Source: Phycisphaerae bacterium (GTDB taxonomy: Bacteria; Planctomycetota; Phycisphaerae; Phycisphaerales; SM1A02). Taken from it: 35,008 nt of DNA. This document shows positions 1 through 35,008 of the stretch, one piece after another (the first letter of the stretch is position 1; each line of letters begins with the position of its first letter). Both the position numbers and the translations under genes were made by a program. The stretch is taken from contig JAUIHC010000001.1 of the NCBI GenBank assembly GCA_030432455.1, forward strand, positions 1 through 35,008, given 5' to 3'. The notes beneath the pieces are model-generated. The model saw only the letters and a program-made list of their open reading frames with translations, was not told the origin of the DNA and searched no databases.

Positions 1-142
1 AATGATCCCTGGCACACCGTAGTGCGAAGAACGAAACGGGAATTTGCGAAGTGCCGCAGGAATCATCCCCCGCGCATAGGACCGCCGCCTGCCCTGTGTG
101 ATCCAGAGCACGCGGCTCGTCATCGTCCCCCGGCCCCCGGGT

Positions 143-451
143 TCAACCCGCCGGCCGCCCCCTTCCGCACCCCGTGGGGCTCCCCGGCCTGAGCCAGAAG
201 AGCAGCGGGGCAATGAGGGACGCCAGCAGCAAGTCCGGCCGACCGACGGCCAACCAGCCGGCGGCACCGGCCAAGAGGCCGGACCAGAACGAGAAGCACG
301 CCGCACAGTCGAGCACTCCAGCGCCCCGGATCAGCGACAGTAGCGGTCGCATGATTGACTCACGGACCCACGCACCCGGGCCGTCGCTGAACCCGAGGAG
401 TACGACGGCAAGGCCCATTGCGGATCCGACTGTCACCAGCAGCTCATACAC
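143..451 (-). CDS. small integral membrane protein (about 3 TM helices), holin-like or DUF1360-like
   Basis: 102 aa with hydrophobic stretches LLVTVGSAMGLAVVLLGF, CAACFSFWSGLLAGAAGWLAV and LLLASLIAPLLFWL. It is the last visible gene of the late operon, and its start overlaps the stop of the upstream gene. Confidence 0.45.
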   Translation of the reverse strand: MYELLVTVGSAMGLAVVLLGFSDGPGAWVRESIMRPLLSLIRGAGVLDCAACFSFWSGLLAGAAGWLAVGRPDLLLASLIAPLLFWLRPGSPTGCGRGRPAG

Positions 452-1226
452 GGCGTCGTCTCCCTTTCGCCTGGCGGACCGGGCCGCTGACGATGCCGGG
501 CGTCACAGTCGGCCGGCGGCTCGTGGGGGTCGCAAGCATGGCCTCGGCCGAGCATGACTCGATCGAGTAGGCAGATGTCCACCCCACCGAAACCGACAGG
601 TCAATCGAGTACTCGTTGGTGTAGGGCCAGCTGGTCGCGGCGCTCACTGACCCCTCAACCGTGATCGTTCGGTGGTAGTCCCCCGAGCCCGAGATCGAAG
701 CCACACTTGGATTGAACGTGTCAAAGCTGAACTGCGGCGGTGTCGGTGGCCAATTCGGGCCCTCCACCGCATAGGTGCCAGTCTTGTAGGCCAGCGTGCC
801 ATCGCCTGTGAACCCGCACTTGATGCGCATCCACCCCCAGGACCAGGTAAAGTAGAAGTCAAGCTCAATGCCGACGCCAGTCTTGCGCGGGAACCAGTCG
901 TACGACATCTCCCAGTCCGCGTAGATATTGCCGGATCCAGAGCACATGTCCTGGTTGTGGTCACCAAGCTCTGTCTGCGCAGCCACGCCACATGACCCAC
1001 CCAAGTTGTACTGCCCTGAGGGCGTGTCGCTGATGGTGTACGTGGTGCTGACCGGGTAGCACGACGACGGCGACGGGTCGTCGGTTGTTGCCGTCAGGTC
1101 CGCAGACCCTGACACACTCATGGTGACTGGGGCCGGGAAGTCGGGGTAGAACGGGTGGTCGATCCAATAGCGCATCGTGCTGCAGCAGCCAGTCTCGCAA
1201 CAGCATGCGTGGGCGTGGTTGCTCAT
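444..1226 (-). CDS. distal tail / receptor-binding candidate with an N-terminal Cys cluster
   Basis: I chose the internal ATG at 1226 (MSNHAHACCCETGCC...) because it forms an ATGA overlap with the stop of the 774-aa gene at 1223. The protein is 260 aa, rich in Ser/Thr/Gly/Trp (beta-type composition), and lies at the end of the tail module. Confidence 0.5.
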   Translation of the reverse strand: MSNHAHACCCETGCCSTMRYWIDHPFYPDFPAPVTMSVSGSADLTATTDDPSPSSCYPVSTTYTISDTPSGQYNLGGSCGVAAQTELGDHNQDMCSGSGNIYADWEMSYDWFPRKTGVGIELDFYFTWSWGWMRIKCGFTGDGTLAYKTGTYAVEGPNWPPTPPQFSFDTFNPSVASISGSGDYHRTITVEGSVSAATSWPYTNEYSIDLSVSVGWTSAYSIESCSAEAMLATPTSRRPTVTPGIVSGPVRQAKGRRRRV

Positions 1227-3547
1227 TCGCACTCCCCGTCGATGGAGTTGATCGCCTCGAACAGGCACCACTCATTGCCCGAGTCCCCGAAGGGGCCGGT
1301 CATCTCGACGACGCAGACGCCGAGCGGCTGCATCTCGAACCCCGACGGCAAGTTGCCCAGGTCAACGCCGTTGCCCTGGACGCCGGCGTCATCGTTGAAC
1401 GCCTCATTGAGGTTGTAGGCGAGGCCGTGCGTGGTGTGGGTCCGCCCACCGGACACCGTATCGAAGTCGCCGGCCGTGTCCGAGGCGACGACCTCCTCCC
1501 ACTGATATTCCCACCGGTTGTCCTCGCTGGACATCGCGCTGGCGGATGTCAGCTTGGCGAGCCAGGTCCCTTGGATGGCCCCGGCTTGGGGCACGACGAT
1601 CGGGGCGTTGGACGTCGACCGTCGTGTAGCCATCGCCTCCTCGAGTCCGCGTGTGCCGCCGGAGTTGAGCGGGTCGATGTCGGACAGGTCGAGTGTGATC
1701 CGCGGGGCGCCGCCGAGGGTCGGTCCAGCCTTGTCGGCCGCGGTACCTGGGACACGAAGGCGGCCGATGGCGCCGCGGAAGGAGCGGTTGGCATCATGCT
1801 CGCGCGACGCCAGCTCCGAGTTCGAGACCTCGTGCTGATTGATCCGCAGGATCGTGCGTTTGCGCCTGAGGTCCCACGAGACGGAGGTGATGGTGCCATC
1901 CGGCTCGACGTCGACGATGCCGCGCAGTTCCACGACGCCGCTCTGTGCGACTGCCGCGCCCGCGCGGACCTGTGCGATCGCGTTTGTGACCTGCTTCAGG
2001 TCGCTGAGGTTGATCTCCGTCCAGTCGCCCATGCCGTCCTGCTCCACCACGCGACGGAGCCAGGGGAGATCCACCCGGATCGTATCAGGGTCCTCCACGA
2101 TGGCATCGAATGCCATCTCGTCGACTGATGGATCGACCTCCGAGACCGTGACAACGCCGGCGGTGGCCGAGGCCTCGTAGGCGACGACGAGGAAGTCATC
2201 GGCGTAGGTGCCCGTGTGTGACTCATGAGCGAAGACGACCGAGAGGTCGGTGCCGGAGAGTGCCGCGGCCGAGCCGAACGACCCGTAGGGTCCCGGTGAC
2301 ATGCGCACCGCGAGCACATCGTTCGGGAAGGCGAAGACGCCCTCGTCAGCCATGACACGCACCCCCTCGATACGTACCGGATCGTCGGACCCGGACTCAG
2401 GGACGTTGCGCAGTTGGCTGTGTTGCCCCGGGACCGTGTACCGTCCGAGCATGATCGCGGCCTGCCCGCGCAGTTCCGTCCCATCATCGAGCGTGACCGC
2501 CTGTGGAATGTTGACGATCCGTCGCGCCTCGTCGATGAGTTCTGAGTCGAGGCGGACCGCACGGAAGAGCCGGCCGAACTGCTTCTTGTCCGACAGCGCC
2601 GGCGAGTCCGGCCCCTTCTTGAAGGTCGTCAGGTCATCGGGATCGAGTCCCGAGGTGGTCTCGGTCGCGTTGAGCCATGAGCCGGTCTCCGGATCGAACC
2701 ACACCCACTCAAGATCGGAGAGGCCGACTGAGCGGATCACCGAGGTCCGAGTCGATCCGCTCGTCACAATGATGTTGGTGGCTCGGTTCGCCGGCGCGTC
2801 ATACAGCTGATAGGTCTCGGCGAGCGCGGCAAGCGAACCGAGGGCGATGGTCTCACCGCCCTTTGCCAGCCTCACGACGGTGAACCCGGATCCGTCGTTC
2901 TTGAATACAGCCGCGTGGCCGAAGTAGGCCAGAACCGCTTCCAGTTCATCGATCGCGCTCGCATTCCCCCAGTCCAATGGCCCTGGAGCGTCCCACGTGT
3001 CGAGTGAGGAGGGCAGTGCGTCGTAAGTGAGGCCCATCGCATCGAAGCATGCTTCAATCAACTCCGTGCCGGCCAGGTAGTCGTCATGGGCAGAGTCGAC
3101 GACGCCGTCATCCCCGAGTGGGTTGACGGTACCCGTCGCGACGATTCCGCCGCGGCCCTCCTTCCACCAGCCGGGCTCCGTCACCAGCTCGAGCGCGATG
3201 GTCCGAACATCGGTTGGCGTTGCTCCGAGCGTGCCGTCCTCGTCGACATCTGCGCCGACCTCAAGGGCGGTGACTCGCAGGAGCCGGTATCCGCCCAGCG
3301 TCAGCGCATCGACGACGGGCGGGGTGGCGCCGGAACCGCTGTCGCCGAAGGTGAGCGACATCGGCTTGGTGAGGTCCCAATCCGACGGCTCCCATTGATC
3401 TGCCGGAGCGATCAACCGAAGCGCGTCACCGCTGAGCCCGATTGATCTGGTCGGGATCGAGCCGAGGCGCACCGGGAGTTCGATGGTCGACGGATCACCG
3501 TCGGACTTCGTGCCGCTCAGGTGCAGGATGGCGGTATCAAAGGGCAT
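1223..3547 (-). CDS. large tail hub / tail-associated (Tal-like) protein
   Basis: 774 aa, the second gene after the tape measure. The call rests on size and position typical of a siphovirus baseplate hub; I recognised no catalytic motifs. Confidence 0.45.
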   Translation of the reverse strand: MPFDTAILHLSGTKSDGDPSTIELPVRLGSIPTRSIGLSGDALRLIAPADQWEPSDWDLTKPMSLTFGDSGSGATPPVVDALTLGGYRLLRVTALEVGADVDEDGTLGATPTDVRTIALELVTEPGWWKEGRGGIVATGTVNPLGDDGVVDSAHDDYLAGTELIEACFDAMGLTYDALPSSLDTWDAPGPLDWGNASAIDELEAVLAYFGHAAVFKNDGSGFTVVRLAKGGETIALGSLAALAETYQLYDAPANRATNIIVTSGSTRTSVIRSVGLSDLEWVWFDPETGSWLNATETTSGLDPDDLTTFKKGPDSPALSDKKQFGRLFRAVRLDSELIDEARRIVNIPQAVTLDDGTELRGQAAIMLGRYTVPGQHSQLRNVPESGSDDPVRIEGVRVMADEGVFAFPNDVLAVRMSPGPYGSFGSAAALSGTDLSVVFAHESHTGTYADDFLVVAYEASATAGVVTVSEVDPSVDEMAFDAIVEDPDTIRVDLPWLRRVVEQDGMGDWTEINLSDLKQVTNAIAQVRAGAAVAQSGVVELRGIVDVEPDGTITSVSWDLRRKRTILRINQHEVSNSELASREHDANRSFRGAIGRLRVPGTAADKAGPTLGGAPRITLDLSDIDPLNSGGTRGLEEAMATRRSTSNAPIVVPQAGAIQGTWLAKLTSASAMSSEDNRWEYQWEEVVASDTAGDFDTVSGGRTHTTHGLAYNLNEAFNDDAGVQGNGVDLGNLPSGFEMQPLGVCVVEMTGPFGDSGNEWCLFEAINSIDGECE

Positions 3548-4835
3548 TGGTCAGGCTTGTCGGGGTGGGCATGGACTGTGACGAATCAAAGATGTACGAA
3601 CGCGTGACCTCGAGGACGTTCGTTCCGTTCGGCCGGCTCCTCCTCATCTCGCGCGGCTGAGAGGCGTAGTTGTCGGTGTTCATGAGCGCGGGAATCGACA
3701 CACTGGTGAATGGCCCGATGAACTCAAGCCGCCCGCGCTCGATGTAGCGCCAAGGGCGGTTCTCTCCAAGCCAGATGTCCGGGGTGTCCTCCGCATAGGA
3801 CGACTCGACCGCCTCCCGGCCGCCCGACACGTTGATGATGCTCTGTTCAAATGAGATGACTCTGATGCTCCCACCGAATGTCCCATCAGACACCCCGCCG
3901 ATGATCTCGTATCTGAACTGCACGCGGCCGGACGTCACCGCCGGTTGCGACACCTCCGACATCACGAGGAGTTCACCGCTGCCGGCAGTGGGCTTCTGAT
4001 CGGCGGCGAAGTCCGCAGGCCCCGAGCCGGTGCCCTCGGCCCAACCGCTGACGATCCGTCGCGTCAGACCGACCTTGTCGGCGGTGGTGACGTCCGTCAC
4101 CTGTGCGTCGAAGACATTGGGCGCAGAGCCCCAACCGGTAGATCCCGGGTTGCCGATGACGTACTCATAGCTGGCGAACGCGGTGTCAACCCCCGAGGTC
4201 ACCCGCGACTTGAAGGTGTAGTAGTTGCCCTGCGCGGTCGTCCTGGCGGGACCGACAACAACATCGTTGACGTAGTCCTCGGCGACCTGGTCCGGCCGCA
4301 CGCGCACCTCACCGCGGACCGTGGTCGTGCTGATGCCAACATGATCGATGTCGGTGATCGACTGTGATGTGTGCTCAACCAGGTTGAATCCATCGGCCTC
4401 GGCCGCGGCGGTCGGAATGACGGTCTCGGCCGCGAGCGTGAACCCGACGAACGGCCCGATGGTTCCCTCATCGATCGTCTCGATATTGATGCGTGGGTAG
4501 CCGGCGATCGAACCACCCGATGCGCCCGCGGCGGGGAGATCTCGAGGCGTCCCTCCAAGTTCGGTGACGCGCAGACGCACGCCCCGCTTTGCCAGGCTCG
4601 ATCGAAGCGTGTTGAGCAGGTCCGGCACGTTTGACATCGCACCTGCGCTCGCCAGGGCGAGCGACCTGATTCTCCATCGGATCCGCGTCATGGTGAGGGC
4701 GGAAACGTCATCATCACCGGCGATCGCTTCGGTCGTCTCCTCGAGCTTGAGGACGGGGTACGCGGCGGACTCGCCCGCCGACTCGTCGACGGTGAAGGAC
4801 CCGACAATCGTGATGAGGTCATCGATGAGTGTCAC
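3537..4835 (-). CDS. distal tail protein (Dit-like) candidate
   Basis: A GTG start at 4835 (VTLIDDLITIV...) overlaps the tape-measure stop as GTGA. The protein is 432 aa and lies immediately downstream of the tape measure. Confidence 0.45.
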   Translation of the reverse strand: MTLIDDLITIVGSFTVDESAGESAAYPVLKLEETTEAIAGDDDVSALTMTRIRWRIRSLALASAGAMSNVPDLLNTLRSSLAKRGVRLRVTELGGTPRDLPAAGASGGSIAGYPRINIETIDEGTIGPFVGFTLAAETVIPTAAAEADGFNLVEHTSQSITDIDHVGISTTTVRGEVRVRPDQVAEDYVNDVVVGPARTTAQGNYYTFKSRVTSGVDTAFASYEYVIGNPGSTGWGSAPNVFDAQVTDVTTADKVGLTRRIVSGWAEGTGSGPADFAADQKPTAGSGELLVMSEVSQPAVTSGRVQFRYEIIGGVSDGTFGGSIRVISFEQSIINVSGGREAVESSYAEDTPDIWLGENRPWRYIERGRLEFIGPFTSVSIPALMNTDNYASQPREMRRSRPNGTNVLEVTRSYIFDSSQSMPTPTSLTNAL

Positions 4836-5875
4836 ATGCCACCCCCGTAACGTTGCCGCATCTTGGACTTGTGCTCCAGGTAGGAATCCGCGAACGGCCT
4901 GTTGAGTTCCTCCTCCGACATCGTTCCGAAGCTGTCGGTGATGATCTCCGTCCAAGCCCGATAGTCGAACGCGGATGGGACCTCGTTGGCCGCCTGGCCG
5001 ATCGCCCGCACCCGATCTATCTGAGCGGTGAGGGCCTCGAGGTCACCGGTGATCTCCCTGATCGCCTGGCCGAGTTCACGAGCAGTCCTTCCCACCTCGC
5101 GGTTCAGGCGCCCCATCTGCTCCTCAAAGTCGCCGGCGATATCACCGGCCCCCGCGAATCCGAGCAGGAACTCCGCCATCCCGTTTCGTGCGACGCCGGC
5201 GAACGCTTGGTCGACGGTATCGAGCGACTGATTGAAGTTCGCGAGGCGGCGGATCCCGCGATCATCGATCACGAATCCGAGCCGGTCGTATCGGGAGATC
5301 ATCCCGTCGAGTGCATCTGAGCCGCCCTGCAGCGCCTGGCCGAGTCGTATGCCGATATCGTCGCCGAAGAGTGCAGAGCGGGCCGCGGCCTTGGCCGTGA
5401 CGTCGTCCATTTCTGCGAGTCGATCGATGATTCGCCGGAAGACATCCTCGGTCGTGCCGACGCCCTCCAGCTCGATGCCCATCTCCCGCAGCATCTCCGC
5501 GACGGGACCACCCTCACGTCGGGCCTCGCCAAGCTTGATGGCGAGTTCGGTCATCACGTCGCGAGCGCTCTCGCCGTCCCCGGTGAGCCGCTCAAACTCC
5601 TTCGAGAGCGCCTGGATCGTCTCGACGGTGAAACCGGTCTGGTCCGCCAGACGGGTCACGGCCTCGGCATCATTGAGGATCTCGCCGCCAAGCCGCACCG
5701 CACCTCGGGCCGCCTGGGAAGCGATGTCCGCGAAGCCGAGCACGGGGTTGGCGACGAACGATGCGAAGGTGTCGCCGAAGACGCGCGAGATCGACTCCGC
5801 CTGAAGCATCCCGCGCGCGAACCCGCCGGTGTCCAGTCCCAGGGTCGACGTGAATGATCCGATAGAGAACGCCAT
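4832..5875 (-). CDS. tail tape measure protein (short, 347 aa)
   Basis: I chose the internal ATG at 5875 (MAFSIGSFTS...), which has AGGAG 14 nt upstream. The sequence is Ala/Gly/Leu/Glu/Arg-rich and helical. It lies downstream of the tail tube and chaperone. Confidence 0.65.
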   Translation of the reverse strand: MAFSIGSFTSTLGLDTGGFARGMLQAESISRVFGDTFASFVANPVLGFADIASQAARGAVRLGGEILNDAEAVTRLADQTGFTVETIQALSKEFERLTGDGESARDVMTELAIKLGEARREGGPVAEMLREMGIELEGVGTTEDVFRRIIDRLAEMDDVTAKAAARSALFGDDIGIRLGQALQGGSDALDGMISRYDRLGFVIDDRGIRRLANFNQSLDTVDQAFAGVARNGMAEFLLGFAGAGDIAGDFEEQMGRLNREVGRTARELGQAIREITGDLEALTAQIDRVRAIGQAANEVPSAFDYRAWTEIITDSFGTMSEEELNRPFADSYLEHKSKMRQRYGGGM

Positions 5876-5882
5876 CGTTGCG

Positions 5883-6449
5883 TCAGAACTCCTGTCCGGT
5901 GTCGGGGCAGTTGTCACACAGCACGCTGAAGCCGCCCAGGGCGTCCGGCAGGCGGCTGTCGGCGCGTTGGGCCACCTGCATCCGATGAGTCCGCGTGCGG
6001 CCATTCTGCGGTGCCTGGGAGCCCTGCGGGTGGCGGTGGGCCTGCGATTGGGGCGCGGGGGATGCCGGCGGCTCGCGCTCCAGGCGCTCGCCGATGACCT
6101 GAGTCAGGTTGGCCTTTGTCGCCTCACGAACCCCGTCAGTCTGAAGCGCGAGGTAGGTGTCCTGGAGGACGAGAAGCTCGAAGCCGGTCAAGTCGTCGAT
6201 CATGCCACGGAACCGAGCCGGTACCAGCGCCGCGACGTCGCGCCGAAGTTGTCCGACGGGCCACCGGCCGAAGGTCTTGACCCGCAGCCAAAGGAGCACC
6301 CTCCGCGGAAGGTTGATCCAGCCGGGGGGAAGTTGGCCGGCGTTGTCGGCGTCGACCTCGTTCGGGTGGAGGAGGGGGACCTCGACGCCCCGGATGTCCA
6401 CCGTGTGGCCCCAGGGGATCTTCGACGGGTCGATCGTGAGCTTGGCCAT
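5883..6449 (-). CDS. tail assembly chaperone candidate
   Basis: 188 aa, located between the tail tube and the tape measure, with AGGAGG upstream. The C-terminal third is low-complexity (Pro/Gln/Ala/His). Confidence 0.5.
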   Translation of the reverse strand: MAKLTIDPSKIPWGHTVDIRGVEVPLLHPNEVDADNAGQLPPGWINLPRRVLLWLRVKTFGRWPVGQLRRDVAALVPARFRGMIDDLTGFELLVLQDTYLALQTDGVREATKANLTQVIGERLEREPPASPAPQSQAHRHPQGSQAPQNGRTRTHRMQVAQRADSRLPDALGGFSVLCDNCPDTGQEF

Positions 6450-6485
6450 GCGTGGCCTCCTGCCGCTGCAGTCAGTGAGGGGGGA

Positions 6486-6965
6486 TCAGGACGCCGGGCC
6501 GACGCGGCCCGCCTTGCCGTTGGAATCACGAAGACCCGAGAACGCGATGGCAACCTCCTGCGGGCCGACCCCGTCCTGATCGGACTTGATGCCCATGAAG
6601 TGGACCGCGTAGAAGTACAGGTCCCCGCTGTCGTCGGAGGCTGACGGGTTGTGGACCTGCATCGTTGTCGTCGGGAGTTGAGATCCGACGTCCGGCAGAT
6701 CACGCGGCGCCGGGGCGCTGCTCGCGAGGCCGATCGCCTGAGAGAGCGTCGCGACGTTCTGTTGGTTGATTACCAGCGTTCCGGCCACGCGTCGGCCCTG
6801 GACAATGCCGGCGAGTCCGTCCGTTCCGTAGCGCCCGGACTTCACCACGTGCACGTCGAGTGCGATGTCCCATTGAAGACGTGCGGTGAGCGGCGCGTTG
6901 TCGCCCCCGATCGTCACCTCGAAGAGGTCACCCAAGACCTCCGCAATATCTTCGCGGTCCGCCAT
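6486..6965 (-). CDS. major tail tube protein
   Basis: 159 aa with a strong AAGGAGG SD. It sits after the neck proteins and before the chaperone and tape measure. Confidence 0.6.
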   Translation of the reverse strand: MADREDIAEVLGDLFEVTIGGDNAPLTARLQWDIALDVHVVKSGRYGTDGLAGIVQGRRVAGTLVINQQNVATLSQAIGLASSAPAPRDLPDVGSQLPTTTMQVHNPSASDDSGDLYFYAVHFMGIKSDQDGVGPQEVAIAFSGLRDSNGKAGRVGPAS

Positions 6966-6982
6966 GCTGGCCGCCTCCTTTG

Positions 6983-7882
6983 CTATGCGTACACGTGGAA
7001 CAGGCCGCGGAGGGCTTCCGTGCTCTCCGGGTTGAAAACCGATGTCTCGGGGAAGGGGACAAGGTCCGTCGCCGGCCTGCTGTAGAGGTCGGTGTCATCG
7101 TCGTCGGTCGGCCAGACGGACTCGCCGGCGATCTCGACGAGCAGGTCCGTGATTGACGCGAAGTCCGCGAGCACGATCTCGACGTTGCCGCCGCCACCAC
7201 CGTTGTGACTGAGTGTCAGGACGCCCCCGCAGAGCTTCACGGTCGCCTCGGTGGCGCCACCGAGGCCCTCGTGCCAGATCTCGAAGACGGGGAGCGGCGC
7301 CGGAATCTCGGCGGGCGTGACCCGCGCGACGATCGACATCTGCGCCATCGCCTGGCCGTCATGCTCGTCGCCCTCTTGCCCGGTGGCTACGAGCTGCGGC
7401 TCGGTGAGGACATCGATCGTGACGACGCGCCAGAGGGTGAGCGTTGCGTTGCCATGCCAGGGCGAACCGTTTCCAGCCTTGAAGGGAGCCGGCGGGTAAC
7501 CCGGAACCCCGTCGATCGACGTGGCGCCCAGGTGACCGGGGACGTAGACGAAGGGCTTGCCGTTCGGCTTGATGACGTCGTAGAAGTCCGCCATCAGCCC
7601 CATTGCGCCAGTGGCGCCCTTGGGCATCTCCGCGGCGATCGTCACGGTCACACCGATGTGATTGGTCGGGTCGTAGGGCTCCGGCACAGACGACGGGCCG
7701 ATCTGCAGCGAAGCACCAGGCGTCAGTCGCCAGTCTGCCGCGGGGAGCACACCGGCGTAGACGTTCGCGGGATCCTCGCGCGCCGACTCAGCGAAGGTGA
7801 GGCCGCCGACCCACGCGGTGTTGTCGACCCAGTGGCGGCCGAGTTGGTCCAGGAGACGGTCGGAAGGTGGTCGAGCGGTCAT
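6983..7882 (-). CDS. tail terminator / neck-proximal protein with a C-terminal extension (function uncertain)
   Basis: 299 aa with an ATGA overlap onto the gp10-like gene. The position is where a tail terminator of about 130 aa is usually found. Confidence 0.35.
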   Translation of the reverse strand: MTARPPSDRLLDQLGRHWVDNTAWVGGLTFAESAREDPANVYAGVLPAADWRLTPGASLQIGPSSVPEPYDPTNHIGVTVTIAAEMPKGATGAMGLMADFYDVIKPNGKPFVYVPGHLGATSIDGVPGYPPAPFKAGNGSPWHGNATLTLWRVVTIDVLTEPQLVATGQEGDEHDGQAMAQMSIVARVTPAEIPAPLPVFEIWHEGLGGATEATVKLCGGVLTLSHNGGGGGNVEIVLADFASITDLLVEIAGESVWPTDDDDTDLYSRPATDLVPFPETSVFNPESTEALRGLFHVYA

Positions 7883-8286
7883 GAAGTACTCCCTGGGAAA
7901 TGCCGCTCCATCGCGGCCTTGAGTGACCTCTCCAGAATGGCCGGGCCGCTCCGGAAGATGGCGTTGACGAACCAGTGCTTCTTGGTCGGGTGCCGCTCGT
8001 GCACGGCGGCGGCGTACACCGCGCTTGCGCCCATCTCCGCGGTGCGGCCGTCGGGCGCGATCTCATCGAAGTGCGACTCGCGCAGGAAGCCGGTCTCCAC
8101 CGGCGAGTCGATCTGAGCCTCTCCGACGATGAGTTCGGATGCAATGCCCAGCGCCTCCGCGGCCACCTCGCGTTCGACCACTCGGCCGACCTCCCGGAGT
8201 GCGCGCTCAAGATCGCGGTAGTCACCGCCGCGTGTCTTGACCGTCGTCCGGCCTCGAGTGTTGAGCCTGAAGCGCCGCGCCATCAC
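7879..8286 (-). CDS. HK97 gp10-family tail completion / neck protein
   Basis: 135 aa with an ...IDSPVETGFLRESHF... motif resembling the gp10-family xDTGxLRxS signature. It has ATGA overlaps on both sides. Confidence 0.6.
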   Translation of the reverse strand: MMARRFRLNTRGRTTVKTRGGDYRDLERALREVGRVVEREVAAEALGIASELIVGEAQIDSPVETGFLRESHFDEIAPDGRTAEMGASAVYAAAVHERHPTKKHWFVNAIFRSGPAILERSLKAAMERHFPGSTS

Positions 8287-8675
8287 TCGACCTCCGGGAT
8301 CGTGATGCCGTCGTCGACCTGTGCAAGCTGCAGGCTGACAGCCGAAGCGATCATCGGCGTGTTGCGCGTGGTCGGGTTGCTCACATGCGTGACGACGTAG
8401 TTCTCAGCCTGACCCGCCCCGTTGTCGAGGGTGAGTTGAAGCCGATCGCCGGGCGCCGGCGTCAGGCCGATGGCGCGGAGGCGGTTCGACATGACACCGA
8501 CAAGACGGTCCACCTTGCGCCCGGCGTGGGTTGCGTTGCGGACAGCGCTCGCCGATGGATCGCTCACCTCCGCGTGGAAGATCGGCGAAACATCGACGGC
8601 CGTCAGGACGGGGCGGCCGTCGCCCCGCGTCCCGGTCTTGCGACCGTATGCCGTGATAGTCGCGTTGGGAATCAT
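8283..8675 (-). CDS. head closure / head-tail adaptor protein
   Basis: The internal ATG at 8675 (MIPNATITAYG...) forms an ATGA overlap with the upstream stop at 8672. The protein is 130 aa and lies between the gp6-like and gp10-like genes. Confidence 0.45.
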   Translation of the reverse strand: MIPNATITAYGRKTGTRGDGRPVLTAVDVSPIFHAEVSDPSASAVRNATHAGRKVDRLVGVMSNRLRAIGLTPAPGDRLQLTLDNGAGQAENYVVTHVSNPTTRNTPMIASAVSLQLAQVDDGITIPEVE

Positions 8676-9232
8676 GACATCACCCCCGTGACGCGCCGGT
8701 ACCTGCGCAGCAACGCCTGGACATCGGGGTGCAGCCGTGCCCACGCGGAGTTCGCGCGGCGCCCATCGATCGAGTGAGAGACGCGGCCCGTCGACAGGCT
8801 CATCATGCCGGCGTTCGCCTGCTCATGAATCTGGCGGGTGGCGTTGATGCCGGCCGCCTCCTCGGCCAGCACCGACGCCTGGACGACACACGCGATCCGG
8901 ACATTGGCGGGGATGGCCGCCACGGTCGCGCTCGCGGCTTCGTTCGGGTCGGGGTCGATGTATCCGACGTCGGATCCCGGCGTGTAGGTCGGGGCCGTGT
9001 CCGCGGTGCTCCGGTACGTCAGGCGCGGCCACGCCGCCTCCTGCGTCGTGCTTGCCGGGTACCCGTCCCACATGACGGCATCGATCAGGCCCGTTGCCTG
9101 GCGAAGGTGGATGAGTTGGTCGTCGGCACTCGCCGCCTCGAACGCGATGCGCCGGGTGTCGGTGGAAACCATGTGTGCCGCGATGATTGCCGCGGCCTCG
9201 GTCACATCGGCGTAGTAGGGTGCGCTGGTCAT
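8672..9232 (-). CDS. head-tail connector (gp6-like / DnaT_2-like adaptor)
   Basis: The internal ATG at 9232 (MTSAPYYADVTEA...) forms an ATGA overlap with the upstream stop at 9229. The motif ...LRQATGLIDAVMWDGYPASTTQEAAWPRL... resembles the adaptor family signature (A..id...f.G......Q.L.wPR). Confidence 0.55.
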   Translation of the reverse strand: MTSAPYYADVTEAAAIIAAHMVSTDTRRIAFEAASADDQLIHLRQATGLIDAVMWDGYPASTTQEAAWPRLTYRSTADTAPTYTPGSDVGYIDPDPNEAASATVAAIPANVRIACVVQASVLAEEAAGINATRQIHEQANAGMMSLSTGRVSHSIDGRRANSAWARLHPDVQALLRRYRRVTGVMS

Positions 9233-11592
9233 CCCACACCTCCCGTGATCGCCGCGGCCATGAGCACGGTCTGGCAGGCCGCCGATGACCCGGCTGCAGA
9301 TCCGACGACAACGGTGCTGGCGCTCGCCGCCGCGGACATCGCGAGCGTCATGTATGCCTCGTTTCCCGCACGGGCTGCGTGGAGGTTGTCGGCACGACGC
9401 AGGCGCCCGAGCTGCTCCATCCAGGTGCCCATGTCCTGGGTGATATTGACGGCGGCGGCGCCCGCGGCGGACGCGTTGTCCATGATCCAGTTGTTCCACG
9501 CATCGAACGTGGAGTTGCCGGCGGAGTCGAGGTCGGCCCCGCTCGAGGCGACACCGTGCGCCATGCCGGTGAGCCAGAGCGCCTCGAGGCTCGGCAGCGT
9601 CGTCTGCAACTCATCGAGGAATGAGCCGAACGAGTCGGGGTCGGAGGACTGGTACCCGTCGGTTTGGATCATGACGTCGAAGCCAACAGCCTGAGCAAGG
9701 GCCGCCAGGGCGCCGCTGAACTGCTCGGCGAGCTGCTCGTCGTACCCCTTGCCGGACTTGCCGAACTGCCCGATCCGGAAACCCGGCGTCGACGGTTGCA
9801 CAGCGCTCTTCGCAACCAGGATGCAGTCGTAGCCGCCGCCGGAGTCGCCCGTCAGTCGGATGCCGCGCCAGTTGCCCTCGGAGCCGCTGAACGCGTGGGA
9901 GATCTCGACGAAGGACCAGTCGCCAACGTAGACGGTGTCGGTTGCCGTCGGCGCCACGTCCCAGTCATGCGCGAAGGTAACGGTGGTCGTGCCCGTGCTG
10001 AAGCTCGAACCGGCGACAACGTTGACGCGGCCCTCGCCGGCCGTGCCGTCGTGCGTGACCGCCTTGCCCGCGGTGAACTGAGCAGTGACATCGCCCGAGA
10101 TCGTGATGGAGTCTGCCGTCGGTGCAGACGCCACTGTGTGCGACGTCGAGGACGTTGCCATCGTCTCGGTGGACTCGGTCTCGATGTCGGTACCAGCGCC
10201 GCCCTGTTGCGTGTTGTGGTTCGGCTGCCAGTCGAGATCAGCCGCGCCGGGGACCTTGAGCAGGTAGTACGCCGTCGTGATCGCTTCGGACGCATCCGCG
10301 ATCGCACCGAAACTTGGCTCACAACGCGCGGTGTATGTGCCACCGGCGGGGATCCGAATGACGCGGCCGGATCCGACCGTCGACCCGCTCTCCCCCCAGT
10401 AGTTGATCCCGAAGCGGTTGTAGTTGTCACCCTCATCCGCGAGGCCCGCGCCTCCGTCGGTGTACGGCCCGTTCGCACCGCAGTTGTAGCCGTATCGCTC
10501 GCCGTTGTTCGAGTTGATCAGTGGCGGCTGGCAGAGCACCCCGGTCAGTGACGAGGACCGGATGGTCTGAAGCCCGTCTGCGAAGTGCTCCGGTCTCCCG
10601 TCCGCGACGTTCTTGCCCGCGACGCGCGAGTTGCCGGCCACACCGACGTTGACGATCTCGCTTGGCGAATCGATAGCGAGTTGGCGGAGCATCGGCAACG
10701 ACGCGGACACTCGCGTGGCGGACGGCCCGCTCGAACGCTGCGGCCCTTGCTGTTCGTGGTACGGTCCGAACGCGGCGTCAAGCGGATCGACCCACGTGAT
10801 CGTACCCGCGACCGTCATCGTCTCCGTGTCCAGCAGGTCCCCGCCGGATGCGAAGTACTCCAATGCGTCAATGGCGCCGGTTGGGATCGAGTCGCCGAGC
10901 CCGACGTCCTCCGAGCCGCTCCTGGTCGCGGTGCCGTAGAACGCGGCGCGGTGGAGGTTGGCAACGCCGCCGAGGTTGGCGGTCGCGGTCTCGGAGTAGT
11001 CGCTGTCGCCGTCGCTGAGCGGGAAGTTGAGCGGGGCATCGATGCGCTTCGACGCCCATATGTCGTCGAGATCATCCCATCCGAGGACTTCGCCCGTACG
11101 CAGCGACCAGGACATGAGCACACCCGGTTGCGTGTCACCCTCGTAGGGGTCACCGAAACCCCAGTCGCCCGAGTAGCTGTCGATGCCTCCGTTGACGAAC
11201 GAGTCGACGTCCTGGACTCGCGACGGGTTGAGACTCTCGGAACGTGCGTACACCGCGAGGGTGCTCGAGCTGACGTCGAAGCTGACGATTCCGACGATCC
11301 ACTCGCCGTCGGCGAGGTCACCGCCGAAGTCGCAGTTGACGTTGACGTTGTTGCTGTCGAGCCCGCGATGGAGTCGGCACCTGAGCGTGTTCGCCTCGGA
11401 GATGTGGCGCACGCTGATCTCGAAGTTGCCGGCGGATCCGCACCGCATGATGTGCGAGCTGGTGTTGGCGTCGGCCTCGTGCCAGAACCAGAACACGATC
11501 GAGAAGTCCGCGGACCCATCGAAGATCACCGCTGGCAACGTGCCTGCGGCGAGCGTGATGTTGGCCGAGTTGTCGGACAGATGGACCGCCAT
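9229..11592 (-). CDS. large LamG/ConA-like lectin-domain protein with a possible SGNH-type esterase region (virion-associated?)
   Basis: I chose the start at 11592 (MAVHLSDNSANITL...), just after the stop of the 102-aa gene at 11600. The N-terminus, FSIVFWFWHEAD...ADGEWIVGIVSFDVSSSTLAVYARSE, fits the Laminin_G_3 pattern. The candidate esterase blocks are VGVAGNS (block I-like) and RRADNLH (DxxH block V-like). Confidence 0.5.
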   Translation of the reverse strand: MAVHLSDNSANITLAAGTLPAVIFDGSADFSIVFWFWHEADANTSSHIMRCGSAGNFEISVRHISEANTLRCRLHRGLDSNNVNVNCDFGGDLADGEWIVGIVSFDVSSSTLAVYARSESLNPSRVQDVDSFVNGGIDSYSGDWGFGDPYEGDTQPGVLMSWSLRTGEVLGWDDLDDIWASKRIDAPLNFPLSDGDSDYSETATANLGGVANLHRAAFYGTATRSGSEDVGLGDSIPTGAIDALEYFASGGDLLDTETMTVAGTITWVDPLDAAFGPYHEQQGPQRSSGPSATRVSASLPMLRQLAIDSPSEIVNVGVAGNSRVAGKNVADGRPEHFADGLQTIRSSSLTGVLCQPPLINSNNGERYGYNCGANGPYTDGGAGLADEGDNYNRFGINYWGESGSTVGSGRVIRIPAGGTYTARCEPSFGAIADASEAITTAYYLLKVPGAADLDWQPNHNTQQGGAGTDIETESTETMATSSTSHTVASAPTADSITISGDVTAQFTAGKAVTHDGTAGEGRVNVVAGSSFSTGTTTVTFAHDWDVAPTATDTVYVGDWSFVEISHAFSGSEGNWRGIRLTGDSGGGYDCILVAKSAVQPSTPGFRIGQFGKSGKGYDEQLAEQFSGALAALAQAVGFDVMIQTDGYQSSDPDSFGSFLDELQTTLPSLEALWLTGMAHGVASSGADLDSAGNSTFDAWNNWIMDNASAAGAAAVNITQDMGTWMEQLGRLRRADNLHAARAGNEAYMTLAMSAAASASTVVVGSAAGSSAACQTVLMAAAITGGVG

Positions 11593-11599
11593 CGTTTTC

Positions 11600-11908
11600 C
11601 TACTGAATGAGGACCGTATGAGTGAGCGTGGCACCGGACGAACGCGCCCAGACTTCATCGATCGCGCCATCGACTCCCAAGCCGGCCGCGATCGGTAGCT
11701 CGGCGCCCGGCTCAAGCGTGTAGGCGTCCTGCGAGCCCGTGGGTGTGCCCGGGTCCTCGGTGGTGTTGGGGCTGGACAACACCTCGATGTTGTTCGCCGA
11801 TGTTGAGAGGCTTCGGAGCAGCAATGCGCGGGCGGCCCCGTCGCTTTCCCGGTCGAAGATCTTCGTCCACGTATCGCCGCTCAGCGCGGTTGATCCTGCG
11901 GTTGCCAT
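11600..11908 (-). CDS. hypothetical small protein in the head module
   Basis: 102 aa with a GAAGGAGA SD 5 nt upstream of the ATG. I recognised no motifs. Confidence 0.55.
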   Translation of the reverse strand: MATAGSTALSGDTWTKIFDRESDGAARALLLRSLSTSANNIEVLSSPNTTEDPGTPTGSQDAYTLEPGAELPIAAGLGVDGAIDEVWARSSGATLTHTVLIQ

Positions 11909-12006
11909 CAGGGTCTCCTTCGGGGGGGTGTAACGGGATCCACCTGGCGGCCGGCGCTCCTCACCAAACCGCCCACCAGGTGGGCTCCCTGACCTCGAAC
12001 CTCTCT

Positions 12007-12507
12007 CTACTTCTTCTTCGCGGCCGGCTTCTTCGCAGCCTTCTTCTTGGTCTTCGACGCAGCCGACTCGGCCTCGGATGCCTCGGGCTCCTTGGGTGCC
12101 TCGGGCTCCTTGGATGCCTCGGGCTCTGCGTCATCTTCGGCGTCACCGGTTTCGGCATCCCCGTTCCCGCCGCCGTTGTCGGCATCGTCATCCTTCGCGC
12201 CGCCGGCCGCCGCTTCGGCTTCCAGCGGGCTCGGCAGTTGTGCGGCCGCCGGCGGCTCCGCGGCCAACGACTCTTCCGCGGCGCTGGCCGCGGGGCCGCG
12301 CCACGCACCGCCCTCGTGCTCGACCCAGAAGTCGAGGCCCGGCCCGATCGCCTTGCGCTTGCCGGCGGCTTCGATCAGACGGTCGGCCTCGCCGCGCGGA
12401 AGTGTGAGGGTGAATTCCTCGAACTCGTAGGTGCCGAATCGGAAGCGCTTGTAGCGGCTCCGGAAGCGGACGGTGTCGGTCGCGGTGTTCGTGGTCTCTG
12501 TCGTCAT
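12007..12507 (-). CDS. capsid-adjacent protein with an acidic repeat region and a Lys-rich C-terminal tail
   Basis: The internal ATG at 12507 (MTTETTNTATDTVRF...) has GGAGAAACGACCG upstream. The protein is 166 aa and ends ...EPEASKEPEAPKEPEASEAESAASKTKKKAAKKPAAKKK. Confidence 0.6.
   Translation of the reverse strand: MTTETTNTATDTVRFRSRYKRFRFGTYEFEEFTLTLPRGEADRLIEAAGKRKAIGPGLDFWVEHEGGAWRGPAASAAEESLAAEPPAAAQLPSPLEAEAAAGGAKDDDADNGGGNGDAETGDAEDDAEPEASKEPEAPKEPEASEAESAASKTKKKAAKKPAAKKK
12080..12126. repeat. 18-bp tandem repeat, about 2.6 copies (coding)
   Basis: gcctcgggctccttggGt / gcctcgggctccttggAt / gcctcgggctc. It encodes the EPEA(S/P)K repeats of the 12007..12507 protein. Confidence 0.85.
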
Positions 12508-12559
12508 CGGTCGTTTCTCCGAACGTGGGGGTTTGAAGCGGGTCGTTCTCTTCAGAAGA

Positions 12560-12588
12560 CCGCGGGGCCGCCATCGCGAGCCCGCGGG
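12560..12588 (-). terminator. GC-rich stem-loop just downstream of the major capsid gene (possible attenuator or RNA-stability element)
   Basis: CCGCGGG (12560-12566) pairs with CCCGCGG (12581-12587). On the minus strand the stem is followed by TCTTCTG. It lies in the 98-nt gap between the capsid stop and the next start. Confidence 0.35.
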
Positions 12589-12605
12589 TGAATGGGTCAT
12601 TTGGA

Positions 12606-13754
12606 TCAGGTGGCGCCGGTCACGCCCTTGATCACGGCATGGGCCTGTTCCATGCCCCAGGTGAGGCACAGTTCGGACCTCCACTCGTCCTCGACCGCAT
12701 CGGTACCCGGCGTCTGGATGTCCGCCTTGAGGTGAGGCAGCCACCCCTCGGAGTAGCGGATCTCCGCCTGGGCGGGATCAACTACGAGGCCATAGCCCGC
12801 GTGGGGGCCGACCAGGGCGCGATGTGGGATGAGGTTCACAGTGCCGTGGCTGGTGAAGATCTTCCGGATCGTGAGACCAGCGGCCACGCTTCCGGACATC
12901 ACCTGCATCGCACCGTGGTACAGCTGGTTGCACGTCTCCAACATCAGCGTGCCGCAGAACATGAACTTCTCCGGCGAGCCGTACGCGAACGGGTTGCGAA
13001 GTGCCAGGTCGAGCCGCGCCTTCGACATGGTGCCGGCCACGTCGTCGACGTTGGTAGTCACGTGCTGGAGGATGCCGCCCATTGTCGTGACCCGGTTGCC
13101 GCTTCCATCGGTGACGCCGGAACTGCGCGCACCGAAGACAATCGACCGCTCGATCGAGCGGATGTGGTCTTCGAACTTCGTGCGGCGCAGTCGGGCTCGT
13201 TCGTCCTCAGTCAGCGTGCCGTGACGCTGCATGCGCCCGGTGAGGCCCACGGTGTCACGGAACGTCTGGAGGTAGTTGTGATCGAGCGTCGGGTCGTAGT
13301 TCCGGGCGGACGCCTTGGGGGCACCCTCGCCGGCGGCGGCACCGACACACTGAACGTTTGCGTTGTCGGCAACCGATCCCGCGGCAGCAGCGACGACGCT
13401 GCCGACGCCGCGTACAACCGTGAGAGTATTGGTAGCGACGGCGGTCACGAGACCGACCTCACCCGTCGCCTCGAAGAGGATCAGGCTGTTCGCGTAGAAG
13501 ACGGTTCCGTCGTCGACGACGATCGACGTGGTGTTCTCGTCATAGTTGTCCGGGGCGTTGTTGATTGCCGTCCGACGGCCGTCGAGGCTCTGCGTGCTCC
13601 ACTCGACCTTCTCGGCCATCGTCGGCCTCGCCTGGCCGCGAGCGATCAGTGACGAGTAAATGGGCATTTCATCCGCGCCCTGAACGAGGATGATCTCCTG
13701 CGTGACGTCACGATCCAACGGACCCGTGAAGTCAGTCACCTTCAGATTCGCCAT
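12606..13754 (-). CDS. major capsid protein (HK97 fold; resembles the SU10 / N4-gp56 family)
   Basis: 382 aa with a strong AAGGAGA SD, located after the scaffold gene. The N-terminal pattern ...MPIYSSLIARGQARPTMAEKVEWSTQSL... resembles the TPF..l.....a.n...eW.ed.L signature as I recall it. Confidence 0.8.
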   Translation of the reverse strand: MANLKVTDFTGPLDRDVTQEIILVQGADEMPIYSSLIARGQARPTMAEKVEWSTQSLDGRRTAINNAPDNYDENTTSIVVDDGTVFYANSLILFEATGEVGLVTAVATNTLTVVRGVGSVVAAAAGSVADNANVQCVGAAAGEGAPKASARNYDPTLDHNYLQTFRDTVGLTGRMQRHGTLTEDERARLRRTKFEDHIRSIERSIVFGARSSGVTDGSGNRVTTMGGILQHVTTNVDDVAGTMSKARLDLALRNPFAYGSPEKFMFCGTLMLETCNQLYHGAMQVMSGSVAAGLTIRKIFTSHGTVNLIPHRALVGPHAGYGLVVDPAQAEIRYSEGWLPHLKADIQTPGTDAVEDEWRSELCLTWGMEQAHAVIKGVTGAT

Positions 13755-13855
13755 AGCTGAGTCTCCTTACTCTGGCGGTTCCACCGGGTCGTGGTCCGTG
13801 ACCCGTGTCTAGCGGTGCGCCAACGGCGGCGCCCGCGGGTAGCGTGTCCCCGTAC

Positions 13856-14473
13856 TCAGACCGGCGCCCCGGGTCCCTCCTCCCGGATGCGCCTGCACTT
13901 CTCCTCGCTCTCCTCCTTCGCGTCGTCGCGCGGCTTCTTCCCTTCCTTCTCCGCGTCCGCGCTGAACGGCTTGACATCCGCACCCCACGCCTTCGCCTCC
14001 TCGACGACGCTCTCGAATGCCGCGTTGATCGCCGCGTCATCCTTCGGGGGCTCATCCTTGAATCGCGCGATCAGCCGGCCGGACATCGCGGTCTTCCGCT
14101 CCTCGCTGAGGTTCGGGCGGTTCGCCTTCAGCCAGCTCTCGACCTTGGACTCGGTCTCGGCGCTGCGCTGGCGGCCCTCTGATTCGGCCGTCATTTCGTC
14201 CTGCCGCTTCTTGATGTCAGCGAGGGTCTCAATGAAGCCCTTGGCCCACACCGGGGGCTTGTCGTCCGCAGAGGAATCATCCCCGGGGTCCTTCGCCGGC
14301 GGCTTCAGGTCCTTGACCTTGTCGTCGATCATGCCCGGGACCTTCTCCTCGATCGCGGCTGTGACCGCCGTCGTGATCGCCTCAGTTGTGGGGACGGACT
14401 TGTTCGCCTCCGCAATCGCGTCGGTAATGGTCTTGTTGATCTCGTTCCGGTCGTTGTCGTCGAGTGGTGACAT
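13856..14473 (-). CDS. scaffolding protein candidate
   Basis: The internal ATG at 14473 (MSPLDDNDRNEINK...) has CAGGAGA 5 nt upstream. The protein is 205 aa, highly charged (Lys/Glu/Asp/Ala) and helical, and lies immediately upstream of the capsid gene. Confidence 0.6.
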   Translation of the reverse strand: MSPLDDNDRNEINKTITDAIAEANKSVPTTEAITTAVTAAIEEKVPGMIDDKVKDLKPPAKDPGDDSSADDKPPVWAKGFIETLADIKKRQDEMTAESEGRQRSAETESKVESWLKANRPNLSEERKTAMSGRLIARFKDEPPKDDAAINAAFESVVEEAKAWGADVKPFSADAEKEGKKPRDDAKEESEEKCRRIREEGPGAPV

Positions 14474-14519
14474 GGGGGTCTCCTGGTAGCGGCCCGCTCC
14501 CGGGCCGACGGGTTTGAGG

Positions 14520-14804
14520 TCAGCGCCCCACCGTGAAGGGCGGGGGAATGTCATCTACGCTCGGGGCGTTCCACCCCGGGTTGTCTCTCTCCGCTCGCTC
14601 CGTCCAGAGTCGCATCTGGGACTTCGACCAACGGTCGATCGAGTTCGTCTTCAGCTCGACGATGTCACGCTGGATGTGAGTCTTGAGCGTCGCGTCGTGC
14701 ACGCCCCAGATGAGCACCATCACAAAGATCCCGATCGAGATGCCGGTTTCCTTCGTGATCATCATTCTGCCGTTGCCATTGCCGTTTCCGCTGCCGTTGC
14801 TCAT
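14520..14804 (-). CDS. small single-pass membrane protein with an N-terminal (Asn-Gly)n run
   Basis: 94 aa: MSNGSGNGNGNGRMMITKETGISIGIFVMVLIWGV... It has an ATGA overlap with the stop of the Mu-F-like gene. Confidence 0.55.
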   Translation of the reverse strand: MSNGSGNGNGNGRMMITKETGISIGIFVMVLIWGVHDATLKTHIQRDIVELKTNSIDRWSKSQMRLWTERAERDNPGWNAPSVDDIPPPFTVGR

Positions 14805-15898
14805 GCCGCGAGGCTCCTCGTCAGGTCACCAGTTGCCAGCGCGTGCCGATATGCCGCCAGCGCCTTCCGGTGCATGGACTCAAGGTGAGGGGATGACACG
14901 CCCGGCACGAACGCGACGGTGCCCTTGCTGCAGTTGGGGTGGAAAGGCGGCCCGCCCTGGGGGAGCGATGCGATCGCCGGGTACTCGTCAGACCCGCCTC
15001 GAATGCTCACGACCAGGCCGATGAACCGCGTGCAGAAATTCCGACTCACGCGACCGGTGATCTGGACGGTGTGGATGCCGTTCCGGTCAAGGCGCTGATG
15101 CCGGCCCGCGACCGTTGCCTCACGCGTCCTGGTGCGCACGACCATCTGCGTGTACTGGGCGACACTCATCTCGGCTCGCCCGACCTGGATGCGCTTCCGC
15201 CCGAGTTTGCGGTACGACTCCAACTCCGGCGCGTTCGGGTCGCGGAACTGCTCGCGGAGCAACGCCTCGGCCTCGCGAGGATCACCCGTGATGAGCCCGC
15301 GTGCGATCGCACGGTTGACCGTCGGCTCCAGACGCGAGAGGCGCCCCGATGAGAGGCTCCGGAACACGGCCTGAGCCTGGTCGACATAGATCCGCATCGA
15401 GTCACTCAGGCGGGCGGTGGTGTCCGTTGCGATCGCGTTGATGGCGTCCTGGTCGATCCCCTCGAATCCGACAGTGACGGAGCCGGCTGGCAACACCTCG
15501 GCCGCCTGCCGGACACCCTGGCCGTCTCCGAGCTTGTACGCGTCGTCGGCCATGCCGCGGATCCGCTCGAACGACCCGGATCGGGTGACCGTCGCGACCT
15601 CAGAGATTCGGCGCAGCAGCTCCGCGGAGCGAGCGACCCGGTAATCGACTGACTCGGAGGTGAGGCGCTCGTTAGCGATTGTCTCACCGATCATGGCATT
15701 GATGCGCGCGGCGGCATCGTCGTACAGCGAGACGACGACGGCCTCGCGCTCCCGGGTGGATCCCTGGCGTGGGTTCCCCGGGACGTCGTCGCCGGAGACT
15801 CCGGAGGGGTTATCGACGTTGGGGTCGTCCGGCATGGTCGGGATCTCCGCGATCGCCAGGATGAGCGTGATGATGAGGTGGAGTGCCAGGCGGATCAT
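14801..15898 (-). CDS. head morphogenesis protein, Mu gpF / SPP1 gp7 family
   Basis: The C-terminal ...LPQGGPPFHPNCSKGT... matches the family PP.HpnCrC signature. It lies directly after the portal. The start at 15898 (ATGA overlap) adds a hydrophobic N-terminus (LALHLIITLILAIA). An alternative ATG at 15835 would remove it. Confidence 0.8.
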   Translation of the reverse strand: MIRLALHLIITLILAIAEIPTMPDDPNVDNPSGVSGDDVPGNPRQGSTREREAVVVSLYDDAAARINAMIGETIANERLTSESVDYRVARSAELLRRISEVATVTRSGSFERIRGMADDAYKLGDGQGVRQAAEVLPAGSVTVGFEGIDQDAINAIATDTTARLSDSMRIYVDQAQAVFRSLSSGRLSRLEPTVNRAIARGLITGDPREAEALLREQFRDPNAPELESYRKLGRKRIQVGRAEMSVAQYTQMVVRTRTREATVAGRHQRLDRNGIHTVQITGRVSRNFCTRFIGLVVSIRGGSDEYPAIASLPQGGPPFHPNCSKGTVAFVPGVSSPHLESMHRKALAAYRHALATGDLTRSLAA

Positions 15899-17406
15899 GT
15901 GTCTCCCCCACTTCCGCTCGGCAGCGCGGCGCCGAAGATTGCCGCCGACTGATACTCGGCCGAGTTCTTACGGTCCTCGGCGATCTCGGCGAGGACGGCG
16001 TCGACCTGGTCGTCACCGTGGATACGTGCGATCGCGCGTCGGCTGGACGTCAAGCCGGCCGTGACCAGGTCGCGTTGCTCTCGGCCGACCTCGGTCTCAT
16101 CCTTCGGAATCTCTGGCCGGAGCGCGGCGCCGACCGGCGAGATTGCGTACCCGGTTCCCCGGCGGCTATCGAACTCACTCGCGACCGTCGCGACGCGCTC
16201 AACTGCGGTCGTCATGTATGGCTCCGAGCCGCGGGCCGCCGCCAGCGTGTTGGTGCTCTCGAGGCGCAGCTTGTCGTAGCTGTCAGGAGTGGCGCCACCA
16301 CTGAGCTTGATACCGAGGAGTGACGGTGCGATACGCAAGGTGACCAGGAGCCACTCCAGTGTGCGGTCGAGGATGTCGAGCTGTGCCGTGAACTGTGCGG
16401 CGGTTGTGATGTAGCCCACCTCACCATCCGGGTCGACAACGGCCTCGAACGGGGGCACCCGGCCAGTCTCGGGATCCAGCATGGACTCGGAGACCCGCAT
16501 CTTCGGGTGCGCGTGCATCTCATGGCTGCGGTCGAGTCGGCTGAAGGCCGCCGTCGATGCGTCGACCAGGTCGAGGTCATCGTCGTTCAGTCGCGGCACG
16601 GGCTCGCCCCGATCGAGGCCGAGGACAAGGCGGACGATGAGCGGTTGGGATGCGCCGGTCAGTCTTACGGGGTCGGGCCGCGACTCCGGTGCGATATCGC
16701 TCAGCGCCTCGTCGAGTGTGGCCTCCTCGAGTTTGGCGGTGTCGTGGTAGATGCTCGACCAGGGGAGCTTGTAGGCAAGCTGCTCGACGATCCCGACCGA
16801 GCGGCCGTCGGCCATAACCGTGCGGTGTCGCTCGATGCGCAGATAACGCTTCGGCTTGTCCGACCGGACCTTCGATGCGACCTCACGCACCCATCGGCGT
16901 TCCCAGACAGAGGGCTGGCCGTCGGGGCCGATCGTGCCAACCGGGAGCCACTCCTCGGGGCAACCGACCCGGATCAGCGTGTCGCCATTCGCATCGACGT
17001 CGATGATCAGCGGTGCCTCGCTCTCGATGTTGGCCGTACGCACTGCCTGGTGGAACATCGCGTCGAACAGTGACCGGCGCCGGATCTCGTCGAGGGCGAT
17101 GCGCTGGGTCTCGAATCCGTCGGGAACTGAGAGTTGCACCGGGTTCGCCGCCATCACGCTGGCGTGCATGTCCATCGCAAGGGCGACAAGGTTGATCTTC
17201 TGGATGAGCTGTGTGATGCGACCGTTGTGCGCCACGACGTCCCCGAACTTGTGGCGGGTCTTCTCCAGGCCGATGAGCACCTGCTGCCACTTCCCCTCGA
17301 ACAGTTGGCGTGTCATGCGAGCCCGCTTGTGGCGGGCCTTGATCTCGGCAAGCCGAGCCGCGGACGCGTGGAAGGGTGGGATGATCAGGTTTGCAAACTG
17401 GCTCAT
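15895..17406 (-). CDS. portal protein
   Basis: The internal ATG at 17406 (MSQFANLIIPPFH...) shares one nucleotide with the terminase stop (TGATG). The protein is 503 aa and lies between the large terminase and the Mu-F-like gene. Confidence 0.8.
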   Translation of the reverse strand: MSQFANLIIPPFHASAARLAEIKARHKRARMTRQLFEGKWQQVLIGLEKTRHKFGDVVAHNGRITQLIQKINLVALAMDMHASVMAANPVQLSVPDGFETQRIALDEIRRRSLFDAMFHQAVRTANIESEAPLIIDVDANGDTLIRVGCPEEWLPVGTIGPDGQPSVWERRWVREVASKVRSDKPKRYLRIERHRTVMADGRSVGIVEQLAYKLPWSSIYHDTAKLEEATLDEALSDIAPESRPDPVRLTGASQPLIVRLVLGLDRGEPVPRLNDDDLDLVDASTAAFSRLDRSHEMHAHPKMRVSESMLDPETGRVPPFEAVVDPDGEVGYITTAAQFTAQLDILDRTLEWLLVTLRIAPSLLGIKLSGGATPDSYDKLRLESTNTLAAARGSEPYMTTAVERVATVASEFDSRRGTGYAISPVGAALRPEIPKDETEVGREQRDLVTAGLTSSRRAIARIHGDDQVDAVLAEIAEDRKNSAEYQSAAIFGAALPSGSGGDT

Positions 17407-18899
17407 CACATCACCCCCGGGGCGAGGGCGACGACGCGGGCCGCGGACTTCTTCGCCGCCGCGGCATGGAGCCCGAGCATGCACGCCCACGCCTCGTCGG
17501 CGTGGCCGGACTGATCGCCGACACTGACGAACCGCTCAGCGCCGCTCGATGAGACCAGGCGGTCGATTGAGCCGAACGCGGCGTTGATTTCCTCGTCGTT
17601 GGGGATCGTGACCGTCCGGTCTTCCATGTGCTTCCGGCATCGCGTCGCCATGTCCGCCTTGCTCCGCACGGTGAACGCCACGGGTTCACACCGCGAGCGG
17701 TACCTCTCGGCACACTCCTCGGCGAGTTGCATTCCAAGCCCGGTCTTATCGATCGCGATGCAACGCACCCGGGCCGTGTTGCCCTTCTTCGATTCGACCC
17801 TCAGGCCCATGACCGCGTCGATGGCGTGCCGCATCTCGGCGAACTGTCGGCCGCGCCACCGAAGCACGCCGATGGTCGTGAAGGTCGATCCCCGCCGGCC
17901 GAGGATCCAAAGGACGAACTTGTCACCCTCAGCGCTGCGCCCGATGTCGGCGCCAGCGTAGAGGTGCGTCATCTCACCGTCGGTCTCCTCAACCGCCTTG
18001 ACCACGTCCGCGATCACCGCCATCAGGTTGCCCTTGGGGAGCGGTGTCTTCGGATCGGTGACCGGTTCGAGAACCGAGAAGGGGAACCAACCCATCTCAG
18101 CATCGCGCGGGACGCACTCGTACTCTTCGAGGTACTCCGGCTCCGACATGCACTTGGACCGGCAGTCGGCGAGGAAACTTTCTCGGGTGTACGACGTGCC
18201 CATCACCTCGTTGATCCGCTCGACGAGTCCCTGCTCGACGGCGAGGGAGATCGGGATGTGATGCAGGCTGACGGGAAGATCGGTCTTGAGCGGTGAGCCG
18301 TGGGCCTCGGGGGCGAGGCGGCGGTGGCCCATCTCGCAGAGCGTGTTGAACCGGCTGAGCATGCCGTTGTGCGTACTGATCGCGGCGATGCGTCCGCCCC
18401 ACGTGGTGACGGGCACGGCCGCCTTCCATATCTCGGCGGGGCGTTCATGGAACGCCAGCTCATCCAGGACGACGTCACCCTTCGGGCCACGGAACGCCTT
18501 CGGGTTCGATGACATCGCGGTGAGTCGAGGCGTGCGTCCACGCACCTCGGGGAAGTCGATCGTGAACACACGCATGTCACGCGCCTCGAAGAGCTCCCAG
18601 CCTTCGGCGATACGCACGACCTGTCCGACCGCTTCACAGAAGAACTTGACCTCTTCGACGAACTCCCGCGCCTTGTCCTCGTCCGCGGAGCTGTACCGCA
18701 CATCGATCGGACGTGTGCCGTTGAGGCGCGACATCGCAATGTTCGCAGCCTCGGCATACGTCATGCCCGTCTTCCGTCCCTTCACGCAGACCTTGACGGG
18801 TGATGTGTCATTGCACCATGCGATCTGGTACGGCAACAGGTACGGCCGCTTGCGCTTGCTCGCGACGCCTCCGGGTTGGAGCTCGGCCATCGCCATCAT
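17406..18899 (-). CDS. terminase large subunit
   Basis: The internal ATG at 18899 (MMAMAELQPGG...) forms an ATGA overlap with the upstream stop. The protein is 497 aa with a Walker-A-like VKGRKTGMT and Asp-containing nuclease-half motifs (HLYAGADIG, CIAIDKTGLG). Confidence 0.85.
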   Translation of the reverse strand: MMAMAELQPGGVASKRKRPYLLPYQIAWCNDTSPVKVCVKGRKTGMTYAEAANIAMSRLNGTRPIDVRYSSADEDKAREFVEEVKFFCEAVGQVVRIAEGWELFEARDMRVFTIDFPEVRGRTPRLTAMSSNPKAFRGPKGDVVLDELAFHERPAEIWKAAVPVTTWGGRIAAISTHNGMLSRFNTLCEMGHRRLAPEAHGSPLKTDLPVSLHHIPISLAVEQGLVERINEVMGTSYTRESFLADCRSKCMSEPEYLEEYECVPRDAEMGWFPFSVLEPVTDPKTPLPKGNLMAVIADVVKAVEETDGEMTHLYAGADIGRSAEGDKFVLWILGRRGSTFTTIGVLRWRGRQFAEMRHAIDAVMGLRVESKKGNTARVRCIAIDKTGLGMQLAEECAERYRSRCEPVAFTVRSKADMATRCRKHMEDRTVTIPNDEEINAAFGSIDRLVSSSGAERFVSVGDQSGHADEAWACMLGLHAAAAKKSAARVVALAPGVM

Positions 18900-19606
18900 C
18901 CCGCTGCCCCTTCGTACTCGGCCCCGGTCAGGACGGCCGTCAGCATCGCGCCGATCTCTTCCGTGCTCAGGCTGCCGCGGGCGTTCGCAACGTCTTCGAG
19001 GACGGCCCTGAGCTTCCGCTCCCGCTCCTCGGTCTGCACGCGCTTCAGTGCGACCTCGCCCTGCACCTTCGCCGCGTTGGTGACCATCTCCAGGCTGCGC
19101 GCCATCCAGTGGCGCTCGGCATTGGAGTACAGGTGCAGCGGACGCACGCGGAGCATCGACACGAGGCCGGCGGTGTAGAAACACACCAGGCGTTCGAGGA
19201 GTATCTCGAGGCGACCATCCGCCGCGAAGGCGACGTCTTTCGATGCGACGTTTCGGATGTACTGCGAGTCAAGCTCGTTGTACTTTTTGCGGACTGCGTG
19301 GAGCCAGCGATCGATCATCGACCCGCTGATTGCGGGCAGATCCTTGCTCATCTCTCCGAGGATCTTGTGCGCGGATTCACCGCCGATGATGTGGCGACGT
19401 GCGACGTCCAGGAGGACGCCCTCGTTGAGCGTCCACATCTTCGCGCGTCCGCCGCGCTTGTTGCCAGGGCGCGACGCCTGGATCGCTTCGAAGACGAACG
19501 ACAACCGCATGTGATCGTGCATCGCGATCATGCCGACGCCGGACTCCTCGACCGCTTCGGTCGTCGTCGTGGCGCTGTCCGGGTTGTCGTCCTTCGCCTT
19601 CGCCAT
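18896..19606 (-). CDS. terminase small subunit candidate
   Basis: 236 aa, directly upstream of and coupled to the large terminase. It has an N-terminal HTH-like segment and a helical C-terminus. The call rests mainly on position. Confidence 0.45.
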   Translation of the reverse strand: MAKAKDDNPDSATTTTEAVEESGVGMIAMHDHMRLSFVFEAIQASRPGNKRGGRAKMWTLNEGVLLDVARRHIIGGESAHKILGEMSKDLPAISGSMIDRWLHAVRKKYNELDSQYIRNVASKDVAFAADGRLEILLERLVCFYTAGLVSMLRVRPLHLYSNAERHWMARSLEMVTNAAKVQGEVALKRVQTEERERKLRAVLEDVANARGSLSTEEIGAMLTAVLTGAEYEGAAG

Positions 19607-20134
19607 TTACCCGCCGATCACCTCGCCAGTGTTGATGTCGATCGAGACGATGCGCTTGTCGACGTTGCCCGTGATGACAACGGTGGGCTTGCCGTCGGTG
19701 CGTCCCGCGCGAGGTGGCGTCTCGCCGGTCTCGACGAGCTTGCGCTTCTTCGCGAGCTTGAGCAGTGTGGCGCTCGCGATCTCATTGCCCGCGGCGAGCT
19801 TCGCCTGGACGGCAGGCTTCGAGCGTGCATGGCTGATGAGCTTGACCGCGTCGTCGCAGTCTTCCTCCATCGCCGCCGGATCATCGGCGTAGATCGCGAA
19901 CATCGCACCGACGAGATCCGTGTCGCCGAACGCGCGACGCTCGAACGGCTTGCCGCCGCCGATGGGCGGCCCCTTCGTGATGTCGCCGTTGATGGCGATG
20001 CTCAGCTCGACCGGATACGTGCCTTCCGGGAGCTTGGCGCTCTTGTCGTCGAGTTCGGCCTCGATCTGCTTCTTCGCGCGGTCGAGCGCGGCGATGATGG
20101 CGAGTCGGTCAGTGTCGGTGAGGGTGACGGTCAT
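19607..20134 (-). CDS. hypothetical protein, first gene of the late operon
   Basis: 175 aa with a GGAGG SD 7 nt upstream of the ATG. I recognised no motifs. Confidence 0.6.
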   Translation of the reverse strand: MTVTLTDTDRLAIIAALDRAKKQIEAELDDKSAKLPEGTYPVELSIAINGDITKGPPIGGGKPFERRAFGDTDLVGAMFAIYADDPAAMEEDCDDAVKLISHARSKPAVQAKLAAGNEIASATLLKLAKKRKLVETGETPPRAGRTDGKPTVVITGNVDKRIVSIDINTGEVIGG

Positions 20135-20365
20135 GGTCGCGCCTCCGTGCGCTGGGGGTTGAGGTCGTCAAGGTGGCCGGGTCGCATCCATGCTCGCCGG
20201 CCATCGCGCCGTCATGGCGTCGATCGATGTAATGTGAAACACAAGTTGGCACGCTACAAAGCGTCAAACTTACGAGTTTGGACGTAAGAACAGGGTCAAT
20301 TGTTAATGAGAATGGCCGTCCGACGTGCCGATGTTGCGATGATCTTGCGTGTCGGACGTTACGAG
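20135..20365 (-). promoter_or_regulatory. late-operon control region (lower GC, nested inverted repeats)
   Basis: The AT-richer block at about 20225-20315 contains CTTACG..CGTAAG and CGTCAAACT..AGTTTGGACG inverted repeats. An 8-bp inverted repeat, CGTCCGAC (20317-20324) / GTCGGACG (20351-20358), lies immediately after the stop of the 52-aa ORF. Confidence 0.4.
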
Positions 20366-20524
20366 TCAGTCCTCTTCGATGTCCAGCGACTCCCGTAGAG
20401 TCTCGATGTGCGAGATCAGGTCGGTCAGTCGCTCCCAGGTCCCTCGCGGGCAGACGGACGTGTCGCTGAAGACCGCGTCGACCGCGGCGAGCGCCTTGTC
20501 GACGATTGGGGATGTCTCGGGCAT
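20366..20524 (-). CDS. small acidic helical protein (52 aa), possible regulator
   Basis: The ATG at 20524 is preceded by GGAGA 6 nt upstream. Sequence: MPETSPIVDKALAAVDAVFSDTSVCPRGTWERLTDLISHIETLRESLDIEED. Confidence 0.45.
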   Translation of the reverse strand: MPETSPIVDKALAAVDAVFSDTSVCPRGTWERLTDLISHIETLRESLDIEED

Positions 20525-20544
20525 GGGGGGTCTCCGCCCCGCGC

Positions 20545-20586
20545 ATGAATAAACGGGGCGACGAAGCGCTAGGCGTCCGCCGCCCC
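20545..20586 (-). terminator. candidate minus-strand intrinsic terminator/attenuator immediately upstream of the 52-aa ORF
   Basis: On the minus strand: GGGGCG..ACG (loop with AGCGCT) CGT.CGCCCC, followed by GTTTATT. The stem has a 4-nt bulge. Confidence 0.35.
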
Positions 20587-20735
20587 GCTTCCGGGGGGCA
20601 AGGGGTAAGCCAAGTGTATCCACTCGGCGTGATTGGGAATACCCCGACCGCCCGATGGAGCAGACGGTCGGGATCGTGGTGCGCGGCGACGCCGTCGAGC
20701 ATGAGAGTCGGCGCCGCCTCATCGTGTTTGCCATT

Positions 20736-20762
20736 CCCCGGTGCGCCTGATGCGCACCGGGG
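20736..20762. promoter_or_regulatory. perfect 11-bp GC-rich hairpin/palindrome in non-coding DNA
   Basis: CCCCGGTGCGC ctgat GCGCACCGGGG. There is no U-tract on either strand. Confidence 0.5.
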
Positions 20763-21024
20763 GCCGCTCATCACATGGCGGCTTCGGGGCCGCCCTTCGC
20801 GGGGGTTAGTATCGGCGTCGGATCCCCGGAACGCGGGGATGTCGTGCCGCGGCGATCGCCCTCGACCTCCGTCGTTCGGCGTCAGCTTGTCGCGTGATGC
20901 AAAAAGCACAGCAGCCTGCGGTCTCCACAGAGACTCACAGGTCTGACCAGAGGCGTGCTCGAACGTGCGAGCACAAATGATCGCCTACCTCTACCCGATA
21001 ATATGCCCGCCGCCCACACCGCTG

Positions 21025-21474
21025 TCAAGGCCCACGCAGGAACGACAACACGCCGAAGAGCACGAAGGGCCAGATGCACGAACTGAGGACGATTCCAAGC
21101 GCGATGACAACGACCCAGTTCATCTGCTCACCGGCTCTCGGAACCAGCGTCACGTGCACCGGGTTTCGCCTGGTGCCGCCGATCTTCTCGGCAACCCGAC
21201 CGGCGAGCCTGTCGAACCATTCCTCATCGAAGGGAGATTGGACCCTTGGCGGTGGTGGGGCGCCGCATTCCGGGCACGCCCGGCCGGGTATGCCCGAGAG
21301 GTCATACCCGCATTGCTGACACGGCACCTTCTGGTCGAGCCTCACATCACTGACAACAACGTCGTACACGGAATTCGCGCGACTCGTCGCCTGGTGCTCA
21401 TCCGATGCGTCGATCGTGAGCGTACGAGGCAGTCCAGTCTCCCGGTCACACCCTTGTACGATGTACTTCGCCAT
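21025..21474 (-). CDS. membrane-anchored zinc-ribbon protein
   Basis: The internal ATG at 21474 (MAKYIVQGCDRETG...) has GGAGG upstream. The protein is 149 aa with a CQQCGYDLSGIPGRACPECG zinc ribbon and a C-terminal TM helix (WVVVIALGIVLSSCIWPFVLFGVLSFL). Confidence 0.6.
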   Translation of the reverse strand: MAKYIVQGCDRETGLPRTLTIDASDEHQATSRANSVYDVVVSDVRLDQKVPCQQCGYDLSGIPGRACPECGAPPPPRVQSPFDEEWFDRLAGRVAEKIGGTRRNPVHVTLVPRAGEQMNWVVVIALGIVLSSCIWPFVLFGVLSFLRGP

Positions 21475-21479
21475 TAAAC

Positions 21480-22009
21480 TTGCATCCCTCCTCGGAGGTG
21501 CGCAGTATATCAAACTTGAAGGATCCCAACGGTTGCGACCGAGTCGTTCGAGGCCGCATGACGTTCGAAGGGATCGCCGAGGGGAACAAGCTCTAATCGC
21601 GTGGGAGCATAAGTTTCGGAGGAGGTGGGCCACGATGCCCGGCGAAATCTCTGCACGATTCTCATGCGTGAGCCTTGACCCGGCCGATAGTTCCGGCCAT
21701 GATTACCGAAGTCTGGCCCTTTCGGACCAGACCCGGCCCTGCGGCGTGTTGGTAGCACCCGCAAGCGGCCGGACGTCAGAGCCCCGTTAGAGATCCGAGC
21801 GTCCAGCAGTGCAAGCCTATCTGAGACATCCCGCTCCGACAATGACCGGCGTGGCCCGTTTTGACGGGTTCACCGAAGCGTCACCGTGCGCACGGTCGGA
21901 CCGGGCTTCTTGGACGCGGCCCACCACCGAGCAAACTGGACGGGCGAATGCCCCGACGGGAACTGACGAAAGCAGCCTGACCCGCTGACCGCGGGTGAGG
22001 CTGTTTTTT
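21480..22009 (+). ncRNA. candidate structured plus-strand transcript ending at the intrinsic terminator (5' end undefined)
   Basis: This is a lower-GC stretch with no convincing ORF. It has several local hairpins (GTCTGGCCC-TTTC-GGACCAGAC at 21709-21730, CCCGT-TTTG-ACGGG, and the 14-bp palindrome ACCGTGCGCACGGT at 21883-21896). It is bounded at the 3' end by a canonical terminator. Confidence 0.3.
21973..22009 (+). terminator. rho-independent terminator
   Basis: CAGCCTGACCCGC (21973-21985), loop TGACC, GCGGGTGAGGCTG (21991-22003). 12 of 13 positions pair, and the stem is followed by TTTTTT (22004-22009). Confidence 0.8.
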
Positions 22010-22129
22010 CGTCTCCTGATTCCCCCGATCACGCGTGCCCGGCACGTGGAGGTCAGCCATGTCCAGTTCCTCAGAAACATCGCCTACCTCTGGCCCGACT
22101 CAACTCGGTCTGGTCAGAGGCTTCGAGGT

Positions 22130-22160
22130 GCGTGGGCCGTCCATGACCGACGGCCCACGC
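22130..22160. promoter_or_regulatory. perfect 12-bp inverted repeat (operator or RNA hairpin) upstream of the early operon
   Basis: GCGTGGGCCGTC catgacc GACGGCCCACGC. Confidence 0.5.
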
Positions 22161-22215
22161 CCTCACCTTGTCACATCAGCCGACGAGGTCCGCCCCGTCG
22201 GCAGGAACAACATAG

Positions 22216-22235
22216 ACCGGCGATGGATCGCCGGT
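22216..22235. promoter_or_regulatory. 20-bp palindrome, candidate operator about 55 bp upstream of the first early gene
   Basis: ACCGGCGAT gg ATCGCCGGT, with perfect 9-bp arms. It is followed by direct GTGCGC repeats. Confidence 0.5.
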
Positions 22236-22290
22236 GCGCACAATCGCGTGCGCCCCAACCGGGGCACGTCGTTTCGGCACGGAGGCCGTC

Positions 22291-22722
22291 ATGCACATCG
22301 AAAGTGATCTCATCATGACCGAATCCCGGGCCGACTCCGAGCTGCTCACCGAACTCATGGACCGTCATGGTCTCAAGGTGGATTGGCTCTCCCGCGTGAC
22401 GGGTACGTGCAAGGGGCACATCTCCAGGATGCGCAACGGCCAGTACCCGGTGCCCTACCAGATCTTCCGCGCCATCTATATCAAGACGGGTGACCCGACG
22501 ATCGTCGCGCTCTTCATGGAACTCGACGATGCACCGACGGCGTTGCCCGACCTGCTTCATGAGAGCAGCGTCCAGGCGTGCGCACTCGTGGCCGCCGCCG
22601 CTCGCGATCGCACCGCAGGCAAGTTCAACGCCGCCGCAATCGTACCGAACCTCGACTCGCTCATTCGCATGCTGCTCACCGCGCGATGCGCGATGGACTG
22701 CACCGTCGACCAGGTTGCCTGA
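22291..22722 (+). CDS. HTH DNA-binding regulator (positional analogue of Ner/Cro)
   Basis: The ATG at 22291 is preceded by GGAGG 5 nt upstream. The protein is 143 aa with the HTH-like segment LKVDWLSRVTGTCKGHISRMRNGQ. It is the first gene of the transposase operon. Confidence 0.6.
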   Translation: MHIESDLIMTESRADSELLTELMDRHGLKVDWLSRVTGTCKGHISRMRNGQYPVPYQIFRAIYIKTGDPTIVALFMELDDAPTALPDLLHESSVQACALVAAAARDRTAGKFNAAAIVPNLDSLIRMLLTARCAMDCTVDQVA

Positions 22723-22735
22723 AAGGGGGAGACTC

Positions 22736-23332
22736 ATGTTTGCCGAACGCCTCTACATCCCCTCGATCGACCCCCGCACAGTCTCTCCTGAAGCGCGGCT
22801 CCTCGTTGCGCTCCTCGACACTCTTCCCACCAACTCATCCTGCGTGCGGCTTGGGATCATGCATGCCGAGCGCATCCTCCGGGAGCCGCCGGTCAAATTG
22901 CTCCGGGAACTGGAGACCGCCGGCGTCCTGCGATTCCGTCGATCCACTGAAGAAGAGATCACCGTCTACGCGGAATCCCCCATCCGAGGAGGCCGCCGCG
23001 TGAACGGGATCGGCTACAACCTCGGCGAGTACGTCTACGAGCGCTTCGGCGTCGGCGACAAGGAAGGCCCGAAGGTGCCGGAGGCGGTAACTCGGATCGT
23101 CTCACGAACCGGGGAGGGCCTCTCGACCGAGTTCACGACTGAGTCGGGGAACGCCTTCGACGTGTACGGGCGGTGGTGCCGTGACCAGAACGGCAATCCG
23201 GTACCAACGCGCCTCCCCACCTATGGGCGCATCCGCAAGCTCACCGAGCGTGATGTGGCAACACACCCCGTCATCGTCAATGACATCGAATCGATCTTCC
23301 CGCGTCGGAAGCGGAGGCCCGCGAAGAAGTGA
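22736..23332 (+). CDS. hypothetical protein (possible winged-helix domain)
   Basis: The ATG at 22736 is preceded by GGGGGAG. The protein is 198 aa, contains ...LLRELETAGVLRFRR..., and has a basic C-terminus (RRKRRPAKK). It is coupled to the transposase by a GTGA overlap. Confidence 0.55.
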   Translation: MFAERLYIPSIDPRTVSPEARLLVALLDTLPTNSSCVRLGIMHAERILREPPVKLLRELETAGVLRFRRSTEEEITVYAESPIRGGRRVNGIGYNLGEYVYERFGVGDKEGPKVPEAVTRIVSRTGEGLSTEFTTESGNAFDVYGRWCRDQNGNPVPTRLPTYGRIRKLTERDVATHPVIVNDIESIFPRRKRRPAKK

Positions 23333-25572
23333 CGGCACTCCCGCGCCAACATGACAGCGACCCGGCCGCCTGGGTCCCGATCGCGCACGCCGCGCATGTC
23401 ATGGGCGTCGGTACCGCCCGGCTCCGTCAGCGCTGCCGCAATGAACTCGCCGGCAAGGGGCTCGCCCGCAAGTGCCGCGTGTCGAGCGGTCAGGAGTCCT
23501 GGCACGTTCACCCCTCGATCGATCGTCGGCTCGGATCAGGAACCCCGGACACAACACCCGCGGAACTGCTCGCGTCGATCCCCAAGTCGCAACGCGATGC
23601 GGCGGAGTGTCGGGCGCTGATGCTCCGCGACTTCCGGCGCTGGCGCGATCTTCGTTCGACGAACGTCCGCCGTGACTTCGATGCCTTCCGTGCGTCGATG
23701 TCCCAACGGTACGAGTCGCCGGTGCCCGCGCTCTCACGCTTCTACTCGTGGAACGAGATCGCGCCGTCGAGCGATGACTTCCCCGGATGCGTGCTCGCGC
23801 TGGTCGACACCCGCGGCGGTGCACAGTCCGGTCAGGTCGGCGGTGTATCAGCTCCGGCGTGGCAGCGCTTCGAGGCGCTGTATCTGACGCCTCAGCGATG
23901 GTCGATCGCCAAGTGCCACCGAACGCTCAAGGTCGAGGCGAAGCATCACGGCTGGAATTGGCCGGGGTCTGCACGCCAGGTCCAGAACCTTGTGCGCGAA
24001 CGCATCACGCCACAACGCGCGGTTATGGCCCGTGACGGCGTCGACGCATGGCGCCACAAGTTCCTGACTCCGCTCGAGCAGGATCCCGACGCATGGCTCG
24101 CCGGGCAGTGTTGGGAGGGCGACCACTCACGGCTCGACCTCTTCGTCCGTGTCTTCCGCGGGGGCAAGTGGGTCTCCGACCGTCCGTGGCTCACTGCGTG
24201 GAAGGACCGTCGGTCGCGCCGAGTGATGGGATGGGTCGTTGGCATGAATCCCAACTCCGACGCGATCCGCGGCGCCCTCATGCGGGCGCTTCGTGATGAG
24301 ACGGCCTCCGTGCCGGAGTACGTCTGGATCGATAACGGCAAGGACTTCGCGGCGGCGGAGTTCGGCGGCAAGACCAAGAAGCAACGCCGGCGTGCCCGCC
24401 GCGAAGACCGGGAGATGAACACTGTCGCGTGGGCCGGCCTCTTCGGCATGCTCGGCGTCGACGTCCACTTCGCCGAGGCGTACAACCACAACGGCAAAGC
24501 GAGGATCGAGCGGTCGTTCGGCACGCTCCACATGGACCATGACCGGGAGTATCCGAGTTGGTGCGGCTCGAAGCCCGGCGATCGCGACCGTGAGTCACTC
24601 GACGCCGTCCTCGCCGACGTGATGTCCCTCCCAACCGTCGATGACGTGCGCGAGTCGATCGACCGTTGGATCGAGTACTACAACCATCGCGCCGATCACA
24701 GCATCGACGCCCTCGCCGATCCGGAGACGGGCCGGAAGGTCTCGCCCGTCGAGTTCTACGCGGCGCAGATCCCCGCGAAGCGAACGCTTCCGGATCGTGG
24801 CGCTCTGGCGCTCCTCGAGCAGCGCTGGTCGCGGCCGCTCAAGGTGACGAAGCACGGCGTCTCGCTACGCATCGGCGGGCAGACCGTGAGCTTTGGTGAC
24901 GTTGCGAGCGAACTCGATCGACTTCGCGGCTCCGATGACACCGTGCTGGTCACCTACGACCCGGACGACACGACGCGCGTCCGTGTGTACGACATGGCGG
25001 GCGTGTTCCTGTGTGTCGCCGAGCAGAACATGAGACATGGCGGGCCAACGTATGACCCGGTCTCGGTCGAGGCCCGAAAGCGTGCCCTCGCCCGCCGGCG
25101 TGCGGCGCAGCGTGAGGTCAAGAAGTCGATCGACGTCGCCGCGCTGACCGATACCCCGGCGTCGCTGGCCGCTGATGAGCAGCGCCGGATCGAGATCGAA
25201 GAGACTCAGGCTCGGCTCTCTGAGATGGGCGCCGACGCACCGCCGCCGATCCGCTTGGTGCGGACAGCCGTCGACGGTCAATCGGACAAGGTCGACCAGG
25301 CCGAACGCATGGCGATGGCCGCGGGCGCCGAGCACTACGACGACGGGGAGGAATCAGTCATCGACGCGTTGGTCGAGGACTTCCGGCGCGAGGAGGAGCG
25401 CAACCGCGCGGCCCGCGACATGGCCGAGCCGGAGTGCATCACGTTCGCGATCGACGACGACGACGACCAGGACGACGACGAGGAGATCGACGTCGACGGG
25501 ATCACCACGCTCCTGATCGGGGCGGACGACGAATGCCAAGAGGACGGGGCAGCGTACCCGTGGGACGAATGA
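23329..25572 (+). CDS. MuA-like DDE transposase (rve integrase core)
   Basis: The DDE triad contexts are WEGDHSRLD, YVWIDNGKDF and HNGKARIERSFGTL. The protein has an N-terminal HTH-like region and an acidic C-terminal tail (DDDDDQDDDEEIDVDG). The exact start is uncertain: GTG at 23329, or the downstream Met of 'MGVGTARL'. Confidence 0.85.
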   Translation: MTALPRQHDSDPAAWVPIAHAAHVMGVGTARLRQRCRNELAGKGLARKCRVSSGQESWHVHPSIDRRLGSGTPDTTPAELLASIPKSQRDAAECRALMLRDFRRWRDLRSTNVRRDFDAFRASMSQRYESPVPALSRFYSWNEIAPSSDDFPGCVLALVDTRGGAQSGQVGGVSAPAWQRFEALYLTPQRWSIAKCHRTLKVEAKHHGWNWPGSARQVQNLVRERITPQRAVMARDGVDAWRHKFLTPLEQDPDAWLAGQCWEGDHSRLDLFVRVFRGGKWVSDRPWLTAWKDRRSRRVMGWVVGMNPNSDAIRGALMRALRDETASVPEYVWIDNGKDFAAAEFGGKTKKQRRRARREDREMNTVAWAGLFGMLGVDVHFAEAYNHNGKARIERSFGTLHMDHDREYPSWCGSKPGDRDRESLDAVLADVMSLPTVDDVRESIDRWIEYYNHRADHSIDALADPETGRKVSPVEFYAAQIPAKRTLPDRGALALLEQRWSRPLKVTKHGVSLRIGGQTVSFGDVASELDRLRGSDDTVLVTYDPDDTTRVRVYDMAGVFLCVAEQNMRHGGPTYDPVSVEARKRALARRRAAQREVKKSIDVAALTDTPASLAADEQRRIEIEETQARLSEMGADAPPPIRLVRTAVDGQSDKVDQAERMAMAAGAEHYDDGEESVIDALVEDFRREEERNRAARDMAEPECITFAIDDDDDQDDDEEIDVDGITTLLIGADDECQEDGAAYPWDE

Positions 25573-26675
25573 CCAAGCATCACGACAACCCACCATCGAG
25601 TGAAGGATTGCTCGATCAGTTGGCGCAGGAGGCGCGTGTGATCAATACAGCTGCGGCGGTGCTCCCCGAAGAGGGCGAACTGAACGGTGACCAGGTCCGG
25701 GAGGTCGCGGAGCGACTCGATGCGTACCTGAGTGCCAAGCGCTTGACGCCGTTCGTCGTCGGGCGGCAGACCGGGCGTGCCGTTTCCTCGATCGAGTCGT
25801 TCCTGAAGGGCGCCTACGGCGGCAATGTGAGCAAGCTCGCACGGCTGATCAACCGCTGGCTCGATCAGCACCAGGGCGGCGAGGAGAAGTTCAGCCACAC
25901 CTACACCTCGACCAAGGTCACCGATCGCATGCTCACGCTCATGAAGCTGGCGCAGCGCGAGCGGCAGATCGGTGTCATCACCGGTCCCTCCGGCATCGGC
26001 AAGTCGATGGTCTGCCAGGCGGCTGCTTCCGGTGAGATACCCGGCGCGACGCATGTGCATTGTCTGCAGGGCTCATCGACGGCGTTCCAGTTCGCGCAGC
26101 TGTGGGCCGCCGAGTTGCAGTTGAAGGCCCGCGGCGGACTCTTCCAGGTCCAGAGAGCCATCATCGAGCAGCTGCGAGGATCGGACCGGCTACAGATCAT
26201 CGACGAGGCGCAGTACCTCCACACGAAGGCCGCGAACGTCATCCGCGACGTGTGCAAGGTTGCCGGCGTCGGGGTGGCCCTGGTCGGGACCGTGGACATC
26301 GAACGGAACATCAACGACCGCACGCAGTTCTACGGCCAGTTCGAGCGGCTCATCGTCGCCCGCTACAACATCGTCGAGGAGCACGTGCAGAATGGCGGCC
26401 GCCCCCTCTACACCGTCGAGGAGATCGTCCGCTTCGCCGCGAGTCGCAAGCTCAAGCTCAGCGGCGATGCCGCCGAGTTCGCGACGCGCCTCGCATGTGT
26501 GCCCGGGTACGGCGGGCTTGGTCGCTTGGGCAACATCCTCTTCGTCGCCAGCAAGGTGGCGAAGACGGGCACCATCACCCTGAAGAACCTCAAAGCGGCG
26601 GTCAAGCACGGCCTTGGCGCTCAGCACGCCGAGCGCTGGAGCATCGAGGCCAGCCGTCTGAAGGCCACCGCGTAG
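25569..26675 (+). CDS. MuB-like AAA+ ATPase (transposition target-DNA activator)
   Basis: The ATG at 25569 forms an ATGA overlap with the transposase stop. It has Walker A GPSGIGKS, Walker B LQIIDEAQ and an N-terminal HTH-like region. Confidence 0.8.
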   Translation: MTKHHDNPPSSEGLLDQLAQEARVINTAAAVLPEEGELNGDQVREVAERLDAYLSAKRLTPFVVGRQTGRAVSSIESFLKGAYGGNVSKLARLINRWLDQHQGGEEKFSHTYTSTKVTDRMLTLMKLAQRERQIGVITGPSGIGKSMVCQAAASGEIPGATHVHCLQGSSTAFQFAQLWAAELQLKARGGLFQVQRAIIEQLRGSDRLQIIDEAQYLHTKAANVIRDVCKVAGVGVALVGTVDIERNINDRTQFYGQFERLIVARYNIVEEHVQNGGRPLYTVEEIVRFAASRKLKLSGDAAEFATRLACVPGYGGLGRLGNILFVASKVAKTGTITLKNLKAAVKHGLGAQHAERWSIEASRLKATA

Positions 26676-26684
26676 GAGAAAGCC

Positions 26685-27248
26685 ATGCCCTGGTCGAAGT
26701 CACAGAACATCATGCTTCAGAAGGCCGCGAAGGCCGCCGGCTGGAACAGCGAGCAGCGCTACATGGCGATGCGCTATGTCGGCTGCCGCGACGCCAAGGG
26801 CAAGGGGCGGCCGAGCGCAACCGGACCGTCGAACACTCAGGATCAGTTCGAACTCATCATGGCGCTGGCGTACCAGCACGCGTCCATGAACAAGGCCGGC
26901 CACGCTGTCCCCGCGCCGCGGAGCGGTACCTGGAGCGACGCGGCCGAAGCCATCGGCGCCCGCGTGCGCCGCAAGATCGAGGACGTGTGGATGGAGGCGT
27001 CGCAGCGCATCTCAGACGTGTTCCATCCGCGCGGCCTCGACGGCTTTGTGATCCGCCAGACGAAGAACGACCCCGCCGAGTTCTCGTTCGATGACTCGCC
27101 GCGATCGCTGGAGGAGTGCGACACCGCGCAGCTCTATCGGATCCTCGAGGGGCTCAAGGGATGGATCGGCCGCGAGATGCTCAGGCGCGGGCTGACGCCC
27201 TCGACGTTCGAGATCCCGGCACACGCCCGGCGTCAGGTCGGTGCATGA
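26685..27248 (+). CDS. GemA / Mu gp16-like protein (DUF1018-like)
   Basis: 187 aa with a TAGGAGAAAGCC SD. It sits after the B-like gene. The N-terminal pattern LQKAAKAAGWNSEQRYMAMRYVG...SNTQDQFELIMALA resembles the DUF1018 signature as I recall it. Confidence 0.45.
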   Translation: MPWSKSQNIMLQKAAKAAGWNSEQRYMAMRYVGCRDAKGKGRPSATGPSNTQDQFELIMALAYQHASMNKAGHAVPAPRSGTWSDAAEAIGARVRRKIEDVWMEASQRISDVFHPRGLDGFVIRQTKNDPAEFSFDDSPRSLEECDTAQLYRILEGLKGWIGREMLRRGLTPSTFEIPAHARRQVGA

Positions 27249-27484
27249 CACATGCGACCAGGTCGGACACGACCTGCGTCGCCCTTCTGATTGGGGGCCT
27301 CAGTCGTTGGTACCCGCTCGTGGTGAGCGGGGCGGCCTGGGGAGACAACCCTCTGACCTCGTATCTGAGCGGAGACACTCAATGCTGCTCCATCGTCCAA
27401 AGACTTCGCGGGACGTTCCCGCGGCCGGCCAGCCATCACGAGGCCCCCATTCCAGATCACACGCCGATGCGCCGACGCGGCTGA
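27245..27484 (+). CDS. hypothetical small protein (79 aa)
   Basis: The call rests on an ATGA overlap with the GemA-like stop and on third-position bases that are mostly G/C. There are no motifs, so this is a weak call. Confidence 0.3.
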   Translation: MTHATRSDTTCVALLIGGLSRWYPLVVSGAAWGDNPLTSYLSGDTQCCSIVQRLRGTFPRPASHHEAPIPDHTPMRRRG

Positions 27485-27626
27485 CCGCGCGGCTCGTCCG
27501 ATCGACCTCAAACATGAAAGGTGTTGTGGTGCAACACACCAGGGCCGCGTTCACTCGGCGCGTTGCCAGACGACACCGCCCGGCGCATCGGCGACTCGAC
27601 CTCACCCCTCGTGGAGCGCTCCGCCC

Positions 27627-27806
27627 ATGACCAAGCCCCTCATCGAAATCACGCTCAACGGGCACGCCATCGTCGGCCTCGGCCTTCCGGTGCTCACGGC
27701 CGCCCTGGTCCTCCTGCTGGTGTACGGCGTGCGGCGCATCAACCGGCCGCGCATCGGACGCGGCGTACCGCGCCATTTCATCAAGACGAGGGGAGGCCGG
27801 GCATGA
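27627..27806 (+). CDS. small single-pass membrane protein (59 aa; below the ORF-track cutoff)
   Basis: I read this directly from the sequence: MTKPLIEITLNGHAIVGLGLPVLTAALVLLLVYGVRRINRPRIGRGVPRHFIKTRGGRA. Its stop overlaps the next ATG (ATGA). Confidence 0.45.
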   Translation: MTKPLIEITLNGHAIVGLGLPVLTAALVLLLVYGVRRINRPRIGRGVPRHFIKTRGGRA

Positions 27807-28066
27807 GCGACGTCATCCAGATCGACCAGGTCATCGAGCGGTTCCTCAAGTGGCATCCGCGCTACGCCCCGGGCTGGAAGCTGAAGGAGGAATTGGCAGA
27901 GTTCCACTTCCATCGGCTCCCGCTCGACCTGGGCGCGATGCTCGTCGGCAGGCGTGGTGACCTCGAGCACGACATCTTCGGCATCCATCGCGATGCCCGC
28001 GAGCTTCGGTCGCAGTTCGTTCCAAAGTTCAGACTGACAACGGAGGCCGCTTCGACCGCCGAGTGA
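27803..28066 (+). CDS. hypothetical small protein (87 aa)
   Basis: The ATG at 27803 is preceded by GAGGGGAGG. It contains ...RRGDLEHDIFGIHRDARELRSQFVPKF..., a motif I associate with a conserved phage family of unknown function. Confidence 0.5.
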   Translation: MSDVIQIDQVIERFLKWHPRYAPGWKLKEELAEFHFHRLPLDLGAMLVGRRGDLEHDIFGIHRDARELRSQFVPKFRLTTEAASTAE

Positions 28067-28244
28067 ATCGGCTCCCGGTCGCATGGATGCGAACCGATGA
28101 CGCAGGACGCACAACATCCCGACTTCGGGTCACACAGAAAGGTGGGCGCCGGGGCTGATCCCCCCGACGCCCGGACCGAGACCCACGTGCACGTTTCAGC
28201 CAAGCGTGGACCCCGGCAACCTCATCTTACAAGGAGAGGAACCA

Positions 28245-28430
28245 ATGGGTTCAGCAAGCTGCCCGCCGGAAAGGCGCGGGCGGGGTACTCCCCGTCCGCC
28301 CCGACCGGACGGGAATCGATATCGGGAGCAGTACGGCGTCATTGTCATCTGTTCGAACGAAGATCATCAGCGCGACGTCTACGAGCGGCTGCGCAACGAG
28401 GGGCACAAGGTCCGGGTGGTGACGACATGA
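28245..28430 (+). CDS. small protein (61 aa): basic Pro/Arg-rich N-terminus plus a beta-alpha-beta-like C-terminus
   Basis: The internal ATG at 28245 is preceded by a strong AAGGAGAGG SD. It is coupled to the ABC-GNAT gene by an ATGA overlap. The C-terminus is YGVIVICSNEDHQRDVYERLRNEGHKVRVVTT. Confidence 0.55.
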   Translation: MGSASCPPERRGRGTPRPPRPDGNRYREQYGVIVICSNEDHQRDVYERLRNEGHKVRVVTT

Positions 28431-29566
28431 GAGTCACCATCGAGCACAGGTGCCCGGACTTCACCAGCTACCGCGCTGCACGCGTCAAGAGCCTGTTCAA
28501 CGTTGACCGCGGGTGCGAGTTCGACCTGGACGTTGAACTGCCCATCGAAGACTTCGCCTGGAAGATCGGCGTCGTCGTCGGGCCGAGTGGGAGTGGCAAG
28601 ACCAGCATCGGGCAGCGCGTCCTCGGACGCCGCGCGTTCTACCGTTCCGGGCGCTGGCCGAAGTCCGAGCCGATCATCGATGCGATCCATCCCGACGGGT
28701 CGTTCGACGATGTCACCGCGGCACTGTCCGCCGTCGGGCTTGGCTCAGTTCCCACCTGGTTGCGCCCCTACCCGGTGCTGTCCAACGGGGAGCGCTTCAG
28801 AGCAGACCTCGCGCGGATCATCTGCGAGCGGCCGGGACGCGTCGTCATCGACGAGTTCACGAGCGTTGTCGATCGACAGATCGCACGCATCGGCGCGGGC
28901 GCATTCGCCAAGGCGTGGCGCCGTGGTGATGGGCGCTGCGTCCTGCTGAGTTGCCACCGCGACATCCTGTCATGGGTGCGGCCGGACTGGGTCTATGACA
29001 CCGGTACCGGCCGGTTCCAAAGGGGGTGGGTTCGGCGCCGTCCACGCATCCACCTCGACATTCACGAGACAGATTGGAGCTTCTGGCCGATGTTCGAGCC
29101 GCATCACTATCTGAAGCTCCCGCGCATGATCGGTGCGCACTGCTACGTCGGCTCCGTCCAGGGCGAGCCCGTGGCGCACGTTGCCGTCGGCTCGGCTCAT
29201 TGCGGGCACGGGATCGTGGAGGCCCGCGCGTGCCGCCTGGTCGTGATGCCGGAGTGGCAGGGCGCCGGTGTTGGAACGCGCTTCCTCAACGAGGTCTGCC
29301 GCCTGCAGCTCGCCGGCCGCGGCCGGCTCCGTGATCGCAAGGTCACGACGATGTTCCACACCTCGCATCCCGGCCTCGCCGCGGCGCTGAGGCGCGACCG
29401 TCGGTGGTCGCAGATCTCGTGCAAGCTCTACGGGGCGAGGAAAGCCGCGTCAGTCGCGTCCCTCCGGAAGTCGCGGGGTGACGGCCGGCGATCAGTCGGC
29501 ACAGGCTTCGGCGGCCACTTCCGGGCCGTCCAGGGCTTCCGCTACTACGGGGAGGCCGCGGCATGA
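28427..29566 (+). CDS. ABC-type ATPase fused to a GNAT-family acyltransferase domain
   Basis: The ATPase half has Walker A GPSGSGKT, an ABC-signature-like LSNGERFRADLA, Walker B/D-loop VVIDEFTSVVD and an H-loop LLSCHRD. The C-terminal half has the GNAT motif-A-like RLVVMPEWQGAGVGTRFLNEV, preceded by FEPHHYL. Confidence 0.7.
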   Translation: MRVTIEHRCPDFTSYRAARVKSLFNVDRGCEFDLDVELPIEDFAWKIGVVVGPSGSGKTSIGQRVLGRRAFYRSGRWPKSEPIIDAIHPDGSFDDVTAALSAVGLGSVPTWLRPYPVLSNGERFRADLARIICERPGRVVIDEFTSVVDRQIARIGAGAFAKAWRRGDGRCVLLSCHRDILSWVRPDWVYDTGTGRFQRGWVRRRPRIHLDIHETDWSFWPMFEPHHYLKLPRMIGAHCYVGSVQGEPVAHVAVGSAHCGHGIVEARACRLVVMPEWQGAGVGTRFLNEVCRLQLAGRGRLRDRKVTTMFHTSHPGLAAALRRDRRWSQISCKLYGARKAASVASLRKSRGDGRRSVGTGFGGHFRAVQGFRYYGEAAA

Positions 29567-30081
29567 GCGATCGGCTGTTCCACTGCTACACGAGCCTCAT
29601 GGACCGCTCTCGCTTCATCACGCGGTGTCGGGCGGTCGCTGTGCGGCACGGGTTCCGGGAGACCGGTGATCCCGCGCGCGCACACTTCGCGATCGCCCCG
29701 CTGCTGACCCGCAAGCTCTCGGATGACGAACTCGCGGCGTCGCGCCTCGGCGTCCTCATCTTCCATCCCTCCGCGCTCCCCTACCGCCGCGGCATGGACG
29801 CCATCAAGTGGGCGCTCGATGCCGGCGAGCCGGTGAGCGGCGTGACGTGGTTTTGGGGCGGCCGTGGACTCGACACGGGTCCGATCTGCGCCCAGGAGCC
29901 CGTCGTGCTCAAGGCCGGCGAGACGCCGCGCGAGGCGTACGAGCGTCGGTTCATCCCGGCGGGCCTCACCGCCCTCGACCAGGCCATCTCTGAGATCTCG
30001 CGCGGCCGAGTGCGCCGCGTTCACCAGGACGAGTCGCTGGCGACATACGACCAGCGCTTCCCCACTCGAAAGGAGTCGTGA
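29563..30081 (+). CDS. minimal formyltransferase-like protein (Fmt/PurN catalytic core)
   Basis: LGVLIFHPSALPYRRGMDAIKWAL..GEPVSGVTWF....GLDTGPI....Q.ESLATY lines up with the Fmt core (INVHxSLLPRWRGAAPIQ..., GVT, LDTG, Q.E...TY). The conserved His and Asp are present but the Asn is replaced by Phe. The protein is 172 aa, with no C-terminal tRNA-binding domain and a shortened N-terminal subdomain. Confidence 0.7.
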   Translation: MSDRLFHCYTSLMDRSRFITRCRAVAVRHGFRETGDPARAHFAIAPLLTRKLSDDELAASRLGVLIFHPSALPYRRGMDAIKWALDAGEPVSGVTWFWGGRGLDTGPICAQEPVVLKAGETPREAYERRFIPAGLTALDQAISEISRGRVRRVHQDESLATYDQRFPTRKES

Positions 30082-30084
30082 ACC

Positions 30085-30708
30085 ATGAACCTGTTCAGAC
30101 CTCTGGCCCACGGAGACGTACCCGAGAAGATCCCGCTGCTGCTGGCGCTGCTTCTGGCGGCGGTGTTGTTTGCCGGGTGCCAGGTGGCCCACACCGCCGC
30201 GTTCGATGAGGGCCGCTTCGACCTCGAGGGACCGTCGTCCATCAAGAACCAGGCGGACTACGCGACGCCGGACGGCCACGTGTCGAGGCTCAACACGGAC
30301 GGCTACCCGTACCACATCGACTACGGGGCCGATTACGGCCTTGTGCTCCAGGGCAACGGGCCGTCCCGCTTCGTGGGCGCGACGTTGCCGGGCGGGGTGA
30401 CCTTCACGATTGCCAGTGAGACCGACTACGGGTGGGACAGCGCTACCGGCGGGTTCGATCCCGAGAGCGGCAACTTCACGTTCCGCATCGACGGCTTCAA
30501 GTCCGACGCGTCTTCGGTCGCGCAACAGGTCGCGGCGGCGCTCGCGATCCGTGTGCCCGGCTGGCAGACGATGGCGGAGACGGAGCGTGACGCGCTCGTC
30601 AAGAGCACCGAGACGATCGTGGCCGGAGGGGTTGCGATCGCCGAAGCGGCGGGGAGCGTCGCCGAGACGTTCATGAGCGGCGGCGCGGCCGCCATTGTTC
30701 CGGACTGA
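30085..30708 (+). CDS. lipoprotein
   Basis: Signal peptide with a lipobox: ...LLLALLLAAVLFAG|CQVAH. 207 aa. Confidence 0.65.
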   Translation: MNLFRPLAHGDVPEKIPLLLALLLAAVLFAGCQVAHTAAFDEGRFDLEGPSSIKNQADYATPDGHVSRLNTDGYPYHIDYGADYGLVLQGNGPSRFVGATLPGGVTFTIASETDYGWDSATGGFDPESGNFTFRIDGFKSDASSVAQQVAAALAIRVPGWQTMAETERDALVKSTETIVAGGVAIAEAAGSVAETFMSGGAAAIVPD

Positions 30709-30826
30709 CCCCACCACGAACGATCCCACGCTCGCCTCCCGGGCGGCCCCGGATCGGACGCGCGGGTGATCCAACGGTCACCCTCGCAATTCAGCAACCA
30801 CGACCTCCTTCCCGGAGACAGCCGCA

Positions 30827-31648
30827 ATGCTCCACCTTGGCGAATCATCAATGACCCTCATCTGCCCGTTGGCCGCGCAGGGTCATCGGAGCGCGACGAA
30901 CGCCCTCGGATACAACGCCCTCGGACTTGCGGCGATGCAGTATGGGATGTCGGTGTTCGAGCAACTGGTGAAGGAGGCGGCCGACGCCGGCTTCAGGTGC
31001 CTCATGCTCCGATCACCGTGTGGCGTCACCGCATACGACGGCCGCCGCCCGAAGCGTCACCTCCTGGACATGGCCGGCGAGATCGTCGACCCGATGGGCT
31101 ACCCGGTCTTCGCCAGGTGGTCACCCGTCGCGATGGAGACGTTCCCCATTCTCCGCGAGATGGTCCACGGTGCCGGCCTCGTGCTCGGGCTGTGGGTCGG
31201 CCTGGCCACTGCACGCGACGACGGCAAAGACCGGTCCTGGATCAGCAAGCGGTCGATCGATGCGCACGTGGCCGACGTGCACGGCTACGCATGGATGGGG
31301 TACGACGTCATCGGCGGCGATGCCATCAACTGGGCCGTGGGCAAGGGCGGCAAGCCTCGATACCTGGTCGAGGAGTATCGGGACCGCTGCAGGCGCTCCA
31401 CCGCGTTGTTCCTGGGCGAGGGCCACGATGTCTTCGTCGCGGGCCTGGGCAACTCGGACAAGCCGACCCTCGAGGAGCGGATGCTCGAGGCGGACGACCC
31501 CGACCAGTCGATGTTCATCCTGCACGGCAACTACAGAGAGCTGGTCCGCGCTGACCTTCCGAAGCACTGGGCGCTCACGATCAACCACGCCGAACGAGTC
31601 GGGCTCCTCAGAGGCGGCGTCGTGCAAAGGACGGTGCCCCGTGTGTGA
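30827..31648 (+). CDS. hypothetical protein (possible TIM-barrel-like hydrolase; very tentative)
   Basis: 273 aa with GGAGA 8 nt upstream. It has alternating beta-strand-like hydrophobic blocks (FRCLMLRSPCG, GLVLGLWVG, GYDVIGGDA). I recognised no firm motif. Confidence 0.5.
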   Translation: MLHLGESSMTLICPLAAQGHRSATNALGYNALGLAAMQYGMSVFEQLVKEAADAGFRCLMLRSPCGVTAYDGRRPKRHLLDMAGEIVDPMGYPVFARWSPVAMETFPILREMVHGAGLVLGLWVGLATARDDGKDRSWISKRSIDAHVADVHGYAWMGYDVIGGDAINWAVGKGGKPRYLVEEYRDRCRRSTALFLGEGHDVFVAGLGNSDKPTLEERMLEADDPDQSMFILHGNYRELVRADLPKHWALTINHAERVGLLRGGVVQRTVPRV

Positions 31649-31817
31649 GCCCCGCGTCGTTCATCACGTCGAGTGCCGCGCCTACTGCGCCGATTGCGAC
31701 TGGTCATCGAGCAGCCGCTCCGAGGTGCCGGCACGTCAGCATCACCGGGAGACCGGCCACACGGTCGACATCGAGCGCATCGAGCACGTGGCGCTCATGG
31801 GAGAGGGAGAGCGGTGA
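31641..31817 (+). CDS. small Cys/His zinc-finger-like protein (58 aa)
   Basis: Its frame overlaps the end of the previous gene. Sequence: ...CEPRVVHHVECRAYCADCDWSSSSRSEVPARQHHRETGHTVDIE... The GTG start at 31641 is a guess, because there is no in-frame ATG. Confidence 0.4.
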   Translation: MCEPRVVHHVECRAYCADCDWSSSSRSEVPARQHHRETGHTVDIERIEHVALMGEGER

Positions 31818-32038
31818 GCAAGCGAAAGCAGGGCCAACCCGTCACATCGATGACGCGAGACGAACTCGTCGCGCTGCTCGGTGTCATGGCCGCGAGCCCG
31901 GAGCTTCCATCGAACGCGACGGCCAAGCGGCGTCTCCGCGCGGCCCTCGGCATCCCCGAATGGGCGAAGCCCGACGCCTGGACTAAGGCGATCGGCCGCG
32001 CCCTTGACCTCGAATCCGGAAAGGACACGACCTCATGA
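31814..32038 (+). CDS. hypothetical small protein (74 aa)
   Basis: The GTG start forms a GTGA overlap with the previous stop and is preceded by GGGAGAGGGAGAG. An alternative ATG lies at 31850. Confidence 0.4.
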   Translation: MSKRKQGQPVTSMTRDELVALLGVMAASPELPSNATAKRRLRAALGIPEWAKPDAWTKAIGRALDLESGKDTTS

Positions 32039-32535
32039 CCACGATCGCGAAGCGACCGATTCCACCGACCGGCATCCTTCAGGAGTGGGTGGCGCGGCTC
32101 GGACTTCGACACCAGGGGGTCCTGGTGTCTTCGATCCGGGGGTGTGACACCGCTCCGAAGAACGATCCAAGCAAGCGGCTCACGCGAGTGCTGCGCGGGC
32201 TGATCCTCAACACACACTGCGAGAACCCCCACGACGCCCGCAGCTTCATCGAACCGATGGCAGCCGACGAAGCGGTGACCCAAGTGCCGCTCGTCATCGC
32301 CGCTTTCTGCGACGTCGTCGATCAATGCCCGCACCACTTTGTGATGCACGCGGTTCACGCCATCGAGGTGATCGCGTACAAGCATCCGTCCCCGGTCATC
32401 CGCGACATTTGGACCTGGGCGTACTTCGACCTTGCACACCGGCTCCACCTCTCACCCGAGACGGAGGAGCAACTCGACTGCCGCCTGAACGCGGATGAGA
32501 GTGAGTTCGCCGAAGCCCAAGGGGGGATCGGATGA
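32035..32535 (+). CDS. His/Cys-rich hypothetical protein (166 aa), coupled to the BCS1-like ATPase
   Basis: It has ATGA overlaps on both sides. Its motifs are LRHQGVLVSSIRGCD, HCENPHD and CPHHFVMHAVHAIEVIAYKHP. Confidence 0.6.
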   Translation: MTTIAKRPIPPTGILQEWVARLGLRHQGVLVSSIRGCDTAPKNDPSKRLTRVLRGLILNTHCENPHDARSFIEPMAADEAVTQVPLVIAAFCDVVDQCPHHFVMHAVHAIEVIAYKHPSPVIRDIWTWAYFDLAHRLHLSPETEEQLDCRLNADESEFAEAQGGIG

Positions 32536-33869
32536 TGCTGAGCGACGTCTTCTCCATTGCGATGGAGTTTCTTCGCGAGAACGAGTTCGCATCCGGCGGC
32601 TTGGTGATCGGGGCCGCCACCGGCGTGCTCTACTCGATTCGATCACTTCCCGGGAAGCTCTGGGCCCTGCTGCGACGGCGAATCATGTTCGAAGTCGAGG
32701 TGCTCGATACCGACGAGGCGTACAACTGGTTGATGCTCTGGGTGGCAACCAAGACAAGCCGGCGCTGGAACCGTCGAGTAACGGCCGTCACATCCGGCGC
32801 GGGCGCACTCTTCCGTGCGCAGGGGTCCATGTCGTATCAGGGGGAGGACGACAGGCGGGCAATTCGGCTCATTCCCGCGCCCGGAACACACCTCGTGATG
32901 CACCGTGGCTCGCCGGTTCTCGCGCTTCGAAGCCGGGACGATGATTCGAAGAGCATGATGTCCGATCGGCTTCTCCGCCCCGAGAGCCTGACGCTGGTCA
33001 TATTCCGAGGTGGGCGGGGGGCGGCGCTTGAGATCATTGAGGAGGCCCGTTGTCTCGCTCAGCCGAATCAGGACATCAACATCCGGGTGATGGCGTTCGA
33101 GTGGGGATGCTGGTCGACAACCCACCGACTTCGCCGACGTCCGGCAGACTCCGTTGTTCTGGCGAACCATGCCCAGGACGTGATCGTCGAGGACCTCCGC
33201 CGATTCATCGGCTCGGAAGACTGGTATGCGGAGCGGTGCATCCCTTGGCGCCGCGGCTACCTCCTCCACGGTCCGCCCGGGAACGGGAAGACGAGTCTCA
33301 TCCAGGCGATGGCCGCTGAGGCCGGACAGGACATTGGGATCCTCCGCCTTGCAGACAAGGATATGACGGACGCACGTCTCGCCGAAGCGGTGGCCACGAG
33401 CCGCGACAACGGATTGATCCTGGTGATCGAGGATGTCGACGCCGCCTTCGGCCCTGATCGCGAGAAGGGGGAGAAGGGAAGCCAGCTCACATTCAGCGGC
33501 CTCATCAATGCGATCGACGGCCTCAACTCGCCAGGCGGCCAGATCGTCGTGATGACAACGAACCACCCCGACCGACTCGACGAGGCTCTGTTCCGTCCGG
33601 GGCGCGTCGATGTGACGCTTGAGATCGGCAACGCCACGCCTGACCAGGCTCGGCGGATCGCCCTCCGCTTCGGCCTCACTGCCGATGAAGCGAGCGACTT
33701 TGCGACGATGGTTCGTGAAGGTGAGCCCCGGTCGATGGCGTCGCTCCAGGCCGAACTCCTGGCCATGTCATCGAAGCCGGGACGCCGACCGCGGAAGAGT
33801 CCCGGACCTGAGTTGATTGAGAGCCTTCGTGTGCTCGCTGACGATCTCGGCCGAGGGGGTGACGGATGA
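32532..33869 (+). CDS. BCS1-type AAA+ ATPase (N-terminal TM + BCS1_N-like domain + AAA domain)
   Basis: It has an N-terminal TM helix (GGLVIGAATGVLYSI) and then the segments EVEVLDTDEAYNWLMLWVATK, RLIPAPGTHLVMHRGSPVLALRSRD and PWRRGYLLHGPPGNGKTSLIQAMA (Walker A). These are followed by LILVIEDVDAAF (Walker B), LTFSGLINAIDGL and MTTNHPDRLDEALFRPGRVD. These blocks run collinear with the yeast Bcs1 sequence as I remember it. Confidence 0.8.
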   Translation: MMLSDVFSIAMEFLRENEFASGGLVIGAATGVLYSIRSLPGKLWALLRRRIMFEVEVLDTDEAYNWLMLWVATKTSRRWNRRVTAVTSGAGALFRAQGSMSYQGEDDRRAIRLIPAPGTHLVMHRGSPVLALRSRDDDSKSMMSDRLLRPESLTLVIFRGGRGAALEIIEEARCLAQPNQDINIRVMAFEWGCWSTTHRLRRRPADSVVLANHAQDVIVEDLRRFIGSEDWYAERCIPWRRGYLLHGPPGNGKTSLIQAMAAEAGQDIGILRLADKDMTDARLAEAVATSRDNGLILVIEDVDAAFGPDREKGEKGSQLTFSGLINAIDGLNSPGGQIVVMTTNHPDRLDEALFRPGRVDVTLEIGNATPDQARRIALRFGLTADEASDFATMVREGEPRSMASLQAELLAMSSKPGRRPRKSPGPELIESLRVLADDLGRGGDG

Positions 33870-34108
33870 ACCTCGTCCCGCTGACCAGGTGGCAGAGGTT
33901 CGTCCAATGGTGGACGCGTTACGCGCCGATCCCCTGGCGACGCTGCATGTTCTGTCGCAGGTGGTTTTTCAATCGATCGTTCTGGCGACTGTCGAGCATG
34001 CGATGGGGCATCCCTGAGCACTGCTCACGCGCGTGCGCGAATGCGCTGTCCGAAGCGGCCGAGGTTGAGAGGGTCCTCCCGCCCTCGGTTCGGGGAGGTG
34101 ACGGATGA
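33866..34108 (+). CDS. small Trp/Arg-rich protein with a CxxC...CSRAC zinc-ribbon-like motif
   Basis: 80 aa, with ATGA overlaps on both sides. Its Cys residues are arranged as C-x2-C-x22-C-x3-C. Confidence 0.55.
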   Translation: MNLVPLTRWQRFVQWWTRYAPIPWRRCMFCRRWFFNRSFWRLSSMRWGIPEHCSRACANALSEAAEVERVLPPSVRGGDG

Positions 34109-34434
34109 AGGCCCTCAGGATCAAGCTGGGCGGCGAGGATCGCGTCGTATTCAGATGCCCCGCATGCGAAAGCTGCCACAACATCGTCCCGGGTCGTTGG
34201 CGGTGGAACGGCGACGTCGACTCGCCGACCTTCTCGCCGAGCGTCAGGGTCACATGGGGGAACACCAAGTCCGCGAGCTGCTGTCACTTCTTCGTGACCA
34301 ACGGCCGCGTGAAGTTCTGCGCGGACTCGACGCACGCCCTCGCCGGGCAGGAGGTCGATCTGCCCGACCTGACGAGTGATGAGGTCGCATTCTGGAGTGA
34401 GGGGCGGCTGAGGCCGCATGGGGGTGGCGCATGA
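34105..34434 (+). CDS. Cys-rich small protein (resembles the DUF6527-type phage family)
   Basis: 109 aa: FRCPACESCHNIVPGRWRWNGDVDSPTFSPSVRV...SCCHFFVTNGRVKFCADSTHALAGQEV. The pattern CPxC..H......W.wNGd...PtfsPS...CH.f...G...f..DS.H matches my recollection of that family. Confidence 0.55.
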   Translation: MKALRIKLGGEDRVVFRCPACESCHNIVPGRWRWNGDVDSPTFSPSVRVTWGNTKSASCCHFFVTNGRVKFCADSTHALAGQEVDLPDLTSDEVAFWSEGRLRPHGGGA

Positions 34435-34874
34435 AGGGGCGTGAACGCGATTCGATCGACCCGATCGAGGAAGGCATGCAGTTGGCGCGTCGAACCTGGC
34501 GGCGGTGTCCGTCATGCGTCCCGCCGTCCATCGTTCGATGGCTCCGTGATGGCGTGACGATGCGCGCGTCGCACGCGCGGAAGCTCTCGGAGTGGGTGCG
34601 GCACCAGGATGAGGACCTCGCCAATCGGATCCTCGCGGTGGCATATCCGTCGATGCGCCGCCGGGTCCCGTATCGGGTCTGTGTACTCCTCGCCGTCCCC
34701 CTTGTTCTGGTGATTCCATCTTCGCCGCAACGGCTACCGGCTTCCACCTTCGGTCGCGCGTTGATCGCGGCTGGCGCGTGTGAGACGCCGGCTCCGTTCC
34801 TGTATTGGATTTCGCATGAGCCGCTCGCGATCGCGGGCGTTCCTGTTTTGCCGGGCGCGTTCGCAACGTCGTAA
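34431..34874 (+). CDS. hypothetical protein (HTH-like N-terminus plus one hydrophobic helix), last early-operon gene
   Basis: 147 aa with an ATGA overlap onto the previous gene. It has the HTH-like segment SIVRWLRDGVTMRASHARKLSEWV and a TM-like segment (VCVLLAVPLVLVI). Confidence 0.45.
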   Translation: MKGRERDSIDPIEEGMQLARRTWRRCPSCVPPSIVRWLRDGVTMRASHARKLSEWVRHQDEDLANRILAVAYPSMRRRVPYRVCVLLAVPLVLVIPSSPQRLPASTFGRALIAAGACETPAPFLYWISHEPLAIAGVPVLPGAFATS

Positions 34875-34942
34875 GTTGTGCTGCGTCGGCCGGTTATTGC
34901 ATTACCCCGGTTTACCCGCCTGTTCCTGCATTGCTCTTCCGA

Positions 34943-35008
34943 TCACGCCAGCCCCGAGCCGAAGAGCACGCCACCGAACAGGATGCGGTTCGTGTAGTAG
35001 GCATGCGG
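34943..35008 (-). CDS. 3' end of a convergent ORF running in from the right edge (possibly host)
   Basis: The minus-strand frame is open from the window edge to the TGA at 34945-34943 and reads ...PHAYYTNRILFGGVLFGSGLA*. Only 21 codons are visible. Confidence 0.3.
   Translation of the reverse strand, partial: PHAYYTNRILFGGVLFGSGLA

Follow-up and report, generated by a model that had tools for sequence, protein, structure and literature searches.

The window, which is the whole stretch of 35,008 nucleotides analysed here, carries a Mu-like genome in which one polypeptide of 379 aa joins an ABC-type ATPase to a GNAT acyltransferase, and the question raised by this locus is what such a protein acylates and which part its two neighbours play. 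The 379-aa ORF (28427-29566) lies on the plus strand between an ORF of 61 aa (28245-28430) and a formyltransferase-like ORF of 172 aa in its short form (29563-30081), both also on the plus strand. The ATGA overlaps described for this cassette in the original prediction were read at both junctions, and its strong Shine-Dalgarno was likewise read directly from the sequence as AAGGAGAGG at positions 28231-28239 of the plus strand, with a spacing of 5 nt to the start codon (ATG) of the 61-aa ORF. The upstream region had been described as a hairpin-containing gap of 180 nt with, perhaps, a promoter of its own. The gap has 178 nt and does contain one G+C-rich hairpin (28144-28172) with an 11-bp stem including 10 G-C pairs, with a weak T-rich tail behind it on the minus strand and no T run on the plus strand. 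However, the region folds no better than its shuffles (z of -0.66), and a scan of the 178 nt for sigma-70-like promoters found none. The G+C content of the cassette (0.66-0.695) is close to that of the whole window (0.657), and for this reason a foreign insertion is not indicated.

The N-terminal half of the 379-aa protein (about aa 1-200; 28427-29026, plus strand) was assigned as an ABC-ATPase domain from its motifs and from profile and structure matches. In an alignment of 39 sequences, the Walker A GPSGSGKT (aa 52-59, nt 28580-28603) is invariant. The signature region LSNGERFRADLA (aa 118-129), whose LSNGE at aa 118-122 starts at nt 28778, keeps L118, S119, G121 and E122 invariant and N120 nearly so. 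The same holds, without exception, for D142, E143, F144, S146 and D149 of the Walker B and D-loop VVIDEFTSVVD (aa 139-149, nt 28841-28873; VVIDEF at 139-144, SVVD at 146-149) and for C176, D179 and the H-loop histidine H177 in SCHRD (aa 175-179, nt 28949-28963), all of these motifs being on the plus strand. Although every motif listed in the original prediction is thus invariant, to call the set complete slightly overstates it, since no glutamine of the Q-loop is invariant in aa 60-117, a segment of only 58 aa. A D or E at position 85 might stand in for this glutamine, which in ABC transporters is the element coupling the nucleotide-binding domains to the permeases. HMMER alignments of the protein to SufC and EttA span aa 118-198. 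The fold of an ABC nucleotide-binding domain was recovered by a Foldseek search with the AF2 model (pLDDT 76), which gave E-values from 5e-9 to 7e-8 with the nucleotide-binding domains of ABCB6, GlcV, MalK, FtsE and MlaF; the ABC half is therefore nearest to transporter-type domains, and not to those of the SMC, MutS or UvrA types.

Transporter domains being its closest structural matches, this half recalls a proposal made in 2010 for gp29 of phage phiE255, with which the 379-aa protein is 64% identical. The authors of that work suggested a gene for lysogen fitness, a "moron" encoding the ATPase of an ABC transporter for import or export (PMC2920897), and many database names agree with them. 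Nevertheless, in the loci examined we found no membrane permease as a partner, but ParB-like and formyltransferase-like proteins; the nucleotide-binding domain is fused to a GNAT, and the short stretch from the Walker A to the signature lacks a conserved Q-loop glutamine. A transporter function is hardly credible on these grounds.

On the evidence of profiles, Foldseek and motifs, the C-terminal half (about aa 205-379; 29039-29566, plus strand) is a GNAT domain, for which an acyl-CoA-dependent transfer to an amine is predicted. Searched alone, it reached 27.2 with Acetyltransf_7 (cut-off 27) and 22.5 with Acetyltransf_1 (cut-off 20.7) in Pfam, and the second of these models was also matched by 6 of 6 diverse family members, with a best E-value of 1.1e-9. 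The acyl-CoA pyrophosphate-binding motif region RLVVMPEWQGAGVGTRFLNEV (aa 270-290, nt 29234-29296, plus strand) holds the loop QGAGVG at aa 278-283, in which Q278, G279, A280, G281 and G283 are invariant and V282 is nearly so in the 39-sequence alignment. In the search of PDB profiles this loop aligns with the same CoA loop of diamine acetyltransferase 2. Family-specific motifs on the plus strand are FEPHHYL (29093-29113), FHTSHPGL (29354-29377) and GxGGHFRAVQGFRY (29504-29545). Finally, the secondary-structure order of the AF2 model is consistent with the GNAT topology. The two domain calls of the original prediction are consequently borne out by the match to phrog_11143, by Foldseek on each half and by Pfam gathering scores, and the fold check that it had proposed for the C-terminal half gave GNATs in 35 of 35 PDB profile matches and stand-alone GNATs in BFVD, with target TM-scores up to 0.64.

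The 61-aa protein had been considered a generic leader. Sequence comparison identifies it instead as the stand-alone C-terminal tail, a beta-alpha-beta module, of a ParB-like partner. Its identity to the C-terminal 41 aa of gp1 of the Gordonia phage Axumite, which is ParB-like, is 46% (E 6e-12), and it matches phrog_28816 (E 2e-13). In addition, a profile built from 28 ParB-like partners matches it (E 1.4e-18) only at positions 147-192 of 192. ParB_N is matched by 15 of these 28 partner proteins, with a best E-value of 1.6e-8, and by the partner protein of a Streptococcus phage at 4.7e-12. The ParB_N fold with its GxxR NTP-binding motif is absent from the 61-aa ORF, which has no Pfam match and aligns only with the last 46 positions of the profile, and no ParB N-domain was found anywhere in the 35-kb window. 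Small ORFs like it, 47-98 aa long, number 38 in the loci of the survey described below.

The third protein of the cassette matches Formyl_trans_N in Pfam (E 6.5e-15, 55.8 bits against a cut-off of 26.1) at profile positions 73-168 only, belongs with phrog_9240 and is homologous to phiE255 gp30 and Axumite gp3. It consists of the catalytic core without a C-terminal domain, and the copy in the window is also short at the N-terminus, its 172 aa being the shortest of 71 relatives and lacking the first beta-alpha unit. The catalytic His is kept in FHPSALP (HPSxLP; nt 29761-29781, plus strand) and the catalytic Asp in LDTGPI (nt 29869-29886, plus strand), both residues being invariant in 71 of 71 relatives. 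The Asn of the Asn-His-Asp triad is present in none of the 71 (Gly in 67, Ile in 3 and Ala in 1) and is Ile in the window copy, as judged by alignment with a PurN reference sequence in which the anchors HPSLLP and LDxGP are unambiguous.

The best NCBIfam match of this formyltransferase-like protein, well under the cut-off, is methionyl-tRNA formyltransferase (2e-12). This match could suggest that the ABC-GNAT protein acylates RNA or aminoacyl-tRNA for a takeover of translation, with an Fmt-like partner acting on the same substrate. The GNAT profile also touches weakly the GNAT region of NAT10 (E 0.26), and ribosomes are bound by soluble ABC-F proteins, to which the EttA matches belong. However, the similarities to EttA and NAT10 are generic and at domain level, the formyltransferase-like protein lacks the tRNA-binding domain that Fmt carries at its C-terminus, and another residue always takes the place of the catalytic Asn. 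Neither an antitoxin-like partner nor a TmcA-style helicase-type ATPase is found, whereas the conserved partner is ParB-like and the conserved neighbour a terminase, all of which makes an RNA target improbable. A search of defence and toxin-antitoxin models with PADLOC gave as its sole match a stretch of 39 residues around the ABC signature to "mad3", which is not meaningful.

The 379-aa protein belongs to a large and widespread family. It matches phrog_11143 over aa 1-377 of 379 (E 2.9e-145), and the members of this group range from Burkholderia Mu-like phages to phages of Gordonia, Porphyromonas and Streptococcus. More than 6500 clusters match it at E<=1e-5, the best 120 among them being 62-73% identical, and 2844 clusters at 50% identity do so at E<=0.001. 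Core members are 60-70% identical across different phyla and unrelated phage types. Natural fusions exist in which ParB, the tail and the ABC-GNAT form a single chain of 568-623 aa; in the AF2 model of one of them the domains fold, with a pLDDT of 67-79 for the tail and below 50 for the linkers. Two family members contain an intein, an element typical of conserved nucleic-acid enzymes. On the other hand, the distant members in Aeromonas PX29 and Nonlabens P12024S have neither ParB nor formyltransferase beside them, and some members, such as those of Streptococcus Javan phages, are split or truncated inside the GNAT half. The family already has a JGI name, "ABC-type ATPase with predicted acetyltransferase domain". 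A literature search on COG2401, which we take to be its COG number, returned nothing.

The conservation of the cassette was surveyed in 80 IMG/VR viral loci, the downstream gene being testable in 63 and the junction in 78. The tail lies directly upstream of the ABC-GNAT gene in 76 of the 80 loci (as a full ParB-like protein in 32 and as a tail-only ORF in 41), a formyltransferase-like gene follows directly in 61 of 63, and the same 4-nt stop/start overlap occurs in 63 of 78. The loci with a full ParB usually stand directly ahead of the large terminase gene. Ten loci were sampled for the next large ORF; it encodes the large terminase in 7 of them, and four terminase PHROG families are represented. 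In Gordonia phages the order is ParB, ABC-GNAT, formyltransferase and terminase. A different setting was observed in phiE255, which is BcepMu-like, and in Porphyromonas phages, where the cassette follows the tail genes, at the place that com-mom has in Mu. The cassette is mobile, as can be seen from gp28-30, present in phiE255 and absent at that place in BcepMu (PMC2920897). The neighbour survey of this fusion suggested in the original prediction thus gave a conserved partner on each side of the gene, but the neighbours in the window, MuA, MuB, GemA and a BCS1-like ATPase, are shared by 0 of 80 viral loci. Here the cassette is on the early-gene strand after GemA, a placement also found in 0 of 80. 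The terminase (17409-19184) is encoded about 9 kb away and on the other strand, so that the position characteristic of the "ParB-terminase large subunit locus", a concept put forward previously (PMC4738411), does not occur in the window.

The frequent proximity to the terminase would agree with a packaging accessory, in which the ABC ATPase and the ParB-like protein form a DNA-recognition or loading factor for the terminase, similar to a small terminase, the GNAT and formyltransferase parts being regulatory or vestigial. No small terminase is annotated in the Gordonia locus shown (genes 1-9), where, as in the 7 sampled loci, the cassette directly precedes the large terminase; ParB-fold proteins bind DNA sites; and some members, those of the Javan phages for example, have a split or truncated GNAT half. 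Nevertheless, the invariant CoA loop, the several motifs of the GNAT half and the His and Asp of the formyltransferase-like protein argue for catalysis. Moreover, the cassette is far from the terminase in Mu-like phages and the distant members have no ParB. We therefore give little credence to a role restricted to packaging.

On balance, the probable explanation is that these genes form a portable three-gene phage cassette for the ParB-licensed, ATP-dependent and post-replicative acyl modification of phage DNA. The 379-aa protein would be the enzyme. Its ABC domain, judging from the Walker A, the signature, the Walker B Glu, the D-loop and the H-loop, would dimerise on ATP, and the ATP cycle may serve for engaging DNA and exposing a base. 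The GNAT domain, in which the QxxGxG CoA loop is intact, would then transfer the acyl group from acyl-CoA to an exocyclic amine as the presumed acceptor. The upstream protein would be the C-terminal part of a ParB-like licensing protein, the module through which it binds its partner or dimerises; the siphovirus-type phages would retain the whole ParB with the cassette just before the terminase, and Mu-like phages, that of the window included, would have been left with the tail alone. The formyltransferase-fold protein would be an obligatory third component, probably for a second step on the adduct or for preparing the donor, and this is the weakest of our inferences. The likely purpose would be to shield progeny DNA against restriction by the host, or to mark DNA for packaging. 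A more specific form of this explanation, possible but doubtful, is a new two-step hypermodification, installed after replication on a normal DNA base, in which the ABC-GNAT protein acylates, the formyltransferase fold performs a second step with only His and Asp, and the tail of about 35 residues, as a portable module for licensing or dimerisation, suffices without the ParB NTPase domain; this last point would account for Mu-like phages keeping the tail alone.

The original prediction had left the choice between modification of DNA and acylation of aminoacyl-tRNA for translation takeover. The former is the better supported, by the adjacency and fusion to ParB, by the frequent position before the terminase and by the com-mom place of the cassette in BcepMu-like and Porphyromonas phages, and the latter has no contextual support. 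Another candidate substrate is a protein, either of the host (nucleoid, RNA polymerase or a defence protein) or of the phage itself (the ParB-like partner or the terminase), with ATP binding gating access. Proteins or small molecules are the substrates of most characterised GNATs, the phage Rac enzyme among them (PMC7824862), the three cassette proteins show no identifiable DNA-binding domain, transporter-type nucleotide-binding domains are normally coupled to protein partners, and the adjacency to ParB and terminase is also compatible with a substrate within the packaging machinery. However, a protein target leaves unexplained the obligatory partner of formyltransferase fold, and the other variable enzymes associated with ParB in phage ParB-terminase loci, such as methylases and TET/JBP dioxygenases, are DNA modifiers (PMC4738411; PMC13229309). 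A protein target appears unlikely in view of both facts.

Several features of the cassette nevertheless sit uneasily with a DNA substrate. The ABC domain is transporter-like, without an obvious Q-loop glutamine and without a DNA-binding domain. The phage of the window has no ParB N-domain and places its cassette unlike the 80 surveyed loci. The best named match of the formyltransferase-like protein leaves room for an RNA-linked role, and the members of PX29 and P12024S lack the accompanying ParB and formyltransferase.

The combination of ABC and GNAT domains is not a new idea, and the 379-aa protein belongs to a known family whose function was already predicted. Iyer, Zhang, Burroughs and Aravind reportedly predicted a phage DNA-modification system of this kind in NAR in 2013. 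The proposal that the GNAT coupled to an ABC ATPase places an acyl modification of uncharacterised kind on a DNA base was restated in Viruses in 2021 (PMC7824862), and together with the JGI name it removes the novelty which the original prediction had attributed to an ABC-type ATPase in this role. The full-text literature searched contained no experimental study, modified base or activity for any family member. If this system does acylate DNA, it would represent a chemically new class among phage DNA modifications, with bearing on restriction evasion, on artefacts of sequencing and cloning, and on enzyme tools. Recent experiments found that DNA base modification in phages is licensed by ParB-like proteins, and a DNA-acylating cassette would widen that finding. 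The anatomy of the cassette offers testable hypotheses: that the tail alone is enough, that the formyltransferase-like protein is nearly obligatory and always without Asn, and that there are two genomic settings.

Among known systems, the formyltransferase-like protein resembles the catalytic domain of PurN, Fmt and ArnA in its Formyl_trans_N match above the cut-off, its HPSLLP His and its triad Asp, and it differs from them in the Asn, never present in its relatives, and in having no C-terminal domain. Membership of the AtaT/TacT toxins, which are stand-alone GNATs of about 170 aa paired with a DNA-binding antitoxin, was rejected: in the cassette the GNAT shares its chain with an ABC ATPase, the ParB-tail partner has no Pfam DNA-binding domain, and the defence and toxin-antitoxin models gave nothing beyond the short ABC-signature match already mentioned. 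TmcA/NAT10, like the 379-aa protein, fuse a P-loop NTPase to a GNAT, and they couple ATP hydrolysis to the acetylation of a nucleic-acid base; however, their ATPase is helicase-type (RecD-like) and accompanied by a tRNA-binding domain, whereas the ATPase of the cassette is ABC-type, with no further domain detected, in another genomic context and with only the generic GNAT match already mentioned, and membership was discarded. Mom of phage Mu modifies a DNA base against restriction, and Com is its translational activator. Like the system of the window, Mom is of the GNAT superfamily, belongs to a transposable phage and has a small ORF overlapping the start of its gene, and the cassettes of phiE255 and Porphyromonas phages share with Mom/Com the position at the end of the late operon. 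Mom differs in having neither an ATPase domain nor a formyltransferase partner. The hhalign comparison of the GNAT-half profile with Mu Mom gave a probability of 0.2%, and the 61-aa protein, a ParB tail, gave no alignment with Mu Com; both homologies were discarded. The analogies drawn with Mom and TmcA in the original prediction are thus limited to the fold. The clade E thymine dioxygenases of the 5mYOX group also pair a DNA-modifying enzyme with a ParB-like protein; this partner joins an NTP-binding domain at the N-terminus to a C-terminal domain, is devoid of a DNA-binding domain and activates the enzyme only when both of its domains are present (PMC13229309). In the genome mining of the same preprint, terminases were among the domains most frequent in the same contigs (19.2%). 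Those enzymes are Fe/2-oxoglutarate dioxygenases, not ABC-GNAT proteins, and have no formyltransferase partner. The closest system is that of Iyer et al. (PMC7824862), which corresponds to phrog_11143. The window has the two-domain architecture and the phage setting in common with it, together with a link to the large terminase that is seen in relatives. It differs in the tie to ParB-like proteins, of which the window shows the C-terminal tail alone, and in the position of the cassette on the early strand and off the terminase.

Three plus-strand ORFs make up the cassette of the window: a 61-aa ORF (28245-28430), with AAGGAGAGG 5 nt before its start, the 379-aa ORF encoding the ABC-GNAT protein (28427-29566) and a 172-aa ORF encoding a formyltransferase-like (FT-like) protein (29563-30081). 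Their coordinates give ATGA stop/start overlaps at both junctions, as originally predicted. The hairpin-containing gap claimed upstream was also found; it measures 178 nt and holds one G+C-rich hairpin (28144-28172). It folded no better than shuffles of its sequence (z -0.66), and a scan of it for sigma-70-like promoters gave none. Directly before the gap lies an 87-aa ORF (27803-28066, plus strand) matching Pfam DUF6874 exactly at the cut-off (27 bits, E 4.9e-6), at a place that we take to be about that of Mor in Mu-like genomes.

All the motifs named in the original prediction were located in the 379-aa protein (aa 52-59, 118-129, 139-149, 175-179 and 270-290). Its N-terminal half gave sub-threshold matches to Pfam ABC_tran and AAA_16, many matches to ABC ATP-binding subunits in NCBIfam and the PDB (SufC, EttA, ABCB1) and, with an AlphaFold2 model (pLDDT 76), Foldseek matches to ABC nucleotide-binding domains (E ~5e-9). 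In an alignment of 39 sequences Walker A was invariant, except for T/S at its last position, and so were the key residues of the signature LSNGE, the Walker B DE, the D-loop and the H-loop His. The half was thus rightly called an ABC ATPase, and the alignment shows the motif set of a putative ATP sandwich to be intact; the set is complete as claimed except for the Q-loop, since no invariant glutamine occurs in the 58 residues between Walker A and the signature. A transporter moron is a reading that we regard as extremely improbable for a cassette whose ATPase continues into a GNAT.

Searched on its own, the C-terminal half (aa 205-379) passed the Pfam gathering scores of Acetyltransf_7 and Acetyltransf_1, the latter being matched by all six diverse family members (best E 1.1e-9). 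All 35 PDB matches of its profile were GNATs (best E 0.011), and among viral models Foldseek paired it with stand-alone GNATs and retrieved a full-length twin of ABC-GNAT in Leptospira phage LE4 (TM 0.70). Five of the six residues of the acyl-CoA loop QGAGVG were invariant in the 39 sequences and V282 was nearly so, showing the predicted loop to be intact. Profile, fold matches and conserved loop together confirm the GNAT assignment of this half; the outcome that the original prediction gave as refuting it, a C-terminal half without the GNAT fold, did not arise.

The 379-aa protein is matched end to end by phrog_11143 (E 2.9e-145). Of clusters built at 90% identity, over 6500 match it; the best 120 of these are 62-73% identical to it, yet come from many phyla. 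At 50% identity an exhaustive HMMER search gave 2844 clusters, with E<=1e-30 for 525. ABC-GNAT is present in 61 deposited phage genomes, including Burkholderia phiE255, Lactococcus P335 and T4-like Aeromonas phages and those of Pseudomonas, Gordonia, Porphyromonas, Streptococcus, Oenococcus, Leptospira and Nonlabens. In two relatives, P0160 (715 aa) and P0217 (575 aa), the ABC domain harbours an intein that combines Hint with LAGLIDADG homing-endonuclease domains. The gene was matched in two pieces, annotated as two ORFs (225 and 89 aa), in phages of Streptococcus, Oenococcus and Lactococcus, as in Streptococcus phage Javan464 (6004-7073), where the protein encoded upstream, labelled 'DNA modification methylase', is clearly of the ParB_N kind.

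The 61-aa ORF had been read as a leader; instead, it is homologous to the C-terminus of a ParB-like partner. Residues 21-61 share 46% identity (E 6e-12) with the final 41 residues of a ParB-like protein of 201 aa, gp1 of Gordonia phage Axumite, whose gene immediately precedes that of the Axumite ABC-GNAT. A profile of 28 ParB-like partners matched only this ORF in the window (E 1.4e-18), at profile positions 147-192 of 192, so that the window holds a ParB tail and no ParB N-domain. Pfam ParB_N matches 15 of the 28 full-length partners, and also that of a Streptococcus phage (E 4.7e-12). The tail, with the consensus YxEQYGVIVxCxDExEQxxVYExLxxxGxxCKVVxT, is predicted by its sequence pattern to be a beta-alpha-beta unit. 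Among 80 IMG/VR loci it stands immediately upstream of ABC-GNAT in 76, as a full ParB-like protein in 32 and as a small tail-only ORF in 41, and the 4-nt overlap with the enzyme gene seen in the window is kept in 63 of 78. Natural single-chain fusions of ParB domain, tail and ABC-GNAT (568-623 aa) also exist. These neighbourhoods show the ParB-tail partner to be obligatory; more distant relatives, in Aeromonas PX29 and Nonlabens P12024S, stand alone. The frame of the 61-aa ORF is open for 48 codons 5' of its ATG (28101-28244, plus strand), across the hairpin region, and translation from a GTG at position 28206 would lengthen the product to 74 aa; since the ParB profile covers only the last 46 residues, this open frame could be the remnant of a lost N-domain, or chance. 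In Porphyromonas gingivalis phages a 42-aa ORF labelled 'acr candidate' (3876-4004 in phage011a_WW2952) lies directly upstream of ABC-GNAT and overlaps it by 4 nt; by position and overlap it is more likely a ParB-tail module.

The FT-like gene is directly downstream of ABC-GNAT in 61 of 63 testable loci; none was detected in the Javan464 locus. Homologues of the 172-aa protein are gp30 of phiE255 ('formyl transferase') and gp3 of Axumite, wrongly labelled 'tRNA-methyltransferase'. Two residues of the Asn-His-Asp triad of PurN type, His and Asp, never vary in 71 FT-like proteins, and the Asn position holds Gly in 67, Ile in three, the window's among them, and Ala in one; the positions come from an alignment to a PurN reference, in which the HPSLLP and LDxGP anchors are unambiguous. 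Sequence conservation thus shows a formyltransferase-fold partner retaining His and Asp. None of the 71 is shorter than the window's copy, in which the first beta-alpha unit is missing.

The whole window looks like one complete 35-kb contig from a transposable phage that is Mu-like and laid out as BcepMu is; the cluster of the window's own protein is recorded on a single contig of 35008 bases. The minus strand carries late genes, including those for the SU10-type major capsid protein (12609-13754), a Mu F-like minor capsid protein (14804-15898) and the terminase (17409-19184), and the plus strand early genes, with MuA-like transposase (23329-25572), MuB-like ATPase (25434-26675) and GemA (26685-27248). 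The early-strand region also encodes a 445-aa BCS1-like AAA ATPase (32532-33869; BCS1_N E 7.5e-24, AAA E 1.2e-20; phrog_7485); BCS1 itself is familiar mainly as a translocase of proteins in mitochondria. On the early strand the cassette comes after GemA and the DUF6874 ORF, a placement shared by none of the 80 surveyed loci. Where the ParB is full, the large terminase was the next large ORF in seven of ten sampled loci, with terminases of four different PHROG families, and Gordonia phages carry ParB, ABC-GNAT, FT and terminase in this order at the left genome end. Such adjacency would also suit a packaging accessory without catalytic modification, which we consider improbable for a cassette with a conserved acyl-CoA loop; its tail-only version comes after the phage tail genes in phiE255 and in Porphyromonas phages, in the latter at the end of the genome record. 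The cassette is present in phiE255 and absent at that place in its relative BcepMu (PMC2920897), and therefore behaves as a mobile unit.

On balance we lean slightly towards a ParB-licensed, ATP-dependent acyl modification of phage DNA. The ABC domains would dimerise with ATP, engage DNA and expose a base, the acyl acceptor of the GNAT domain would be an exocyclic amine, the enzyme would be licensed or dimerised by the ParB-like protein or by the tail alone, and the FT-like protein may act on the adduct in a second step or prepare the donor. A GNAT might also act on protein, which seems unlikely, or, less probably still, on RNA or aminoacyl-tRNA; DNA as target is favoured by the link to ParB, by the adjacent terminase, by a position like that of Mom and by a recent experimental result, the requirement of a phage ParB-like protein for activating a DNA thymine dioxygenase (PMC13229309). 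That activator has an N-domain and a C-terminal domain and no DNA-binding domain (PMC13229309). The original observation is thus confirmed and its interpretation supported in part: of the two ideas first proposed, DNA modification is preferable to translation takeover, but it is neither new nor proven.

The supposed novelty of an ABC-type ATPase in this role did not hold: a passage of PMC7824862, crediting Iyer et al., NAR 2013, already predicts acyl modification of DNA bases by a GNAT with an ABC ATPase, and JGI names the family 'ABC-type ATPase with predicted acetyltransferase domain'. Full-text literature searches found no experimental study of it. The window gene is a new member of a family that has been described by computation and not characterised by experiment, and the fusion itself would not surprise a specialist. 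The cassette nevertheless occurs widely, is small and can be tested directly, the main question of its chemistry being what the atypical formyltransferase-fold partner does. Of the toxin-antitoxin and defence models compared with it, none fits. A relative of Mom was ruled out by the lack of detectable sequence relation, and Com as the identity of the small ORF by its being a ParB tail. In Mu, com-mom holds the position that the cassette takes in phiE255 and the Porphyromonas phages. The ATPase of TmcA is of helicase type and differs in this from that of the window protein.

What the first reader, a model, noticed from the sequence alone, without database searches (positions are those of the whole stretch)
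31641..34874. Full-length mitochondrial-type BCS1 AAA+ homologue in a phage early operon, chained to small Cys/His-rich proteins
Seen in the sequence: the 445-aa ORF (32532..33869) is not a generic AAA+ protein. It has an N-terminal TM helix and a BCS1-specific N-domain (EVEVLDTDEAYNWLMLWVATK; RLIPAPGTHLVMHRGSPVLALRSRD). Its AAA module reads PWRRGYLLHGPPGNGKTS / LVIEDVDAAF / TFSGLINAIDG / TTNHPDRLDEALFRPGRVD. These blocks run collinear with yeast Bcs1 as I remember it (YRRGYLLYGPPGSGKTS / LLEDIDAAF / TFSGLLNALDG / TTNHPEKLD..RPGRID). It is joined by ATGA/GTGA overlaps into one unit with five small proteins. Four of them are conspicuously Cys/His-rich: 31641 (CxxC/HH), 32035 (HCENPHD, CPHHFVMHAVH), 33866 (CxxC...CSRAC) and 34105 (CPACESC...CCH...C..H). 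Established knowledge: Bcs1 is a membrane-anchored ring translocase that moves the already folded Rieske Fe-S protein across the mitochondrial inner membrane, and bacteria normally use Tat for that job. Inference: this may be a phage-borne device that translocates or remodels folded proteins, with the coupled metal-binding-looking proteins as cargo or adaptors. Possible roles are host takeover, superinfection exclusion or envelope remodelling. I know of no described function for a BCS1 homologue in a transposable phage.
Basis: partly seen in the sequence, partly recalled or inferred. Interest (0 to 1): 0.8.

Follow-up and report, generated by a model that had tools for sequence, protein, structure and literature searches.

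The report
Bcs1-type ATPase in Mu-like phage
A transposable (Mu-like) phage carries a genuine, full-length relative of the mitochondrial Bcs1 membrane ATPase, probably picked up from a planctomycete-type host, but the small cysteine/histidine-rich genes beside it are unrelated phage accessory genes, not its conserved partners.

Summary
ORF 32532-33869 (445 aa) is a full-length Bcs1-family AAA ATPase: Pfam BCS1_N E 7.5e-24 over the whole profile, AAA E 1.2e-20. It aligns collinearly with yeast Bcs1, membrane helix included (E 6e-59, 35% identity), and its predicted fold matches Bcs1 structures first. The six small flanking ORFs are real coding frames.

- Bcs1 homologues in phages are already described (jumbo phages, PHROG 7485), and the family is a common stand-alone gene in Planctomycetota and Deinococcales. 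The window protein groups with the planctomycete sequences (40-43% identity).
- None of the neighbouring small genes occurs near any of 93 other Bcs1-type genes.
- The 166-aa gene belongs to a widespread phage family seen in five other phage contexts without Bcs1.
- The 109-aa gene is a DUF6527 (BubE-type zinc-finger Ser/His peptidase) domain protein, found in 282 phage records without visible linkage to Bcs1.
- 4-bp start/stop overlaps are the usual gene junction throughout this genome.

Best reading: a host-derived, membrane-anchored chamber ATPase carried as one accessory gene at the far end of the rightward (early-side) gene string of a Mu-like phage. Its client is unknown. This is a new member of a known kind, of moderate interest.

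The parts
32532..33869 (+). 445-aa Bcs1-family AAA ATPase (the core of the finding)
   Evidence: Pfam BCS1_N E 7.5e-24 and AAA E 1.2e-20. PHROG 7485 E 1.3e-67. Yeast and mouse Bcs1 E 6e-59 and 1e-56. The top 17 Foldseek PDB hits are all Bcs1, E down to 2e-35, TM up to 0.76.
32583..32642 (+). Predicted N-terminal membrane helix (aa 18-37), followed by a basic stretch (K42, R47-R50); N-out/C-in by the positive-inside rule
   Evidence: Aligns to the yeast Bcs1 TM segment. AF2 predicts helix 18-37. Kyte-Doolittle 19-residue mean is 1.29, against 1.24 for the yeast TM (hand calculation). N17, G23 and G30 are conserved in 21 homologues.
32619..33155 (+). Bcs1-specific N-domain (aa 30-208)
   Evidence: Pfam PF08740, profile positions 2-182 of 182. 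Beta-rich fold in the AF2 model.
33258..33629 (+). AAA module (aa 243-366): Walker A GPPGNGKT, 'ED'-type Walker B VIEDVD (E300, D301), sensor-1 N344, Arg fingers R355 and R358
   Evidence: Pfam PF00004. All these residues are invariant in alignment A1. The ED Walker B is a shared Bcs1/YjoB signature (PMC9565160).
31641..31817 (+). 58-aa small Cys/His protein (GTG start); CxxC plus His-rich tail; probable small zinc finger
   Evidence: GC3 frame support and an SD-like motif. Weak PHROG 1477 hit, E 4e-4. No Pfam or NCBIfam hit.
31814..32038 (+). 74-aa small protein, no Cys/His motif, no detectable family
   Evidence: GC3 frame support. No family hits.
32035..32535 (+). 166-aa member of a conserved phage protein family of unknown function. 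All-alpha, with an invariant His/Glu cluster (H101, H105, H108, H138, E142). Independent of Bcs1.
   Evidence: 150 homologues at 45-62% identity. Invariant residues in A2. AF2 pLDDT 93.6. No PDB fold match and one unnamed viral match. Five other phage contexts lack Bcs1.
33866..34108 (+). 80-aa Trp/Arg-rich protein with CxxC-x22-CxxxC (a zinc-ribbon pattern of the TRASH / zf-FCS / YacG type, judged by eye); orphan
   Evidence: GC3 is highest in this frame, 0.85 and 0.75. SD-like GGGGGTGACGG lies upstream. No Pfam, PHROG, NCBIfam or phage-database hit.
34105..34434 (+). 109-aa DUF6527 (BubE-type) domain protein: zinc-finger Ser/His peptidase family, stand-alone phage version
   Evidence: Pfam PF20137 E 1.6e-11. 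PHROG 3362 E 6e-27. 4501 representative clusters. Invariant C18, C21, S46, C60, H61, D74, H77. BubE biochemistry in bioRxiv 10.1101/2024.11.21.623953.
34431..34874 (+). 147-aa orphan with an N-terminal CxxC, a basic region and one clear hydrophobic helix (aa 79-97); last gene before the contig end
   Evidence: Kyte-Doolittle 1.99 at aa 79-97. No family or phage-database hits.
34822..34839 (+). Terminator-like hairpin with a T-rich tail at the end of the gene string
   Evidence: Consensus scan only.
23329..27248 (+). Context: MuA-type transposase (23329-25572), MuB/TniB-like ATPase (about 25569-26675) and GemA (26685-27248), upstream on the same strand
   Evidence: Pfam hits. ATGA junction at 25569.

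Best explanation
The 445-aa gene encodes a true Bcs1-family AAA ATPase. It has an N-terminal membrane anchor predicted to place the bulk of the protein in the cytoplasm, the Bcs1-specific middle domain, and a catalytically intact AAA module with the family's unusual 'ED' Walker B.

By homology (inferred, not shown), it should assemble into a ring on the cytoplasmic face of the host inner membrane. The ring would enclose a chamber that takes up an already folded client protein. ATP-driven changes would then push the client into or across the membrane (as in Bcs1) or hold and release it (as in YjoB).

The gene most likely came from the host lineage. Its nearest relatives are stand-alone chromosomal genes of Planctomycetota.

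In this Mu-like phage it is one of a string of accessory genes, downstream of the conserved transposition genes at the far end of the rightward gene string. The flanking Cys/His-rich genes are separate accessory genes that share only the transcription unit: small zinc-ribbon proteins, a widespread phage all-alpha His-cluster protein, and a stand-alone DUF6527 peptidase-family protein. The client of the ATPase is not identified and is not encoded by a conserved neighbour. It may be a host protein or a phage protein.
For: **Family membership**
-.

**Host-type origin**
- The best hits are Isosphaeraceae and Gemmataceae proteins at 40-43% identity.
- In a neighbour-joining tree the window protein groups with planctomycete sequences. 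Cultured-phage versions are only 23-28% identical.

**Solo gene**
- No neighbour family is shared by more than 9 of 87 loci.

**Neighbours independent**
- 0 of 93 other Bcs1 loci carry a DUF6527-like or 166-aa-family ORF. tblastn with all neighbours was also negative.
- The 166-aa family occurs in five Bcs1-free phage contexts.
- DUF6527 occurs in 282 phage records, including RcapMu, 9NA and Vi1-like phages.

**Accessory position**
- In the only more distant Mu-like relative with downstream sequence (L176), MuA, MuB and GemA are conserved. Nothing from 28097-34874 is.
- In cultured phages, Bcs1-type genes also sit among variable small hypothetical genes.

**Overlaps are generic**
-.

**Chamber mechanism in relatives**
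- PMC12219900 and PMC11143374 (titles and abstracts) and PMC9565160.
Against: - No close relative of this phage exists in the collections searched. The best MuA relatives are 29-32% identical and the best Bcs1 relative 43%. Synteny could therefore not be tested in truly related elements, and a lineage-specific partnership cannot be excluded.
- Ring formation, topology and any client are inferred only.
- The Pfam Bcs1-type lid domain (PF25426), recorded for nearly all listed full-length homologues, is not recorded for this protein. The C-terminal part is therefore divergent.
- The host is not identified directly.
- The neighbour-joining tree is rough and the window sequence sits on a long branch.
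Confidence: 0.7

Rival explanations
1. One reading: a dedicated phage device in which the Bcs1-type ring translocates or remodels the adjacent metal-binding small proteins (cargo or adaptors), for host takeover, exclusion or envelope remodelling.
For: - The genes are tightly packed on one strand with 4-bp overlaps and SD-like motifs.
- Four neighbours do have Zn-type Cys/His patterns.
- Mitochondrial Bcs1 carries a metal-cluster protein.
- B. subtilis YjoB pulled down small Fe-S-related proteins and the product of a nearby gene, YjoA (PMC9565160).
Against: - No neighbour family co-occurs with Bcs1 in 93 other loci.
- The 166-aa and DUF6527 families are widespread without Bcs1.
- Bcs1 homologues are solo genes elsewhere.
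- The overlaps are the genome-wide default.
- None of the small proteins resembles a Rieske-type client with an N-terminal anchor and a folded C-terminal domain.
Confidence: 0.1
2. A defence, superinfection-exclusion or anti-defence module: the membrane AAA ATPase, possibly together with the DUF6527 peptidase-family protein, acts against competing phages or against host immunity. One example would be removal of ubiquitin-like tags added by Bil/Bub-type systems.
For: - The genes lie in the variable accessory end of a temperate transposable phage, where such genes commonly sit (general knowledge).
- There are weak PADLOC and NCBIfam hits to the anti-phage ATPase IetA/IteA.
- BubE-type DUF6527 proteins cleave Ubl conjugates.
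- An anti-CRISPR is annotated near the Bcs1-type gene of phage RXM.
Against: - The IetA/IteA hits cover only the generic AAA core (aa 222-389), far below the curated cut-offs.
- No ATPase-peptidase pairing recurs elsewhere.
- No known defence architecture matches.
Confidence: 0.12
3. A virion-assembly role, as proposed for jumbo-phage Bcs1 orthologues: membrane-proximal assembly, or loading of folded proteins into the head.
For: Proposed in PMC7824862. PHROG 7485 shows that the family recurs in phages.
Against: - The gene lies on the strand and side opposite to all structural genes, which are on the minus strand at 143-21633. It follows the transposition genes on its own strand.
- It is closer to cellular planctomycete proteins than to the phage clade.
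- In cultured phages the gene sits among small early-type genes, not in structural modules.
Confidence: 0.06

Closest known systems
Mitochondrial Bcs1 / BCS1L (yeast 6sh3, mouse 6uko/6uks): heptameric AAA translocase of the folded Rieske protein
   Same: - Collinear over TM helix, Bcs1-specific domain and AAA module: 35% identity, E 6e-59.
- Same Pfam domains.
- ED-type Walker B.
- Predicted fold matches Bcs1 first, TM up to 0.76.
- Predicted topology is equivalent, with the AAA side in the matrix/cytoplasm.
   Different: - Encoded by a bacterial virus, with no mitochondrial targeting context.
- The lid region is divergent (no PF25426 hit) and there is a basic, disordered C-terminal tail.
- Client unknown; no Rieske gene nearby.
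- Oligomeric state untested.
Stand-alone bacterial Bcs1 homologues of Planctomycetota and Deinococcales (annotated 'chaperone BCS1', 'AAA family ATPase', 'putative ATPase YjoB'); uncharacterised
   Same: - Nearest relatives at 40-43% identity, with the same length and architecture.
- Grouped with them in the tree.
- Also solo genes.
   Different: - The window copy is phage-borne and on a long branch.
- It has EDVDAAF (as in mitochondria) where the bacterial consensus is EDVDCAF.
- It lacks a detectable PF25426 lid.
Phage Bcs1 orthologues (PHROG 7485): jumbo Caulobacter and Brevundimonas phages, CcrColossus gp235, Tenacibaculum pT24, Dinoroseobacter R26L, Citromicrobium RXM. Noted in Iyer et al. 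2021 (PMC7824862).
   Same: - Same domain architecture: PHROG E 1.3e-67, and tblastn covers 80-92% of the protein.
- Embedded among small hypothetical genes.
   Different: - Only 23-29% identical and in a separate clade.
- Those phages are large or jumbo lytic types. This one is a 35-kb Mu-like transposable phage.
Bacillus subtilis YjoB (7w42): soluble hexameric chamber chaperone
   Same: - Bcs1-like N-domain fold plus an AAA module with ED Walker B. Foldseek E 7.5e-19.
- Offers a non-translocating 'holdase chamber' mechanism.
   Different: - 18-19% identity.
- YjoB has no membrane helix, is restricted to Bacillales, and gives no BCS1_N sequence match.
BubE (DUF6527) of Bub/6E ubiquitination-like operons; relevant to the 109-aa neighbour only
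   Same: - Pfam DUF6527 hit.
- Conserved Cys cluster plus Ser and His, which fits the C4 zinc finger and Ser/His dyad described for BubE.
   Different: - No E1, E2 or Ubl genes beside it.
- CxxC spacing instead of CxCxC.
- An extra invariant D74-x2-H77 motif.
- Belongs to a very large stand-alone family (4501 representative clusters; PHROG 3362).

Membership tests
Bcs1 family (BCS1_N + AAA) | Bcs1-specific N-domain (Pfam PF08740) between the anchor and the AAA module | tested here: met
   E 7.5e-24, 85.1 bits against a cut-off of 28.1; profile positions 2-182 of 182, aa 30-208.
Bcs1 family (BCS1_N + AAA) | Classical-clade AAA module with Walker A, 'ED' Walker B, sensor-1 Asn and Arg fingers | tested here: met
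   PF00004 E 1.2e-20. GPPGNGKT, VIEDVD, TTN and RPGR are all invariant in A1. The ED signature is described in PMC9565160.
Bcs1 family (BCS1_N + AAA) | Single N-terminal transmembrane anchor | tested here: met
   Prediction only. aa 18-37 align to the yeast TM segment. AF2 predicts a helix there. Hydrophobicity is 1.29, similar to the yeast TM (and hand calculation). A basic flank follows. Membrane insertion itself was not tested.
Bcs1 family (BCS1_N + AAA) | Full-length collinear similarity, in sequence and fold, to solved Bcs1 | tested here: met
   phmmer E 6.1e-59 (yeast) and 1.2e-56 (mouse). The top 17 Foldseek hits are all Bcs1.
Bcs1 family (BCS1_N + AAA) | Bcs1-type lid (Pfam PF25426 AAA_lid_BCS1) | tested here: inconclusive
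   Not recorded for the window protein, although nearly all listed full-length homologues have it. It is also absent from the Pfam scan. The region still aligns and is predicted helical with pLDDT about 90.
Bcs1 family (BCS1_N + AAA) | Heptameric ring with a substrate chamber; translocation of a folded client | not testable with these tools
   Needs multimer modelling, cryo-EM and biochemistry.
   0 of 93 other Bcs1 loci carry a DUF6527-like or 166-aa-family ORF. tblastn with all neighbours was negative. No conserved neighbour of bacterial Bcs1 exists. Caveat: no close relative of this phage is available.
DUF6527 / BubE peptidase family (109-aa ORF) | DUF6527 domain with a Cys zinc site and a Ser/His pair | tested here: met
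   PF20137 E 1.6e-11. Invariant C18, C21, S46, C60 and H61 in 32 homologues. The residue mapping onto BubE S92, C99 and H102 is by inference.
Bub (6E) ubiquitination-like operon | Adjacent E1, E2 and Ubl genes | tested here: not met
   The flanking genes have no Pfam, PHROG or NCBIfam hit to any E1/E2/Ubl family.
Mu-like transposable phage | MuA-type DDE transposase with Mu-specific domains, MuB-like ATPase, GemA, and tailed-phage structural genes | tested here: met
   HTH_Tnp_Mu_2, DDE_2 and Mu-transpos_C; AAA_22/TniB; GemA; SU10 major capsid protein; terminase. Terminal repeats and ends were not identified.
Known anti-phage systems (PADLOC; IetAS/IteA) | Full-length match to a defence-system protein model, plus its partner | tested here: not met
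   Only AAA-core hits to IetA, TRIP13 and IteA. The NCBIfam IteA hit scores 27 bits against a cut-off of 510. No partner protease of the IetS type is present.

The most novel reading that the evidence does not exclude
The phage Bcs1-type ring is a Tat-independent exporter of folded proteins across a bacterial inner membrane. In this phage it would move one of its own folded metalloproteins to the periplasm or membrane. Candidates are the DUF6527 peptidase-family protein, the 166-aa His-cluster protein, or the anchored 147-aa protein. That would be a bacterial/viral counterpart of the mitochondrial Rieske pathway. It would also point to bacteria or their phages as the source of eukaryotic Bcs1.
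Probability: 0.07. Interest if true: 0.85.

Novelty: new member of a known kind. Interest (0 to 1): 0.35.

Why it matters
No bacterial or phage Bcs1 homologue has a known client, although the family turns out to be abundant: more than 4000 hits, and it is common in Planctomycetota and Deinococcales. A small, genetically tractable type of phage that carries one would be a convenient handle for asking what a Bcs1-type chamber ATPase does outside mitochondria. It would also bear on where the mitochondrial enzyme came from. As it stands, the finding adds one more phage lineage to an already noted distribution and does not reveal a new multi-gene system.

Tried and rejected
- **Single-protein scans of viral contigs.** Queries with the Bcs1 ORF, the DUF6527 ORF and the 489-aa ORF found nothing close. 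The phage has no near relative in IMG/VR and no megablast match in GenBank phages.
- **Concatenated query.** I joined the five orphan small proteins into one query for the last protein search. It returned nothing, not even the window's own proteins. The hack failed and says nothing about those proteins.
- **tblastn of the 273-, 147- and 80-aa ORFs against phages.** No match.
- **MuA-based search for related transposable phages.** Only two distant relatives turned up, at 29-32% identity. This is too far to test fine synteny.
- **Terminal inverted repeats, Mu-type ends, circular overlap.** None found.
- **PADLOC defence models.** Only generic AAA similarity. A defence-system assignment was rejected.
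- **IetA-ATPase plus protease analogy** (Bcs1 with the DUF6527 protein). Rejected because the pairing never recurs.
- **Alternative ORF 33817-34017 in place of the 80-aa ORF.** Rejected because GC3 favours the 80-aa frame, 0.77 against 0.67.
- **Fold search for the 166-aa protein.** No solved analogue. Its function stays unknown.

Full report
**What is there.** The + strand from 30827 to 34874 carries a tight string of ORFs: 273 aa (30827-31648), 58 aa (31641-31817, GTG start), 74 aa (31814-32038, GTG start), 166 aa (32035-32535), 445 aa (32532-33869), 80 aa (33866-34108), 109 aa (34105-34434) and 147 aa (34431-34874). Third-position GC follows each called frame, and every start has a G-rich Shine-Dalgarno-like motif 5-10 nt upstream, so all of them look like real genes. 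The stated range holds six small ORFs, not five.

**The 445-aa protein is a true Bcs1-family member.**
- Pfam gives BCS1_N (PF08740) at E 7.5e-24, covering profile positions 2-182 of 182 (aa 30-208). It gives AAA (PF00004) at E 1.2e-20.
- phmmer against all PDB chains puts yeast Bcs1 (6sh3, E 6.1e-59, query 18-406 to chain 51-429) and mouse Bcs1 (6uko, E 1.2e-56) well ahead of every other AAA protein; the next is Afg2 at 1.5e-30.
- The alignment begins inside the yeast transmembrane segment, so the N-terminal helix is homologous too.
- Identity to yeast Bcs1 is 35% over 386 residues.
- An AlphaFold2 model built on 21 homologues has mean pLDDT 79.9 and a helix at aa 18-37. Its 17 best Foldseek matches in the PDB are all Bcs1 entries, with E down to 2e-35 and TM-score up to 0.76 for ATP-state structures.
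- Walker A (GPPGNGKT), the family-typical 'ED' Walker B (VIEDVD), sensor-1 (TTN) and the arginine fingers (RPGR) are intact and invariant among homologues. The ED signature is described for Bcs1 and YjoB in PMC9565160.
- The anchor is only moderately hydrophobic, with a Kyte-Doolittle mean of 1.29. The experimentally established yeast anchor gives about 1.24 by my hand calculation.
- The acidic N-terminus and the basic stretch after the helix predict an N-out/C-in topology. That places the ATPase in the cytoplasm, the equivalent of the mitochondrial matrix (inference).
- One divergent point: the Bcs1-type lid profile PF25426 is recorded for nearly all listed full-length homologues but not for this protein. 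The region still aligns and is predicted helical.

**Context.** The window is a Mu-like transposable phage.
- A MuA-type transposase lies at 23329-25572 (HTH_Tnp_Mu_2, DDE_2, Mu-transpos_C). A MuB/TniB-like ATPase and GemA follow on the + strand.
- The SU10-type capsid protein, minor capsid protein, terminase and tail genes are on the minus strand to the left.
- Promoter-like sites diverge from about 21.0-21.7 kb. A terminator-like hairpin closes the string at 34822-34839 (consensus matches only).
- The Bcs1 gene therefore lies at the far end of the rightward gene string that starts with the transposition genes. 'Early operon' is plausible but unproven.

**How common is this?**
- The protein search returned more than 4000 relatives at E <= 1e-10. 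The best are 40-43% identical and come largely from Isosphaeraceae, Gemmataceae, Aquisphaera, Paludisphaera and Pirellula.
- A scan of one genome per species confirmed 515 of 599 candidate stretches. The best 80 lie in Planctomycetota, Deinococcales and a few Proteobacteria and Leptospiraceae.
- In GenBank phages, 28 records hold a full-length relative at 25-29% identity. They include CcrColossus gp235 ('AAA+ ATPase and BCS1 domain protein') and Tenacibaculum phage pT24 ('mitochondrial chaperone BCS1').
- PHROG 7485 matches at E 1.3e-67.
- Iyer et al. 2021 (PMC7824862) already reported Bcs1 orthologues in jumbo phages and suggested they translocate folded proteins during membrane-proximal assembly.
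- A rough neighbour-joining tree groups the window protein, on a long branch, with Gemmataceae-type sequences. It sits apart from the cultured-phage clade. Yeast Bcs1 falls among the bacterial sequences.
- I read this as capture of a host-lineage gene by the phage (inference).

- tblastn with every neighbour found nothing real against 87 loci that hold a full-length Bcs1-type gene with 5-6 kb flanks.
- Profile HMMs of the DUF6527-like and 166-aa families were searched against six-frame ORFs of all loci. They found those families only in the window and, for the 166-aa family, in its own separately fetched loci. None lies in the 93 other loci with a strong Bcs1 match.
- Clustering all ORFs within 3 kb of bacterial Bcs1 genes gave no neighbour family present in more than 9 of 87 loci. 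Those few reflect synteny among close genomes. So the family is a solo gene.
- The 166-aa protein has 150 homologues at 45-62% identity. Five independent phage-like contexts for it (L004, L005, L006-008, L009, L010-011) have no Bcs1.
- The 109-aa protein has homologues in 282 phage records, including RcapMu, 9NA and Vi1-like phages, and in 4501 representative clusters. None of the listed phage records is among the listed Bcs1-carrying phages.
- In two related viral contigs (L013, L014) and three cultured phages, the Bcs1-type gene also sits among small hypothetical genes, but different ones each time.
- In the one distant Mu-like relative with downstream sequence (L176), MuA, MuB and GemA are conserved and nothing from 28097-34874 is.
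- ATGA/GTGA overlaps join about 14 other gene pairs across the genome, including structural genes. They are the default junction here.
- Caveat: no close relative of this phage exists in the collections. A partnership private to this lineage cannot be excluded.

**What the neighbours are.**
- *109 aa.* A DUF6527 domain protein (PF20137, E 1.6e-11; PHROG 3362, E 6e-27). DUF6527 is BubE, recently shown to be a zinc-finger Ser/His peptidase that removes ubiquitin-like conjugates in Bub operons (bioRxiv 10.1101/2024.11.21.623953). In 32 homologues C18, C21, S46, C60, H61, D74 and H77 are invariant. The zinc site and a Ser/His pair therefore seem retained, although no E1, E2 or Ubl genes are nearby.
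- *166 aa.* This protein belongs to a family with no Pfam or PHROG model. It has invariant H101, H105, H108, H138 and E142. Its all-alpha model is very confident (pLDDT 93.6) and has no solved structural analogue.
- *80 aa.* Has CxxC-x22-CxxxC, a TRASH / zf-FCS / YacG-like zinc-ribbon spacing (by eye only).
- *58 aa.* Has CxxC plus histidines and a weak PHROG 1477 hit.
- *147 aa.* Has one clear hydrophobic helix.

Small zinc-stabilised proteins are ordinary in phage accessory regions (general knowledge). Their Cys/His richness needs no link to Bcs1.

**Mechanism.**
- *Shown:* family membership, intact catalytic motifs, predicted anchor, solo-gene behaviour of the family, independence of the neighbours.
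- *Inferred:* ring assembly at the inner membrane, and a chamber that handles a folded client. ATP would drive either translocation, as in Bcs1 (PMC12219900, PMC11143374), or hold-and-release, as in the soluble relative YjoB (PMC9565160).
- *Unknown:* the client. It could be a host protein, with the phage copy replacing or boosting the host's own Bcs1 homologue during infection. It could equally be a phage membrane or periplasmic protein.
- *Rivals:* the dedicated-cargo model, a defence or anti-defence role, and a virion-assembly role. These are rated in the rival list.

**Verdict.** The 'device with Cys/His cargo' reading is not supported. Phage Bcs1 homologues are already on record, so this is a new member of a known kind, in a new type of phage. 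Interest is moderate (0.35). It rests mainly on the fact that nobody knows what bacterial or phage Bcs1 proteins do.

Noticed in passing
window 32035-32535 (+): The 166-aa ORF belongs to a conserved, unnamed phage protein family: 150 homologues at 45-62% identity, with no Pfam, PHROG or NCBIfam model. It has invariant H101, H105, H108, H138 and E142 and a very confident all-alpha AF2 model (pLDDT 93.6). That model has no structural match in the PDB (best E 0.9) and only one unnamed viral match. It may be an uncharacterised metalloprotein fold.
   Followed up: partly
window 34105-34434 (+): Stand-alone DUF6527 (BubE-type peptidase family) proteins form a very large family: 4501 representative clusters and 282 phage records, including RcapMu, 9NA and Vi1-like phages. 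They have an extra invariant D-x2-H motif beyond the Pfam domain. A phage-borne deconjugase that counters bacterial ubiquitin-like defence would be worth testing.
   Followed up: partly
window 28097-30081 (+): A 489-aa protein combines an ABC-type ATPase domain with a GNAT acetyltransferase domain (PHROG 11143, E 7e-145, function unknown). A 172-aa formyltransferase-like protein (Formyl_trans_N, E 6.5e-15) follows with a 4-bp overlap. This may be a nucleic-acid or small-molecule modification module.
   Followed up: partly
window 30085-30708 (+): The 207-aa protein has a lipoprotein-type signal peptide (…LLAAVLFAGC; Kyte-Doolittle 2.45) and no family hit. It may be an exclusion or envelope lipoprotein.
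   Followed up: no
window 1-35008: The genome organisation is unusual for a Mu-like phage. The transposase sits mid-contig, with structural genes on the opposite strand to its left and divergent promoter-like sites at about 21.0-21.7 kb. No terminal inverted repeats or circular overlap were found at the contig ends.
   Followed up: partly
L013 5188-8095 and L014 4450-7979: Two related lower-GC viral contigs carry a Bcs1-type gene (31-37% identity) between a PD-(D/E)XK-like 330-aa gene and a DNA methyltransferase. In L013 a Cys-rich 267-aa ORF lies directly upstream, and an ORF with a signal-peptide-like N-terminus overlaps the Bcs1 stop codon. The neighbours differ again.
   Followed up: no
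tree; loci L092-L171: Bcs1 homologues are abundant as solo chromosomal genes in Planctomycetota and Deinococcales. In a rough neighbour-joining tree yeast Bcs1 falls among these bacterial sequences. The prokaryotic origin and function of this family appear to be unstudied in the literature searched.
   Followed up: partly
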